Of a DNA stretch of 64,000 nucleotides, positions 1-64,000 are shown piece after piece. The stretch is taken from the NCBI GenBank assembly GCA_000004985.1, contig GG738862.1. One strand, given 5' to 3'. Positions within the stretch are counted from its first letter, which is position 1, and each line of letters starts with the position of its first letter. The stretch is from Naegleria gruberi (lineage: Eukaryota). The notes below the pieces were generated by a model. The model was not told the DNA's origin, ran no database searches, and saw only the letters and a list, made by a program, of their open reading frames with translations. A program made the position numbers and the translations under genes.

Positions 1-555
1 GCAAACAGTTACTGAGCCACCAATGGTGAAAGTTTTCCATAAGAAACGACCACTCTTTGCCAATTCTTCTCTTTCACTTTCAGTGAATCTATTAATTGGA
101 GTATTACTCATATCAAATCTTCCACATAAATTCACAACAATTCCATTTTGTACATATTGGGGATACTTGTTTGAGTATAAGAGAACAACATTTCCTCCTT
201 TCGAATGTCCACAAAGTGAAATTTGCTCATATTTCAAAGTATCTTTGAGATACATGACAATGGAGTGAAGATCTTCAACTTCTTTATAATAATTTGAATA
301 GGAAAATTCACCTTCACTTTCTCCATTACCTGAAAAATCAAATCTAAATGTATCAAAATGTTCATCAAATAATTTAGGGAATATTAAATAGTTTTTATGG
401 CAAGCCAAACCATGACAAAGAATTAGAATTGGTTTTTTGGTAGTACTAGCTGATGATGATTCATTGGCACCTTGTCGGAGTATTCCGAGCATGGTCTCAT
501 TACTAGAGTTTTTAACGTGATGAATGGATTCGTGGAAGGTTTGAGTTGTGGCCAT
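1..555 (-). CDS. alpha/beta-hydrolase fold serine hydrolase, N-terminal 185 codons only (gene runs off the window start)
   Basis: Own translation of the minus strand from the ATG at 553-555 gives MATTQTFHESIHHVKN...KKPILILCHGLACHKNYLIF...ISLCGHSKGGNVVLLYSNKYP. GHSKGG is a G-x-S-x-G nucleophile elbow. The frame stays open to position 1. It is absent from the ORF track only because it is truncated at the window edge. Confidence 0.55.
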   Translation of the reverse strand, partial: MATTQTFHESIHHVKNSSNETMLGILRQGANESSSASTTKKPILILCHGLACHKNYLIFPKLFDEHFDTFRFDFSGNGESEGEFSYSNYYKEVEDLHSIVMYLKDTLKYEQISLCGHSKGGNVVLLYSNKYPQYVQNGIVVNLCGRFDMSNTPINRFTESEREELAKSGRFLWKTFTIGGSVTVC

Positions 556-675
556 TTTTTTTCTAGATTTGATTGAGAAATTGATTTGGTTTCGGAGCAT
601 TAAATAATATTCGCCTCTACATTTGTTGGGTTCAGAAAAAGTTGAAAGTTTGTTGTTCGAAATCAAGTGATGTTG

Positions 676-3255
676 TTATTTCTCAATTGTTGAATTGAGT
701 TTGAGTTTGACAATTTCCATCTCTGATTTGTGAACTCGCCTTACTTCCTCTTTCATTTCCTTATATTCTTCTGATCTGAGGAATCTGCTGTATGTATCCA
801 TCATGACTCCCTTTACTTGGATGAGAAGATCATCAAAGAATTTTTCTCCTTCTTCCAAATCGTACATTAAGCTTGCTAGTGTTGGTGATGTTTTGTTAAC
901 TTGATCTGATATTTCAGATTGCAAGTAGGAATCACTCTTTCTTCTATTACTTTTAAGGAAGGTATGATCTTCGTGGAAACTCATATCTTCAAGGCCATCC
1001 TCATCCATATCATGAGATGTTGCCAAATCATCTTCTGTATTGTCACCGGTTGAACTCGAGTTGCTTCCTTCACTCGTTACATTACTTCCATAAGGGTCAG
1101 ATTTGGAATTATCATCACTTCCAGTACTTGAAGTACTTGGATTCTTTGATTTGCATTTTCCTCCATGATGACTGTCATTATCCAGAAACAATACTTCCAT
1201 TTCAGAGTCACTTCCATCAGATAGGGCATCCTCATCATGTTCGTCGCCATTTGAGTGTGTGCTGGCCTTTCTATGTTGTGGATATGAAGTTCTATGAATA
1301 TAATCTTCCATATATTGCTTTTCTTCTCTTTCTTTTTCCATCTCGTAATCTCTAAGTTTATAGTATTTATCAAGGAGCTTTTTTCTTTGAACTGAAGATA
1401 AATTGACTTCAAAAGGAGCACCATGAATAATAAATGTATCTATCACATACTGTCTCATAATCTTGGATTTTTTCAAATCAACCTTAGCTTCAGGTAAATA
1501 AAACCTTGTCAAATAAATATACAATTTCACATTTTCCAGTGAGAGTTCTTTGCTTGCAAATTTCATGAAATATTTGAGAGCGTAATCGTTTTGAAGTACA
1601 TCCTTAAACTCTGATTGCTCAGCTCCAGCAAGATTAGCAAGACTAATCATGAAATTATTTGTTCTTGGTGAAAGAACTGCCAAATCTGATTGAGAGCCTC
1701 CTTTAATAACATCCAAAAGAGTTGTATCTGTTGGTACTTTGTATTTTTGACCTGAAGTTTTTTGAAGAGGTGTATTAAATAGGGCAGAAGATGAGGATGA
1801 GGTCTTTAACTCTGGTTCTCGATTCTTGATTTCCTTCCTTTCCTTATATAAAGTATCTGTTTTCAATTCAAGAAAATCAATAACTTTCTTTTGATGATGA
1901 ATATTTGCAAGCATGTGGCTGTTAGATTTTTCCAAATGTTTCATCTTTTCCTCTAGAATGTGAAATTTCTTTTCCAAAGAAGAATAATCCTTTTTAAAGC
2001 TGGAATTTACACTATGACCATACTTTTGAAGAGTTCCATGAATGGATTTGTATAAATCATAGATATGATGATGAGCTTCGAATATTTCTTGATTAATTTC
2101 ACTACTTTTAGATACCTTAACCTCATCCACTGAGTAAGGTACATTGAGACGTTGTTGAATCACATCAGCCTCTGCATGTGAAGAGGAGGTGCTATTAGGT
2201 GACATTAATCTATTTCCAGATCTATTGTTACTATTTGTTGGTATTTGAGAAGATGAAAAGGGCGATGGTGGAGAACTTCCTTGTGGTGTTGATGGTTCTG
2301 ATGGAGTTTTTGGTGTTTGAATTTGTCTTCTCATAACACCCATAAATCTGTACTTGTCTCTATCAGTACTGCCTGGAATTTCTCCAAGAGACAATCTTAC
2401 TTCTGCCACTTGACCATTAGATAATTTGGCAGGAAGAGCACGAGGTTTACCAATCAAATGTTTGTTTCCAGTTTTTCTAAACCTTTGCATAAATTCATCG
2501 TGATTTTTAGCAACTTCGAAAGGCATTAGGATTTTGATATCCTTTCCAATAATATCTTTTTTCTTATATCCAAAAAAGCTCTCTGCTTGTGTATTGTAAG
2601 CTGTTATAGTTCCATAAGCATCACTCACAATAACAATATCAATCATGGCCTCAATAGTTGATAAAATGGCATTTGCTTGGGTTGATGTTGGATTATTGAG
2701 AGCATCTGAAGCTGTTGGTACTTGAGGTTTTTTCTGCAAGTATTGGTTAAGAAGATTCATCCACAATTTCTTTTCTTCTGCTGATGTTGCCATAAGAAAC
2801 CTTGGTGACAGTTTCTTTTTATCTATTGTTGATGATGATTTTGCTGTTGTTGTTGGGTGTTGTTTCTCGTTTAAAAACTCATCCATTTCCTCTATAATTT
2901 TGGCTGCATGCTCATCGTCGATTTTTGGTGTCCTTGAAATATTCTTATTTGGATTTTCATCAAAGAAGAAACCTATTGTGTTCTTCTTTCCGGTCATATC
3001 ATCGGAAGAAATTATTTGGGTAACGACAATATCATATCTTTCAATATTGTCATTGGTGTTGAGTGGAAATACTTCTCTCACCTCAACTTTTCCACTCGAA
3101 GGATGATGTTTCACTCTGTAAACACAATTACCATCAAACATGTAGGAATGTACTTTCCATGATGAGAATAAACTATTCTTTTGTTTAAAGGCTCCTTGTT
3201 TGATGATAGTCTCTGTTGACTCTATAACATCTCCTGCTTTTACAACTGGTATCAT
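676..3255 (-). CDS. RGS-domain signalling protein with N-terminal PH-like domain and central PAS domain
   Basis: Long ORF with a TAA stop. The RGS motif is SEFKDVLQNDYALKYFMKFASKELSLENVKLYIYLTRFY...IMRQYVIDTFIIHGAPFEVNL. The PAS-like block is IVSDAYGTITAYNTQAESFFGYKKKDIIGKDIKILMPFEVAKNHDEFMQRF. The N-terminus WKVHSYMFDGNCVYRVKHH is PH-like. The track start is TTG; I placed the start at the first ATG (MIPVVKAGD). Confidence 0.75.
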   Translation of the reverse strand: MIPVVKAGDVIESTETIIKQGAFKQKNSLFSSWKVHSYMFDGNCVYRVKHHPSSGKVEVREVFPLNTNDNIERYDIVVTQIISSDDMTGKKNTIGFFFDENPNKNISRTPKIDDEHAAKIIEEMDEFLNEKQHPTTTAKSSSTIDKKKLSPRFLMATSAEEKKLWMNLLNQYLQKKPQVPTASDALNNPTSTQANAILSTIEAMIDIVIVSDAYGTITAYNTQAESFFGYKKKDIIGKDIKILMPFEVAKNHDEFMQRFRKTGNKHLIGKPRALPAKLSNGQVAEVRLSLGEIPGSTDRDKYRFMGVMRRQIQTPKTPSEPSTPQGSSPPSPFSSSQIPTNSNNRSGNRLMSPNSTSSSHAEADVIQQRLNVPYSVDEVKVSKSSEINQEIFEAHHHIYDLYKSIHGTLQKYGHSVNSSFKKDYSSLEKKFHILEEKMKHLEKSNSHMLANIHHQKKVIDFLELKTDTLYKERKEIKNREPELKTSSSSSALFNTPLQKTSGQKYKVPTDTTLLDVIKGGSQSDLAVLSPRTNNFMISLANLAGAEQSEFKDVLQNDYALKYFMKFASKELSLENVKLYIYLTRFYLPEAKVDLKKSKIMRQYVIDTFIIHGAPFEVNLSSVQRKKLLDKYYKLRDYEMEKEREEKQYMEDYIHRTSYPQHRKASTHSNGDEHDEDALSDGSDSEMEVLFLDNDSHHGGKCKSKNPSTSSTGSDDNSKSDPYGSNVTSEGSNSSSTGDNTEDDLATSHDMDEDGLEDMSFHEDHTFLKSNRRKSDSYLQSEISDQVNKTSPTLASLMYDLEEGEKFFDDLLIQVKGVMMDTYSRFLRSEEYKEMKEEVRRVHKSEMEIVKLKLNSTIEK

Positions 3256-4360
3256 TGTTGAAAAGCCTATCAAAATTGCAAAATTGTTTTCTTTCTGACT
3301 AAAACAGTAGTTTCGAATATGTACACCCTTGCTGAAGTGAATCTTTTTCAGATATTCGAGCCTAATTTGTGAATTGTTTGTTCAACTTCCTTTCTTCCGT
3401 ATCAATGTGTGTGATATTTGTAGTGTTGATGTAAAGTGGAAGAATCTCTGTTGTGTGAATATGTTTCTTTTTTTTACGTATTTCATCGCACGAAGAAAGA
3501 GGCTATAAAAATTTGGATAAGGAAAGAAGGAGTTTGGAAGGGCCATCACGTGTTACTGAAAGAATGATGGCACAACCAAGTTAATTGGATAACACTCACA
3601 CTTTCAGATACAACTTTACAGAAATTCCTTATGTTTGTGTTGGTGGTAATGTGGTTTCCTTGATTACACTATTTGAAATGTGTTTACAAACCGTGGTTGT
3701 TTCTACCTTTGGACAATTGTGTAATTGTATAATTTTAGAAATAATAGTGGCCTGATGTAATGTCAGTTCAAATCGCTTGGTATTTTGCCGGATATCGAAT
3801 TGTTGCCACTTGACAATGAACAAAATGTGAGTTACATTTTAGGAAGTGGTTGAGAAAGGTATTCGAAAGATGTGTATTAATTCCTTAATGTGTCCAATAA
3901 GATATTCCCTTATTGTTAGAATGAGAATAATAATCGATTACTGATTGACATTACTTTGTTTACCGTAATAAATCTAACCTCTTACTGAAGATCCTTTGAT
4001 TTGGACCACCTCCTTAAACCATCAGGTACTCTGGATACAATATACAACAATGAAGGAATGCAAAGTGGATTCTCCATAGAAATCATTCCGATGCTAAAAG
4101 ACGAATAAGATGTTTGCTCGATGGTAATAAACGGACATTAAACTACAACGTCTTTGGCTACAACGTTAAGATTTTTTTTCGAATTGCTTGAAGAGCGCCA
4201 AATAGTATTTTCCCTTATGCTCACAATCAATTTAAAAAGAATATTCAAAAAAACAAAAGGCTTCAAATTCTTCTTCAAAAGTAACATCAAACTCTCTGAT
4301 TTGTGTTATTATTAATTTGGAATTTTTATAGATAGAATATATTATTGATTAATTGTGTTG

Positions 4361-6037
4361 ATGATAAGAGGAGCCTTTCAACCGGTTGAATCTTCTTCAT
4401 CTGTGTTTGATGATGAATCATCACCAGCCTTGTCTTTCGGAGGAATGTTGAATTGGAGTGATGATGAAGAAGATCATCAGATGGAGAGAACAATTCTTCG
4501 ACCACATTCAATACGTTCATTTGCAAGGGAAATTGATAATAATAATGATGGACAGGATCATGAGGATTTGAAAAAGACAACATCCCAATCAACTATGATT
4601 GAAAATTACTATCATCAAACTTGTACAACACTTGCTAATAGAGATTTGGATAGTTGGGATGCTGATGATGTACATGCTAACTGTCTGTTGAGATTATTAC
4701 CACCAGAAATGTGTTATTTGATTCTGACGTTTGTAGATTTTCAAACACTTTTGAATTGTCAACTTGTATCAAGAGAATGGTATCAATTTACTAATAACTG
4801 CGAGATTTGGTCTCCTTTTTATCATTTGAAGGGATATTCTCCCAGAAATTCATTTGACGAAACTCAAGGTGTGACTAACCGTTTAACAATGAATGAGTTT
4901 ACAATATTTGATAAGGATGGAGGAGTGGTAAATCCAAGACAAAAACATCTCTCTGAAGAATACCTATCATGGATGCTACAAGAAAGAGACTTTGATGAAT
5001 CGCCAAAGTCTGAACCTGGAGGATCAGGTTATCGATCATTGTTTTTATACAAAGCCTCACAACGATTCGAAAAAAAGACGAGAAAGAATGAATTAATAGA
5101 CATGTATTATAACTTGAACAGATTGGTAACTTATTTACCAGCATTGAAAAGAATCAGTTATTGGTGCTTCTCAATTGGTATTTTGATATTTTCGATTTTA
5201 TTTCCTTTATTAATGGATGATGAAGGAAAATTCAAGAATATTGAGAATTTAGGATTTTATTATTTTATTTATGTATTAGCTTGCTATGGTCCTGTATTTA
5301 TTGGGCATGCTAGTTGTTTGGTATTATGTTATTGGGTGTACAGGAAACATGTGAATCTTTCATATCATGACCAAAGTGAAAGATTGCTCATATTTTCAAT
5401 GACTAATGCCACTAGTTATTTGTTGGATGTTACATTTGAAACTCAATTATTGTGTTCTGTTCCTTTTAGTTTCTGCATACCTATATTTATGAGAATATTT
5501 GACTGGGGACATACAGTTTCAATGTTTCCCTTACTAACTACTATCATGGCACAAAAGTTCTTTTACTTTGTCTATGAAGTACAAAGAGAGAAAATATTGA
5601 AAAGGAAAAAGTGGGAAACTCTCAGAGCTGTTAATACTGTCTTATTGTTCCAGGTTGCCCTCATTTGTTTCAAACTTGACAAGATGTTGGTATTACGTTA
5701 TGTATTTGGAGATATTGTGATGGGTTTAAATTGGAGAATGATTTTCATTCCAGCTCATATATTTGGATTTATTTATTGCATGACAAATATTCATGCATTA
5801 CAGATTAAGAAGCATTTCTTTAGTATGCAACGTAATAATGAGGCAATTACCAGAAAGTGCATTATGTTTGGAGCATGTTTAGCATTTTACCTATTCTTCT
5901 TTTACATGTTTGGTTTAAAGTTAGATATGGGTGACAAGTTAGATTATTCCTTCTTGTACATTTTCGTTTATTGGTATGTTGTGAATATTATTTATGTACT
6001 TTTGAAGCAAGAAAGAATTCGTTCACACCTTATGTGA
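4361..6037 (+). CDS. F-box-like domain fused to a C-terminal polytopic (about 7-8 TM) membrane domain
   Basis: F-box consensus LLRLLPPEMCYLILTFVDFQTLLNCQLVSREWYQF. It is followed by many hydrophobic segments (ISYWCFSIGILIFSILFPLL, YYFIYVLACYGPVFIGHASCLVLCYWV and others). The track start is GTG; the first ATG is at 4361. Confidence 0.55.
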   Translation: MIRGAFQPVESSSSVFDDESSPALSFGGMLNWSDDEEDHQMERTILRPHSIRSFAREIDNNNDGQDHEDLKKTTSQSTMIENYYHQTCTTLANRDLDSWDADDVHANCLLRLLPPEMCYLILTFVDFQTLLNCQLVSREWYQFTNNCEIWSPFYHLKGYSPRNSFDETQGVTNRLTMNEFTIFDKDGGVVNPRQKHLSEEYLSWMLQERDFDESPKSEPGGSGYRSLFLYKASQRFEKKTRKNELIDMYYNLNRLVTYLPALKRISYWCFSIGILIFSILFPLLMDDEGKFKNIENLGFYYFIYVLACYGPVFIGHASCLVLCYWVYRKHVNLSYHDQSERLLIFSMTNATSYLLDVTFETQLLCSVPFSFCIPIFMRIFDWGHTVSMFPLLTTIMAQKFFYFVYEVQREKILKRKKWETLRAVNTVLLFQVALICFKLDKMLVLRYVFGDIVMGLNWRMIFIPAHIFGFIYCMTNIHALQIKKHFFSMQRNNEAITRKCIMFGACLAFYLFFFYMFGLKLDMGDKLDYSFLYIFVYWYVVNIIYVLLKQERIRSHLM

Positions 6038-6039
6038 GT

Positions 6040-9000
6040 TTATTTCTCGTAACTTAAGATTAAATCTACCTTTGTAACATCAGCTGTTTTCTTATTTGGA
6101 GATCTGAGTCGTTCTATTGAAGTGTTCACATCAATAGGTTGATTTTTCTCGGTAAGACTTTCAATTCCAGCAATAATTGACAGATAATCGTATTTCATCT
6201 TATCTATATATGGCATTTCACTATTGTAACTGAGATTGTCATTGTGATCCTTTTTCAATTTCCTATTCAATTTTTCACATTCGGTACCAAGTATGCTTAA
6301 TCTCTTGAACAGAGTTGATCTGAGCTTTTGCTCTTGTACCTTATCAGAAAAAGTGGTCAGCTTCTGAATATTTGAGTTTAGGGTATTCTCAAATTCTTTC
6401 AACTCCATAAGAACGGTTTCTCTTGCAGCAACAACGGTTGCTCCCTGTTTCCATGTCTTGTAGGCATCTTTCATCAAATTTACATTACCAATATATTTAG
6501 AGCTACCATACCTTTGGTATAATTTGATTTTAAAGCCAGCTGGTATTAACAAATCATCCCAAACTTGTTCTAACTTTTCCAATAATGTAACACTATCAAA
6601 TCTATCAACATTATTGTCGAGTCTCCTAGGCGAGTCATCACCTGTGAAGAGAGTTGAGTTGTCGAACATATTTTGAAAAATGGATGTTTTGATTGCCCAT
6701 TTTCCAGAATGTGGATTTTTCTTTTCTGAAGATGGTAAAGACCTACGAGATCTTGGAGTTTTAGTACTTCTTGGGCTATCATCCTTCAAAATAATTGAAG
6801 TGGAAGATCTAATAGACACTCTTAAAATATCAGAATTTGTATCAGCTTCAGATAATGGGGTTGTCATTGACTGGTTCAATTGATTAGATAATTCTAAATT
6901 CTTAGCTGTTAGTTTTACAGGGGATGAGGATTTTTTAGGTTCAACCGGAGGTGGAGTTTCGTTTCTCTCTGAAGCTCTCGATGTATTCCTTGAGTTTTGA
7001 CTATTGGTTGTCGTTCCACTAGCACTACTTGTAGATCTCTTTTGAAGAGTGTACCTTCTAAGATTCTTAGATTTTTTCTCATGAATAGAAGTAACATCAG
7101 GGGTAGTTCTCTTTTTAGATGATGGTTTCTTAATCTTAATGTTATCATGGTCATTGCTCTTTGTACTGATCATGGATGAGTCAGAATTCATGGAATGTAA
7201 ACTAATAGCATCACTACCAGGTGTACCAATATTCACCTCTTCTGGATGATATTGTGGTTTTGGAGTTGGAGCAATTGGTTCCTGATGATCTTCTTTCACC
7301 TCTAAATCATGGTCTTCTTCATTGTCATTGGACATATCTTCATGCATAACAGCATCCTCACTAAATGTATTACTTCCTTGTCGAGATAAACTCTTATGTT
7401 CAATATCAGAGATTTGGTCTAGAATGGAATCGTCTGTTTGTTTGCTCTTGGTAACAGATTGATTCTCATCCGCGTAATCATTACTATGATCACTTCCAGT
7501 AAACATTAAACTATTCTCAGAGGCCATTATATCGGGCATAGGTTGTGTCGTATCGATCTTTGTTTTCGAAGAAATAACTGGTTCGTTTGTGCTTTTAGTT
7601 GGGAAATAAGGTATTCCTTTTGGTGGCTCAATATAATAAGATCTTTGATATTCAAGAGGTGGTTTTTCAGGAATATCACCAACAACAAGAGTCTTTTTAA
7701 GAACAGGGTCTTTTGATTTGGTTGATCTTGAAGTTGGAAGATCTGTAGGAATTCTTGGTGTTGACTTATTATGCTTGCTTCCTTTCAAGTTTGATTTACT
7801 GGTCCTGTGGTCGTTCTCTCGTTTGATTATATTCGCAAATAAATCAATTTCCTTCTCCTTTCTAACTTCAGTGTCAATGTGATCTCTTGGAAGATTTTCC
7901 TCCATCGTGTCACTGTCGTGTTTCCAATCTGTATTCTTAATATAGTTTGTTATATCCAAAAGGCCACGTTTTTCCAAGAATGATTGTACTAATTCTTGTT
8001 TTCCAGTTTCTTTCAAGGATTTTTCTTTAATTGCCTTCTCAAATTTGAATTTTTGTTTCTCTTTTTGAACTATTTGTTTGAACACATCCTGTGTATATGT
8101 GTTACAATGGTTGATATAATTAATAATAATAAATAAAACATGTTTGATTCTTGAAACTCTTCGTCTCTTGAGCTCTAAATTATGAGACAGCATAGTTGGA
8201 GACATACGTTCTCCACTATCGCTGTCATCCTCGTCATCATCCTCATCAGGATTTTTCCACTCAGAGAATGTATTAATCTTTGGAAGTTTTAACTCTTCCT
8301 CCTCGTCATCTTCATTAGTATTCAATTTTGGTTTCTTAATTTCATCAATAACTACTTCTTTGTAATGCTCGAATAAATTATTCATTAAAACCTCATTCTC
8401 GAAGAAAATATTTACATAAAATTTGGCTAATTTGATTATGTGCTCGTGTCTATTAATGTTAAGGGTTGAAGAGAGTTTCATGGACCACATGAGCAGAACT
8501 TCAGCTCCTTGAGACCACTCTCTTTTTGTTCTTGGATTCCAATCAAATGGAATACACTTCAAAATGGTGACCATTGTTGTTGCCATATCATCCAAAACTG
8601 AATATCTTGGAGTCACAGCACTAATTAATTTGTTTTCGTTCATCTTTTTCATTTCATTACACATATCTACAATTAATTTTTCCAATGATTGACACATTTC
8701 AGTTATGTACTTGTCTCTTTCTTGCCATTCCTCGTCTTTCATCAGCTTTTGCTTTGCAGAGAAAAGCTGCTCAAACTGGCCTTGATTTTTCTCTTCCTTG
8801 TATCTCTCAAGAGTATCCATAGTAAGTTTGGTATTCTTAATGTTAGCTTGGGTGAGATTTTGTTTCTGTTTCTCAATTTCTTTAGGATTGAATTCTTTGA
8901 ATTCTTGCATCAAGAATTGTTCTCTTTGAGAAAATATATCTGGATCTGTTTTCGTATCCAATGTTCCATATAAGAACGCATCCAAAGTGTTGTCCTTTAA

Positions 9001-10391
9001 AATTCCACCATCTGCGAATGCTGGTTTTACATTTAAATAACATAAAATGTCCTCTTCCTCTTGAAGTTCTTCCAACTCCAAAATCTTTTCCAACATTTGA
9101 GAAATACTGTAATCCAGAGAGGGCATTATTTCTGTCAGAGTCTTCTCACCACAATTTGTAGGATCATATTTTGTTAACTCCATAATTTTAGTAGCTGTAG
9201 TGTTAATTTGTTCAGCTTCTGTTTGTTTTGAAGCCTCTGAAAGTTTTCTCTTTCTTGCCTCCAAAATGTGCTTCTGTTTATCCCTTAGAGACACGGGATC
9301 ATCTTTTACTTTCACTTTTTTATCTACTGCAGAAGGTTTTTCCTGTTTTCCTCTGTCCTTATGAATTCGTGGACCATTCGATCCAACATCTCCCAAATCC
9401 CTGTCCATAACCATCTTAACCTCTTCACTTAAGAAGGGATTTCTAGAAAGTGTTGTGGCAGGTGTCATATTATAGGACAAGATCTTATCCAAAAATTTGG
9501 TTTGGTTTGTTTCCTCGAATGATTTGAAAACCCTCTTTTCAGAAGCAGTTGGAACTTTAGTTAATACAGAGCTTGGGTTCTGAGGTTTCTCATCATCATT
9601 GGTAGAGTACAATCCAGAGAGAAAACCATATTGAAAGTCTTCTTTCTTTCCAGGCATACTTTTTTGTCGGGGAGTGATATTTCCAGGAGGTCCACTTCTC
9701 GGTTTCAAATGTTGGTTGTTCAAGAGCTTTTTGTCAAAATTCTTATCTTCCATAAGAATGTCTCTAATTTTTGATGGATCAAATCTACATATTTGAATTA
9801 GTAATTGAATGTCTATCACACATACTTTGAAAAAGAGCATCGAGCAATATTTTGAATTCTAATCTTGTTTGTTTCCTCATCAAATACTCCTTTTTTCATC
9901 ATTGTTTTATATTTTCGACTCATATCATCAACAATTTTTTCCTTATGCATTTCAATTGCTCTCTTAATTGCTTTATCTCGATTATTTGCTGCTACAAGCG
10001 GATTATATGATCCAATATTACTAGTAAATTGTATTCCAATTTCCGCCTTCATTAAATTATCAAATTCCTTCATATCAATATCGGTCTTTCTTGTCGGAAG
10101 ACCAGCACCAACAATATCCGTAACTTTTGTTGAAGTAACACTTAAGGCATTATAAAAAGCATCAACATCCTCATATTCCTTATCAACTCTCCATCCTTCA
10201 TTCTTGTTAGGTATTTCAAAAGTAATTGAATATCCCTCTCCATCCAAATTTACAGTTTCCTTAGTCTCTTGTTTTTCATCCTCATCCGATAACCCCAATC
10301 TAGAAGTAAGGGCTTTATAATTCAAACTCGTATTGACCCTCTTCAAAGAAATTGGATTAACCAGCGATGTGGATGAGGCATATCCACTCAT
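6040..10391 (-). CDS. large (about 1436 aa) low-complexity/coiled-coil protein of unknown function; two exons joined by a 41-nt intron at 9785..9825
   Basis: The 191-aa and 1266-aa track ORFs are joined by a GTATGTG...TATGTAG intron. Exon 1 ends in phase 2 and the junction codon is aaa. The spliced sequence reads ...ARCSFS-K-FDPSKIRDILMEDK. ATG at 10389-10391, TAA stop at 6040. It has acidic and Ser/Thr-rich tracts. I recognised no known domain. Confidence 0.5.
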
Positions 10392-10673
10392 TTTTTAAAT
10401 TAATTTCATTTGATTTAAATTTGGCGCGCTCATAAAACTGTAAATTTCTCATACTGTAAAACCCCAGCCGTAAGACTCATTCAGTAGTAAAAAAACCATC
10501 AACTATCGAAATGAGTCGGAAAGATGTAACGAATCATCTCTTTGAATTCTCTCTTTACAAGGGTAACAGTTCTTTTTTTTATTGTTACCTATTGACGAGT
10601 GAGTGATTGATTTCCCGCCTTTCCTTCTTTGGCTTTGGTGTGCTGAATTTTAAAAGAAAACACAACAGAAAAA

Positions 10674-11986
10674 ATGTATTATAGTAATAGCAACACAAGT
10701 GTTGCTTCTCCTTCCTCGAGTGATCAGAAAACAACAGCAATAATAGAGGAGAGTCAAGGCTCACGTTCGAATCTAGCTGTGGAGAATGGTACCTCTCCGA
10801 AACAAATATCACCTTCGGAAGAGAAGAATATCAAAATAATTTCAGCAAATAATTCGCAAGCCTTCATACAGAATAAGATTGCTGGGCATGCTATTGTGGA
10901 AGATTTGGAGTTGGGACTACATCATGACGAAGGGAAAACATCAAGATCGATATCAAATGCATCATCAATTAATTCAACATCTAAATTAATAGAAATGCAA
11001 GAAATGAAACATATTCCTTCAAAGTATATTGACTTTATAACTGCATTTGATTATTTTGTAAACAATGGAAAGGATGAATTGAATGAAATTAAGAAAAATA
11101 TCAAGTATTCACAAAAAGATGAATTATCAACAATTTCAGAAACTTACTGTTTTTGTCTTACAAAAAAGAAGAGAGTCCGTTTTGAAACTTTGGAAAATGA
11201 TCAATTGGAAGAGTTAAGGAACTATCTTGCACTCATGACTATTCCTTTCAAAAATTCAAATTCAGTACATGTCGACATTTGTATGGAGGTTTTTCATGCT
11301 GTGTTGGGCAAGGAAATCAATTTTGATAACTCAAAAGAGAATGAGGAAATTATAATTCACGACAAAAAAGAAAGTAAATCTCCAATCACAACGGAGTGGG
11401 AAACACTGGGATTTCTTGGGCCTAATCTTGAAGAAGAGTTCAGAGGTTTTGGAATATTTGGAGCCCTTATGCTACTCTATTTTTGCACCTATCATCAAGA
11501 GTTGAGTGAGAAGATTTACCAACTCTCCAAGGACGAGAAAAAACACTTTCCTTTTGTAATATCAGTTCTTCATCTTCTCAAAATAGGTAAGTTTCAAAAT
11601 TCCTACCAATTAGTTATATTCTCAAAATTACATTAGCAATGGATTTAGTAAAGAATAAGAGATTCAACAAGTATATCAATCAGAATCAAAGTGTAATATT
11701 TACTATTCAAGTGGTGCATGCAGATATATGCAGAGAATTTCTCAAACTGTGGACCAACAAGTCATATACAGAGTTGGACTTTCACCACGTTATTGAATCT
11801 TACACATTTGAAATTGTTAAGAAAGACTCTCTGGCCAAACAACTTCTCCTTCCCTCTTCAAAATCTAGAGAAAGGGCAGCCACCAAAGCAACCACAACAA
11901 CAACTCGCTCACCATCTCCTTCCTCACCCACCATTTCACACCAACAACCCTCAACCTCCCTCAAAAACAGAACTGTTTTCAAATAA
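10674..11986 (+). CDS. ELMO-domain protein (ELMOD-like); 2 exons, 50-nt intron at 11587..11636
   Basis: ELMO signature WETLGFLGPNLEEEFRGFGIFGALMLLYF. The GTAAGT...CATTAG intron joins ...HLLKI to A-MDLVKNKRF in frame (phase 1). ATG at 10674. Confidence 0.7.
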
Positions 11987-12235
11987 TCAATGAGTCTAAT
12001 ACCTCTATAAAATGGTGAATAATTCCCTTTCACCAAATAACAACTTTTTTCTAAAATCCAAACCTGTTCCATTTTAAGAACATTAAGGCTCTTCGCATCT
12101 CATCACATGCTTTAAGTTGGATGCACAATCTATTTTAAAAAACTAAAGCAACGTTGCCTCCATAACAATAGCCATATCAACAGGTGAAAATCGTCTTCCA
12201 CAAACAACACAAGCCACTAGAAATATATTCTCCAA

Positions 12236-13357
12236 ATGCCTAATGCCATCAGTAGAGCAAACAAGCTCAAATCACCAACATCATCACCTAGTACAACGAC
12301 ACAATTACCTGTGTTTTCTGCTTTACCATCATCGGGATTTTCAAGTGGATCCTCTATTAGTGAGAAACCAGGAGCCTTAACAGTTGCATCATTTTCATCA
12401 AATGTTCAATTATATGAGGAGGAGAATTCAATGAATAATATTATGAGTGATTTTCTTAAAAAGAGTAACATTAGAGGAGGATTGTGGGTGTTCGCATGGT
12501 TTTTATTGAATTCTGGATTAGCCATTGCCAATAAGGCTGTCTTTTGGGGTGGGTTTAACTTTCCTGTTCTCCTTTCATGTATGCACATGATTATGAGTTG
12601 CATTCTTGCTCACATCTCCATCAAATTTCAAAATGATAGCAAGGATTTCAATGTTGAACCTTCTGCAATACCTCAAATCTACATTTATATCGTGATCTTT
12701 ATTGTAAATATAGTGTTTGGAAATGTTAGTGTTTGGAGAACATCACTACACATGTCACAAATTGTACGAAGCACCACACCAACCTTTGTTTTAATCACCA
12801 GTTACATGTTAATTGGTACCAAATCATCCTTATCAAAGATTGGAATGGTGATGATCGTAATACTTGGAGTTGCAATGACAGTGTACAGAAATTTTGAGAT
12901 TAATGGTGTGGACTTGTTGATTCTTATGATTGGAAATTTATTTGCTGCATTGAAGACAACTTTGACCAATTTATGTTTGAAATCTCAAAATGTGCATCCA
13001 CTTGTATTGACTAAATTTGTTTCCTTCTACTCTGCATGTGGTATGCTTGTGGTGGCCTTTATGAATGGTGAGATGCAATCCCTTACTGAAAATTATCATA
13101 AAGTCCAATGGTTGCAAGGTTATGGTTTGGCTGTGGTTACTTCAATTATGGCCTTCTTCCTCAATATTACCAATATGATAGCGAACAAGAAGACAAGTCC
13201 CCTCACCATCAGTTTGACTGCCAACCTTAAACAAGTTCTCATTGTTGTTTACAGCTTGGTCTATTTGCACGATTTGTCCAGTGTGAATATACTGAATATC
13301 ATTGGTGTGGCAGTCACACTGAGTGGAATGTTTATTTACTCTCTACTATCTCTCTAA
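12236..13357 (+). CDS. TPT/SLC35-family nucleotide-sugar or triose-phosphate-type transporter
   Basis: About 10 predicted TM helices. The N-terminal TPT-like block is GLWVFAWFLLNSGLAIANKAVFWGGFNFPVLLSCMHMIM. Clean ATG, TAA stop. Confidence 0.65.
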   Translation: MPNAISRANKLKSPTSSPSTTTQLPVFSALPSSGFSSGSSISEKPGALTVASFSSNVQLYEEENSMNNIMSDFLKKSNIRGGLWVFAWFLLNSGLAIANKAVFWGGFNFPVLLSCMHMIMSCILAHISIKFQNDSKDFNVEPSAIPQIYIYIVIFIVNIVFGNVSVWRTSLHMSQIVRSTTPTFVLITSYMLIGTKSSLSKIGMVMIVILGVAMTVYRNFEINGVDLLILMIGNLFAALKTTLTNLCLKSQNVHPLVLTKFVSFYSACGMLVVAFMNGEMQSLTENYHKVQWLQGYGLAVVTSIMAFFLNITNMIANKKTSPLTISLTANLKQVLIVVYSLVYLHDLSSVNILNIIGVAVTLSGMFIYSLLSL

Positions 13358-14055
13358 AGAGGAAGATGTTCAGTCAATAAACTAGAATCCTTAATGTGCG
13401 ATTTTGCCCAAACCTTACTCTATGCACTCTGAACTCTTTAATACACTATCTGTTGAAAATCGGATATTTCCAAATTGGTTCTTGCTGATAGTGCACAATA
13501 GGCTTTTCAATCTCAATTAGTTAATGAATGAATAATTTGTCTTTTTCAATGACTTTCGAACAATTAACATTATGGAAAGAAAATTATTATGATTTGTAGC
13601 CAAACACAGATGCAGATGGTGATTATCTCAGAGTAGAACCAAATAGAATTAATGGTCACTTTTCTAAAATGATTAATCAATTGATCAGAAGTAGATCTTT
13701 TGAAAGTTAAGAAACTACAAGATTCAAATCTTGGTTCAAAAAAGGTTATCTTCATTTCCTAACAAGTAAATCTTAGATGCAGAATTGATGTTCCTCGACC
13801 TCTTCGAATTGGAAAATTTAAATCCCAACGGTATTAAACTACGGTTTGAAAACGCGCCAATAAAAACACTGACATTAAATTTAAAGCGATTTCTTCCAGT
13901 TCCGAGTTCTGAAAGGAAAAAAATCGCATCTAAGGTTTTAATAAGGAAGTTGAATGTAATTAAGGCTTTGAGCGAATGTAGTGAATGTAGTGACAAATCC
14001 TGTTCTGTGATAAATTGGGTAAATAAACAACAGAAAACTCTAAGAAAATAGAAAG

Positions 14056-15858
14056 ATGCAACATCTCCAGCCAACTACTCGCAAGTCATACCTAAGCAAC
14101 ATTCAACAAATTGCCAAGTATTATCTGATAGCATGTTGCTTATTCATTCTCTCAATATTACTAGTACAATATCATGATCATCATCACGTTCTCAATATTA
14201 AAGAATTAAAATTCGGAGCCAGGCCTTCCTCAGTCAATAGTGAAGCATTCAATGAAGGAAGTGCAAGTAAGGATCAATATAATAATGGCATTACGATGAA
14301 TTTAGCTATGAATATTCCATCATCATTTAAAGATTTTTCAAAAACAACTAACAGGAAACACCATGTTCAGTGGAATAATATAAATCATTCAAAGCAAATT
14401 CCAAGTCTTACATGTAATTCATATGATTCTTCATCACATCAAGAACCACAAGTGCAGACAAGTGTAAACTCTTCCAAAACCCAAAGAGAAATATGTGATA
14501 CAGAGTATGGGTGTGTACTTTTAAACAATTGGAAGCAACATTCCTATTCACTGTGTGAGGAGATTCCATCCAGTACATTCCAAAGATTGAGGAAATACGT
14601 AATAGGAGGTGAGGAAAGATTTCCAACCAGAATGAAATGTTACAGTTACAATAATACACATGTTCCCCCTGCAACAGCTCCTCACACAGTTTGTGAGGTT
14701 TCCAATCTGGTGTTTGACTTTTCCAAGATGGTACATGCACCATGTCTACAATATAGACCTGGTTATTTTTGTAAGAAACCAACATATTTTAATTACAATG
14801 AAAGTGCATTAATTGGAAATTGCAGGAGAACTTCTGATTTTAAGCTGAGTTTATTCTCAAAGGATTTTGGAAAGGACATATTCTCCAGCTTTAGGACTGT
14901 TGAGGAAATACAATTCAAGGAGGAAGAGGACACGCAATACTATGATGGTATAACAATATTTGTTTCGAGAGAACAAGATGAGCATGTGAACATGTTTCAT
15001 TCAATGACTGATTTCTTTGCCACTTATCTCATGATTGAAATGTTTCAACTCAACAGTTCTCAAGTTCAAATTGTTTTATTGGATGATCATTATGATGGTC
15101 CATTTGATTTTCTGTGGAATTCTGTCTTTTCACTCAAAAGACCAATGATGAAAGCATCACAATTCAACAATTCAACTGTGAGATTTGAGAGGGCAATCTT
15201 TCAGCACTCTGGTTATGCAACACAATTTATGTCTCATATTTTGGATTTTGATAAACAAGATCAAAGAATTTGTAGCTCTAAAGTTGACCTTATTAATGGA
15301 TTTTCAAATAGAATTATGCATGCTCTTGATATCCATAAAAGAATTCCCAAGAAAAGAGATTTGTTAAAGGTTTTGCTCATTAGTAGAAGACCATACGTTA
15401 AGAATGGCATAAATCATCGATATATGGCTAGACAGATAGGTAATGAACCTGAGTTGATGGCATATTTGCAAAATGATCCAAAAATTAATTCTACATTTAT
15501 TATTGAAAGAATTGATTTTGCTGAACTCAATCTAACCCAACAAATTCAAAAGGTGCATGACTCTGATGTATTGATCGGTTATCATGGTGCTGGCCTAACT
15601 CATGCGCTTTGGCTGCCTGAGGGAACATCTGGAGTAATTGAAATATGGAAAACAGCAAAGATAAGAAGTTGGAGATGCTTTGAGCAAATATCGTATTGGA
15701 AAGGAAATGTTTACGAATTGTGGGTCAATACAGAGCAAAGAGTTATCAAAGTTGATAGATTTGGAGATTATTTGAGAATCAACCCTGACAAGTTCAAGAA
15801 GACCTTCAGTTCTGTAATTTCAAATTTAATTTCAATTAGGAATAAAACTCTATCTTAA
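14056..15858 (+). CDS. GT61-family (EOGT/DUF563-like) glycosyltransferase, type II membrane topology
   Basis: N-terminal TM YLIACCLFILSILLV. The family motif is DSDVLIGYHGAGLTHALWLPEGTSGVIEIW near the C-terminus. Confidence 0.7.
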   Translation: MQHLQPTTRKSYLSNIQQIAKYYLIACCLFILSILLVQYHDHHHVLNIKELKFGARPSSVNSEAFNEGSASKDQYNNGITMNLAMNIPSSFKDFSKTTNRKHHVQWNNINHSKQIPSLTCNSYDSSSHQEPQVQTSVNSSKTQREICDTEYGCVLLNNWKQHSYSLCEEIPSSTFQRLRKYVIGGEERFPTRMKCYSYNNTHVPPATAPHTVCEVSNLVFDFSKMVHAPCLQYRPGYFCKKPTYFNYNESALIGNCRRTSDFKLSLFSKDFGKDIFSSFRTVEEIQFKEEEDTQYYDGITIFVSREQDEHVNMFHSMTDFFATYLMIEMFQLNSSQVQIVLLDDHYDGPFDFLWNSVFSLKRPMMKASQFNNSTVRFERAIFQHSGYATQFMSHILDFDKQDQRICSSKVDLINGFSNRIMHALDIHKRIPKKRDLLKVLLISRRPYVKNGINHRYMARQIGNEPELMAYLQNDPKINSTFIIERIDFAELNLTQQIQKVHDSDVLIGYHGAGLTHALWLPEGTSGVIEIWKTAKIRSWRCFEQISYWKGNVYELWVNTEQRVIKVDRFGDYLRINPDKFKKTFSSVISNLISIRNKTLS

Positions 15859-17939
15859 AAAAGGTCATCTTCAAATAAACTTCTCTCATCCTCATTTTCA
15901 TACGCTACAGGTGTGGAGTCCTTTCTATTATTGTTAGCCTTTTTCTTTTTCTTAGGTGGTTCTCTTTGTTCCTGACTAAATGATTGACTATTTGATTGAC
16001 TGTGTTGAGAATACTGAGAATGTTGACTTGCCTCTTCCTCACATTCACTGAATGCTGTAGAGTCCTCCTGAGTAAAATGAAAACTAATATCATTATTGAT
16101 ACAATAAAACTCATAGAGAGCATTTGAAATTGCCTTACCGAGTACTTTTTGTGGATTATCGAGAAAGGCAACATTCTTAACAAGCTCTTTCTTTTCAGTG
16201 GTATCTTCACATTTGTTATACCCTTGCATCAGCCTATTAAAGGATTTGTACTTTTTGGCAATAGCTCTTGCAGCTTTATCCGTAATTTTTGGTATTTGAA
16301 TGAGACTTGTTATCCATTGATCTGCCGAATTCTTTCCAGATGATGGGATTTGAGTAAAATCAACATTGCTAGTTCTCTTCTTGTATGGTGCATCAGAAAT
16401 TATCTTTGTGAATCCGTCCAAATATTGTGCTGTTTCCTCTACATTCTTAGTTTCGAATATTTTGACATTATTAAATTTGAATAAGGCTCTCAGTTTGTAC
16501 TTTTCCAATTCGTCTGCATTAACCTTGGTATTCTTAGTAGGAGCATTAGAAGCGTTTTTCTTTTTGTTTAAAGCATTAGAATACTGCTCAGCAGCAACTT
16601 TTTTCAAATACTCTGGTAATCCTTCTATTAGTACAATTATAATGTATTGTTTTTTAAATCTCTTGTTCCAATAATATATTGAATTTTGGCTCAAAGACTC
16701 ACTAAATTCCACATCTAGTGATTTTATAGCCTGTTCCAAATAATGTTCAAATATACTTGATTCTATCTCAATAGATTTCAAGTAAATATCAGTAAACATA
16801 TCTCCTGTTATTCTCAAAACTACATATGGTACTGTAAAATCAACATGTTTCTTATCAATATCATTGGCATCAAATTGAAAATAATCGTTGGGATTTTTCT
16901 TTTGTTTTTGTAGAACAAATATACTATAATCTAGAGGTAATCTTCTTTTCCATTGAACAGAAAATGCAAGGGGTAACTTTTGTGTAATGACCTGTTCTTT
17001 TGGAACTGAATTAGTTTCAATGAATGTAATAAGACTCTTTCCACCAACACTCTTTGATAACTCCTCATCTATTACAACTACCATTTCATCTTTGAAGCCA
17101 CCAGTAGCTCTTTTGAAAAATTCTTTCTTTTTCACATCCGAAAACGAAACTGGAGTAAAAATTTCAGTTCTTAATGGTTGAGAAGATTGAGAGGCGTCAT
17201 GCTGAGAATCAAAAAATAAATCTGATTCAATAGAATGTTGTGTATGAGAATCGCTATTTAAATGTAAGAGCCTGGAGTTTGGACTTGACTGAGAAATTTC
17301 AAATTGAGAATGTGATGCCTCTATGGAATTAATATTGTTATATTCAAGAGGTGAGTATGAAGGTGAAGCCGTCACAATGTTGCTTCTTGTCAATGGAGGA
17401 GAAGATTTTTCCTCCTCGCTCTCATCATCACTCAATACGTTATCAAAAAGCTCTGTAACTGTTCTCTTACTCTGAGTAAAATTAGTCAAAATTGGAGAAG
17501 ATAAAAAATCTGAAAATGATGAAGTTCCTGTAGAAGTGTGATTACCATTCGAAAAATGATTAGTTTCCTGAAGCTGTTTTGGAGGTGATGTGTACATCAT
17601 TGTTCCTTCATCTTCATCATCACTCAAAATTACACATTCAGAATTTGTATTTACAAATCTCCCATGAGGTGTCTCTGGAGTAATCAAACTTTCAATTAGA
17701 ATTCCATTCATTTGTGGAGGTGAAATTCCAAATCTTGTATTTTCATCCATTGTTAATAATCGATTCCTAGGAGTAACCAATGAAGGAGATTGATTTTTAC
17801 CTCCACTATTATTACTAACACCACTCATACCACTCGAAATGGGTGTATTATTACTTAATTTCTGAGAAGGAGGAGAAATAACTTCCTCATCATCGTCATC
17901 ACTCGAAAGACAAATACAATCCGATTGAAAAGATTTCAT
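15855..17939 (-). CDS. EME1/Mms4-like structure-specific endonuclease subunit (Mus81 partner), with a long acidic/Ser-rich N-terminal region
   Basis: The C-terminal half matches EME1 pattern blocks: VVVIDEELSKSVGGKSLITFIETNSVPKEQVITQKLPLAFSVQWKRR, then NVKIFETKNVEETAQYLDGFTKIISDAPYKK, then KAARAIAKKYKSFNRLMQGY. Assigned by recall only. Confidence 0.5.
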   Translation of the reverse strand: MKSFQSDCICLSSDDDDEEVISPPSQKLSNNTPISSGMSGVSNNSGGKNQSPSLVTPRNRLLTMDENTRFGISPPQMNGILIESLITPETPHGRFVNTNSECVILSDDEDEGTMMYTSPPKQLQETNHFSNGNHTSTGTSSFSDFLSSPILTNFTQSKRTVTELFDNVLSDDESEEEKSSPPLTRSNIVTASPSYSPLEYNNINSIEASHSQFEISQSSPNSRLLHLNSDSHTQHSIESDLFFDSQHDASQSSQPLRTEIFTPVSFSDVKKKEFFKRATGGFKDEMVVVIDEELSKSVGGKSLITFIETNSVPKEQVITQKLPLAFSVQWKRRLPLDYSIFVLQKQKKNPNDYFQFDANDIDKKHVDFTVPYVVLRITGDMFTDIYLKSIEIESSIFEHYLEQAIKSLDVEFSESLSQNSIYYWNKRFKKQYIIIVLIEGLPEYLKKVAAEQYSNALNKKKNASNAPTKNTKVNADELEKYKLRALFKFNNVKIFETKNVEETAQYLDGFTKIISDAPYKKRTSNVDFTQIPSSGKNSADQWITSLIQIPKITDKAARAIAKKYKSFNRLMQGYNKCEDTTEKKELVKNVAFLDNPQKVLGKAISNALYEFYCINNDISFHFTQEDSTAFSECEEEASQHSQYSQHSQSNSQSFSQEQREPPKKKKKANNNRKDSTPVAYENEDERSLFEDDLF

Positions 17940-18383
17940 TATATTTAATCTCTAAATTAATTGATTTACTGAGAAGGGTTGGAGAAAATTTCCTCCGAAA
18001 GATGATAATCAACCAACAATCTCGAGACAATTTTTTTAATTTTAAAAAACATTAAAAACATAAACTTTTGATTCGACCAAACTCTGGAAGTTTAATTTTC
18101 TTTGTCCTCCTCACATGTTCTCATATTAACATATTGTTCATGAACAAATATTATATAATTGATAATCGGATGCTGGGTTCAATTCAAATCTTACTCTTAT
18201 TACTAATGAATAATCATCCTTGAAATGTTTTTACAACCATATGCAAAATGAAGCTAACTATCTATTGCACTATTTTGACCATGATGCTGAGAAGTGACAA
18301 TGATTACAAGAGTTTCATTGTCCTAGATAATGGTGATGATGTATTGAGAGTTTTTTCTCTGTTGGCTTTTCTCCTCTTTGAAG

Positions 18384-18397
18384 CATGACGTCATGCT
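18384..18397. promoter_or_regulatory. perfect 14-bp palindrome gcaTGACGTCAtgc (CRE/ATF-type bZIP site), about 90 bp upstream of the RAMP4 ATG
   Basis: Seen directly in the sequence. The core TGACGTCA is at 18387..18394. Confidence 0.35.
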
Positions 18398-18486
18398 CTT
18401 TGGCTAGTGAAAATTTCAGCACAAAGTTAAAAAATCAGAAAATTATTAAATTAAAAAAAATCGATCAACAACACAATACATACACA

Positions 18487-18693
18487 ATGGCTAACATTTC
18501 TAGAGCAAAACAAGTCAGCAAGAGTTTTGAAAAGAAGGTCTACGATAAGGATAGTGAAAAGGATAAGAAGAAGACCACAACTGAAGAATCTCCTCAAGTC
18601 GGACCTTTGGTTTTGGCTTTCCTCTTGTTCGTTGTCGTTGGTTCTGCTCTTGTTCAAATTTTCAACAATGCCAAGACTGGTCAAATTGAATAA
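18487..18693 (+). CDS. RAMP4/SERP1 stress-associated ER membrane protein (68 aa)
   Basis: MANISRAKQVSKSFEKK...SPQVGPLVLAFLLFVVVGSALVQIFNNAKTGQIE matches the SERP1 pattern ...[21 protein letters not shown]... The true ATG is at 18487; the track start upstream is an alternative codon. Confidence 0.75.
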   Translation: MANISRAKQVSKSFEKKVYDKDSEKDKKKTTTEESPQVGPLVLAFLLFVVVGSALVQIFNNAKTGQIE

Positions 18694-19177
18694 TTGTTCA
18701 ATAGTAATATAAATACACACTTCCAACGATTTTTAGAGATCAATCACGACTAGAATTGATCGTAAGAACAGTTCATCTACTAGCAATCCTTTGTAAATTA
18801 TTAAGTGGAGCTATTAAATAAAATGTAGCCCAAATTTTGAAATCATTTTCATTCTTTTCAATCGGAATTTTCTTGTGATAACCAATCTTTCCTTAGTCCG
18901 CAATGCCTTTATGATTGGTGGAAAATAAGAAACTGAAAAAATTATAAAATACTATTTTATATTTTTCATTCACTTTCCAGGTCCATCATCAGTAGTGTGA
19001 TTTCATGTTTTAAACAATGTTTTAAATAATATTATAATTATTTTAACTATCTATTGGTACAACTACCGATTCATCCGTCATTGGTGTTGTTAATCGGCAC
19101 TCTTTTCTTGTTGAACAAGTCAAACAAAGAAATAACTGATTTTTAAATATTTTGGTTTTTTATATGTGTGAATCAAT

Positions 19178-19783
19178 TTACTTTTGTTGGGCTTGTTGGG
19201 CAGCTTGTTCGGCGTGTTCAAGAATCTTTTTCTTCTTTGATTCGGTCTTTTCAGCTCTCTTTTGCTTGATCTTATCTTGCTTTTCCTTCTTGACCTTAAG
19301 TTGTTCCTTGATACGTTGTTCACGGATAATTTCAGCCTTAGCCTTGAAGACGTGTTCCATCAAAATTCTCTTGCTCTTGAAGACGTTACCCTTGACCTTA
19401 GCGTACAATTCACGGTACAAAGTCTTGTCGATCTTTCCGTTGTCTCTGTACTTCTTCAACAACTTTCTTTCGACTCTCATTCTCTTCAACCATTGGAGCT
19501 TGGATGGATTTCTGGCGTCCTTTGAACCGAATCTCTTACCAATACCCATGTGTCTACCTTCGAGCTTGGCATCCTTTCTCTTTCTCCATCTGTATCTGGT
19601 TCTGATTTCAACAGGCTTTCTGATGATGATACCATCCTTAACCAACTTTCTGATGGTATTTCTTGAGGAAGCTTGAGAAACTTCAGACAATTCGTTTGGA
19701 TCAATCCAGACTCTTCCCTTACCGCAAGACAAAATGTCAGCGGCGAGTCTCTTTTGCAATCTGAATGTTGGACCACCAGTCAT
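19178..19783 (-). CDS. rpl19: 60S ribosomal protein L19e
   Basis: FRLQKRLAADILSCGKGRVWIDPNELSEVSQASSRNTIRKLVKDGIIIRKP...GRHMGIGKR...KGNVFKSKRILMEHV; Lys-rich C-terminus; TAA stop. Confidence 0.9.
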   Translation of the reverse strand: MTGGPTFRLQKRLAADILSCGKGRVWIDPNELSEVSQASSRNTIRKLVKDGIIIRKPVEIRTRYRWRKRKDAKLEGRHMGIGKRFGSKDARNPSKLQWLKRMRVERKLLKKYRDNGKIDKTLYRELYAKVKGNVFKSKRILMEHVFKAKAEIIREQRIKEQLKVKKEKQDKIKQKRAEKTESKKKKILEHAEQAAQQAQQK

Positions 19784-20428
19784 TGTGAGTTATTTTTTTT
19801 CAACAAGTTTTTTAATTTTTTGGTCAACGTTCAGAATAAGTTTTTACAATTAATTGTTGTTAGCTTTGCACAACCAGCAAAAATGCAGAAGGTAAGCTGA
19901 TAATTGAAAAAAATGTATTGCTACACTTGAAATTCTTGAATAATCTTTTTCATCAATTCCTATCATCAATCTTCTACTTCTTCTTACACAGTTAATCTCC
20001 TTGATTAAAAAATTAATTAGAAATACAATATAGAATGAATTGACAATTCTCTTCTTGTTTTGAATCAAACCTAACAAGAATATTCCCTGAAATAGTCTAT
20101 AATCCAATCCATCTACAATTTTTAATGTTTTAATTGAGATCTATCATGTCTAACAACCTTCCTCAACAGGTTGTACAACAATTACATGATTTTTCTAATA
20201 AGACAATAATTCCGTGATGGTGAACAAACCAGCCCGAGCTGTTTGAACGGAAAGAAAAAATTAATTAAACAATAAAACCTATTAATTGTCCACAATCTCT
20301 TGACCTAATCTTCCATAGACAATACTCGTAAAGTAACAGGCTGGTAAATCCTTTTATTAATTGTTCATTGTGTCTTCATTGAATTGAAAACCCGCCAAAT
20401 TTAAAAAGAAGAAAAATTAAAAAGAAAA

Positions 20429-22575
20429 ATGCACAACAGTCGCGTTCTTAATATTGTTGTTTTAGGTTCTGAACACAGTGGAAAGTCCACGCTGATTGAT
20501 TCTATCGTGTTCGATCCAAATAGAGATGGAGAGGTATGTATCAATGTTGAAGAATAATGTTGGATGTTAATAATATGTAAAATTCATTTTGATTGGATTT
20601 ATTAATTAATTGGATAAATATTAATCATATTGACAAACAATAATAATGGATTTAATATTCATTGGAACGGAATATCAACAATATTGGAAAATATAGTTAC
20701 CAAGAGTTTTAGGACCAAAGGAATTTTCACTTCAATTGAAAAATCAAGACATTACTTTTAATTTCATTGACACCAATTCTGAAAAGACTATTCAACAGGC
20801 TTTTTCTACCATGCCAGTTTTGAGTGCAGACCTTTTTGTGTTTGTGATCGATAGTACCAATGAAGAAAGTGTCAAGAAATTCTATGAAGAATGGCTTCCA
20901 TATGTTGAGAAATCTAAAAAGATGCTTTATATAATTTTGACCAAGACCGATCTTAGAAACACAGAAGATCCAGAGTTATTTGATCCAACCCAAGCTGAAA
21001 AGTATGTCAGATATCAAGGATTGTTTAAATACAGTTCCAAGACAAGGGAAAATATTGAGATTTTACTTTTCAACTTGTCAAACATTTTCATATTTTCAGC
21101 AGATTTCCTTTATAATTTTATTGAGGAACGTTTAACGAGTCAATGTCATAAGGCTCTGAGAAGAATATTTTGGTTGATGGATGAGTTAAATTGTGGATTA
21201 GTTGATAATTCTACCATTAAGAATTTGATTGGCGCCACTGATGAGGATAGTGTTGTAATTGATGAAAATGGATCTATGGATTTGGATTCATTCTTGTCAT
21301 TTATGGTTTCATTAATTTTAACAAGACATGAACATCTTGTTTGGACCCTTATTCAAAAATTCAATTATAATGAAAAACTTGAACTCGATATTGATGACAT
21401 TATGTATGTATACTTGTTCGAAATTTTCAATTATTCTAACCATTTGAATAGTACTGACGTTTCTCCAGATATTTCACATGAAGATTTCATCACTCTTAGT
21501 GATGAAGGAAAGAAAGTTCTCACAAGTATTTTCAAGAGATTTGATAGGGATAATGACGGCCTTCTTGATGAAAATGATATTGATGAAGCATTTAGTCTTA
21601 CAACAGCATGTCCATTCCATGAAATGTCAACCAATTACTTTGATTCTTGTAGAACTGTGGAGGATAAGAAGATTGATATCCATTCTTGGATTTCACTTTG
21701 GCAATTAATTGTGACAACAAATTGTTACAGATATATTCATTGCTTATTTGAATGGGGATGCAATAATGTTGATGGAATGATTGAAGTTAAAAAGTAAGTT
21801 TATCAAATAATTCCCATACAAAACAATTTCAAATAGGAAGAGACTTTTTAGAAAGGCTCCAGAAGATTATCCAAACGTTCTCAATTGCTATATTTTCGGT
21901 GCTTCTAACTGTGGTAAAACTTCAGTTCTTAGACATTTCGTTGGAAAACCACCACTCAATACTCATTACTCTACAAAATCCACTCAATACTCGGTGGTTG
22001 ATAGAATTACGTATCAAAATAGGGAATATCATTTAATAGTTACAGAATTCGAAGATAAGGAAATTCCATTCGTGTTAAAATCAGAAGAATTAATGGGAAA
22101 GTGTGATGTTGCTCTCTTAGTTTTTGATGGTAGTGATAAATTTTCATTCAGTTTCCTTGAACATATTCAAAGAGGATTGGAAGTTACCATTCCATGTGTT
22201 TACATGTTGACTAAGAAAGATTTAGGACTTGTGGATCAAGAAAACTTGAGTGTTACTCCAGAACAATTTTGTGAAGCTCTCTCGCTTGTTTGGCCTCCAT
22301 ACCTATGCTCTTTGGTTACTGAGGATGGTCTTAAGAATATCAAGACACTCTTTTCAGATCTGTTAGAAGTTGCTTTGAATCCAAAGGAATCAGGATGTGT
22401 TCCAAACTGGAATATGAATAATGAAGAATCTGATGAAGAAGTAGAGTCTGATGATGAAGATTTCCCACCTAAGGAATCACTAATGAAGAGAACACTTAAA
22501 ATGGTTGGTGTTGTCTCAGTTTTTGGATTTGTTGCTTTTGCCATGATGAAATGGTTAAAGAGGGCTAAGGAATAA
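20429..22575 (+). CDS. Miro (mitochondrial Rho GTPase); 3 exons 20429..20533, 20697..21793 and 21837..22575
   Basis: Exon 1 MHNSRVLNIVVLGSEHSGKSTLIDSIVFDPNRDGE carries the P-loop. The GTATGT...ATATAG intron (20534..20696) joins it to LPRVLGPKEFS...NQDITFNF. EF hand FDRDNDGLLDENDIDEAF. The GTAAGT...AAATAG intron (21794..21836, phase 2) joins ...IEVKK to KRLFRKAPEDYPNVLNCYIFGASNCGKTS, the second GTPase domain. C-terminal TM anchor VGVVSVFGFVAFAMMKWL. Confidence 0.8.
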
Positions 22576-22626
22576 CTTATTAACCGTGTGAAATTTAAGA
22601 GTTTCATACAAATTAATAAATTTTAA

Positions 22627-24252
22627 TTATTTATTGTAAGTGTAAAAGTCTGAAAGTGTGGTGATTGGCCATCTTGGAATGTACCTTTCCTTATCACAAA
22701 CTTCTACTGGTTTGTGACATTCATTGAATAACCTTTGGAATGCTGCATAACCAATCATGACTGCATTATCAGTGCAATATTTCATTGGAGCAACTTTGAG
22801 ATCATATTCATACTTGTCAGATAGTTTGGTCAGCTCATGTCTAAAATATTGATTGGCAGAAACACCCCCAGAGACAATCAAACTGTTTGGATATTCATCC
22901 ACGTTAGCTCTATATCGGTGCATTGCCATCTCTAGCTTATCAATCAGATGAGTAAAAGCACACTTTTGGAAACTTGCCGAAATGTTGCAAACTACCTCCT
23001 CAGATAGTTTTTCATTCTTAAGTTCAATGGTAGACAATGATTGACTACCCTCTCGCGAGTAAGGATCTGTCGATGCTTGTAAATTAGCATTAATATCTTG
23101 TACATTTTTCACTGATCCATTATTTCTCAATCTATTCAATAAATGATGAAGATCTCTCTTTGAAATTCCTTGATTCTGCTCCTTTCTTACAGTTCTCAAA
23201 ACATCAGTCTTGATTCCACTAAATGAGAATGTAATATCATTTCTTCTGTTTCCCTTTCTCAATGGAATTGGAAAATTATAACTAGACGAATCTCCCAACA
23301 ATGCCAATTTCTCAACCAATGCTCCTCCACTATAATTCTCTCGTGTTCCAAACTTTTCATTGACATAATCATTCAAATTAAAGTCAATACTTTCCTGTAA
23401 CAATCTAGCTGTTTTATCAAATGCTTCTCCTATCGAATCATCCTCAGTTCCTCCCACTATTTCATATTGTCCAATTCCTCTACTGAAAACTACCAAACAA
23501 TGTCCACCACTAGCCAGTAACACTAAATAAGGGAAATTAGTATTTTCAGAAAACATTAGTGGAACCAATAAATGAGCTTCCAAGTGATGAACTGGTATAA
23601 CAGGAACATTCAGTTTCTCACAATATTTCATTGCAGTATCCAATCCAGCAGATAAACAAGGAGGTAAACCAGGTCCAACAGTTACAGCTACATAATCCAC
23701 AACTCTTTCTCTATTAGAATCCAAATTTGAAACCTTTTCCAATGCATTTTCAATCATCCCATCGAGTGTGGCTCTGTGCATATGAGCCATTTCAGTTGGA
23801 TGAACTCCTCCATATTGATTGACCAATTCATGATGAGTAATTACTTGTTCGTGCAGTATTTTTGGTCTCTCCATCACATTTTCTATTTGATTATTTGATT
23901 TATCAGATGATTCTTGTTCTATGGAATTATCATTTTGCACATTTTCAATGGTGGAGGATGGTTTGTGAATTTTCCTAAAGGTAGACTCGAGAATGGCTAC
24001 TCCTGTGTCATCACAACTTGTTTCTATCGAGAGAATTCTAATTGGCTTATCAAATAAATTATTCCGAAGGTGTGAATTGATATTGTGAAAAGAAGCAAGA
24101 CAAAACTTCGGAGTGGAATGAACAATTTGATAGAATTGTGATGATTGTTTCTTCTTGATTGCTACAGCAGATTGTAGGAATGTTCGGTTATTAGCAATTT
24201 TAGAAGTGCACGATGAGAGTATGAGGGATTTCACACATCTATTTTGAATCAT
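22627..24252 (-). CDS. Kae1/TsaD-family tRNA threonylcarbamoyl-adenosine synthase, mitochondrial type (Qri7/OSGEPL1-like)
   Basis: ILSIETSCDDTGVAILE and PVHHLEAHLLVPLMF...PYLVLLASGGHCLVV. The N-terminal extension is rich in S/R/K, consistent with a presequence. There are low-complexity insertions. Confidence 0.75.
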   Translation of the reverse strand: MIQNRCVKSLILSSCTSKIANNRTFLQSAVAIKKKQSSQFYQIVHSTPKFCLASFHNINSHLRNNLFDKPIRILSIETSCDDTGVAILESTFRKIHKPSSTIENVQNDNSIEQESSDKSNNQIENVMERPKILHEQVITHHELVNQYGGVHPTEMAHMHRATLDGMIENALEKVSNLDSNRERVVDYVAVTVGPGLPPCLSAGLDTAMKYCEKLNVPVIPVHHLEAHLLVPLMFSENTNFPYLVLLASGGHCLVVFSRGIGQYEIVGGTEDDSIGEAFDKTARLLQESIDFNLNDYVNEKFGTRENYSGGALVEKLALLGDSSSYNFPIPLRKGNRRNDITFSFSGIKTDVLRTVRKEQNQGISKRDLHHLLNRLRNNGSVKNVQDINANLQASTDPYSREGSQSLSTIELKNEKLSEEVVCNISASFQKCAFTHLIDKLEMAMHRYRANVDEYPNSLIVSGGVSANQYFRHELTKLSDKYEYDLKVAPMKYCTDNAVMIGYAAFQRLFNECHKPVEVCDKERYIPRWPITTLSDFYTYNK

Positions 24253-24297
24253 TTTTTTATTTGAAATGGGTTTGCAAATTGATTGAAGTCATAATCA

Positions 24298-26271
24298 TTA
24301 TTGTTGAATAATGATTTTGGCATCATCCTTGATTTGTTTAGAGTCATCTGAGGATTCTGGCTCTGGTTCTTCGTCATTGTCTTGTTCATCAGCTTCTTCT
24401 TCTTCTTCTAATTTCTTGGCAGCTCTCATTCTGTTATATTCTTCTTCATCGAGAAGTTCTTCATCTCCTACAGCTGGAGCATATTCTTCTTCACTGTCAC
24501 TATCTTCTTCAGTTGGTTGTTGTTGAGCTGGTTCAGTGGTAGTAGCCTTCTTCTTTGCCTTAAAGAGGAGAACCTTTGATCTCATTTCATCATCTTCTTC
24601 CAATTCTCTCTTGAAATCTTCGAGATCCTTTTCCTTTCTCTTAGAGTCTTGCTTTACATTACCTCCAACATGTTTATCATTCTTCTTATTCTTCTTCTTG
24701 GAGACTGGATCATCTTCCTTACCTTCTTCAGTGGCAAGTGGATTGTTAAAGTTCTTTTCACCGGTAAATGATTTCAACTCCCAATTTCTTTCCTTTCTCT
24801 TCTTATAAATCTTCTTAACAATGATAACTTCTGGAAGCTTTTCAGTTTGAGAATTCTTATAGTCAGCCAAGAGACCTTCATCATATTGGGCCTTTCTCAA
24901 ATCGTAACACATAATAGTATCACCAGGATGCAACAAAGCTCCTAAATGTGACTTGACAAAGATTGGATCAGAACCAAGTTCATCGCTTCTAACAATTTGA
25001 ACTTCACACAAAATATATTTACCATTAGCAGCAGGTAAATTGTTTGGATTCTTGTTATTCTTGGCAAAATATGAGTAGTCCAATAATTCAACATCGACAA
25101 CAGTAAATTCAGATAATTGTCTACTTGTCAATGCAGAGAAGAATGGTTGTCTCCAATAGAGAGCACCATCCAATTCGTTGGTTTGTAAAGTAGTTGGATC
25201 AACAAAGAAGATATTCTTATTAACCTTTGTACATAAAACCAATGGACCAATACCTCCCATTGATGTACTCAATCTCTTTGGCAAACAAATTAAATCTTCT
25301 CTACAAATTGGAGCAATTTCCAATGAGAATGAATATTTAAAGTTGAAAATGTTTGATTTGGCATCGTGAGTAACTAAACGTTCACCAGTTTTGCTCTTAA
25401 TTGATGCAACACTTTGCAAAAAGTCAACCAATTTCTTAGCATGTGACCTTTCAGAGAAGAAGAAATCCAAACCATCAGCTTCTTCCTTGATATTGATAGC
25501 TTTTTCGTGTACATTGTGCTTCAAAATCAATTGTTCCAAAAAGAGGAAAGTTCTCTTGTGGTCTAATTTTTGTCTAACTTGAACAACAGCATTCCAAGTG
25601 TAGAGAGTGTGAGATTTTTGACAAACTTCACATTGTTGATTTCTGACAATGAACTCGACAACAAAAGATTGTTGGAGAATAGTACCATTTCCTAAAACTT
25701 CTTTCTGAATAGTAATTTTAACTTTCAAACGTCTACTGTGAGGTTCAGTCCATAAGAATTTAGCATCAATCAATTTAACTCTATTCAATCCGTGAATACG
25801 TTTCAAACACAAAGTAAGCAATTCTTTACTTTCCATATCACATTTAATCCAATATTTAGGAGGTTGAAGATAACGTTCACATTCTCTACAGAAGAAGATT
25901 GTTTCACTCTTAGTAATACCATCAGTAATATCCACTTGAGATTTGATACAATTCAAACACATATTTGCAGGATTGGCTGGTGTAACTACACCACACAAAC
26001 AACATAAAACATTAGGTAAATCTTTCTTTTTAGTAGTACGACGAGAAGCATTAGTAGTTGTTGTTCTTGTTGTAATTTTACTTCTCTTTGATGAAGTAGT
26101 TGAAACTGCATCGTCGTTTAATTTTTGAAGACCTGATTGTTTCAAAGATGTAGTTGTTGTTGTTGGAGCCTCATGATGATGATGATGGTGATGAGTACAA
26201 CCAACACCCGAACAATTAGTTTGTTGCTCTTCAATAATCTCAACTTCGTCAGCAGTTGTTGTGGTGGACAT
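24298..26271 (-). CDS. nmd3: NMD3 60S ribosomal subunit export adaptor
   Basis: N-terminal Cys clusters LCCLCGVVTPANPANMCLNCIKSQVDITDGI...FFCRECERYLQPPKYWIKCDMESKELLTLCLKR. Acidic C-terminus. True ATG at 26271 (MSTTTTADE); the track start is TTG. Confidence 0.85.
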   Translation of the reverse strand: MSTTTTADEVEIIEEQQTNCSGVGCTHHHHHHHEAPTTTTTSLKQSGLQKLNDDAVSTTSSKRSKITTRTTTTNASRRTTKKKDLPNVLCCLCGVVTPANPANMCLNCIKSQVDITDGITKSETIFFCRECERYLQPPKYWIKCDMESKELLTLCLKRIHGLNRVKLIDAKFLWTEPHSRRLKVKITIQKEVLGNGTILQQSFVVEFIVRNQQCEVCQKSHTLYTWNAVVQVRQKLDHKRTFLFLEQLILKHNVHEKAINIKEEADGLDFFFSERSHAKKLVDFLQSVASIKSKTGERLVTHDAKSNIFNFKYSFSLEIAPICREDLICLPKRLSTSMGGIGPLVLCTKVNKNIFFVDPTTLQTNELDGALYWRQPFFSALTSRQLSEFTVVDVELLDYSYFAKNNKNPNNLPAANGKYILCEVQIVRSDELGSDPIFVKSHLGALLHPGDTIMCYDLRKAQYDEGLLADYKNSQTEKLPEVIIVKKIYKKRKERNWELKSFTGEKNFNNPLATEEGKEDDPVSKKKNKKNDKHVGGNVKQDSKRKEKDLEDFKRELEEDDEMRSKVLLFKAKKKATTTEPAQQQPTEEDSDSEEEYAPAVGDEELLDEEEYNRMRAAKKLEEEEEADEQDNDEEPEPESSDDSKQIKDDAKIIIQQ

Positions 26272-26617
26272 TTTTTTTAATTTCAATTTTAAAATTTATT
26301 TTTGCTGCTCGCAAAGTTTGATGAAGAATTTCTTGAAGGAATATTCGAGAGAGAGAAAATGTCAAATTTAGAACAGAAGAATGGACTAATTGTTGTGAGT
26401 CAATCCGGTTGGAAATTGAATGTGTTGTGAGGAGTGGACATGGACTGGAAAATGTGGAGAGATGAATGAACCAATTCATAAATTGATTGAAGGATATTGA
26501 TGATGTGAGAAAATTGAAAAAAATTTATCAGAATTTTCATCACAATATTTCAAAAATTGCACAATACACTTCGGAACCGAAACGAATAGCAACAAATCAA
26601 TAGATTAAAATTGTAAA

Positions 26618-27592
26618 ATGGTTGTTTTTAGAAGAACAGGAAAGCCAATCTTGGATAATGTGAAAAGTCCTGTGAGAAATGCTTCATCACTCTTGGAATA
26701 TTCTTCCTTTTTGAAAGAACATTCACCAGTGAATAAGTGGATTCGGATGGGAATGGCTGATGTCCCAATTTTTGATGAAAATCGTTTTGTAAATTCAATT
26801 TCTCAATTCAGAAATTATTTATATGAGGAAAATATGTCATGTGTAATTCCAATGTATAAACCAGTGGGAATTAATAGTCAATCTTTCATAATGAATTTTA
26901 AAACAAAGTTTGGATTGGGAAAGGATTTGAGAGTTGGACATGGTGGCTGTCTAGATCCCTCAGCTCATGGTGTGCTAATGATTGGTGTGAATGGACAAGG
27001 AACAAAGGCACTTAAATATTTAGATCGAGATGAGAAGGTTTATGATTTTGTGATTCAATGTGGTAGTTCAACACCTTCATATGATGCTGATACTGTGAAA
27101 TTTGCAACTTATTGTCCACATTATAGATATTTCTTTGATAAGAATTGTCAAACCATTGAGCAGGTTAATGAACTAGTGAATCAGTATTTGAAAGAGAGAA
27201 ATAATGTAATTGTTCAGAAAACTCCAGTGTTTAGTGCTGTAAAAATTGGAGGAAAGAGACTCTTTTCACATGGTTACAATAATTTGAGAAAGATGGAACA
27301 ACAAGATGAAGAAGAAAGGAAATACAGAGGATTATATTGTGAGGAAGAAACCTTGAATTTACCTTCCAGATCTATTCGAGTTGATAGAATTGAGTGTACT
27401 CATATCAATAAGGAACTAGGTCAATTATCATTTTCATGCACTTGCAGCACTGGAACATATGTGAGAATTTTGGGTTATGAAATTGCTCACTTGTTGGAGG
27501 TTTGTGGTGCTTATGTAACGGACTTGTATAGAACTAGAATTGGAAAGAATACAAACATGCTGAAATTGGATGAAATTGGAAATTTAGAATAA
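26618..27592 (+). CDS. TruB-family tRNA pseudouridine synthase (organellar TRUB2-like)
   Basis: VIPMYKPVGINSQSFIMNFKTKFGLGKDLRVGHGGCLDPSAHGVLMIGVNGQGTKALKYL carries the GH-G-LDP catalytic-Asp motif. Confidence 0.7.
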   Translation: MVVFRRTGKPILDNVKSPVRNASSLLEYSSFLKEHSPVNKWIRMGMADVPIFDENRFVNSISQFRNYLYEENMSCVIPMYKPVGINSQSFIMNFKTKFGLGKDLRVGHGGCLDPSAHGVLMIGVNGQGTKALKYLDRDEKVYDFVIQCGSSTPSYDADTVKFATYCPHYRYFFDKNCQTIEQVNELVNQYLKERNNVIVQKTPVFSAVKIGGKRLFSHGYNNLRKMEQQDEEERKYRGLYCEEETLNLPSRSIRVDRIECTHINKELGQLSFSCTCSTGTYVRILGYEIAHLLEVCGAYVTDLYRTRIGKNTNMLKLDEIGNLE

Positions 27593-27681
27593 TTTTCAAC
27601 TATTTTGGCGCAAGCATCTGTGCTTTTCTCTCTAAATTGGACCCAGATTTTGGACTGGAATGCAATATTGTGAACTAGACT

Positions 27682-27775
27682 GATGATATTTCTTGAGGAA
27701 GCTTGAGAAACTTCAGACAATGGATCAATCCAGGCTCTTCCCTTACTGCAAGACAAAATGTCAGTGGCGAGTCTC
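27682..27775 (-). pseudogene. about 94-bp fragment of the rpl19 coding sequence (codons about 10-42), isolated in the intergenic region
   Basis: Direct comparison with 19669..19768: gat-g-atatttcttgaggaagcttgagaaacttcagacaa[6-bp deletion]tggatcaatccag-ctcttcccttac-gcaagacaaaatgtcag-ggcgagtctc. About 90% identity. The flanking sequence is unrelated. Confidence 0.6.
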
Positions 27776-27828
27776 AGTTTTTATCAAAACCTTAATTACT
27801 AATAAAAAATTAAGCTTTTTAAATTGTT

Positions 27829-29853
27829 TTAACAATAGTTTATAAATGGATTGATTGCAGTTTCATATCTGAATATTTGAGTTTTCGGAACTAGAACCAA
27901 ATCCTTAAAATCTTTTGTAATATTTTCCAAGAAATCAGATTTCGTAAGGGATGGAGATCCAGTCACATCTAGGAAAAGCAAATTTCTAAACTTGTTCATG
28001 AGAATTTCTTTAGAGCAAGCCATCTTTTGATCAGTAATCCATCTCAAATATAAACATCTCAAACTAGGTACTGCTTCAATGCATGTAAGTAAAGTACCAA
28101 GTTTCATTGTGGTTTCACTCAAATCGAGAGAATTCAATTTTTGAAGGCAGCTCAGATCTATTTCTGTCAAATATTCACAACAATCAATGTCCAATCTCTT
28201 CAAATCCAAGCAACATTTGACCAAATCATTGAGTTGATTATTTGAAATGGAACTACCACTCAAAAGTAATGTTTTGAGTTTGCTTCCATGTGTTAAGAAT
28301 CCGCCCCCAATTCCTGTCATTTTCAAATTCAAAAATTCTAATTTAGGAGTAAAACTAATAATTTCTCTCAAACGTTCTGCGTTCAATTTTCTATTGTAAG
28401 AAAAGTCCAATTTGATAAGATTTCCCAAGGCAGTTGCGGATGCAATACCTTCACTGGAACTAAGCATGGATAACCCCAATTCTCTAATCTCTCTACTCTT
28501 CATGACAGCAAAAGCTTTAGAAGAGTCAAGTAAATTAGTTGAATTGAGAATCAAAGTATTGACGGATGGACATTCAATTTTACACTCTGGTAACATCTCC
28601 AAGGAGGATATTTCAAGATGCTTCAACTGTTGGCTTAGAATAGAAGTGTCTTGAATACCCTTAACATTTCTCATAGTCAACCGAGTTAGAGTCGGAATTG
28701 TTTCTAAAACATGAGTGATAAATCCTGCATGGCTGTCCCCAAAACTGATATTTAGCATTTCAAAAGATTTCAATTGTGGTGAATGTTTCAGTAGAGTATC
28801 AATATTTGACAGAAGAATATTTCCAGAATCGATTGTCAAATGTTCAATACTCAAATTTCCCTTCATATTAAATGGAAAATGCTTTCTGCCCACAAAATAT
28901 TTCAAATTATTGCATTTTGGTAAGAATTCAGTCAATGTTGGACATTCTACGTTATTCAATACCAAGTAAACCAAACTTTCATAAAGATAATTTTGAGATG
29001 ATTCGCTAATGGCCATTGTTGGAAAATTAGAATTTGAAAAATTCAATTCAATATGAGATAATTGCTTGGATGATGTTTGAAGTGAGAATTTTTCCAAATA
29101 ACAATCCACAATTCTTAATTCTTTCAAGTTCACTAAATGTTTCATCATATTTTCATAATTCTCCAATCCCAAATTCACCTTGAACAAGTGCAATTTGAAT
29201 AAATTATTAACAGATTTCATTGATTTCATCTTGAGAGGTCCATCTTCAATATCTGACCTCACAAATTCCACCACAATATCCCTTTGATCATCCTTTGTAA
29301 TATTCTTAGCAACAGCTCCAGCAGGTGGTACAACTTCCTTCTTTTTTCTAAACATTGCAAAGAATCCCTTTTTTGATTCAGATGCTGACTCAACAGTTGT
29401 TGTTTTCGTTCTAATCCTCCTTGAATATCTTCCATTGTATAGACAAACATCGGAGAGAGTCAGTTTGTTAAGTTCCTGCAATTGTCTAACTAAATATCCA
29501 AACAATTCAAAGGAGAACAAATCACCATGACCAGCCAATGTCAAATCATTTAAATTCTGAAAAAGACATGTCGATTGCACAAATCTCTCCACATGATCAT
29601 ACGATTGCAAATGTGGACAAGGAAATGAAGCCTTCGGATCCTCACTGAATGGATTCAACTCCTTCTGAAGGAATGTTTTAAAATTATATTCCTTGATCTC
29701 GAGATTTAACACACACTCAACTACAATTTGTCTCCATTCCGAGCATACCAAGACAATACTGCCTAACAAGTGTTTCGAATGGAGAAATTTAAAAATTTCA
29801 AAGAGGACTGGTCCATGAAGATTGCCCAATTTTTTACTATCAAATGATGACAT
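27829..29853 (-). CDS. F-box/leucine-rich-repeat protein
   Basis: N-terminal F-box LHGPVLFEIFKFLHSKHLLGSIVLVCSEWRQIV, followed by many L-x-x-L-x-L repeats. ATG at 29853. Confidence 0.6.
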   Translation of the reverse strand: MSSFDSKKLGNLHGPVLFEIFKFLHSKHLLGSIVLVCSEWRQIVVECVLNLEIKEYNFKTFLQKELNPFSEDPKASFPCPHLQSYDHVERFVQSTCLFQNLNDLTLAGHGDLFSFELFGYLVRQLQELNKLTLSDVCLYNGRYSRRIRTKTTTVESASESKKGFFAMFRKKKEVVPPAGAVAKNITKDDQRDIVVEFVRSDIEDGPLKMKSMKSVNNLFKLHLFKVNLGLENYENMMKHLVNLKELRIVDCYLEKFSLQTSSKQLSHIELNFSNSNFPTMAISESSQNYLYESLVYLVLNNVECPTLTEFLPKCNNLKYFVGRKHFPFNMKGNLSIEHLTIDSGNILLSNIDTLLKHSPQLKSFEMLNISFGDSHAGFITHVLETIPTLTRLTMRNVKGIQDTSILSQQLKHLEISSLEMLPECKIECPSVNTLILNSTNLLDSSKAFAVMKSREIRELGLSMLSSSEGIASATALGNLIKLDFSYNRKLNAERLREIISFTPKLEFLNLKMTGIGGGFLTHGSKLKTLLLSGSSISNNQLNDLVKCCLDLKRLDIDCCEYLTEIDLSCLQKLNSLDLSETTMKLGTLLTCIEAVPSLRCLYLRWITDQKMACSKEILMNKFRNLLFLDVTGSPSLTKSDFLENITKDFKDLVLVPKTQIFRYETAINPFINYC

Positions 29854-30042
29854 TTTTTTTTGTAAATTTTAAAGAAACACATGACGACGATTGTGAGTGA
29901 ATAGGGAACTAGCTCATCAGCAGTATAACAGAAAAGAAAACATCGAATTGATGCAAAGTTGTTGTTTCAACATAATTAAAAGAATTTTACAAAGTTCATC
30001 AAATTTTAAATATCAAAAAAAAATAGCAAAATTTCATTCGTC

Positions 30043-31132
30043 TATGTCCTTTGAAGGTTTGGCTTCGGTAATTATAGATAATGGATCCCATACGATGAAA
30101 GCTGGATTTTCTGGTGACTACCAACCAAAGGAATGTTTTCCGACAATTGTTTGGAGACAAACAGGAATGATTGGTTTGGGGGATACTCCGATTGCTGTTG
30201 GAGAAAGGGCTTCTGGATATCGGAGGGACAGTTTAAGGTTTCCTATTCGTAGAGGAAAGATTGTGGATTGGGATGATATGGAAGTGATATGGAGAAGGAT
30301 ATTTACTCATTATTTAGCAGCTGATATGGAAACAACTCCAGCTTTGTTAACCGAATCTCCTTCCAAGAATTCGAAAGAGGATAGAGAAAAAATGATTCAA
30401 GTATTGTTTGATGCTATGGAGCTACCTTCTGTATATATTGCCAATCAAGCTGTCACTACATTATTTGGTTGTGATAAAGTGAATGGCTTGGTTTTGGAAT
30501 CAGGTCATGGATCAAGTCATACTGTCCCTGTCTATGAAGGATATGCACTCAGTCATGCAACGGAAAGTTTGGATTTGGGAGGATTGGATGTTACTGAATA
30601 TTTGAAAAGGAAAGTTGATGAGAGGAATGAATCAAAACTGAGTTTTGGAATTGTTGAAGACATTAAGGAAAAACATTGTTATATTTTAATGGATTGTGAA
30701 AAATCTAGAGAAAATGAGAAAGTATCATATGAACTCCCAGATGAAACAGTCATTTTGTTAGGAGATGAATTGTATGAAGCCTCAGAATGTCTATTCAATC
30801 CATCCTTGATAGATTTCAATTGTAAAGGCATCCATGAAAATATCATTCCCTTGATAGAAAAGTGTGATCAAGATATTAGAAATGAATTGTACAGAAATAT
30901 AGTCCTTGGGGGCGGAAACACCTTACTGAAAGGATTTAGGAATAGAATTGAGAAGGAATGTAACAAAATCTCTCCAATAGAAGTATCAATTTGTGAAACG
31001 AACCATGCACAATTTTCTTCATGGAAAGGAGCTTCCATTCTAGCTCAAACTTCTCAATTTATTGATTTGAGCATTAGTAGGAAAGATTACCAAGAATATG
31101 GCTCTAAAATTGTACACAGAAAATTTTTCTAA
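30043..31132 (+). CDS. divergent actin-family protein (actin-related protein)
   Basis: MSFEGLASVIIDNGSHTMKAGFSGDYQPKECFPTIVWRQ parallels the actin N-terminus (VVDNGSG-CKAGFAGD..P...FPSIVGR). It is about 363 aa. The track start is GTG; I chose the actin-like ATG at 30043. Confidence 0.6.
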
Positions 31133-31214
31133 ACATTGGAGAAATTATAATTGAAATTATAAGAAGAAACTACACAAATAATTAGAATGTTTTGTTTATT
31201 AATTTACAATATTA

Positions 31215-33236
31215 CTACATTTCACAGTCATCAATTTCAATATCCACTGCTTCTTCTTCATCTAACATTAAAGCAAAGATGGCCTTCTCCATTTCTTCCT
31301 GTGAATCTTCGTAAACTTGAACTTCTTCACTTTGGTAGCCATACAGCTCAACAATTTGTTCGTTGAACCATTGTTCATTGAATAGAACTTTTGATGGATA
31401 GCCATTCTCCTCAATGACTTGAATCATTTGGTGGAAGAGAGTTTCAAGCTCACTATAATATTTAGAGAAGTTAAATTCGCTAAAGTATTCTCCTTCAATG
31501 GTTGATAAGCAAACGTCGAATCTTTCAGTAATTGCTTGATATAATTGGTCATTGGCAAATATATCATGATAGTTTTCAATGGCTTGATGAATTGTTTGGA
31601 GCATGAGTTCTTTGTTACGCTTCAATCCTTCTAACATATTTAAGGAAATATCAATTACTGCAAATTTTGAATAGTTGTTAGAAATAATGCCTTGAGCAAA
31701 TTCCATCTTCATGTTTCTAATTCGATTCTTAATGAGAGAATTATCCATAACTTTGAAATGCTTTTCAGTACTTTCAATTTTTTTGAAAAGTACATCTTCA
31801 TAACAGTCAACTATGATATTTCTATTGCTGGAAGGAAGAGTTTCGAATTGGAGTTCATCCTTTCTAATTTCATCAAATGATACAGTTACCTTTGAGAAGA
31901 AACCTTGCAATGCAAATTTTAGTGTACCATATTTGGATGGTTGTGTGGAATTGGAATGTTTGATAATAATTCTCTTCAATGAACTCTGAATTTCTTCTTC
32001 ATTCAAGTCAGCCTCATTCAATAACATCAAGAAAGACTCGGGAATAATCAACTCTTCACAATTAGGATAACAAACTAACATTCTAGACAAGAAAAATCTC
32101 AAATTTTTCTTTTCTTCTTTCTCATCGAAAACAACTAACTTCACAATAATGATTTTCTTAACTTTTTGAGATGGTAGATTTGAGAATAGCATAGGAAAGG
32201 GGTGTTTAACACAGAGAGTGGGTATTTCCATTGACTGTACTGGGAAGATGTTCATCTCACAATATTCAAGATTTGGAGCAATTACAGAAAGGTTAAACAA
32301 CGGACACATTAGTGAGAGTCTGGTCAACTTTGGCCCAATTAGAGAAACTAGCCTTTTATCACTAATGCCAACTGAATCATTAAAATCCAATTCATCAACA
32401 TTGGAGGAATTTAAATTCAAATGTTTGGAAAGAGAAATTATTGGGTTCTCAATTTCTTTGTTCATTAATGATTCTAATTGCAGTGTATTTTCACTATTCT
32501 TTTTACAATATTTGTAAATGGTTATCCAATCAATGTTAAACGACAGCTTTTTCAAATATGGTGAAATGTTGAAAGTTCTTGTGGATGGTAATTCAGTTTC
32601 AGGATCTTGGAATTTAAAGTTTGTAAACTTTAAGTGTTGGATCTTGCTTGTAGTAGCATTCATCAACTCAATCAATTGTCTTTTTGTAGTTGAAATGTGA
32701 TTCAAATGAACATAGCTGAACTTTTCAATGAACGAAGAGAATTGTGGAGGATATCGAGAGAACCCCAAGACTAGTTCAATATTGTTCATGATTGGAACAT
32801 TTTGAACACATTCACTCAAAAACTCCATGTGTAATTGATTGTTACAATACCAAACTCTTCTTTGTGTTAAAATAGGAAGACAATTTTCAACATTAACCAA
32901 ATCAGGAAAATTGACCAAGTATCTCATCAAATGATCAAGTAATTCCTCATCACTAATAAACTTCATAATCTCCATCACAATATCACTACATCCCAATGTA
33001 CAATCCAACAAACTAGTTGGTATCAAAGAATATCTACCACCTCCTGGACATCTTCCCATTCCATTACCACTAGCAATGCCAGTTGCCATGACATCGTGGA
33101 GACGTTGCTGTCTTGCTACATCTGCATCCAAACTTGGACAATCTGGTGATGCAATTGCTGGTTTTCTTGCCCATAAAGATGGACTTGAGGATTGTAATTC
33201 CATCACGGTTGAAGTTGATAATACTGCTGCTAACAT
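31215..33236 (-). CDS. hypothetical protein with N-terminal F-box-like motif and LRR-like repeats
   Basis: CSDIVMEIMKFISDEELLDHLMRYLVNFPDL is F-box-like. The repeats are leucine-rich. I recognised no other domain. Confidence 0.4.
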   Translation of the reverse strand: MLAAVLSTSTVMELQSSSPSLWARKPAIASPDCPSLDADVARQQRLHDVMATGIASGNGMGRCPGGGRYSLIPTSLLDCTLGCSDIVMEIMKFISDEELLDHLMRYLVNFPDLVNVENCLPILTQRRVWYCNNQLHMEFLSECVQNVPIMNNIELVLGFSRYPPQFSSFIEKFSYVHLNHISTTKRQLIELMNATTSKIQHLKFTNFKFQDPETELPSTRTFNISPYLKKLSFNIDWITIYKYCKKNSENTLQLESLMNKEIENPIISLSKHLNLNSSNVDELDFNDSVGISDKRLVSLIGPKLTRLSLMCPLFNLSVIAPNLEYCEMNIFPVQSMEIPTLCVKHPFPMLFSNLPSQKVKKIIIVKLVVFDEKEEKKNLRFFLSRMLVCYPNCEELIIPESFLMLLNEADLNEEEIQSSLKRIIIKHSNSTQPSKYGTLKFALQGFFSKVTVSFDEIRKDELQFETLPSSNRNIIVDCYEDVLFKKIESTEKHFKVMDNSLIKNRIRNMKMEFAQGIISNNYSKFAVIDISLNMLEGLKRNKELMLQTIHQAIENYHDIFANDQLYQAITERFDVCLSTIEGEYFSEFNFSKYYSELETLFHQMIQVIEENGYPSKVLFNEQWFNEQIVELYGYQSEEVQVYEDSQEEMEKAIFALMLDEEEAVDIEIDDCEM

Positions 33237-33571
33237 GTTTCTTGTTGTTTTTTTTGCTTGTTTACTATTGCATTGTGCTATCTATTTATATTAATACCTT
33301 TCACGTTTGTTTGGTGAAGATTTTTTGATCGTGGGGCAAGAAACTTTGCTTTGGAATTCACAATAAGAAGCTTCAGTAGAATGGTGTTGGTATTGTAGTT
33401 GTTTTCTCAGTGTCTTTCATCAATACTTGCAATAGTAGATTCACATATTCATGCTGATGGTATTGTAAATTCTTAAATTAGCCTAAACAAATCTTTGCAT
33501 TGTAACACATTTAATCCCTTTAAGAGTTGGAATCTAAATTTAACAACAATGTTCGGGACAAAAAAAACAAC

Positions 33572-34561
33572 ATGTTGGCAAACACACCTCTCAATTTTCT
33601 CTATAACATCCTTGAAACACTAAGAAATGAATGTGAAGCTGATTCCGATCCCCTATTTAAATTGGATCCAAATTTTCAACAATTAGATACTTGTATTAGA
33701 AATGGAGATCTTTCACAAATTGCAAACTTACTTTCCACAACAGATTCCATTAAATTTATTCAACCATCAAGAGAAGGTCTGAATGAAGCAACTCCTTGTG
33801 TAAACTATCCATTAGAATTGGCTGTCAAATTAGGAAATATTGAATGTATTGAATTTTTATTACAAAATGGAGCCAAGCAAGATTCTGATACAGCATGTTG
33901 GGGTTTATGGAATGATTGTCATCATAGTCGTGCCTTTATACTTGCCTGTCTTTTGAAAAATCCAACCATTGTCAAAACTTTAATGAAATTTGGCATAAAT
34001 GGTGGATGGAATAATCAATTACACAGTCGATACTACAGTTACACATACAATCATTTATTAGTTTCAATACTGAATCAAGATCTTGAAATTACCAGAATTA
34101 TTCTATCTCACAAACCAGACCTGGTCAACCAATCATGTTGTCATTTGACTACAAGAACTTATCCAGATGAAGATGTGAATCCATTGGCTGTTGCGTGTAC
34201 TGTTGGTAATGTGAACATGGTAAAAATGTTAGTTGAGGACTTTTCTGCAAAGATGAATGATGGCCAAGTCAGTCGTTATTACATTTGTCCAAAACCTTTG
34301 GTGTGTGCTGCTAAATATGGACATTTAAATGTTGTGAGATACTTATTAAGGAAAGGTGTTATTACAAGCGATTTGGAAGATGGATTGGAAGATGGAGAGG
34401 AAGAAAAATTGATTAATTTACAAATTGTGGCATTGGTGAGGGAACAAGAAGGGTTATTGCAAAGAACTGCTGAAAATTTTGTTGGTCAATTGAAAAAATC
34501 TCAAGATCATCGATCATATTGTGATATTGCCATTGTTTCTTATTCTAAGCTATTGCATTAA
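33572..34561 (+). CDS. ankyrin-repeat protein
   Basis: Repeats YPLELAVKLGNIECIEFLLQNGAKQD, PLAVACTVGNVNMVKMLVEDFSAK and KPLVCAAKYGHLNVVRYLLRKGV. The track start is TTG; the first ATG is at 33572. Confidence 0.65.
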   Translation: MLANTPLNFLYNILETLRNECEADSDPLFKLDPNFQQLDTCIRNGDLSQIANLLSTTDSIKFIQPSREGLNEATPCVNYPLELAVKLGNIECIEFLLQNGAKQDSDTACWGLWNDCHHSRAFILACLLKNPTIVKTLMKFGINGGWNNQLHSRYYSYTYNHLLVSILNQDLEITRIILSHKPDLVNQSCCHLTTRTYPDEDVNPLAVACTVGNVNMVKMLVEDFSAKMNDGQVSRYYICPKPLVCAAKYGHLNVVRYLLRKGVITSDLEDGLEDGEEEKLINLQIVALVREQEGLLQRTAENFVGQLKKSQDHRSYCDIAIVSYSKLLH

Positions 34562-34699
34562 ATTTAAGGACTTCTATTAGATGCACATAGGTGTTGAAGG
34601 ACTTGAATATACACAAAATGAAACAATTAATCTTGATTTAATTTAATTCTACTATTAATAAATCAAGAAACCTTGAATATCTAAATTCAAGTACAGACC

Positions 34700-35614
34700 T
34701 TAATAATTCTTAATATCTACACAAGTTGGTCTCTTATTTGGGTCTCTTGACAACATGGCAATAACAAATTCACAAAGTTGTGTTGAATATTGTCTGGAAA
34801 GTAAATGTTCACTCACTCTTTTGAGTACACTCTCCTCGGCTTCATACATGAGCTTGTCAGTGACTGAGAAATCGAAACCACTTGCTGACATACTTTGTAC
34901 AAGTGTTACTCCAAGAGAAAATATATCAACACTATAATCGTACTTTCTTGAAAATACCTCAGGAGCCATATAAAGCAGCGTTCCAACCACACTATTGCTT
35001 GTTTCTCCAAGATCTTTAGCCTCTCCATAATCTCCAATGACAATATTGATTTCCTCCTTTTCAATATCAAAGGATTCAATGAAAATATTCTTTGGTTTGA
35101 TATCTCTGTGAATTATTAGCTTTTCATTGTGGAGATAATCTAAACCATCACCCAATTGTTTCATCATTTTGATAATGACACTTTCTGGTAATGCATTTTC
35201 TTGCTTCTTCAATAATGTTTCCAAATCACCATTGTAAAATTTCATTACAATGCAAATAGAATTGAGTAGTTCAGACTCAAAAAATTCATAAACCTGTACC
35301 AATCTTGGATGTTTGTAAGAAACAGTCTTGGAGCACTCATCAATAATCTTTGAGTGTTTGTTCTCCTCAATACTAATAGTTTTAATGGCCACTGGTTGGT
35401 TTTGTTTTTTCACATCAACACAAAGATAACATTTTCCAAAAGAACCTTTTCCAATCACTTCCTGTATCTGATAACGATCTTTAAGTAAGGAAAATGTGCT
35501 TGCGGAATTGGTTGGATTGAGTGATTTTGATGAAGAGGAAACAATGGAAGACACTTTGCTAGTGCTAAGGAAAGAATCGGTCGGATAATCTGAAGTTGGT
35601 GAGTTTTCAAACAT
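34700..35614 (-). CDS. Ser/Thr protein kinase catalytic domain (304 aa); its ATG immediately follows the TGA stop of the upstream ectodomain/TM ORF
   Basis: GKGSFGKCYLCVDV...VAIKTI, HRDIKPKNIFIE, DYGEAK, GTLLYMAPEV. See the finding on the TGA-ATG junction. Confidence 0.7.
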   Translation of the reverse strand: MFENSPTSDYPTDSFLSTSKVSSIVSSSSKSLNPTNSASTFSLLKDRYQIQEVIGKGSFGKCYLCVDVKKQNQPVAIKTISIEENKHSKIIDECSKTVSYKHPRLVQVYEFFESELLNSICIVMKFYNGDLETLLKKQENALPESVIIKMMKQLGDGLDYLHNEKLIIHRDIKPKNIFIESFDIEKEEINIVIGDYGEAKDLGETSNSVVGTLLYMAPEVFSRKYDYSVDIFSLGVTLVQSMSASGFDFSVTDKLMYEAEESVLKRVSEHLLSRQYSTQLCEFVIAMLSRDPNKRPTCVDIKNY

Positions 35615-38600
35615 TCAAGATGATTTGATAGGTTCTATCAATGGATTCACAGATTTCATAGTCATGGCACTATTCGCATTCTCATCAATCAACTCAAAAT
35701 CATTCTTTACACTTTCGTCTAGTTTCTTACCAGGTGGTTTCTTCACAAACTTTCTAGAAACAACAATAGCAATCACTATTATTACAATAACTACAATAAT
35801 CAATAAAACTACAACCACCACCACAACCGAGACCACAATAGCCACAGTAGTATTGCTCTGACCCTCTCCACCTGTTACAACTTTTGAAATGGTAGCACAA
35901 TCAACACCCTCCCAGCCACTTAAACAGGAACATGTTCCATTGAAAGTGCAATTTCCATTACCATTACAATTCTGTAAAGATTCACAGGATGCTAAAGAAC
36001 ATTGAGAATTTCCCTTCCATCCCTTGTCACATGTACAAATATTACTTCCAGAACAAGTACCATGAGAGGAACAATTATTGACACCTTCACATGTGAATAT
36101 GGAACAATCCAGTGAACCTTTCCATCCAGAATTACATTCACAGCTATTACTACTCTTGCAATTTCCATTTCCATTACAATTATTGTAAATTTCACAGGAG
36201 AATTGACTGCATTGAGAATTTCCCTTCCAACCCAAATCACAAGTGCAAGTATTATTACCAATACATAACCCATGAGAATTACAGTTATTGACACCTTCAC
36301 ATGTGAAAATGGAGCAATTCAAAGAACCCTTCCATCCTGAATTGCACTCACATGTATTATTCAGCTTACAATACCCATTTCCATGACAATTATTGAGAAT
36401 TTCACAGGAAGGTTCTGAGCACTGCATATTTTTCCATCCAGATTGACACAAACATGAATTATTTCCAATACAATCACCATGTGATGAGCAATTACTGACC
36501 CCTTCACATGAAAAAAGCGAACAGTTATTGGAGCCCATCCATCCTGAATCACATAGACATGTGTTATTGTTCACACACTTTCCCTTACCAGTGCAATTGT
36601 TATATAACTCACAAGAGAATTGAGTACATTGTAAATTTCCTCTCCAACCAGAATCACATTGACAAGTATTGTTTCCAACACATATTCCTTTACCATTACA
36701 CTCATTCAAGGCATCACATGAATATTTAGAACATGTGGAAGAACCTCTCCATCCTGAATTGCACTCACATTGATTATTGGTAGAGTTACATACTCCATTA
36801 TTGTAACAACTTCTACTAACATCGCACGGATCAGTTATTTTCCTAATCCTGTGATTGGAAGTATCTGCCAAATATATTGAACCATCCACAGGAGAAAGTG
36901 CCAGGCCTGTGACACCAAAGAATTTTGTACTTAAAGCTGGCAGGTTTTCTCCATTGTAACCATATGTACCTATTCCAGCAATTGTAATAATTGTTCCATT
37001 TGTCAAAATTTTTCTAACTCTATAATTGTACTTATCTGAGAATAAAATTTCACCATTCGAAAGTATATGAATTCCACTTGGTTCAGACAAATGTGCATTC
37101 ACTGCCAAGATGTTATCTCCATTGTAAGCTCTTGTTCCAGTTCCTGCAACTCGAATTACAGTACCATTTGTCAAGACTTTTCTAATGACGTGATTGGAAG
37201 AGTCAGCAATCAACAAATCTCCGTTTGGATAAACATCCAGTCCATTGGGAAAGAATAATTTAGTATTAACAGCCAAAACATCACCCGGATCGTAACCATA
37301 AATCCCAGTTCCCGCATAAGTTATCAATGTTCCATTACTTAAAATCTTTTTAACTCTATGACTCTTTGTCGAGAAATAAATCTCATTACCAAATAGTGCC
37401 AAAGCTTTTGGTTGTCCAATCCCAATATTTGTGGCCAAATCAACAAAAGTATCTTCTGTGTAAGAACCTGTTCCAGCAATTGTTACAATCGTTCCATTTG
37501 TAAGAACCTTTCTAATTCTATAATTTTCAGTATCTGCAATATATAATTCATTAGTAGAGGAAAGTAAAATACCACTTGGATTTTTGATATTTGCATTAAT
37601 AGCAAGAATGTAATCGCCATTATAACTTGGAGAATTTCGAAAATTTCCTCGTCCAACAACAGTTACAATTTGTCCATTGGATAGAATTTTTCTAATTCTT
37701 GAATTGCCAGTATCAGAAATATAGACCTCTCCACTATTCGAAACCACAACAGACTCTGGTGATTTCAGTTTGGCATTTACTGCTAAAATATTATCTCCAT
37801 TGTAACCACTATTTAAATCTAACATATTACCAGCAGTTGTTACAATGTAGCCATCTGGTTTAATCTTTCTCACTCTTCCATTACTATAAAATTCACTGCT
37901 TTCAGAAAAATACACGTCACCTGTCTCTGATACTGCAATTCCTCTTGTGTTTTGTAAAGTGGCAGTTGTTGCAAGTATGTTATCTTGAAAATTTGAATTA
38001 AAAATGTCCAAACTTCCACCAATAACAGTAGTTGTACCATTTTCAATGGAATATTGTAGAACTCTTCTATTCGATTCTGTGTAATAAACTGAACTATTCG
38101 AAACTGTAAGTGCAGTAATAGTATCAACAAGAGAATTATCTTTCTTAACGATTGAAACAATAGTTCCATTTGTAAAAACCTTTCTCACTAAAATATCACC
38201 TGACATTCCAATATATAACTCACCAGTACTTTGTGAAATTCCAATAACCATACTACTGGGCAACTGAGTAGAAAGTGCTGAAATATACTCAGCAGTCTGA
38301 GTTCCACCACCTGCATATCTAGTAATCTTTCCATCTGTTCCAATCTTTCTAATAATAGTTGAATCAGCGATGTATATTTCATCACCTACTCCTTCAATGT
38401 TTCGAATAGTTAAACTATAGGGAAAGTATAATTCTGCATAGATTGCTAGACCGCCATTACCTCCACTTCCTTGAATTCCTGTACCACATATTGTTGAAAT
38501 TATACCATTCACAATCTTTCTAATCCTGAGTGTATCTGTTGAGAGAATTTTAATATTATTCGAAAGCAATGACAAGTACTAACCTGCTATATAAATATGA

Positions 38601-38962
38601 CCAGTGGCTTGCGATACTGCTACTCCATATGGGGAATTTAACACAGCCAAAGTAGCCAATTGATTATCACCATTGAATCCACGTGAAGCCATCCAACCAG
38701 CAACTGAAACTATTGTTCCATTCGAAAGTATTTTTCTAATCATTGAATTTACACTATCAGTAATATACAATTCATTATTGTGAAAAGCTAGTTGCCTTGG
38801 ACCATAGAGCTCTGCTTGGGTTGCCAATTGATTATCACCATTGTAGCCGTAAGGAAGTGATCCAGCAATAGTTGTGATGGTTTGGCATTTGACTGGAGTA
38901 AAAACGTGAAGAAAGAGAGTGAAGAATAATATCAAAATGACGAAGAAAAAGTGCAATTTCAT
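35615..38962 (-). CDS. type I membrane protein: signal peptide, about 12 NHL repeats, about 9 tenascin-type EGF repeats, TM helix, short cytoplasmic tail; 2 exons with a 48-nt intron at 38536..38583
   Basis: Exon 1 MKLHFFFVILILFFTLFLHVF is the signal peptide and begins the NHL repeats (YGYNGDNQLAT..LYITD..IRKI). The GTTAGT...CAACAG intron joins ...HIYIA-D-TLRIRKIVNG. The EGF array has repeated C-x-C-x-S-G-W-x-G-x-x-C units. TM VAIVVSVVVVVVVLLIIVVIVIIVIAIVV. TGA stop at 35615. Confidence 0.7.
35930..36850 (-). repeat. internal tandem array of about 9 EGF-like coding repeats (about 93 nt each) inside the NHL/EGF gene
   Basis: The periodic protein repeat (F/Y)SC(E)..NNC.G.G.C..NN.C.C.SGW.G is visible in the ORF translation. 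Coordinates are approximate. Confidence 0.5.
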
Positions 38963-39271
38963 CTTGTTTTTTTATGAGAATTTGTCTGTTAAAAAGATTT
39001 GTGAGTGACAGGTTAAGATTAGTAAATTAGTAAGAGTGATGTGACAGGTAAAAGACACGCTTTCTAATTTAAGGTCCAATATGATTGTCCTCATTGCTGT
39101 TTTGGAACGAACTAGAACATTTGAATGTTTACAATGCAGCCAAGTGCAAAAATAGCAATATTCAACAACAAGCTACTCCAGAGTTTGGGATGATGAATCC
39201 ATCAATTAAAAAATTACTGCTGATTGAAAGTTTGGTTTGGTGAATAAAAAATTCAATGTAAAAAAAGTATC

Positions 39272-39343
39272 CTCCCATGCCGGGAATTGAACCCGGACCT
39301 CCTGGGTGAAAGCCAGGTATCCTAGCCATTGGACTACACGGGA
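39272..39343 (-). tRNA. tRNA-Glu (anticodon UUC), 72 nt
   Basis: Reverse complement: TCCCGTGTAGTCCAATGGCTAGGATACCTGGCTTTCACCCAGGAGGTCCGGGTTCAATTCCCGGCATGGGAG. The 7-bp acceptor stem TCCCGTG/CATGGGA pairs. The anticodon loop is CT-TTC-AC. The B-box is GGTTCAATTCC. A T8 run 3 nt downstream acts as a Pol III terminator. Confidence 0.9.
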
Positions 39344-39397
39344 TTACAATATCAATGAAAATATTCCACAATCGAAAATAAAGCTGCCATTATCAAT

Positions 39398-40156
39398 TTA
39401 ATTAAATTGACTGTTTTGATATTCCACATATTCATTCTCAATCATTTCAACATCGTCCTCCGTAAATCTTTCTCTGTTTTGAGAAAAGACAATTTGGTAG
39501 TATGGCAGAAACCATTTCAATACAGAGCAAGCATAATTGATTTCTTCGTTGTGAGAACAATGAATTCCAATGACCTTATTGTTAAAAGTTTGGCTCTTAA
39601 TGAAATCTCTCACATTTTGAGGTTTTTGAAGAGGATCATTAACAGGCAATCTCATAACATCAGAAACAGTAATATTACAAGTTAATAAGGGTGATCCAGA
39701 GTTTGAGGAGCAGGTATTTACAAAATGGGGAATGATGAAATCTGATATTCTCTTGTCAGATAGCCATCCTAAACTCATAGAAAACTGAGTGTCAGGAATC
39801 AATCTCAGTATCTGTTCATATGGAACTCCAGTATCTTTACACTTTTCAATATCAGATTTCATGTATGGTGAAGGAATGGAAAGCCCAAATACAAAGCAAG
39901 AATAATTATCTGGAATGGTTTCTGAATTTTGCGGATTCACCTTTAATACCTGAGATGGGGATGGTATTAAATAGTTTGGAGAACCATACTCCATATAGTT
40001 TTCAAATGAGAGGATGGCCCAGTCTTCTGCAATCCCGCTTTCAGATATCTTTTCATAATCTCCCACTGCTTCAATTTGACATTCAAAACAATACTGTTGT
40101 GTTTTTTCGATATCCTTAGTTTGATTAAAGCTTCCATATACTTTTTTCAATGTCAT
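39398..40156 (-). CDS. putative chymotrypsin-fold (V8/Glu-endopeptidase-like) serine peptidase domain protein
   Basis: TCSSNSGSPLL ... NNKVIGIHCSH resembles the GNSGSPV ... VIGIHWGG blocks of V8-like S1B peptidases. The rest is unrecognised. Weak call. Confidence 0.4.
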   Translation of the reverse strand: MTLKKVYGSFNQTKDIEKTQQYCFECQIEAVGDYEKISESGIAEDWAILSFENYMEYGSPNYLIPSPSQVLKVNPQNSETIPDNYSCFVFGLSIPSPYMKSDIEKCKDTGVPYEQILRLIPDTQFSMSLGWLSDKRISDFIIPHFVNTCSSNSGSPLLTCNITVSDVMRLPVNDPLQKPQNVRDFIKSQTFNNKVIGIHCSHNEEINYACSVLKWFLPYYQIVFSQNRERFTEDDVEMIENEYVEYQNSQFN

Positions 40157-40234
40157 TATTGTTTCAGATGAGGAATGATTCTTACAACAATGAGCACAAC
40201 TTATTAAATAATTCTTTTTTTCTGTTGAAAAAGG

Positions 40235-41815
40235 AGCTACAAGAAATCCTGTAGAGATGGTACTAAGTGACGGTGAAACGGGGGACGGATGAGACGGAGA
40301 ACACTCAGTTTCTTACTAAAGACGGGAGAAGAGCATCCGCTTAATACTGATGACGGTAAACCAAAATGGAAAATGCACAACCTTAGTAACACCGATAAAT
40401 TGAATGATACATTTATACAATTGAATTTTCCAATTATATTAAATAGATTCTCTTGTGTTGTTTGGCTTGAATTGTTGGAACGAAAACCAAGCAAGGTATT
40501 ACGAGAGTTTGGTTGATTTTTTGAAGCAAGGTTTGTTTGTTCAGTTAAGAATATGTGAAAAAATATTTCAACATCTAGTACGTGATGTACTTTGATGATT
40601 CTTCGAGTGGTTTCACATCCGTAAGCTGCCAAACTTTCACATCATCATCTCAACATCATCTAAATAGTAGTAATAGTAGTAATTTTTATTATTGGACTTT
40701 CATCATAAAATAGTAAATCAATTTTTGGATTATAATTTTTCAAGTTGGTAAACCATCATCGGAACACTCACCAACCGTCATCATAGATATATTTAATATA
40801 GTAGAATAGTATGGGTGATTTCTATGTCTTGGAAATATCTTTATTTGGGTGAAACTCAACATTTTACTAAAATCATCATCACTGTTGAATCCATTGGAAA
40901 GATTGGAAAACTATTAATATAGGATTGTTGGAAATGGTCAATAGTAGCATAGTAAATTTGAACGGTGGATTTTCATCAAGTTTTGATAGGGATAGGTACA
41001 TGTGAATTTTAAAAAGTACATGGACCATAACTCAACATGTACTTCACCAACTTGGAAACTTTCTTCTAGTACTATTGTTTAAATCACTAATAAACACCAT
41101 ATTTAATATCAGTTTTTCATTATTTTGTGTTTTGGCTTGGAGAGAGATTTCTAGCCAAACCTTTTATGATTCACTCCTTCAAGAGTGATTCAAAAATTAT
41201 CAAACTCATTGTGAACATTACACAATGATATTAAAATAATAAAATTCTTGTTTTTTCTTTTTATTTCATTTCTTTCACCTTAAATCGAACAATTAACCTT
41301 ATTTCCTTAAACATCATTAAGATCAAATTGCATTTCAAATATAACCAACTTTTTCAACATCTACACGTTATAGGGATCACATTCATATCAATTAATCCAT
41401 ATTTTTCATTTTCAGTAAAAAATCAAAATTTGAACTTTCCAAAGTTTACTATTTACCTGAATTGTTTGAGAAGGAAACTTCTCATAAAAAGAAGGGTAGT
41501 TTCTCAACAGTGTTTTAATCAACTAAGTCAAATTATTTCATGTCATTCTTAAATTTGAGACAGAAAGAGTGAAATCTTTGATTTTAGTGAATATTCCACA
41601 ACAGAGGTGTTGTGTTTGTGAATTTATTTCCATTTTAAATTTTTCCATTTTGGATTTATTATAGAATGATACATTAGTATTTCCCTTAATTCCATTCTTG
41701 CTCCGTCTCTTACTGCTGACTGTCCCGTTTGACAGCTTATTACATCTGACGGATCCCGTTAGACGGGATTTACCGTCACACCGTCAATTAGTATCTCCTC
41801 TAAGACAATTGTTAT
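40235..41815. mobile_element. candidate non-autonomous DNA element (about 1.6 kb, no long ORF) bounded by inverted subterminal clusters of GACGG/AAACGG motifs
   Basis: Left end 40252..40370: tagagatggtactaagtgacggtgaaacgggggacggatgagacggag...gacgggag...tgacggtaaa. Reverse complement of the right end 41700..41800: gaggagatactaattgacggtgtgacggtaaatcccgtctaacgggatccgtcag...caaacggg...gagacggag. The two ends share tactaaKtgacggtg, aaacggg, gagacggag and tgacggtaaa in inverted orientation. These GC-rich islands sit in AT-rich DNA. Confidence 0.3.
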
Positions 41816-42123
41816 AATAATAGTTTTTTAAATATTTAGGAATTAGCAATCTACTGGCGTCCTTGCTGTGCTCAAGGAGAGAACGATCTTGTTTTAAAAT
41901 TAAAGTTTCATTTTGTTCTTTGTCTTTTTCCTCCTGAGGAGACGTTTCGTACTTAAGGTTGCGAAACTCTTCCAATGCTTGATATTCAAGCTCAGTGTAG
42001 ACTCTCATTTTTCTAAGGCAACAACAGGTATTTTCAGACTGTTTTGTGTTATTTGTGGAATTTTTTTAATATTAAAATTTATTTAAATGACAAAATTGGT
42101 AAACTCTTGAATTCAAAAATTAT

Positions 42124-44333
42124 TTACAAAATGGAAATATCCTCAATGGAACTTTCAACCTTAGATTCATTTTGAGAATTGATAATAGGTTGGGATTCCT
42201 CAAGTTTTGGCATGTCAATTTCACTCTTTCCGAACATCATTTGTCTTTCAGCCAATTTTCTATAGATACCATCTTCCTTCTTAATCAATTCATGATGAGT
42301 GCCTGATTCTTTCAATTCTCCCTTCACTAAGACATAGATAGTATCACAATTTTGAACAGTACTCAATCTGTGAGCAATACAAATGGAGGTTCTTCCTTGC
42401 ATGAGATTATCAAGAGCTGCCTGAACAAGTCCTTCACTTTCTGTGTCAAGGGCTGAAGTGGCTTCATCCAAGAGGAGAACTTGTGGATCTTGTAAAATAG
42501 CTCTGGCAATGGCAACACGTTGCTTTTGACCACCTGATAAGGAAACACCCTTTTCACCAAGTTTGGTGTCATATCCATCAGGTAAATCCATAATGAAATT
42601 ATGACAATTGGCAGATTTGGCAGCTTCTTCAATTTGAGTTTGAGAAACATTTTCACTACCAACTGCATAAGCAATATTTTCTCTGATAGTAGTTGCAAAC
42701 AATACAGGTTCTATTTAAATGAATTAATACGAAATTATTAAGAATTAAACATACCTTGTGTGACAATACCAATATTTCTATGGAGCCATTGTGGATCAAT
42801 ATCCTTAATATTATATCCATCAATGACAATATCTCCTTCTTGTGGATCATAGAATCTTTCCAATAAACCAACAATGGTTGACTTTCCTGAACCTGATGGA
42901 CCTACCAAAGCGACTGAAGTTCCTGGTTTAATGTCAATGGAAAAGTCAGTCAATACAGTAGCATTAGGTCTAGATGGATAGACAAACTTGACATTCTTAA
43001 TTTGAATGGAACCTTTCAATTTCTCTTCTGGAGCTTTTCCTCCCTTGAATGGAATGGCAGGTTCTCTCTTTAAAACTCTAAGAAGAGTTTTTTGAGACAT
43101 TTGTGCTTTGGAAAATTCTGGAACTTGAGTACCGGCTTGTGACAAACCAATGACACCAAAAAGCATCAAACCGAAAACCTTCATCATGGCACCAACAGAA
43201 ATTGTGCTTTCAGCAACTAAACCACCTCCATACTATTATTTCAAATTCAATTGGCGAAATAATTGTAAATAATTGTTAGAAATGAATTTTTGAAAACTTA
43301 CCCAAAATGATAAAGCAATAGTTCCCCAAAGAATAAATGAAACAGCTGCAAATGTTGTTCCTTGCAAAATTGCTTTAAAAAAACCATAAGTATTGATATT
43401 TTTCAAATCCTTAGCAAATCTCTCTTGTTCCTTCTCTTCACAACCCATACTCTTGACAGTTCTAAAACTAGAAACAACTTCAGTGGCAATAGAAGCAGAA
43501 TGTTCAGTTGCTCCATTTGTCTTTTTGGTCAATACTTCCACAATCTTGGACAAGACACCAACACCAAAGACTAACAATGGAGAAGTTGAAATCATTACCA
43601 AGGACATTTGCCAAGAGGAAACAAAGGCAAGCACAATACCAATAATGAATTGAGCAGTGTTTTGTAAAAGGAGGGCCAATTTGTTTGAGTAAACTTCTTG
43701 AATTTTGGAAATGTCTTCACTCAACGCAACTGTCAAGGCACCTGTCTTTTTGATATCAAAGAACCCCATTTCTTGTCTGGTCAATGCGTTGAAATAGGCT
43801 TTTCTCAATGAAACACCAATTCTTTCACTTGCCAAATTCAAAAAGAATTGAGACAGAAAACTAGCAACTGCAGACGCAGCAGCAATAATTGTAAATTTGA
43901 TAGCAATATCAGAAACACTTGCTTTCATAGAGTCTACTGTTGGAACAACACCATTCTTTGGTTGAAAAACATCCACCAAGTCACCCATCACAAATTGAAA
44001 ACTGAGTGGAATAACACCGTTACCCAAACTTCCAATAGCTCCAATCAATACCAACAACCAATTCCATCCAAAAATCTTGAAAATGATCATGTTATCCTTT
44101 CCAGTAAGTGTTGGTTCTCTCTCATCTTTAATTTCTTCAGAATTTGGTTTTTCTTCTTTCTTCTTTTTGAATCGTTTAAATGGATTTCTACTTGGTCTTT
44201 CTTCTGGTGCTTGTTTTGCACCAGCGTTTGTATTATTCAATTGTTCTTTATCTATTGTCGTTACAGTTGTTGTCGTTTGATCGGAAGAGCCAGTGTTGAT
44301 CAAGGCTTCCTTATTCACTTCCTTTTTCGTCAT
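42124..44333 (-). CDS. ABCB-type half transporter (TMD-NBD), 698 aa; 3 exons 44333..43302, 43232..42755 and 42710..42124
   Basis: Introns GTAAGTTTTC...AATAG (43233..43301, after ...ILW) and GTATGT...TAAATAG (42711..42754, phase 1) restore one frame. Walker [13 protein letters not shown] signature [16 protein letters not shown]. Walker [13 protein letters not shown]. Six TMD helices in exon 1. The true ATG is at 44333 (MTKKEVNKE). Confidence 0.8.
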
Positions 44334-44924
44334 ATTTTCAATATTTACAATCTTTTTCAATTATTGTTATTATTACTACAGATTCCAGATTCAAAATTGT
44401 AAATTAAAATATTACAACAATAATGGAGTGAGAACTTTTTTTTAGACTTGTATTTTAGTTGCTTCTATCAAAATTGAGATGAAATATTGAAAATTAAATG
44501 GGTGTTTGGCGATCCGTAATGGCGCTGAAAAGGTTATATTTGGATGAATTGCTGAATATGGCGTGATGGAATCCCGTGGCGGCATTGAACTAACTTTGGA
44601 TGCTTGGTATTAGATGAGATGGTAGATCAAACAATTAATAGAATGGATAAGTGGAAATATCATGGGGATATTTAGATTGGCTGAAAACTGTAAATCTTTT
44701 ATGTTGTAAAGGATTTTGATTGAATGATTAAGGAAATGGTAAATGGTTGAAACGAATAATTCATCAATAATGTAATGGAAATGTTTCTAGTGATCTTCAA
44801 AGCACAATCACAAGTATTGAGTTTTAAGAGAGCATAATAAGCTTGGTGAAGATACCCATAGTAATCTTAATCACGATAATTTCAAGCCTGCCGTTATTAA
44901 CAAAGGATTAAGCTTTAGAAAAAA

Positions 44925-45818
44925 ATGGCAGAGAAGATTGTATCAGCTTTCGTCAACAATTACCTTCCTCATCTTTTGAGTATTGAATCCAAAGCATTGA
45001 TTTATCATCTTGTTCAAAGACTTAAGGATTTTAATAAGAAAATCAATACAGTTGAAGAAAGACAAGCATTGAATCGTCGTCTTGAGGCTGAAATTAAAGC
45101 ACTCAAACTAAATAACAGTGTATCCTGTACAATAATTGCAAGAATATTCCGAGAGAGGTATAATTTGAAGAATGAGAGTGATGATCTGGTGTTTCTTTTA
45201 AAGCTGGTTGAACCAAGTTTAGGCTTTGAATTCTTCCTTAGGACTCGTGAAGAGCAGAAGAAACTCTTCCATTTGGTTAATAAGAATTTGAACTCTCCTC
45301 AAGGTCTCCAACTCTCTCGTAGAGCAGCCAAAATTGATCCAAACCTTGTTGAACAACATTTCTTCTCTAATTTAAACTCAAGTGAAGAAAAAACCATTAA
45401 GAGAATACTGATCAACATTTTCAAAGGAAAGGAAGGAATTGGGTTTGATGCTTTCTATTTAGCCTTTACGTACTTTTTCAGCATTAAGAATTGCAACAAA
45501 CTTGATGCTATGGAAGATGAAGCGTTGAGAAAAATGATTGCTCCTCAATTACCATTCGATGTATTGTATCTAGCTATCATGTTCTGCTATTGGAAATGTT
45601 TCGGAAAGGTAAAATTACATTATTTTCCAGTATTCCTAGATTGTATTCATGTGTCAGTTCAAGAATATCATATTAGTGTTGATACATTATTTGTTGAAGA
45701 ACAATTGAAAAATCACCTCAAATCACTTGATGAGTTGATGTTTGTTGAAGCATCGGAAGATAATTTTCTTTCTTCAGATGAAGAGGATGAGCCAACAAGA
45801 AAGAAGAAGAAAAAATGA
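44925..45818 (+). CDS. hypothetical protein (297 aa), no recognised domain
   Basis: Clean ATG context aaaaaaATGgca. TGA stop. Ends in an acidic and then basic tail. Confidence 0.4.
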   Translation: MAEKIVSAFVNNYLPHLLSIESKALIYHLVQRLKDFNKKINTVEERQALNRRLEAEIKALKLNNSVSCTIIARIFRERYNLKNESDDLVFLLKLVEPSLGFEFFLRTREEQKKLFHLVNKNLNSPQGLQLSRRAAKIDPNLVEQHFFSNLNSSEEKTIKRILINIFKGKEGIGFDAFYLAFTYFFSIKNCNKLDAMEDEALRKMIAPQLPFDVLYLAIMFCYWKCFGKVKLHYFPVFLDCIHVSVQEYHISVDTLFVEEQLKNHLKSLDELMFVEASEDNFLSSDEEDEPTRKKKKK

Positions 45819-46522
45819 TTACACAGATTAAGGATCATCCAGATATCACACAAACTCTTGCTGATTTCCAGGAGCAATTGTTGTTTAAGGCTGAAGCAAA
45901 ATATGCTGAAATCATTGTTAAATTAAAAAATAGAATTGATGAAATAGAGAGTAATCAAATTAACGACAAGAAGGATAGGAAAGAATATGAGAGAAGGACC
46001 AATGAAACAATTATTGAACAAAAAAACCTGTTAATAAGATTGAAAAAAGATACTAATTCTCTTGAAAGAAAAATTGAAGAACATAAAAGAAAATTCGAAG
46101 AGCAAGCAATGAAGTTAAAGAATCAAAAAGATGAATATGAAGCAAAATTCGAAGAGCAAGCAACGAAGTTAAAGAATCAAAAAGATGAATATGAAACAAA
46201 ATTAGCTGATTTGAAAAAGAAGCTAAAAGAACACGAAACAGGAATACAGGAACTAAAGGAACAACACAAAACACAATTAGAGGAGCAAATGGATCAATAT
46301 GAAACACAATTAGAGGAGCAATTAAATCAATACCAAGAACAATTAGAAGAGGAAAGAGCTTACAAAACAAAATTAGAGGAGCAAATTGAAAGTATGGGCA
46401 AAAATATTCAATCATTGTCGTCTAAACTAGCTAATTATGAATTTGATAGTTTGGTAAAGCCAAACAAAAGATGTTCCTGTGATTGTTCAATATGTAAGGG
46501 ATGTCAAAAACCTGTTTTTTAA
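45815..46522 (+). CDS. coiled-coil protein (235 aa) with a C-terminal Cys cluster CSCDCSICKGC; contains a 54-nt tandem duplication
   Basis: Heptad-rich KLKNQKDEYE.KFEEQA. The start ATGA overlaps the stop of the previous ORF. The C-terminal 103 codons are duplicated at 61342..61653. Confidence 0.45.
   Translation: MITQIKDHPDITQTLADFQEQLLFKAEAKYAEIIVKLKNRIDEIESNQINDKKDRKEYERRTNETIIEQKNLLIRLKKDTNSLERKIEEHKRKFEEQAMKLKNQKDEYEAKFEEQATKLKNQKDEYETKLADLKKKLKEHETGIQELKEQHKTQLEEQMDQYETQLEEQLNQYQEQLEEERAYKTKLEEQIESMGKNIQSLSSKLANYEFDSLVKPNKRCSCDCSICKGCQKPVF
46091..46198 (+). repeat. two tandem copies of a 54-nt unit (aaattcgaagagcaagcaaYgaagttaaagaatcaaaaagatgaatatgaaRc)
   Basis: Seen directly. The copies at 46091..46144 and 46145..46198 differ at 2 positions and encode KFEEQA(M/T)KLKNQKDEYE(A/T). 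Confidence 0.8.
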
Positions 46523-46667
46523 TTCTTGACAATCTTCTATCCAATAAATACATTTCTCGTATTGATTAATCTTGTTTTATTCTCAATACTATTTAACAGA
46601 GGTTCTTTCGTGTTGTCACAATTTTTTCTGAGGAAACCTTTTCAGATGTTTCATTTCAAGGTCGAAA

Positions 46668-47591
46668 TTGATTATTGTCATGTTTTTTTCCAAAAAAATG
46701 TTCATTCCGATTCCTTCATGGAGTGATGATCATCACGTGGTGAATAATCCTCCGATAAATGATGATCAATCCAGTGATGATCATGAAACGTCTACAAACA
46801 ATTTAAATCATGTAAAATTTCCATCATATGATTATAGTTACCTTATTGAAAAACAAAAATTGGAGAATACATTTAATACTGCATTTATTGGTGGTAATGA
46901 TCAAACAGAGTTTAAGAAGTACGATAAATGTATTAGTAATTTTAAATTGGATTCAGTGTCATCTCACTATTGCGAGAATAGTAAACCATACATATCAAAT
47001 AACAAATACTTGAATGAACTCTATCATATTTATATTAATGATGAAAAAAAAATTGAATTGAATAATATTAATCATTTTTACAATAATACTTGGAAGAATG
47101 TTAATTTGGAAAATGAGTGTATTCATTCTATTGAAAATCATTTAAGATCAGTTACTGTTTATGGAAAAAATACTAATTTTTTTGTTTTAAATACATTTGA
47201 TAGATTTAAGGAGATGTTTGATCAAGTTGTTAAAAAAAATGAAATTTCGAATGCAGAATTAAGTAACTTTATATTTATTGGTGGTAATGGCCAAAGTTTC
47301 TTTTATGAATTAAATAGTAATGTACTCATTAATGCACACCAACGGGGTAATGACCATTATTATTGCCTAAAAGGTTGTTTATCGGAAGGTGAATTTGTTG
47401 AATATCTTTGTGTTTACAATTTATCCTATTTGAAATATTCTGTATTTATTTTAACTAATTTTGGAAGAGTTTTATATCAAAAAGAACACAAAATGGTTGA
47501 ACTTGAAACAAAATTGAAATTTATTAAAATAATAGAGAGCAGAATGGGATTTAATTTATTTTATTGTATAATGAGTGATAATTATTTATAA
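46668..47591 (+). CDS. hypothetical Asn-rich protein (307 aa)
   Basis: ORF only. No domain recognised. Duplicated, with an internal deletion, at 61657..62358. Confidence 0.35.
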   Translation: MIIVMFFSKKMFIPIPSWSDDHHVVNNPPINDDQSSDDHETSTNNLNHVKFPSYDYSYLIEKQKLENTFNTAFIGGNDQTEFKKYDKCISNFKLDSVSSHYCENSKPYISNNKYLNELYHIYINDEKKIELNNINHFYNNTWKNVNLENECIHSIENHLRSVTVYGKNTNFFVLNTFDRFKEMFDQVVKKNEISNAELSNFIFIGGNGQSFFYELNSNVLINAHQRGNDHYYCLKGCLSEGEFVEYLCVYNLSYLKYSVFILTNFGRVLYQKEHKMVELETKLKFIKIIESRMGFNLFYCIMSDNYL

Positions 47592-47783
47592 GGGATTTCA
47601 TCAAAAGGAAAAGATTTCACTTTAACAAAATCAAATATAATCAAAAGAAAAGTTAAAAATATTAAATATTTAAAGTGTGGAACATTACTGATACAAACCT
47701 TATCTAATGAATGGATATTTAAAACTAACAATGATTTAAAAACGGTATTTCCATTTTTTAAATCAAAAAAGGACTTCTCTGAT

Positions 47784-48197
47784 TTGGAGGTGCACAACAT
47801 TTTGGGTCTGATTGCCAAATCAAGAAAAAGAAGAACACTACTAGATAACTTATTACCATCATGTATAGAAATAGTTGGAGATAGTGTAAATTCTATTTGT
47901 TTTCTATTACAAGATTATACACTTTATATATCAAATGAAGTTAATCAAAAACATAAGAAAATTTATTCTGTAAATTTCTTAAAATTAAATTTAATAGATA
48001 TTGGAATTCCATTAAAAGAATTAAGTTCAACCTCATTCCAAGATAGAAATTTAATTATTAAAAATAGAGATGGAAACATATTGTTTGGAATTGAAAAAAT
48101 ACCTAAATTAACACATTCCTTAATTTCACATTGCAAATTATTATTTGAAAAATTGAAATTGAATATTTTAACTGATATTGACATTATTTTATGTTAA
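47784..48197 (+). CDS. hypothetical protein (at least 137 aa; the frame is open further upstream and the true 5' end is undetermined)
   Basis: ORF. The track start is TTG. Identical at the amino-acid level to the copy at 62330..62833. Confidence 0.35.
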   Translation: MEVHNILGLIAKSRKRRTLLDNLLPSCIEIVGDSVNSICFLLQDYTLYISNEVNQKHKKIYSVNFLKLNLIDIGIPLKELSSTSFQDRNLIIKNRDGNILFGIEKIPKLTHSLISHCKLLFEKLKLNILTDIDIILC

Positions 48198-48367
48198 TCA
48201 ATTTTTGATTTGTTGATAGAGGGAAGAGACAGGAAAATACAGCACGCATGGTACCTTCGCTGTAAATCACACAAAAAATTATTTAATTTAAATAATCTTT
48301 TAATTTAAACTATTGAAAGGAAAAGAAAATAAAGGAATTAAATAATTAAATTAAAGATATTACAAAC

Positions 48368-50302
48368 ATGATGCGCTTGCAAAAGTTAAAAAAAATGGGA
48401 AAACGAAAACATTCAAAAATTTCAAAGGAAAAGAAAAATATTCATCAAAGGGAGGAAAAGTCTGCACCAGGAGTTGTTATGACTAATTTGCCAGATGGAG
48501 CATCATTACAAATTTCTACAAAAAAGAAAAAGATGTCTCATGCTTCTTCTACTACTCCGAAGAATGATCAAATTGGATTGGAAATGATTGAAAAATGGCA
48601 GCAAATTTTGAGTTTGCAAGATACACTCACCCTGATTCTGGGTTACATTCCCGAATATTTATTGGAGAGAACAATGAGATTTGTTAATAGGGATTTTTAT
48701 CTTGCATCCTCTGTTGCTTGGAGAGAGAATATTCGAAGTTTGAAAATTCATGCATCATCACTCAAGGAAATAGAGATTGGTATTAAAAGATGGGAAAAAC
48801 TCAAGAATTTGAAAGATGTAAAGATTTCGTTTACTGATTTTGATATATGCTATGAGTTTGATGTTTGTTGCTTGAGTCATTTGGGATTTGAAAAAATTGG
48901 AGTTGTTAATACCACATCAATATTTTCCAAATCTCTTGTTGACACTAAATGGGTTGAAACTTTGAGATATTTACAAATTGATATTCATCAACAATATTTT
49001 ACTGCCTTGTTTGACTTGAATTTACACACTTTGGTTGTACAATTTCTTGAATTGGATGATAGTGAATTAATTATTGGAAAGGATGATAAGCCTTTATTTA
49101 AAAGTTTAACCCATCTCGATTACTCGAGTATAGCATTCAATAACATGGATGAATTTTTGAATAGACTTGTTAACCTTAAAAAATTGAGAAATGGTGATGA
49201 TGACATGAGTATTGAGAATATCAAATTACCTAATTTGAAACACTATAATTGTATGCATGAATTAATGGGGATAGAAGAGGTATTTCCAAAGTTAGAATCT
49301 CTAAAATCATATTCTAGTTTTTCAACAGCTAACGTGACAGGAGCAATCTCCCTAAAAACTTTAAAATCGGTAACCCTTAGTTTAGAATCAAAAACGATTA
49401 GCTCTATTCCAGATGCACTGTTTAATTTACCACTCCTTGAAAAGTTGTCATTGCTTGTCTACTGCTCCAGTCTAACAAAATGTTCAAAAATTAACCCAAA
49501 ACCATTGGATAATTTGAAAAAGGTAAAGCTTGTATTTTTTGAATACGAGAACGGTGAGCTTCCAATATCATTCTTTCATTTCAGAAAATGTAGCAATATT
49601 GAAAAAATTAGATTTGAAGAGGAAAGTCAAAAGGTATTAGTGGATATGAATGATTTTTCAAATTTTCCATTATTGAAAAGTCTAGCAGTAACAGCTGGAT
49701 CTGCTTCTAACTGGAATAGTCCTATTTGCACTCTGGAATCATTGGCAATTAATGTAAAAAAACAATGCTCAGTTACACTCACAGGACTAGACAAACTGAA
49801 GCGTTTGGAATATGTATCACAAAATATGAATAGTCTGGTTCAATATCTAAATGATAACTCCAATGATTGTATTAGAGATTTGAATATTTCTGGAAAGGAT
49901 ATTTCAAAGTTCACATCATTTCCCTGTTATTTGGAAACCCTCACCATTACAAACATGTATCTAAAAGAAATTAATGAGAGATTTGTGAACATTGTCAATA
50001 ACCAAACCAACCTTAGAAAACTAGTCATTGAGGAATCCAAATTCGACCTGGTTCCACTCTCGGAATCGCTCACTTGTCTCATCCATCAAATTAGCAAAAT
50101 ACAATTGAGTGGTGAATGCTATCCTATACCATACTCTGAATCCAAATATATTACCAATTTAATCAAAGTCCTATCAATATATGACTCCAAGAAAATAGAT
50201 CTCAAACTCAGTGGTTTTAATTATACATTCTCAAATCAATCAACTGGATATCTCATCTCTCAAATCAATTCCCGTTTTACAACAATTTCATTTACCTCAT
50301 GA
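48368..50302 (+). CDS. F-box-like/LRR-like repeat protein (644 aa)
   Basis: N-terminal basic region, then the F-box-like block IEKWQQILSLQDTLTLILGYIPEYLLERTMRFVNRDFYLASSVAWREN. The rest is leucine-rich repeats. ATG at 48368. Confidence 0.5.
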   Translation: MMRLQKLKKMGKRKHSKISKEKKNIHQREEKSAPGVVMTNLPDGASLQISTKKKKMSHASSTTPKNDQIGLEMIEKWQQILSLQDTLTLILGYIPEYLLERTMRFVNRDFYLASSVAWRENIRSLKIHASSLKEIEIGIKRWEKLKNLKDVKISFTDFDICYEFDVCCLSHLGFEKIGVVNTTSIFSKSLVDTKWVETLRYLQIDIHQQYFTALFDLNLHTLVVQFLELDDSELIIGKDDKPLFKSLTHLDYSSIAFNNMDEFLNRLVNLKKLRNGDDDMSIENIKLPNLKHYNCMHELMGIEEVFPKLESLKSYSSFSTANVTGAISLKTLKSVTLSLESKTISSIPDALFNLPLLEKLSLLVYCSSLTKCSKINPKPLDNLKKVKLVFFEYENGELPISFFHFRKCSNIEKIRFEEESQKVLVDMNDFSNFPLLKSLAVTAGSASNWNSPICTLESLAINVKKQCSVTLTGLDKLKRLEYVSQNMNSLVQYLNDNSNDCIRDLNISGKDISKFTSFPCYLETLTITNMYLKEINERFVNIVNNQTNLRKLVIEESKFDLVPLSESLTCLIHQISKIQLSGECYPIPYSESKYITNLIKVLSIYDSKKIDLKLSGFNYTFSNQSTGYLISQINSRFTTISFTS

Positions 50303-50555
50303 TTGGAATTTTAATAATTTCAAGTAAGATTCAAGTCCACTCATAATTTATTCCTATGCATTGTATTAAGATAACTTAAACAAAATTATTTGTAATTTCA
50401 TTTCCATTTAGTTCTTGAGTATATCATTTTCTAGGACGAGGAAACTTTCAATTCAGTCTTACATTCAAGATGTACCTTCATATTTGAGAATGAGATACAC
50501 CGATGTCAGAATAATGGGGAAGATTTTCTCCAACACTAACTATTGCTGGAATATT

Positions 50556-52240
50556 TCAATTGTCTGGAGTGTAATCTTTAAATTCCCTCTTCACATGATC
50601 CAAAACTTCATTGACATTGACAATCAATTTGAGATCATCACACATAATTGGAATGTATCGAATTCCCAACGATCTTGATCCACACCAAAAATCTCCAGGC
50701 CAACCATAGATCCACCCAATTTCCATGATAAACTTAATTTTTTCTCGGTTGACTGCATTCATGTTAGCGAGCCCAGCACCATGAGGAGCAATGATAGCAA
50801 GTGCTCCATAGAATGCAACACCAATGTCAATAAATGATTCTAGTTTTCCTAATTTGACAGGAATATATCAATATTTAAAGGCGTTGTAAACTCTTTCAAG
50901 CTGTTGATCATTTCGTCTTGATTAGTAATCATTCTATTACCAATATCTGATCGATCCACAACCAGAATATATTCTCTAGGATTTTGTTGAATTGGATTTG
51001 GTAACTTTTTAAAAAATTTCGAATAAATTGTCGAAACTATTCTCATTACAATATCAGGTGTTAAAGCAGCGTAATCATCCTTCGAATGTAAGAAATAAAC
51101 TCTCTTTCCAATATAATAATGACCCACTCTAGCCCAAATTATCTTTCTCTTTGGATGTATAATTCCCAGCTCTTTAAAAGATTCAATAATTCGTCTATTC
51201 TTTCCAATATCATTCATCAGAATAGGAATATGGAGAGGTAAGAAATAACTCATAAAAACTATTCTCGGTAAAACTTCAATTGGAAAATGACCAGCAGCTG
51301 TTGGATTATACGAAACTCCAACCATTGCAAACATTGGTTCAAACTTAACTGAAGCTTGATAATCAAACTTGAGCGAATGTGGAGTTGACATGATTAGGAT
51401 ATTACCATTCTTATCAAATAAACTTCCTGTAACGTGTCTATTAGAAACTCCAAAATCATAAATTCCATCCTCAATTGACAAAATTCCGAAATTTAAATTT
51501 GGTTTGAAACACCAAGGTCTTGAAAAGAAGACTTTGCTTTCGTTTTTCTTTATGGTGGATTCCTCACAAATAGAACATAAATGGTTCTGACAATTGTTGG
51601 GACAATACTTTCGTCTGGATTCCTCTGAAACTATTGGATACGAAACGAAATCGTCTCTAAATTCAACATTGTGTGCAAAGACCATATGTACCAATAGAGT
51701 TGGTAATTTCTTACTAATTTCATATCGTTTTGTTGTTGGATTAAATATTATCGAATAGATAGTTTCGTCCTCATGAAAATCATGTTTAAACTTTCCATTC
51801 GATTGACTTGTATCCAAAGCACTCGTTAATTGTGAGAAGAATATCCTTTTCAAATGACTATTTGATGGTTTTGACAAGAACTCAAAGGAAAGAAGTGTGA
51901 ATTCGTTGTCATCTGTTGACCAAATTTCTATTAAACTTTTTCCTCTATTTTCATCACAATTACTTTCAATGAGTGATTTTAATGATGGATAATGATGTAA
52001 TTCATCTGAATTTAGAATACCCTGACTGTAGTATTCGTATTCGTGAGGTAGGAGAGGAAGCTTTTCATCCTTGTGTAAATGATATGTGTAATCGTGCCAC
52101 ATGTCAAAGTTTGTTGAACATGTTAATTGTTGTGTGGGAAGATGAAGAGAAGTCCGTATTGAATATCTATAGGCAACCAGAATGAAGCTTGCCAGGATTA
52201 AAAGACATCCCATGAAAAGATATTTCGAATGAGGTTTCAT
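50556..52240 (-). CDS. second GT61-family glycosyltransferase (type II membrane), reading frame broken by a 1-nt shift near 50852..50875 (pseudogene or sequencing error)
   Basis: The 472-aa frame ends ...SLKEFTTPLNIDIFLSN-TAG. The +1 frame continues YIPVKLGKLESFIDIGVAFYGALAIIAPHGAGLANMNAVNREK..., which carries the family HGAGL motif. No GT-AG intron restores the frame. N-terminal TM YLFMGCLLILASFILVAY. The first ATG is at 52240. Confidence 0.5.
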
Positions 52241-53156
52241 ATTGTTTTTTGTTATCTTGTGCGACAACTCTTTTGACAGTCCCTCAATCGCATAATTTAC
52301 AGATTTTTTCCTTTATTTTACCACTGGTACTCTTTTTATGGATGAGGCATCATAAGTAGCATAATTTCCAAATCACTTCATTTTAGGAGTGATTTAATTT
52401 TTTATTAATTTTTTAACAAAATAATAAAAAAATATTTTATCCATTCTCTTTGAACAACACCACACCATCAGCATTGCAAAGAAAGCACTTTTCATCAAAG
52501 GAATTAATGATTATTATTGATCAAATCGTGTGCTTCCCTTGTTGTTTGCAAACCTCCTCTAGGATGCTTCATCAGTATTATTATGAAAATTAGTAGTACA
52601 TTCAAAGGAAACAAAAAGATTTTCAACCTCCAACACCAATAGGAGCAATTATTCTGATGCTCTACCTTGTATGTTGTAACCCTGAAAGAAAAAGCTCGTG
52701 AACGTGTTACCTTCTTCAAACAATAATATTATGCCAAGTTATAAGCTGGAGATGCTCTGTTACACATATCCGAAGCTGCAAGGAACCTCTGTTGAAGACA
52801 AAATTGTTAACGTGAATAGAAATTAGAACATTACAGATTCACAATAAGATTGAAGTAATGTTCTCACCACACCAGACTCTATCCCAGATTTCTCCTCACC
52901 AATGCAAGTACAATCCCAAGATGATAACAGCATCTTTGATGAAGAATTCTGGATACAAGGTTATTAAAAGCATGCTCCTAACCAAGAAAAAGAAGGTTTG
53001 AATGATGTGGTACTCTTTCATGGGTTTTTAGAAAAGTGAGAATACTTTTCGAATATTATGTTGAAGACTTCTGCAGTTGCTGGCATTCTTTTTTTTGGTG
53101 ACTTGACATGATTGTCAAATTTCGGTGCCACAAACGAGAATTGACAAGTTAAAAAA

Positions 53157-54332
53157 ATGGGCAAACATAATAAGAAAAAGAACAATCAAGCAAAACAACA
53201 ACACCAACAACAAGAACCACCAAACAAGAAAAACAAGACCGAACCATCTTCCCAACCAATTTATGATCTGAGTAGCTCTGCAAGTGATGCAAACTCATCC
53301 GACACAACAGTCGTTTCTCCAGTTTCAATTAATTCTCCTTCCATTGGTCCTTTAAATGTTGTTTCCAATGATCAGCAAAAGAATTTTTATGAAGATATGG
53401 CTAAGACAGCATCCTCTTTAGAAAAAATGATGACTTTATTTGGTTCTTATAACCAGAAATTGGAACAATCCTCAAAGATTGTTAATGCATCTTCCATTAA
53501 TTTGGAAAAATCTGCAAAGGAATTGGAAAAATTGTGTCAAATCAAAGCAGAAAATGAAAAATTGAAGAAAGAGGCAGCTACTCACATGAAAGAAATACAA
53601 GATAATGAAACCAAGTTAAAGAGATTGAACCAAGCCGAACAAAAGAATGTTGCGTTGGAAAAAGAAAACTCCACTTTGAAGGAACAAGCGAAATCTGTTA
53701 TGGAAAAAGTAAACCAAATCCAAACAGAAAACGAGAAGTTAACACAAGAAAACAAGAGGATTTTAGAAAATGAAATTCAATGTTTGGAATCTATTAGAAG
53801 TAAGGATATGGAAATTCTTTCATTGAAGAATAGAAAGGATTTTCAAGTATCAGATTCCAAGACAGAGGAGTTAGTTTCAGAGATGAGTCGTCTTACAGAT
53901 AATGCTAATAATTTGGTGTTTGATCTCATAGTTAATCTCAATGAAGATGATGAAACCTCTAAGTGGGTAGAAATGGTTCTTTCAACAGTGATCAACAAAA
54001 GCAGTCAACTATCAGAAGAGGAATTGAGTGAAGCTATTCTTGCCAAAAGTTATACAAAAGCATGGCAAGAATTCGCAAGTGCTCTTAACAACAACCCACA
54101 TCTGCAAGCTAAGATGAAGAATGATGCACCATTCCAATCAATCTTCCAACAACTCGTCAAGTCAAGTTGCAGGATTGTTGACATTTGCGAGAAATCAACT
54201 GTCCCAAAATTCAAACGTGACTGGTCATCATCATCTGACAAAGTCTGCATTGTGCCAGCAGTTGTAATTGACACGGACAACAAACGTGTTGTTGTGGTTG
54301 ATGGTCGTCACGTTGAAAAGTCGTCAAAATAA
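53157..54332 (+). CDS. coiled-coil protein, paralog 1 of a 4-member local family
   Basis: Gln/Lys/Glu-rich coiled coil. The C-terminal block ...SSDKVCIVPAVVIDTDNKRVVVVDGRHV is shared with paralogs 2-4. Confidence 0.5.
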   Translation: MGKHNKKKNNQAKQQHQQQEPPNKKNKTEPSSQPIYDLSSSASDANSSDTTVVSPVSINSPSIGPLNVVSNDQQKNFYEDMAKTASSLEKMMTLFGSYNQKLEQSSKIVNASSINLEKSAKELEKLCQIKAENEKLKKEAATHMKEIQDNETKLKRLNQAEQKNVALEKENSTLKEQAKSVMEKVNQIQTENEKLTQENKRILENEIQCLESIRSKDMEILSLKNRKDFQVSDSKTEELVSEMSRLTDNANNLVFDLIVNLNEDDETSKWVEMVLSTVINKSSQLSEEELSEAILAKSYTKAWQEFASALNNNPHLQAKMKNDAPFQSIFQQLVKSSCRIVDICEKSTVPKFKRDWSSSSDKVCIVPAVVIDTDNKRVVVVDGRHVEKSSK

Positions 54333-54353
54333 ACAAAAATTCACGAATTAAAA

Positions 54354-55895
54354 ATGTCTTTAACTGATGATGCTCTTTGTCAGAAATACTTTGGATCAAA
54401 ATTTGGTTTTTGTTCTCCATTTTACTTTGTTGTTCAAAACATTACGAATACAGTTCAAAAGTATAGCAAATCATCGATCTCTAGTACAATTAAAGATGAT
54501 GTACATGTTTCCAATTACTTAATTCTTGCTGACATATTGAAAGAGAATGGAAAACAAAACTGTTGTTTTCATGATGAAGCTTTCGAGCTATTTAAGAGCA
54601 ACATCTCCAGATTCATTGATCCTGATTCACCAAAGGAGCAATTAAATTCAATCAGCAAAAAGTATTTTGATTGTGAGTACAAAAAGTTGATGGACAACAT
54701 TACAGAAATGCTGAGCAGAAGTATTCCTCTAACTTCTTTTTCCAAAAATCAGCAAGTCCTTTCGAATTATCCCACTTTGGCAGATAAGATTGCAGAGGAT
54801 AAAAGCCAGACTGCTCACACTGTTTTCAAATTCTTACAATGTAATACTAATTTCTTTGAAGCCGTAGAGGACAATTCAGGAAAAACTCAAACAAGTGTTG
54901 GCTCTCAGGTCAATAATTCAACTTCTTCCCGTTCAACCATTGCTAGCTCTGCAACTAGCACTCCAAAAACCAATGCTAATACAACCAGAACTCCAACCTA
55001 CAGTAATAGTAACTACTCTGCTTTTAACTCAAATCAACCAAGTACCAATAATGATCCGAAGCCTGTTTCAATTGATGATTTTAGAAAAGTTATTAGTGAG
55101 GAGGTAAAGACCAGTATGGAACAAATCTTTGAGAGGTTCAAGAACTTCAGCTCCAATAACAATATTAATGCTGAGAATGAAGAGCTCAAGAAAAAACTTA
55201 CTGCAGAGGAGGAGAAGAATGGGGCACTGTCCTTAGAAATTGCAAATTTGAAACAACAAATGACAAAACTCAAAGAAGAAAATGCTATTCAATTACAAAT
55301 TAATGCAGATCAAAATCAAAAAATCTCAAATCTCTCATTGCTCGTTGAACAAAAGGAGAATTCTCAAAGACTCTTAGATTTAGGCGTGGTTTCTAATACC
55401 AAAACAGATCAGATTATTGATATGGCTAAGAGGGGGCTTTCAGAAATTAATGACAAAATTATCAATACTGTACTTGGTGCAGGTATTGAAGATTCCCAAG
55501 GAATTCTATTGGAAAAGTTTATGAAGATCTCTTTCTCACATGCTTTTTATTGTGCTTTCGATTCATTTGAGTCTGTTGTTGATTGTGCTTTCAGAAAGCT
55601 AATTACCTACATGAGTGAATCATTGCCTGGTTTAAAAACAGAGCAAACAGAAACAATTTTTACGGAATTCAAGGTTTCTCTTCAAAGTATGTTCTCTCTT
55701 ATCCATCAAATACCAAAGAATCTCAATATTAGATTTGATTTTTCAAGTGATATCAGAACTATGCATGTGGAAGAGATGACACAAGGAACTGGACAACCTG
55801 TAGCTACCGAATATTATTGCTTATTCCCTTCTCTTTATCATGGAGAGAGTTTGATAGAAAAAGGTTACGTTTTAAAGCTCACCAAGTATCAATAA
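54354..55895 (+). CDS. coiled-coil protein, paralog 2
   Basis: C-terminal ...VATEYYCLFPSLYHGESLIEKGYVLKLTKYQ matches the paralog 4 sequence EFFCLFPTLYFGENVHVKGRVLEVKYLH. Confidence 0.5.
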   Translation: MSLTDDALCQKYFGSKFGFCSPFYFVVQNITNTVQKYSKSSISSTIKDDVHVSNYLILADILKENGKQNCCFHDEAFELFKSNISRFIDPDSPKEQLNSISKKYFDCEYKKLMDNITEMLSRSIPLTSFSKNQQVLSNYPTLADKIAEDKSQTAHTVFKFLQCNTNFFEAVEDNSGKTQTSVGSQVNNSTSSRSTIASSATSTPKTNANTTRTPTYSNSNYSAFNSNQPSTNNDPKPVSIDDFRKVISEEVKTSMEQIFERFKNFSSNNNINAENEELKKKLTAEEEKNGALSLEIANLKQQMTKLKEENAIQLQINADQNQKISNLSLLVEQKENSQRLLDLGVVSNTKTDQIIDMAKRGLSEINDKIINTVLGAGIEDSQGILLEKFMKISFSHAFYCAFDSFESVVDCAFRKLITYMSESLPGLKTEQTETIFTEFKVSLQSMFSLIHQIPKNLNIRFDFSSDIRTMHVEEMTQGTGQPVATEYYCLFPSLYHGESLIEKGYVLKLTKYQ

Positions 55896-55935
55896 TAGAA
55901 TGATGTAAACTAATTGTATTATTACATTACCCAAT

Positions 55936-57198
55936 TTATTTTTTCATTCTCTTGATTCTCTTGAATGCTGTTCCAATCAGCTCAGCCTTCTTATTTTCTC
56001 CAAGAACTAAAGCAGGAAGCACTGAAACAATCTCCTCTTCAGGTTGACTGGAATTCTCTTCTGAGATCTCTTTAACATCAACATAATCTACATAACCGAT
56101 AAGTTTGAAGCTTTTGGAGGAATAGATTTCACCATCAATTCCAATCCAAAGAAGAGAAATCTTTGGGAATCGCAATGATTGTGTTGCTTGTTCCAAATCT
56201 TTGGCCATTGAAACAATTTCAGAAAAGATGGATTCTCCAGTGAGGAGCATGTTCTTGCATTCATCGTTTTCTGCAGAGTTTAGGAATTTGTTCCAAGAGA
56301 TTTCAAACAGTTCCTTCTTTTCAATAGTTGGATTTTCAAATAAGCATTGGAAAATTGTATTGGAAAGGTAGTAAAGATACTTTTCATAGATTTCAGGAAG
56401 TCCAGTTTCCATTATGAAATCAAAACATTTTGAATCAATATTGGTTATCAATTTTGTACATTTCTCTACAACTTCTTGAGCTTGACTGTTGATGACCTCA
56501 CCAGAGTTGAGAAGTTCCATTGATCTTTGTAATGTTTGGAGATTGAGAATAGCTGCTTCTTTCTCTTTTATCAATTCTTGAATTCTTTCATCTTTTTCTT
56601 TGATTTCAATCTCAGCTTTCATTCTTGATTGATTCTCTTGGTTTAGTTCTCTTCTCACCTTCTCTAATTCTGTATGAGTTTGAGCTAGCTCTTTTGTTAG
56701 TGTGCTGAATCTGATTTCTAACGACTCGTTTTCATTCTTTTGCTGCTTCAATTCATCAACCAATTTTGACATAAAATTGTCAATCAAATTTACCTTTTCA
56801 ACAAGGCCATCAGAAGAGCTAACTTTGATATTTAGTTTCTCAATAATTTTATCAACTGCCTTTGTGATATTCTCATTGTCTAATGTAACACTTTTAAACT
56901 TCTCTTTAATTTCATTGGTAATAGTGATGGAGCCAGATCCTTGATAGGAAATCCTTACGAAAGGTTCACTGTTGGTTGTTGATTTCTCAAGCAGATCACT
57001 AGTTTCCTTTAGAATATCTAATAGTGTATCTCTCTTTACAATCGAATAACCTTCATTTAGAACAATGGATGAAAAATAAGTTTGTTTATCTGGAACTAGA
57101 TATTGTACATTGCAAAGAAGTTGCAACTCTTGCTTTATTTCTTCCTCTGGAGTAATATTTTTCTTGGCAGTATCAGAGGTAGTAGCTTTCTGTCCCAT
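55936..57198 (-). CDS. coiled-coil protein, paralog 3
   Basis: C-terminal ...LRFPKISLLWIGIDGEIYSSKSFKLIGYVDYVDV is a related block. The central coiled coil is ELAQTHTELEKVRRELNQENQSRMKAEIEIKEKDERIQELIKEKE. Confidence 0.5.
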   Translation of the reverse strand: MGQKATTSDTAKKNITPEEEIKQELQLLCNVQYLVPDKQTYFSSIVLNEGYSIVKRDTLLDILKETSDLLEKSTTNSEPFVRISYQGSGSITITNEIKEKFKSVTLDNENITKAVDKIIEKLNIKVSSSDGLVEKVNLIDNFMSKLVDELKQQKNENESLEIRFSTLTKELAQTHTELEKVRRELNQENQSRMKAEIEIKEKDERIQELIKEKEAAILNLQTLQRSMELLNSGEVINSQAQEVVEKCTKLITNIDSKCFDFIMETGLPEIYEKYLYYLSNTIFQCLFENPTIEKKELFEISWNKFLNSAENDECKNMLLTGESIFSEIVSMAKDLEQATQSLRFPKISLLWIGIDGEIYSSKSFKLIGYVDYVDVKEISEENSSQPEEEIVSVLPALVLGENKKAELIGTAFKRIKRMKK

Positions 57199-57293
57199 TT
57201 TTTATTGCTTGGGAATTGTCAAATACGTCAAATGTCTAAGAGTCATATTTTGCATGTCATCACGTTACAACTATTAATTCACCTTTCAAAAAA

Positions 57294-59683
57294 ATGTACA
57301 TTGCTGATACACTCCACAAGTCCATCGTAGCATTCACCAAATCAACCCATGACAACGTTCAACCAGCACACTTGGAAGAACTCTTAAATTCTCTCCATTC
57401 AAACTTGGTTCAATTGACCAATTCTGAAGGAATGACAAGTTTGATCATTAGAGAATTTGCTCTACATGTCATTCTTCAATGGTTTTCAAAAGGAGAAGAT
57501 TTGGAAAATTTGCTCTCTGGAAATTGTAAATTTCAAGTTCTTTACATTTTGAAAAGCTTTTTGAAAGTCTCAGATCCAAATAATGTTGTTTGTAGCAGTG
57601 TTATTGTCTTGTTGCATTTGAAAAGAAGTTTTATGGAAAGATCTAAATTTAAATCGATTTTGGAAGAACCAGAGAGTTTGTCTAAACTTTTAGACTTGAA
57701 GAAACAATTCGAATCAATGATTGAAGAGCCGCTTCAGGTAAGTTTCATGTAGAAGGTTAAATTCATTAATTCAATAATTAGGGAAGTGGAAACTTTGATT
57801 TATTGATCAACATGTTGAAAAAATCCAAAGATTCAACAGAGAGAGAATTAATTATTGATATAATTACATCTCTTCCATCAAAAGTTCTTAAAATGATTTC
57901 GAATAGAAGCATGTCATATATTATTGAATTGGCCAAATCAATGGAAATTGAAAAGTCAGACGAAAATGATATTCATTGGGCTGATAAGATTACAACTCCA
58001 ATTTCTGTGAATCGAGCAGGGACAGAGCAAAAGAAGTGTATTCAATGTCTATGTGAAAAATTAGACGAAAAAGTTAGTCAATTACTTGCTGATTTCTCAT
58101 ATTGGGTTATTGAAACTAAAGGTGTATTTAGAGATTCCATTAGTGTTTTCATTGAATGCTTCGAAAGATATGGAATTGACAATGACAAGTTGTCACAAGA
58201 ACAGCAAGCAACAAATTTAGTAAGATTACTCTCCCGTATGAAATTCTTATCAGAATCAGGGTTCACATTGCCCAAATCGTTAGGTGAATTCATCAATAGA
58301 AGAAAAAATATAGTCATGTTTATTAAGAGCAACGATGAAATGAGAGTTTATTTTATTGAACATTTTGGTGAAAAGTATTTGACAATAGGTCAAGAAAATC
58401 AAATCAATACTCCTAAAACAGATCAAGAGCTTTTCAAATATGTTAAACCAACAATCAATTCATCCTCTATATCAATGCTCATCTCCCAGAATTTGGATTT
58501 TGAAACTCAACAAAAAGCTCAGCAATTCGAAACAACCCTGCAAGACATTAGACAAGATTCAGATAGTGATGTAATCATGCACGATGAATTCAATCTTCCA
58601 ATTGTTTGTAGCTCTTCAGACATAATGCCAAGTAGTAATACTCACCCACCTGCTACACACCAAACAGTCAACTTGTTAACAAATGGTTTATTGAATGAAA
58701 ATGGTTACAATACAAGATTAGAAAAACAGGAACCTCAAGTAATTCAACCTTTGAAAGTTCAATCATTCAGAAAATCTTGTGAAATTGAATCTTTTCCTTT
58801 TCAGGGTGACTTTACATTTGTTCAAGAAATTACCAGTTCCTTATTTAGTAACGTTTCAGATGTTAAGATTTCATACAAGAACAAATACATTATTGTTAGC
58901 AATAGTAATAATGGCAAAAATCAATTGCTTTTCTTTGATTTAAATACCAAAGAGTTAAAGAAGAACATTTCCTTTTTCGACAACATTAATGGAATAGCTA
59001 TTGAGAGAAATTTTGATGGACGAAACGATGCCATCATCTTGTCCACTGAAGAAAAGGTCCTCAAGTTCGATATTTCCAAACTAGTTCTCAATGGCACCGA
59101 CAAGAACTATCTATGGAGCAAAAAGTTGGAAATCACCTCTCGTTTTGCAGTCAAGAACGCTAAACTAGCAGCACTAACAATTCTCCACTCACCACACACA
59201 GAGAAAAAAGTAGAAAATGTTGTTTTCGTTTGTGATACCTCTTTCAATTGTATTCATATTTTGAGAAGCTCTGATGGAAAGATTTTAAAGAGAATTGGTG
59301 GAATTAACTCTACTGATAAGATGTCAATGTTTCATCCTAATTGGATTGACATTGATAGAGAGAGCTCTGAATTGGTAATATCAGAAACTATGTCGAATAA
59401 TGTTAGAGTGTTATTGGAAAGTTCTGAAACTAAAACTATTGAGACAAGATGTTTGCCAACCAAATTTAAACAAGTTGGAGGTATTGTATATGACAATTAT
59501 ACAAAAAACATTATAGTTTCAGATGTGATTGAGAATAGTATTCAAATATTCAATGCTATTGGAAACAGGGTGAATATATTGGCAGGGCAGGTCCATCATC
59601 CAAAGAGTTTATGTATCAATGAAGAAACAGGTGAATTGTATGTAAACGATTCAGGAAACAAGAGAATTGTAATTTACAAATAA
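57294..59683 (+). CDS. hypothetical protein with a C-terminal NHL-like beta-propeller region; 2 exons with a 44-nt intron at 57738..57781
   Basis: The GTAAGT...ATTAG intron joins ...MIEEPLQ to GSGNFDLLINMLKK in frame. The C-terminus (NVVFVCDTSFNCIHILRSSDGKILKRIG, LCINEETGELYVNDSGNKRIVIYK) is NHL-repeat-like. Confidence 0.5.
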
Positions 59684-59700
59684 TTTGTTTCTAATAAAAC

Positions 59701-60789
59701 TTAGTGTAAATACTTTACTTCTAGAACTCTTCCTTTCACGTGTACATTCTCTCCAAAATAAAGGGTTGGAAATAAACAAAAGAATTCTACCTTTTCAATT
59801 TGTGTGCCAGAACCGATAGTTACAGAACCATCGATTAAATGATTGTGTTTAGTTGACTTTTCGAACCATTCTAGACGAATGTTATATCCAAGCTCGAGAT
59901 TGTGAATTCTCTCAATAATACCATTCATAAATACTCGAAGTTCATGTAAGTGTTTTTCTGGAACCATTTTGTGAATATTATTAGTATTGATCAATTGGAT
60001 TAACTTTTGTTCTGCAAAGGAGACTAAAGTTAACGAATCATTCTGAGCTTGTGAAAATGCAGAACATATTGACATACACAAACTCTTCTCAATAAGAGAA
60101 CAAGTTTCTTCGCTAATATTAGGAATTGATAATAAGTAATTTACAACATCATTCTGAATGTTACTGATCTCTCTCGATGCCCTATCTAGTATCAATTCCA
60201 CATTCGAATTTGAAACTAATCCTTTCGAAATTAGATTTTCAGATAATTCTTTTTGTTGCGTGAGTGAATCCAACCAAGCCAAAAGTTCCAATTCTTTTTT
60301 TCGTAATAGTTCAATTTCTTCATCTTTCTTCTTTATCATTTCTTCTTGTTGTTCCATTCGAATCTTGATAGATTTTACAAGACTATCAGCTGAGCACTGT
60401 TGCAATTGATCAGAATCCAAAGAGCTTGTTTCAATTATTGCTAACCCTTCCGAACACAATTGTTCATCCAACAAAATTAGAAATTTTAATTCTGAATTAT
60501 TTTCACTACTCTCGCAAAAACATGAAACATTTGCTGGAGTTTGGTTTCTTGTTTTTAGGTACTTGATGATTAGTTGAGTGTTGGGATTTTCCATCTCGTT
60601 TTGAAAAAGGCTCCAAGCTTTTGCCATCTGTTTCCACATTTTTTTAATAATAGATTTGACAAGTTGTTGCAATTCCCAACTGTCACTTATCATATGTCTT
60701 CTCCCAAGTCTCAAAAACAAACGTGATGTCAAAGTGTAAAACAAAGAAAAAAACAACTCAATGGTACACATAGCCCGTACTATTACCAT
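59701..60789 (-). CDS. coiled-coil protein, paralog 4. The true start may be a downstream Met, because the 5' end overlaps the divergent HSPA12-like gene.
   Basis: Shares the C-terminal domain with paralog 2. Coiled coil MEQQEEMIKKKDEEIELLRKKELELLAWLDS. Confidence 0.45.
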   Translation of the reverse strand: MVIVRAMCTIELFFSLFYTLTSRLFLRLGRRHMISDSWELQQLVKSIIKKMWKQMAKAWSLFQNEMENPNTQLIIKYLKTRNQTPANVSCFCESSENNSELKFLILLDEQLCSEGLAIIETSSLDSDQLQQCSADSLVKSIKIRMEQQEEMIKKKDEEIELLRKKELELLAWLDSLTQQKELSENLISKGLVSNSNVELILDRASREISNIQNDVVNYLLSIPNISEETCSLIEKSLCMSICSAFSQAQNDSLTLVSFAEQKLIQLINTNNIHKMVPEKHLHELRVFMNGIIERIHNLELGYNIRLEWFEKSTKHNHLIDGSVTIGSGTQIEKVEFFCLFPTLYFGENVHVKGRVLEVKYLH

Positions 60790-61258
60790 AGCTGTTGACT
60801 TTGGTACTTCTCGCTCTGGTTTCGCCTACATTAACCATGGTGAAGATGTGAAATCTGACATTAAAACCTACAAGAATTGGGACGGAGCAGCTGTTCCATA
60901 CGATAAGAATCTAACCCAGATATTATATAATCCAGATGGTGAACCAATTAGCTTTGGTTACAATGCCCCAAAGGAGTACAGCGAACTGATCTACCACCCT
61001 TCATGTGACATTTCTCAATATACCTTGTTCAAGTATTTCAAGATGCAATTACAAAAGAAAACTAATCCAGATGGTATTTTAAGAAATGAAGTAACTGGTA
61101 GGGAATTTGATCTTGTCGAAGTTATTGCTGATTACTTGGTTTATATTCGAAAGATTATTGAAAAAATTACAGGTATCGATTTGACTATTCACAAGGAGAA
61201 TGTTCGTTGGTGTTTTACAGTTCCAGCTATTGGGAAGATGAAGAGAAACAACAAACTA
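60761..61258 (+). CDS. HSPA12-like (atypical Hsp70-superfamily) ATPase, N-terminal 166 codons; truncated by the assembly gap
   Basis: TITIAVDFGTSRSGFAY...ISFGYNAP...ENVRWCFTVPAIGKM parallels the HSPA12 blocks VVAIDFGTTSSGYAYSF and VRWVITVPAIWK. Confidence 0.6.
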
Positions 61259-61308
61259 NNNNNNNNNNNNNNNNNNNNNNNNNNNNNNNNNNNNNNNNNN
61301 NNNNNNNN
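61259..61308. other. assembly gap (50 N)
   Basis: Run of n characters. Confidence 1.
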
Positions 61309-64000
61309 ATAAAAAGATGATATGAAACAAAATTAGCTGATTTGAAAAAGAAGCTAAAAGAACACGAAACAGGAATACAGGAACTAAAGGAACAACACAA
61401 AACACAATTAGAGGAGCAAATGGATCAATATGAAACACAATTAGAGGAGCAATTAAATCAATACCAAGAACAATTAGAAGAGGAAAGAGCTTACAAAACA
61501 AAATTAGAGGAGCAAATTGAAAGTATGGGCAAAAATATTCAATCATTGTCGTCTAAACTAGCTAATTATGAATTTGATAGTTTGGTAAAGCCAAACAAAA
61601 GATGTTCCTGTGATTGTTCAATATGTAAGGGATGTCAAAAACCTGTTTTTTAATTCTTGACAATCTTCTATCCAATAAATACATTTCTCGTATTGATTAA
61701 TCTTGTTTTATTCTCAATACTATTTAACAGAGGTTCTTTCGTGTTGTCACAATTTTTTCTGAGGAAACCTTTTCAGATGTTTCATTTCAAGGTCGAAATT
61801 GATTATTGGTCTTTGTTTTTTTCCAAAAAAATGTTCATTCCGATTCCTTCATGGAGTGATGATCATCACGTGGTGAATAATCCTCCGATAAATGATGATC
61901 AATCCAGTGATGATCATGAAACGTCTACAAACAATTTAAATCATGTAAAATTTCCATCATATGATTATAGTTACCTTATTGAAAAACAAAAATTGGAGAA
62001 TACATTTAATACTGCATTTATTGGTGGTAATGATCAAACAGAGTTTAAGAAGTATGATAAATGTATTAGTAATTTTAAATTGGATTCAGTGTCATCTCAC
62101 TATTGCGAGAATAGTAAACCATACATATCAAATAACAAATACTTGAATGAACTCTATCATATTTATATTAATGATGAAAAAAAAATTGAATTGAATAATA
62201 TTAATCATTTTTACAATAATACTTGGAAGAATGTTAATTTGGAAAATGGGTGTATTCATTCTATTGAAAATCATTTAAGATCAGTTACTGTTTATGGAAA
62301 AAATACTAATTTTTTTGTTTTAAATACATTTGATAGATTTAAGGAGATGGATATTTAAAACTAACAATGATTTAAAAACGGTATTTCCATTTTTTAAATC
62401 AAAAAAGGACTTCTCTGATTTGGAGGTGCACAACATTTTGGGTCTGATTGCCAAATCAAGAAAAAGAAGAACACTACTAGATAACTTATTACCATCATGT
62501 ATAGAAATAGTTGGAGATAGTGTAAATTCTATTTGTTTTCTATTACAAGATTATACACTTTATATATCAAATGAAGTTAATCAAAAGCATAAGAAAATTT
62601 ATTCTGTAAATTTCTTAAAATTAAATTTAATAGATATTGGAATTCCATTAAAAGAATTAAGTTCAACCTCATTCCAAGATAGAAATTTAATTATTAAAAA
62701 TAGAGATGGAAACATATTGTTTGGAATTGAAAAAATACCCAAATTAACACATTCCTTAATTTCACATTGCAAATTATTATTTGAAAAATTGAAATTGAAT
62801 ATTTTAACTGATATTGACATTATTTTATGTTAATTATTTTACAACTAACTAGAAATTTTTGATTTGTTGATAGAGGGAAGAGACAGGGAAAATACAGCAC
62901 GCATGGTACCTTCTGTAAATCACAACAATTAAAATACAAAAAATTGTGTAAATAATTATAATATTACAAACATGATGCGCTTGCAAAAGTTAAAAAAAAT
63001 GGGAAAACGAAAACATTCAAAAATTTCAAAGGAAAAGAAAAATATTCATCAAAGGGAGGAAAAGTCTGCACCAGGAGTTGTTATGACTAATTTGCCAGAT
63101 GGAGCATCATTACAAATTTCTACAAAAAAGAAAAAGATGTCTCATGCTTCTTCTACTACTCCGAAGAATGATCAAATTGGATTGGAAATGATTGAAAAAT
63201 GGCAGCAAATTTTGAGTTTGCAAGATACACTCACCCTGATTCTGGGTTACATTCCCGAATATTTATTGGAGAGAACAATGAGATTTGTTAATAGGGATTT
63301 TTATCTTGCATCCTCTGTTGCTTGGAGAGAGAATATTCGAAGTTTGAAAATTCATGCATCATCACTCAAGGAAATAGAGATTGGTATTAAAAGATGGGAA
63401 AAACTCAAGAATTTGAAAGATGTAAAGATTTCGTTTACTGATTTTGATATATGCTATGAGTTTGATGTTTGTTGCTTGAGTCATTTGGGATTTGAAAAAA
63501 TTGGAGTTGTTAATACCACATCAATATTTTCCAAATCTCTTGTTGACACTAAATGGGTTGAAACTTTGAGATATTTACAAATTGATATTCATCAACAATA
63601 TTTTACTGCCTTGTTTGACTTGAATTTACACACTTTGGTTGTACAATTTCTTGAATTGGATGATAGTGAATTAATTATTGGAAAGGATGATAAGCCTTTA
63701 TTTAAAAGTTTAACCCATCTCGATTACTCGAGTATAGCATTCAATAACATGGATGAATTTTTGAATAGACTTGTTAACCTTAAAAAATTGAGAAATGGTG
63801 ATGATGACATGAGTATTGAGAATATCAAATTACCTAATTTGAAACACTATAATTGTATGCATGAATTAATGGGGATAGAAGAGGTATTTCCAAAGTTAGA
63901 ATCTCTAAAATCATATTCTAGTTTTTCAACAGCTAACGTGACAGGAGCAATCTCCCTAAAAACTTTAAAATCGGTAACCCTTAGTTTAGAATCAAAAACG
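61309..64000 (+). repeat. second copy of the segment 46176..49396 (segmental duplication; extends beyond the window end)
   Basis: Direct comparison of the two intervals. 61342..61653 equals the C-terminus of the 235-aa coiled-coil ORF. 61657..62358 equals the 307-aa ORF, except for a 497-bp deletion (copy-1 47217..47713, ATG microhomology) and an E-to-G change. 62330..62833 and 62972..64000 are identical in amino-acid sequence to the 47784 and 48368 genes. The intergenic stretch between the two downstream genes is diverged. Confidence 0.85.

Follow-up and report, generated by a model that had tools for sequence, protein, structure and literature searches.

A 1551-bp sequence (positions 40252–41802) in the nuclear genome of Naegleria gruberi is, on balance, best read as a relic of a non-autonomous cut-and-paste DNA transposon (class II, with terminal inverted repeats). 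The element has no coding content and can probably no longer move. It lies in a 64-kb stretch of DNA, hereafter called the window. At each end, an inverted repeat of about 30 nt forms the terminus, followed by an inward-pointing array of GACGG/ACGGG motifs, a further copy of the terminal unit and a CCAAAATGGAAAA block. Like the subterminal hexamers of Ac/Ds and the paired outer and inner repeats of Tc1-like IR-DR elements, these repeated units and motifs may be binding sites, on which a transposase supplied in trans would assemble, pair both ends and cut at the termini. Past movement, binding of the motifs by proteins and superfamily membership are what we infer from the sequence.

Genomic setting

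N. gruberi nuclear DNA is confirmed as the source by an adjacent ORF, which is 100% identical to an N. gruberi predicted protein at NCBI, and by the neighboring ABC-transporter gene, which has spliceosomal introns of the GTAAGT...TAG type. The element is intergenic, located between this ABC-transporter gene, whose stop codon is at 42124, and an orphan gene, whose ATG at 40156 is 96 nt to the left of the left arm. To the right of the element, all supported genes are on the − strand. As the earlier note had claimed, the gap at 40157–42123 (1,967 nt) is the largest non-coding one, that is, the largest span of the window without a supported ORF of at least 120 aa. Excision of the element would shrink the spacing between the ABC stop codon and the neighboring ATG from 1,967 nt to about 416 nt. 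The two patches at the ends were described from the start as GC-rich and inverted, and both descriptions hold: their G+C contents are 45 and 39%, compared with 33% in the window and 29% in the interior, and a repeat search gives two inverted pairs, both scoring above all of 500 shuffles.

Terminal inverted repeats and inner repeat units

The terminal inverted repeats, which are the outer repeat units, are found at 40252–40281 on the + strand (TAGAGATGGTACTAAGTGACGGTGAAACGG) and at 41773–41802, reading TAGAGGAGATACTAATTGACGGTGTGACGG on the − strand. Over 30 nt, 24 positions are complementary (80%), and the score of this pair is reached by none of 500 shuffles. Outside the repeats the flanks are similar only at chance level (100 of 500 shuffles reach the score). 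Both termini start with TAGAG, at 40252–40256 and, on the − strand, at 41802–41798, which fits 5′-YARNG, the terminal motif of hAT elements (PMC3014272). Inside the TA, the termini read GAGATGG on the left and GAGGAGA on the right, not CA(G/T). The tactaa(g/t)tgacggtg that the patches were said to share is present as TACTAAGTGACGGTG at 40261–40275 (+) and TACTAATTGACGGTG at 41779–41793 (−), and AAACGGG, GAGACGGAG and TGACGGTAAA, likewise said to be shared, are all present in the two patches as inverted copies.

Furthermore, a block of 17–18 nt, TAAA(T)CCAAAATGGAAAA, is also inverted between the arms, 105–145 nt inward of the terminal repeat. The repeat search gives this inner pair as 40358–40373/41641–41656, with 16 nt and 94% complementarity, and it again scores above all 500 shuffles. 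The left inner repeat unit at 40345–40373 (+) is composed of TACTGATGACGGTAAAC followed by the CCAAAATGGAAAA block, and the right one at 41641–41697 (−), which is decayed, reads TTAAGGGAAATACTAATGTATCATTCTATAATAAATCC and then AAAATGGAAAA on the − strand. The inner units are direct copies of the outer ones: in the left arm, outer TACTAAGTGACGGTGAAAC corresponds to inner TACTGATGACGGTAAAC, with a score reached by 7 of 1000 shuffles, and the copies in the right arm are GGAGATACTAAT and GGAAATACTAAT, with a score reached by 11 of 1000. A four-way alignment of outer and inner units supports repeat copies in each arm, and the mismatches between the right inner and right outer units cluster opposite GACGG in the outer copy. 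In each inverted arm of 125–165 nt, a unit of about 20–37 nt is thus present twice in direct orientation, once outside and once inside; one form of the unit is GATACTAAGTGACGGTGAAAC, and the terminal unit can be written as (G/A)ATACTAA(G/T)TGACGGT(G)AAA. Past their outer 30 nt, the two arms cannot be aligned as repeats and have the motifs alone in common. Two further candidate terminal repeats within the element (41662–41679 and 40385–40417) were dropped, with scores below those of random matches elsewhere in the window.

Subterminal motif arrays and the hairpin

In the left subterminal array (40270–40356, +), the + strand carries all six of the ACGG-core motifs: TGACGGTG, AAACGGGG, GGACGGAT, GAGACGGAG, AGACGGGAG and TGACGGTAA. 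The right array (41703–41785, −) has seven, five of them on the − strand, in mirror orientation to the left arm, and the other two on +. These 6 and 7 cores per 130 nt compare with an average of 1.09 per kb over the window, and the other 130-nt windows contain at most two ACGG, except those overlapping the edges of either cluster. GACGG itself occurs 17 times in the window on both strands, 11 times within 40269–41785. Each patch was claimed to hold five to seven copies of GACGG or CCGTC, and each indeed holds five: five on the + strand in 40269–40356, and three − and two + in 41703–41785. Exact AAACGG is found only once per arm; the recurrent motif is GACGG/ACGGG. While the motif types are common to both arms, their order and spacing differ, and the different order at the two ends agrees better with protein-binding sites than with a duplicated segment. 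The left array is 45% G+C and 66% purine with a CpG observed/expected ratio of 1.23, and the right one is 39% G+C with a ratio of 1.19, so that the arms are at 1.2 compared with 0.41–0.42 in the interior and in the window.

Oppositely oriented motif copies in the right arm form a composite hairpin at 41748–41777 (GACGG-ATCCCGT-TAG-ACGGGAT-TTA-CCGTC), which is part of the minimum-free-energy fold whichever strand is folded. The atcccgt/acgggat hairpin reported earlier is its core: it is real and has a perfect 7-bp stem (41753–41769), with a loop of 3 nt, not 4. Compared with shuffles, the folding of the right arm has z-scores of −2.5 and −2.4, and that of the left arm −0.45 and −0.22.

The interior

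Between the arms lies an AT-rich, non-coding filler of 1.27 kb (40374–41640, 29% G+C), with about 35 stop codons per frame. The filler has no similarity to the rest of the window by BLASTN, and a six-frame translation of the island gives no Pfam match at an E-value of 1. The hexamer coding score is zero or below from about 40410 to 41580 and climbs at both edges beside the arms, being mildly positive on the inward-reading strand of both. In the frame of a 74-aa ORF it is positive from 42008 down to about 41620, across one in-frame TGA. We attribute these positive scores to purine-rich composition and the absence of stop codons rather than to a gene, because homologues, Pfam matches and plausible introns are all lacking. 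The earlier statement that no gene longer than 75 codons lies between the patches stands, apart from a 131-codon ORF with a TTG start (40237–40632, −) overlapping the left arm. This ORF has no coding signal, no homologue in a protein search and no entry in the protein collection, from which all four ORFs in or beside the element are absent. Probably, the 131-codon ORF and the ORFs of 74–75 codons are spurious.

Flanking sequences

The 8-bp target-site duplication that would accompany the hAT-like element proposed in the earlier note is absent. The 8-bp flanks, AAATCCTG and AGACAATT, are identical at 3 of 8 positions, and boundary shifts of up to 3 nt in either direction give at most 4 of 8. 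If the terminal repeats, now 80% alike, were identical at the start, about 6 of 8 flank matches would be expected, against the 3 observed. A wider search covered lengths of 2–11 with boundary shifts of −15 to +7 nt, the ends being also shifted independently. It gave no duplication of 3–11 bp, either at the boundary of the repeat or in the 15 nt around it, but only TA, an AAT of 3 bp whose offset is arbitrary, and a 6/7 match overlapping the repeat itself. A Mutator-like duplication of 9–11 bp was not found either, the best match being 6/10 at an arbitrary offset. The TA is located at 40252–40253 and 41801–41802; as it is palindromic, it is indistinguishable from an extension of the inverted repeat, and may simply be part of the repeat.

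Relationship to known superfamilies

Two narrower forms of the transposon reading have to be considered. One, possible but rather unlikely, is a non-autonomous hAT element of the Ds type, whose GACGG/AAACGG motifs would be recognized by the DNA-binding domain of a hAT transposase. Ends of Ac/Ds combine short terminal repeats with subterminal regions in which a short hexamer is arrayed (PMC3260210). The element resembles them in its short, imperfect repeats starting with YARNG (here TAGAG), in its subterminal regions of 100–200 bp dense in a CGG motif (AAACGG in Ac) and arranged differently at the two ends (PMC3260210, PMC3014272), and in an unrelated filler interior, as in Ds1 and Ds-like elements. 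Even the poor match of the flanks has a parallel in decayed maize Ds elements, whose flanks match at only 1–5 of 8 positions (PMC3260210). Of the earlier hAT-like proposal, the general idea of a non-autonomous DNA transposon with inverted ends and subterminal motif arrays stands, and the TAGAG ends agree with it. However, the 8-bp duplication is absent, the window has no hAT transposase and, unlike in Ac/Ds, GACGG/ACGGG is the dominant motif, exact AAACGG being found once in each arm. The direct inner repeats of the terminal unit also separate the element from Ac/Ds, being not described for hAT, and the host is a heterolobosean for which no hAT record was found. Because there is no 8-bp target-site duplication, the element is not classifiable as hAT.

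The other form, which is doubtful, is a Tc1/mariner-type element with IR-DR ends, extending from GAG at 40254 to CTC at 41800, whose target-site duplication would be the TA. Each inverted arm of 125–165 nt would then carry an outer and an inner transposase-binding repeat, as in the ends of Sleeping Beauty, Tc3 and Minos. The likeness to these elements is in the long inverted arms, with a unit at the tip and another at the inner edge (p of about 0.01 for the direct copies in each arm), and in the TA outside both tips. However, this TA has the ambiguity mentioned above, and the ends start with GAG, not with CAG or CAGT, the usual start of the superfamily after TA. Short GACGG motifs between the repeat units are also atypical of IR-DR ends, the arms are shorter than the usual 200–250 bp or more, and neither a DD34E/D transposase nor a transposase remnant is found in the window. 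The TA-flanked Tc1-like IR-DR reading and hAT are equally open.

Other classes fit less well. Mutator-like elements also have long terminal inverted regions holding transposase-binding sites, and the element is, like them, close to the 5′ end of a gene. GAGAT after the TA resembles the terminal repeat of maize Mu. Unlike in Mutator-like elements, however, there is no 9–11-bp duplication and the arms share motifs alone past the first 30 nt. A MITE was rejected, as the element has 1551 bp, compared with a criterion of less than about 800 bp, and is present in one copy in the window, where a MITE would have many near-identical copies in its genome. Helitrons begin with 5′-TC and end with CTRR-3′ between host A and T, have a 3′ hairpin 10–12 nt from the end, and lack inverted termini. 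Here, inverted termini are present, the hairpin at 41748–41777 ends 25 nt from the terminus, and CTAA (41800–41803) is followed by G, not T; a Helitron was rejected as well.

Copies, transposases and transposon records

A second copy of the element was not found in the window (BLASTN with a word size of 7), other matches having E-values of 0.08 or worse. Among the approximately 40 ORFs of the window there is no transposase, neither of the hAT nor of the DD34E/D type. The exact pattern TACTAANTGACGGTGNNACGG was also searched for elsewhere. Metagenome contigs gave two matches, both unrelated and without further similarity to the arms, viral contigs gave none, and prokaryote genomes gave one, in a bacterial MAG, which was taken as chance uninspected. 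DNA transposons on record for N. gruberi are MuDR and Kolobok (PMC3164196, PMC9587614), including a reported MuDRF (PMC3164196). The literature searched mentions only Kolobok, MuDRF and a low element content, and no hAT or MITE in Naegleria. In one recent survey, transposable elements account for only 0.28% of the N. gruberi genome (bioRxiv 10.64898/2026.06.24.734286), which lowers the prior for a transposon.

Alternative explanations

The arms may instead be mirrored arrays of sites for a sequence-specific host factor and not be mobile, although this is fairly improbable. Such arrays could be a promoter or enhancer of the orphan gene plus a matching module, or else a boundary, an origin or a centromere-like element with an AT-rich core. 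For a promoter, the left array is well placed: it precedes the ATG at 40156 by 96–217 nt, as is typical of promoters in compact genomes. The right arm, however, has no gene in matching orientation. The absence of a target-site duplication and the single copy in the window also agree with host sites, and the persistence of CpG motifs (observed/expected 1.2) in a CpG-depleted genome (0.41) fits selection on them. On the other hand, a 30-nt inverted repeat with sharp outer boundaries and inner copies is unexpected of promoters. As for an AT-rich core, the 29% G+C of the interior is less extreme than that of other parts of the window, which go down to 23%. A Myb-type factor, the alternative raised in the earlier note, proves weak, as the core YAAC(G/T)G is found in only 1 of 16 ACGG sites (TAACGG at 41756, −).

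In a related and much less probable case, the locus is a functional chromosomal element rather than a dead transposon, with selected, CpG-containing GACGG mirror arrays flanking an AT-rich core in a genome that encodes DNMT1 and TET. It could consist of domesticated transposon ends bound by a host factor or by a domesticated transposase-derived one, and serve as a boundary, as an origin or as a site like a centromere. That no target-site duplication is present despite terminal repeats of 80% identity, together with the retained CpGs, is what leaves room for this case. The least credible explanation is a gene for a structured or long non-coding RNA, with the inverted repeats pairing its 5′ end to its 3′ end. 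Complementarity between the ends does cover 30 nt, with a second stretch of 17 nt, and folding of the right arm beats shuffles (z of about −2.4). However, the six mismatches of the terminal repeat are mostly non-wobble on the + strand (A-C, U-U, G-A and A-A), the left arm folds like its shuffles, and so does the interior (z-scores of −0.63 and 0.03 for 40374–41370). In the region, a search with Rfam 15 at E-values up to 10 gave no family match: weak matches to snoRNAs, miRNAs and others are far below their gathering scores, the best inside the region having 24 bits against a threshold of 70. The sole Rfam match across the window is a tRNA-Glu at 39272–39343. Moreover, mirrored but irregularly spaced motifs fit protein sites, not a helix.

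Significance

If the element is what remains of a transposon, the known DNA-transposon families of this genome, which is very poor in mobile DNA, increase by one. This would be a matter of routine repeat annotation. The element then also provides a defined terminal unit with which an autonomous partner can be sought in Heterolobosea. Its significance would be greater only if the arrays prove unique and conserved. We know of no description of centromeres, origins or promoter motifs in N. gruberi, and, if selected, an array of CpG sites, in an organism that has DNMT1 and TET, would help in approaching them. In the annotation of the window, the element accounts for the largest gene-free gap.

Inverted Ends of the Island

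The non-coding island at 40252–41802 (1551 bp) is bounded by inverted, motif-rich ends that are real and far beyond chance. A repeat search detected an outer inverted repeat, 40252–40281/41773–41802 (30 nt, 80% complementary), and an inner inverted pair, 40358–40373/41641–41656 (16 nt, 94% complementary). When the left end was locally aligned with the right end in reverse complement, the two blocks outscored 500 of 500 shuffles, whereas the sequence outside the outer block has no similarity above chance (100 of 500 shuffles reached its score), indicating a sharp outer boundary of the repeat. Eleven of the 17 GACGG motifs found on both strands of the 64 kb are inside the island, and ACGG cores, with a density of 1.09 per kb across the window, number six and seven per 130 nt in the left and right arms, respectively, compared with at most two in windows off the clusters. 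The cores are on the + strand in the left arm (6/6) and mostly on the − strand in the right arm (5/7). The inverted GACGG-type clusters described in an earlier note are borne out by these counts, and every string that it quoted as shared was recovered, with opposite orientation in the two patches. Its hairpin is also real: it is located at 41753–41769, extendable to 41748–41777, and is built from motif copies in opposite orientation. The G+C content is 45% in the left arm and 39% in the right, with about 65% purine read inward, and the CpG observed/expected ratio is about 1.2 in the arms and 0.42 in the interior.

Furthermore, the terminal unit (the outer repeat at each tip) is present a second time toward the inside of each arm, in direct orientation within the arm. 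In the left arm, TACTAAGTGACGGTGAAAC (40261–40279) is repeated as TACTGATGACGGTAAAC (40345–40361), with a score matched by 7 of 1000 shuffles; in the right arm, the − strand has GGAGATACTAAT repeated as GGAAATACTAAT (11 of 1000 shuffles). The common unit in a four-way alignment (A1) is roughly TA(G/A)(A/G)G..(G/A)ATACTAA(G/T)[TGACGGTG]TGACGGTAAA(T)CC, followed by AAAATGGAAAA in both inner copies, and the GACGG motifs are gone from the right inner copy. The layout of the element is [unit>]-motifs-[unit>]-1.27 kb-[<unit]-motifs-[<unit].

Coding Capacity

The interior has a G+C content of 29%. Each reading frame of the island contains about 35 stop codons, and none gives a Pfam match at an E-value of 1. 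A hexamer-based coding score, with the long ORFs of the window as training set, is zero or below from ~40410 to 41580 and mildly positive over the purine-rich arms. It is also mildly positive for a 74-codon ATG ORF at 41784–42008 (−) and along the whole frame at 41535–42008 (−), in which this ORF continues for 83 codons past a single in-frame TGA (41784–41786) and through the right arm. Since the longer frame, which is absent from the protein collection, lacks a homologue, a Pfam match and a plausible intron, the mild score here and over the arms is probably a compositional artefact.

Host Locus

The window is gene-dense with a G+C content of 33%, and CpG is depleted genome-wide (observed/expected 0.41). 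The ABC-transporter gene to the right of the element (42124–44360, −) is split by short spliceosomal introns, GTAAGT...TAG and GTATGT...TAG. Directly to the left is an orphan gene (39398–40156, −), whose 252-aa product matches an NCBI “predicted protein [Naegleria gruberi]” at 100% identity; this is its sole match among 5.8 billion proteins, and it has no Pfam match even at an E-value of 10. By eye, we take its SSNSGSPLL and VIGIH motifs to be reminiscent of the active-site serine region of chymotrypsin-fold proteases. A tRNA-Glu(TTC) gene (39272–39343, −), detected with Rfam, is located 55 nt downstream of the orphan gene, at a distance of ~900 nt from the left end of the element; some mobile elements of other protists are known to insert preferentially near tRNA genes. 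Removal of 40252–41802 would leave ~416 nt between the ABC-transporter stop codon and the ATG of the orphan gene, where the present gap is 1,967 nt. The remaining ORFs are ordinary eukaryotic genes, such as those for ribosomal protein L19e, NMD3, an actin-family protein, Kae1/TsaD, a TruB-family pseudouridine synthase, a MUS81-like nuclease, kinases and F-box proteins, and no transposase is found among the ORFs of the window.

Comparison with Transposon Superfamilies

Structural hallmarks of hAT elements are the terminal motif YARNG and an 8-bp duplication (PMC3014272). The termini of the island, TAGAG, fit this motif and in this respect agree with the hAT-type non-autonomous transposon initially proposed, but the 8-bp target-site duplication is absent: the flanks AAATCCTG and AGACAATT are identical at 3/8 positions, and nearby boundaries at no more than 4/8. 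For decayed maize Ds elements, flank matches of 1–5/8 are on record (PMC3260210); terminal repeats that are still 80% alike would predict ~6/8, provided that they were identical to begin with. As this defining feature was sought and not found, the element is not filed as hAT. In maize Ac/Ds, the textbook example of transposase-bound ends, the terminal repeats are 11 bp long and ~200 bp of subterminal sequence carries AAACGG hexamers, to which transposase binds cooperatively, and Ds1 and Ds-like elements contain unrelated filler (PMC3260210); likewise, the island has short terminal repeats, subterminal arrays of short motifs and unrelated filler. The sole duplication compatible with its boundaries is TA, which is palindromic and hence inseparable from the repeat itself. 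The TA flanks and the outer and inner repeats match the layout of Tc1-like IR-DR elements, whereas the tips begin with GAG instead of the usual CAG. Mutator was rejected for want of a 9–11-bp duplication, and Helitron and MITE were also rejected. Judged from sequence, hAT-like tips and IR-DR-like arms appear to be combined in one element, and its superfamily is left unassigned.

Origin of the Island

Ends of cut-and-paste transposons typically consist of short imperfect terminal inverted repeats with sharp outer boundaries, inward-pointing arrays of short motifs whose order and spacing differ between the ends, and inner copies of the terminal unit, around unrelated non-coding filler. In such transposons, the repeated sites are bound by a transposase supplied in trans, which brings the two ends together and cuts at the termini. 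Given its end anatomy and the shortened intergenic gap on removal, the island on balance appears to be a relic class II element of the non-autonomous type, most likely a dead DNA transposon of an ordinary kind that is hAT-like at the tips and IR-DR-like in the arms. By analogy, transposase supplied in trans would have acted on the repeated sites and, once bound, would have paired the two ends and cleaved at the termini; we infer both site binding and past mobility.

A host regulatory or chromosomal element would fit the missing target-site duplication, the single copy in the 64-kb window and the retention of CpG-containing motifs despite the CpG depletion of the genome; the position of the left arm, at 96 nt from the ATG of the neighbor, is also promoter-like. 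However, no gene lies in matching orientation at the right arm, and only 1 of the 16 sites contains a Myb core, which also speaks against the clustered Myb sites offered in the earlier note as an alternative; we consider such an origin unlikely. A structured RNA is less probable still: Rfam gives nothing near the gathering score inside the island (the tRNA-Glu gene is its only match window-wide), the fold of the interior at 40374–41370 is no more stable than that of shuffles (z = −0.63 and 0.03), and the left arm has no excess structure, while that of the right arm (z ~ −2.4) is due to the hairpin.

As for relatives of the putative transposon, there is no second copy within the 64-kb window, a terminal pattern with 18 specified bases gave chance matches only in metagenome, viral and prokaryotic collections, and a protein search with the ORF overlying the left arm found nothing. 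In Naegleria, Kolobok and MuDRF elements are on record (PMC9587614, PMC3164196), the repeat content is low (0.28%; bioRxiv 10.64898/2026.06.24.734286), and repeats are reported to be preferentially methylated (PMC12344493); in the literature searched, neither this element nor any hAT element of Naegleria is described.

Other Features of the Window

A segmental duplication joins 46179–49396 and 61311–64000 (99.4% identity over 1040 nt and 95.2% over 1715 nt), with its second copy reaching the window end. It contains ORFs without a Pfam match and the lowest-G+C stretches of the window (23–24%, at 47–48 and 62–63 kb), and may represent a recent tandem-like duplication or a larger repeat family. 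A direct dispersed repeat, 19650–19751/27680–27775 (102 nt, 90% identical), has one copy adjoining the ribosomal protein L19e gene. A large receptor-like gene at 34700–38962 (−), with internal repeats ~70% identical, carries NHL and teneurin-type EGF repeats (35615–38962), with a protein-kinase domain ORF (34700–35614) directly beyond a single stop codon, so that a short intron is likely at this junction.

What the first reader, a model, noticed from the sequence alone, without database searches (positions are those of the whole stretch)
53157..60789. Tandem cluster of four paralogous coiled-coil genes sharing an unrecognised C-terminal domain, beside an HSPA12-like ATPase
The four ORFs (53157, 54354, 55936 minus and 59701 minus) each combine a Q/E/K-rich coiled coil with a related C-terminal block. 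Examples are CLFPSLYHGESLIEKGYVLKL, CLFPTLYFGENVHVKGRVLEV, CIVPAVVIDTDNKRVVVVDGRHV and LLWIGIDGEIYSSKSFKLIGYVDYVDV. They sit in alternating orientation within 7.6 kb, interrupted only by an NHL-propeller gene. They end at a divergently overlapping HSPA12-like ATPase gene. I could not assign the shared domain to any family I know. It looks like a lineage-specific, locally expanding family, possibly functionally linked to the neighbouring atypical Hsp70-like ATPase.
Basis: seen in the sequence. Interest (0 to 1): 0.55.

Follow-up and report, generated by a model that had tools for sequence, protein, structure and literature searches.

The report
Orphan coiled-coil family beside HSPA12-like ATPase
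Four neighbouring Naegleria gruberi genes (plus a fifth hidden by an assembly gap) are real, old paralogues that share an undescribed C-terminal domain, and they stay next to an HSPA12-like ATPase gene in three amoeba species, which makes them candidate partners of a chaperone-like enzyme whose function is unknown.

Summary

An exhaustive HMM search of 1.84 billion proteins finds only Naegleria members. A context search adds Willaertia magna. A second Naegleria-like species keeps the whole block in the same order, followed by a full Hsp70-NBD+VWA gene and a fifth paralogue, E. In N. gruberi, E and the rest of the ATPase gene sit on a 2.8-kb scaffold that belongs in the gap at 61259-61308.

The ATPase is HSPA12-like. 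The paralogues are old, not recently expanding.

A different or very distant coiled-coil family sits next to HSPA12-like genes in bacteria and uncultured protists. The likeliest reading, which is inferred, is non-enzymatic partner or adaptor proteins of the ATPase.

The parts
53157..54332 (+). Paralogue A (391 aa; EFC45598 / NAEGRDRAFT_79393, 'hypothetical protein'). It starts MGKHNKKK. The heptad-like region is about aa 70-215 and the C-terminal domain is aa 229-391 (nt 53841-54329).
   Evidence: orthologue in L001 at 59% identity
54354..55895 (+). Paralogue B (513 aa). The N-terminal 170 aa are conserved in the orthologue, followed by a low-complexity S/T/N linker. The heptad-like region is aa 241-313 and the C-terminal domain is aa 344-513 (nt 55383-55892). 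The public gene model P0001 (326 aa) lacks the end of the domain.
   Evidence: orthologue P0002 at 45% identity
55936..57198 (-). Paralogue C (420 aa; EFC45689 / NAEGRDRAFT_48352, 'predicted protein'). It starts MGQKATT. The heptad-like region lies within aa 86-261 and the C-terminal domain is aa 233-420 (nt 55939-56502). It has the longest insert between the beta-strands.
   Evidence: orthologue at 48% identity
57294..59683 (+). Intervening gene for a helical N-terminal region plus an NHL-type beta-propeller. It has two exons (57294-57737 and 57782-59683) joined across a 44-nt GT-AG intron. It is transcribed divergently from C, with 95 bp between them.
   Evidence: NHL repeat; intron conserved in L001; orthologue 57% identical
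59701..60627 (-). Paralogue D (308 aa from M55; the open frame runs on to 60789). The heptad-like region is aa 120-222 of the long ORF and the C-terminal domain is nt 59704-60222.
   Evidence: (D aligns to the 307-aa orthologue from residue 73 to residue 19)
60628..60760 (.). 133-bp divergent intergenic region between D and the ATPase gene. Blocks conserved with L001 are TTTTTAATAAT, CAATTCCCA..TGTCAC and AAACGTGAWGTCAMAGT. It is a probable bidirectional promoter. No heat-shock element was seen.
60761..61258 (+). N-terminal 165 codons of the HSPA12-like Hsp70-NBD+VWA ATPase gene, cut by the assembly gap. The remaining 518 aa (P0010, EFC35432) lie on a 2782-bp scaffold.
   Evidence: 79% identity to residues 2-157 of the L001 protein
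61259..61308 (.). Assembly gap (50 N). The 2782-bp scaffold that carries the rest of the ATPase gene and paralogue E (P0008, EFC35431 / NAEGRDRAFT_76913, 258 aa) most likely belongs here.

Best explanation
SHOWN.
- A, B, C and D are real genes. Together with a fifth copy (E) they form an old family of coiled-coil proteins, detectable by sequence only in Naegleria and Willaertia.
- Each protein ends in a previously undescribed domain of about 165-190 aa. The domain is modelled as a four-helix bundle capped by a small beta-sheet.
- The family's recurrent motifs are G-x-V-[ST]-[ND]-S at the coiled-coil/domain junction, [AS]-W-x-x-F in helix 3, P-K-[IF]-x-[LR]-x-W at the first strand, and [CS]-x-x-P-[AST]-[LV]-x-x-G-[ED]-[NS] near the C-terminus.
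- No column suggests a catalytic residue. The only invariant positions are one Val and one Pro, plus a nearly invariant Trp.
- The genes keep their position next to an HSPA12-like Hsp70-NBD+VWA ATPase gene in three species of two genera. D shares a short, partly conserved divergent promoter region with that gene.

INFERRED.
- The proteins are non-enzymatic and oligomerise through the coiled coil.
- They work with the ATPase as adaptors, client-recruiting subunits or regulators of its nucleotide cycle. The C-terminal domain would dock on the ATPase, either on the NBD or on the VWA metal site through the conserved acidic turn.
- Different paralogues would give different localisation. A and C begin with MG and could be N-myristoylated.
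- This would be a lineage-specific counterpart of the way canonical Hsp70s use dedicated co-factors.
For: Paralogy.

Fold: (pLDDT 82.5, pTM 0.77; helices 6-32, 37-56, 62-80 and 86-109, then five strands). An independent two-sequence model of A repeats the helix pattern but is weak.

No known relative.

Restricted distribution.

Conserved block A-B-C-NHL-D-ATPase-E in L001.

E and the ATPase C-terminus lie together on one N. gruberi scaffold.

Willaertia magna: two family members flank three HSPA12-like genes. They hit the Naegleria-only HMM at E 3e-10 and 3e-9 among 147 ORFs.

Conserved intergenic blocks.

Independent precedent that HSPA12-like ATPases have a dedicated coiled-coil partner:
- In Scytonema, Stigonema, Nostocales and a Beggiatoa-like genome, a coiled-coil protein gene starts between an overlap of a few bases and 13 nt after the Hsp70-like stop codon.
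- Four metagenome loci were retrieved through that partner's motif alone. One of them is the L006 contig again. All four carry an HSPA12-like gene next door.

A 2026 review states that HSPA12's function is unknown and mechanistically untested (PMC13580251).
Against: - There is no experimental or expression evidence. No paper mentions these genes.
- Gene neighbourhood is weak evidence of function in eukaryotes. The two Naegleria-type genomes may simply not have rearranged here.
- In the Naegleria block, only D and E directly abut the ATPase gene.
- The bacterial/protist partner family is not demonstrably homologous to this one. HMM scores lie inside the decoy range, and hhalign gives P 0.03-0.07 over the last 26-27 columns only.
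- The confident model rests on a 5-sequence alignment.
- The A-type model is poor in the beta part.
- The docking mode and the myristoylation are speculation.
Confidence: 0.5

Rival explanations
1. The family is a very divergent branch of a wider, ancient partner family ('X') of HSPA12-like ATPases found in bacteria and uncultured protists. It may also be related to the animal MIEAP/SPATA18 domain (PF16026). On this reading the domain is not new in kind, only unrecognisable by sequence.
For: - Same architecture: coiled coil, helical region, then a short C-terminal beta part.
- Same position beside orthologous-grade HSPA12-like genes (33% identity, E 1e-77).
- Similar terminal motif. The X family has P-G-[LY]..[DN]-R-V-x-x-K-A-x-V. 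Naegleria B and D have P-[ST]-L-x-x-G-E-[NS]-[VL]-x-x-K-G-x-V. Human MIEAP has [17 protein letters not shown].
- hhalign always aligns these equivalent ends. P is 0.016-0.07, against 0.38-0.76 for reversed controls.
- W. magna aligns co-linearly over 55 columns, P 0.025.
Against: - None of these values is significant.
- X HMMs score Naegleria and Willaertia members inside the decoy range, and the same holds in the other direction.
- Pfam MIEAP does not hit any member of either family, even at E up to 10.
- Smith-Waterman z-scores against the human MIEAP domain are at most 2.4.
- The motif regex was written after seeing the sequences.
Confidence: 0.3
2. These are ordinary structural coiled-coil proteins, such as cytoskeletal, tethering or scaffold proteins, with a lineage-specific targeting domain. 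They lie near the ATPase gene only by descent, with no functional tie.
For: - Lineage-specific coiled-coil families are common in protist genomes.
- Weak Pfam similarities are all to generic coiled-coil families.
- A, B and C are separated from the ATPase gene by the NHL gene.
- A whole syntenic block can persist without selection.
Against: - Adjacency survives in W. magna, although the locus is otherwise rearranged. There are three ATPase genes, members of the family on both flanks, no NHL-like stretch found by tblastn, and only 51% identity in the ATPase.
- D and the ATPase gene share a conserved 133-141 bp divergent region.
- An analogous pairing is operonic in bacteria.
Confidence: 0.2
3. 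The block is part of a conflict or innate-immunity-type island. The coiled-coil paralogues would be fast-evolving sensors or effectors that are assembled or triggered by the HSPA12-like/VWA NTPase, together with the NHL propeller.
For: - The paralogues diverge faster (45-59% identity) than the ATPase (79%).
- The neighbours are repeat or propeller proteins: NHL here, WD40 in two bacterial loci, and an F-box/DUF1963 pair in W. magna.
- Toxin-antitoxin genes sit beside the Beggiatoa-like locus.
- Hsp70-family and vWA components occur in bacterial NTP-dependent conflict systems (PMC7159879).
- HSPA12 genes are massively expanded in bivalves (PMC13580251).
Against: - No effector-type domain or catalytic motif is present.
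- PADLOC has no match for any component.
- The paralogues are stable 1:1 orthologues and do not turn over.
- The NHL protein (57%) diverges as fast as the paralogues, so the rate difference is not specific to them.
Confidence: 0.12
4. The shared C-terminal block is chance similarity between compositionally biased ORFs, or the ORFs are not genes.
For: A-C and A/C-B/D pairwise BLASTP values are marginal and dominated by coiled coil.
Against: - Full-length orthologues of all four exist in another species.
- B-D reaches E 3e-19.
- Leave-one-out HMM scores lie well above shuffled and reversed decoys.
- The structure model is confident.
Confidence: 0.02

Closest known systems
GrpE, the nucleotide-exchange factor of DnaK (PF01025)
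   Same: Overall build is alike: a long N-terminal paired helix or coiled coil, then a four-helix bundle, then a small C-terminal beta domain. GrpE is also encoded next to its Hsp70-family ATPase in many bacteria. This rests on established knowledge of GrpE; the neighbourhood precedent is cited in PMC7159879.
MIEAP / SPATA18 C-terminal domain (Pfam PF16026)
   Same: MIEAP has a coiled-coil N-terminal half followed by a C-terminal domain of about 195 aa. Its end (…PPLDIAYGADGEVF…[22 protein letters not shown]) resembles C (FPKISLLWIGIDGEIY…VSVLPALVLGENKK) and B/D (CLFP[ST]LY.GE..[VI].KG.VL). The human sequence used was recalled from memory and then validated against Pfam (E 3.5e-76).
   Different: The Pfam model does not match any member. 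hhalign gives P 0.19 and Smith-Waterman z is at most 2.4. MIEAP is not known to be linked to HSPA12. No MIEAP structure was available for comparison.
Unnamed coiled-coil partner family ('X') of HSPA12-like Hsp70s in cyanobacteria, a Beggiatoa-like bacterium and uncultured protists (loci L003, L006-L008, L011-L013, L017, L021, L023)
   Same: These proteins have a coiled coil plus a C-terminal helical and beta region, and no database annotation. Their genes lie immediately beside HSPA12-like genes, sometimes as tandem paralogues (L003, L021). The last strands are similar.
   Different: Homology is not demonstrable. HMM scores are at decoy level and hhalign gives P 0.03-0.07. X carries an [FY]-N-P-[ED]-K-H-[EQ] motif that the Naegleria family lacks. 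The Naegleria ATPase has an added VWA domain, as do two of the protist ones.
HSPA12A/B (atypical Hsp70s), as the family of the neighbouring ATPase
   Same: The neighbour has an Hsp70-type nucleotide-binding domain (Pfam HSP70 2e-11). Its best named homologues are HSPA12A/B-like, at 25-31% identity over 72% of the protein with E 1e-73 to 1e-62. Similarity to DnaK is confined to the NBD.
   Different: It carries a C-terminal VWA domain. It is closer still to cyanobacterial 'Hsp70 family proteins' (E about 1e-85). The copy in the window is only the first 165 codons.

Membership tests
The Naegleria/Willaertia coiled-coil family itself (A, B, C, D as one family) | C-terminal domains related beyond chance once the coiled coil is excluded | tested here: met
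   B-D E 3e-19. Leave-one-subfamily-out HMMs score 11.5-41.5 bits, against at most 11 bits for 2000 shuffles and below 5 bits for reversed sequences.
The Naegleria/Willaertia coiled-coil family itself (A, B, C, D as one family) | Same fold in different subfamilies | tested here: inconclusive
   The B model is confident: four helices plus five strands, pLDDT 82.5. The A model (pLDDT 62) repeats the helix pattern, but its last 38 residues are below pLDDT 50. The two models could not be superposed with the tools available.
MIEAP (PF16026) | Match to the Pfam model at or near the gathering score | tested here: not met
   No MIEAP hit for full-length proteins at E up to 0.1 or for nine isolated domains at E up to 10. 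The human sequence scores 256 bits against the same model.
MIEAP (PF16026) | Profile-to-sequence similarity to a validated MIEAP domain | tested here: not met
   hhalign P 0.19 over 22 columns. HMM scores are below decoys. Smith-Waterman z is at most 2.4.
MIEAP (PF16026) | Same three-dimensional fold | not testable with these tools
GrpE (PF01025) | Sequence or structural match to GrpE | tested here: not met
Bacterial/protist HSPA12-partner family X | Match to an HMM of the X C-terminal region | tested here: not met
   The X HMMs score all 12 Naegleria/Willaertia domains at 5 bits or less, with decoys reaching 12.7 bits. The 66-residue X-beta HMM finds no window, L001 or L002 ORF at E below 1.
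Bacterial/protist HSPA12-partner family X | Profile-profile similarity | tested here: inconclusive
   hhalign P is 0.033, 0.068 and 0.025 (the last for W. magna). The equivalent C-terminal strands are always the part aligned. Reversed controls give 0.38-0.44.
Bacterial/protist HSPA12-partner family X | Gene adjacent to an HSPA12-like ATPase gene | tested here: met
   Window and L001 and W. magna. For X itself.
HSPA12-like ATPases (neighbouring gene) | Hsp70-type NBD that is closer to HSPA12 than to canonical Hsp70/DnaK | tested here: met
   Shown on the 79%-identical full-length orthologue. Pfam HSP70 2e-11. HSPA12A/B-like hits at 1e-73 to 1e-62. DnaK at 3e-8, NBD only.
HSPA12-like ATPases (neighbouring gene) | ATP binding and hydrolysis | not testable with these tools
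   Needs biochemistry. The catalytic motifs were not inspected in detail.

The most novel reading that the evidence does not exclude
The Naegleria paralogues may be the expanded eukaryotic branch of an ancient two-gene module: an HSPA12-like ATPase plus a coiled-coil partner with a helical-bundle/beta C-terminal domain.

In cyanobacteria and a Beggiatoa-like bacterium the partner gene starts directly after the ATPase gene, a layout suggestive of translational coupling. The module persists beside HSPA12-like genes in several protists. Animal MIEAP could be a descendant.

That would give HSPA12-type ATPases, whose function is unknown, their first dedicated co-factor or client family.
Probability: 0.25. 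Interest if true: 0.8.

Novelty: new variant of a known kind. Interest (0 to 1): 0.57.

Why it matters
HSPA12-type Hsp70 relatives occur from bacteria to humans and are hugely expanded in bivalves. A 2026 review still calls their function unknown and their mechanism untested (PMC13580251). No co-factor turned up in the literature searches run here.

A protein family that stays next to the HSPA12-like gene across amoeba genera would supply concrete candidate partners. So would a similarly built family that directly follows the gene in bacteria. These candidates could be tested by pull-down, ATPase assay or co-folding.

The work also has practical results:
- It repairs the local annotation: the truncated model of B, the two-exon NHL gene and the start of D.
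- It places an orphan 2.8-kb scaffold in an assembly gap.

Tried and rejected
- **Family libraries.** Pfam, NCBIfam and PADLOC scans of all members found nothing specific. They returned only generic coiled-coil noise.
- **PDB by sequence profile.** Nothing with E below 0.7.
- **Foldseek against PDB and BFVD.** No hit with E at or below 0.001. The AFDB library was unavailable.
- **Word-index search with the 9-sequence alignment.** It returned only P0001 and missed known members, so it was uninformative.
- **P0007 from the exhaustive search.** This is a bacterial HAMP-repeat protein matched through 12 repeats. It was rejected as spurious.
- **Extra copies in the window.** A tblastn hit of C to 33611-34060 (E 0.007) comes from coiled coil. 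The family HMM finds nothing there.
- **MIEAP lead from memory.** The recalled human sequence was validated, but no significant link was found.
- **Linking family X to the Naegleria family.** HMMs, short beta-region HMMs and profile-profile comparison all fell short of significance.
- **Degenerate-pattern scans.** The single-protein scan gave only two close relatives.
- **Heat-shock elements.** None lies in the D/ATPase intergenic region.
- **Literature.** Searches for the gene identifiers, and for HSPA12 together with Naegleria, cyanobacteria or coiled-coil, found nothing relevant.
- **The 644-aa ORF.** It has no tblastn match in L001 at E 1e-3.
- **Short contigs.** Acrasis (L004) and L005 hold only HSPA12-like genes, so they are uninformative about neighbours.

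Full report
**Source and anatomy**

The window is Naegleria gruberi. ORF B is 99% identical to a 'predicted protein [Naegleria gruberi]'. A, C and the later-found E map to GenBank proteins EFC45598, EFC45689 and EFC35431, all unnamed. G+C is even at about 33% across the window, so there is no sign of foreign DNA.

The four ORFs are:

| ORF | Coordinates | Strand | Length |
|---|---|---|---|
| A | 53157-54332 | + | 391 aa |
| B | 54354-55895 | + | 513 aa |
| C | 55936-57198 | - | 420 aa |
| D | 59701-60789 | - | open frame of 362 aa |

**Is the shared block real?**

- B and D align over their last 188 residues at 31% identity, E 3e-19.
- A and C give only marginal pairwise values, driven by coiled coil.
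- I therefore cut each protein at a motif that follows the coiled coil (G-x-V-[ST]-[ND]-S) and worked with the C-terminal 157-188 residues only.
- I added the orthologues from a second species (see below). The nine domains then align co-linearly, with shared motifs along the whole length.
- In a leave-one-subfamily-out test, HMMs built without the A/E, B/D or C subfamily still score the omitted members at 11.5-41.5 bits. The best of 2000 composition-matched shuffles reaches 9-11 bits, and reversed sequences stay below 5 bits.
- hhalign on two- to four-sequence profiles agrees: B~D 99%, A~E 98.6%, C~B/D P 7.7e-5 and A/E~B/D P 3e-4.

A crude heptad score finds proline-free, E/K/Q/R/L/N-rich, heptad-like stretches directly upstream of each domain.

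**Fold**

AlphaFold2 on B's domain with a five-sequence alignment gives mean pLDDT 82.5 and pTM 0.77. The model has four helices (6-32, 37-56, 62-80, 86-109) followed by five short strands, with a disordered insert between the first strand and the rest.

An independent run on A with only an E-type sequence is weaker (pLDDT 62). It shows helices at matching positions and hints of two strands.

No specific relative was found by structure:
- Foldseek against PDB and viral models returns nothing with E at or below 0.001.

No specific relative was found by sequence either. Pfam, NCBIfam, PADLOC and a PDB sequence-profile search are all empty.

The alignment has no conserved polar residues of the kind expected for an enzyme.

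**Distribution**

An exhaustive HMMER search of 1.84 billion representative proteins returned eight proteins:
- six are the N. gruberi proteins and their orthologues from one Logan assembly;
- one is a further N. gruberi protein of the A/E type (P0008);
- one is a spurious HAMP-repeat protein.

By sequence, then, the family is confined to Naegleria-type amoebae. No N. fowleri or N. lovaniensis protein appeared in any search. This is weak negative evidence, because I could not check that those proteomes are in the collections.

**Synteny**

The orthologue of B lies on a 33-kb contig (run ERR1598038; locus L001). Its first 12.7 kb carry the genes in this order:
- A' (+)
- B' (+)
- C' (-)
- a small ORF plus an NHL-propeller ORF (+)
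- D' (-)
- an 814-aa Hsp70-NBD+VWA protein (+)
- a fifth paralogue, E' (+)

Identity between the two species, by gene:

| Gene | Identity |
|---|---|
| A | 59% |
| B | 45% |
| C | 48% |
| D | 58% |
| E | 57% |
| NHL protein | 57% |
| ATPase | 79% |

The paralogues are therefore old 1:1 orthologues and not a recent local expansion.

**What the assembly gap hides**

In N. gruberi the ATPase ORF stops at an assembly gap (N run 61259-61308). Its C-terminal 518 residues (P0010) and the E paralogue (P0008) are neighbouring genes on a 2782-bp scaffold. That scaffold evidently belongs in the gap. About 108 residues of the ATPase remain unaccounted for.

**Gene-model corrections**

- D' is 307 aa and aligns from D residue 73 to its own residue 19. 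D therefore most likely starts at M55 (nt 60627). The 'divergent overlap' becomes a 133-bp divergent intergenic region, against 141 bp in L001. Three blocks are conserved between the species and there is no heat-shock element.
- The public model of B lacks the end of the domain because of a predicted intron.
- The 152-aa ORF and the NHL ORF are two exons of one gene. The 44/45-nt GT-AG intron is conserved in both species.

**The neighbouring ATPase**

The L001 protein matches Pfam HSP70 (2e-11) and VWA (5e-7). Its relatives rank as follows:
- W. magna (51% identity), Acrasis and metagenomic sequences are closest;
- about 575-aa cyanobacterial 'Hsp70 family proteins' follow, at about 1e-85;
- animal HSPA12A/B-like proteins follow, at 1e-73 to 1e-62;
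- canonical DnaK chains in the PDB reach only 3e-8, and only across the NBD.

'HSPA12-like' is a fair label, with an added VWA domain.

**Does the linkage extend further?**

In Willaertia magna (GCA_041937235.1, locus L002) the HSP70-VWA orthologue sits between two more HSPA12-like genes. The trio is flanked, though not directly on the left side, by coiled-coil genes of 313 and 327 aa. Their C-termini hit the Naegleria-only HMM at E 3e-9 and 3e-10 among 147 ORFs. These two genes are a recent inverted duplicate, 90% identical at protein level and 93% at DNA level. Adjacency is thus kept in a second genus, in a locus that is otherwise differently organised.

**A second partner family (X)**

I looked at the neighbours of more distant HSPA12-like genes.

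Uncultured-organism contigs (L003, L006, L008-L010) carry adjacent coiled-coil proteins. These end in ...[FY]NP[ED]KH[EQ]...RPGL..DNRV..KASVE.

The same C-terminal region follows the Hsp70-like gene directly in these bacteria:

| Source | Locus | Spacing from the Hsp70-like stop codon |
|---|---|---|
| Scytonema hofmannii | L007 | next base |
| Stigonema and a metagenome-assembled genome | L011, L012 | open frames overlap by 1-2 nt |
| Nostocales | L013-L016 | 12 nt |
| Beggiatoa-like genome | L017-L019 | 6 nt |

A reciprocal scan of JGI metagenomes used only the FNPEKHED-type motif. It returned four loci, one of which is the L006 contig again. All four have an HSPA12-like gene next door, and one has two tandem X genes. 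HSPA12-like ATPases therefore do have a recurrent coiled-coil neighbour across bacteria and protists.

**Is X the same family as the Naegleria one?**

This is not shown.
- HMM scores in both directions lie within the decoy range.
- hhalign aligns the equivalent last strands each time, but at P 0.016-0.07. Reversed controls give 0.38-0.76.
- A regex written after the fact picks only B/D-type, X-type and cyanobacterial partners among 176 ORFs. This is descriptive, not a test.

**MIEAP**

From memory, the end of the family resembles the MIEAP/SPATA18 domain. The human sequence I recalled is a valid MIEAP domain, with Pfam PF16026 E 3.5e-76. The link could not be demonstrated:
- there are no Pfam hits;
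- hhalign gives P 0.19 for the Naegleria family and 0.03-0.07 for X;
- Smith-Waterman z is at most 2.4.

It stays a lead for structural comparison.

**Mechanism**

Shown:
- a real, old paralogous family;
- a confident helical-bundle-plus-sheet model;
- no catalytic signature;
- conserved adjacency to an HSPA12-like/VWA gene in three species;
- a conserved divergent promoter region shared with D.

Inferred: coiled-coil oligomers whose C-terminal domain binds the ATPase and serves as adaptor, client-recruiting subunit or regulator of its nucleotide cycle. The build (coiled coil, four-helix bundle, small beta domain) recalls GrpE in form only.

A, C, their orthologues, one W. magna copy and one X protein begin with MG and have a small residue or lysine at position 6. 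This is compatible with N-myristoylation and membrane targeting, but it is untested.

I put about 0.9 on 'real family with an undescribed domain'. I put about 0.55 on a functional link with the ATPase, and about 0.3 on the specific co-factor or adaptor role.

**Novelty and interest**

No paper mentions these genes. No library holds the domain. A 2026 review calls HSPA12 function unknown. An orphan coiled-coil family on its own would be ordinary. The recurring partnership with HSPA12-like ATPases is what makes it worth following up.

Noticed in passing
window 61309-64000 versus 46179-49396: Everything after the assembly gap is a near-identical copy of sequence about 15.1 kb upstream. The matches are 99.4-99.8% over 1040 and 1048 bp and 95.5% over 594 bp, with an indel of about 485 bp near 47216-47702. 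The copied region includes the start of the 644-aa ORF at 48368. This is either a direct segmental repeat bracketing the cluster or a mis-scaffolded haplotig.
   Followed up: partly
window 54354-55895 (public model P0001): The deposited N. gruberi gene model for B is 326 aa. It starts at M119 and replaces the last 85 residues or so with an unrelated tail (…SLPGFSSKYVLSYPSNTKESQY), presumably from a falsely predicted intron. The uninterrupted ORF is supported by the 484-aa orthologue P0002.
   Followed up: yes
window 57294-59683: The 152-aa ORF and the NHL ORF are one gene. The 44-nt intron (57738-57781, GTAAGT…TTAG) and the flanking coding sequence (…EEPLQ | GSGNFDLLINML…) are conserved in L001, where the intron is 45 nt.
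   Followed up: yes
N-termini of A (53157), C (57198, minus strand), L001 A' and C', L002 14616, L008 35: Several members begin MG-x-x-x-[STAK] (MGKHNKK, MGQKATT, MGNRNKS, MGQKVSF, MGNSQAQ, MGNNKSS). This fits the N-myristoylation consensus, and in A a polybasic stretch follows. B, D and E do not begin this way.
   Followed up: no
L007 (Scytonema hofmannii PCC 7110) 1116-12689; L017 5001-8789: The bacterial HSPA12-like genes sit in larger same-strand gene runs. In Scytonema these hold a WD40 propeller, a double-AAA ATPase, zinc-ribbon/coiled-coil proteins and a second Hsp70-like gene. In the Beggiatoa-like locus the order is Hsp70-like, partner, WD40, beside toxin-antitoxin genes. A beta-propeller neighbour recurs, as with the NHL gene in Naegleria.
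   Followed up: partly
L002 (Willaertia magna) 1100-5467 and 8057-14321: The W. magna locus has three HSPA12-like genes (550, 786 and 563 aa). Beside them lies a divergent pair of F-box/DUF1963 genes that are 87% identical inverted duplicates.
   Followed up: no
window 50849-52267 (-): A 472-aa ORF upstream of A has a weak glycosyltransferase-61 match (Pfam E 2.1e-5, 25.2 bits, just under the 27-bit cut-off).
   Followed up: no
window 61342-61653 (+) and its copy near 46210-46520: A 103-aa Q/E-rich coiled-coil ORF ends in a Cys-rich tail (CSCDCSICKGCQKPVF). It is unrelated to the family (family HMM E 4.7).
   Followed up: no
window 19650-19751 / 27680-27775 and 46087-46203: There is a 102-bp dispersed repeat (90% identity) and a tandem duplication of about 64 bp (95%). 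Both are of unknown nature.
   Followed up: no
window 61230-61258: The last codons before the gap (…TVPAIGKMKRNNK) depart from the orthologue (…TVPAIWEDEEKQQ). This suggests poor sequence quality at the contig end.
   Followed up: no
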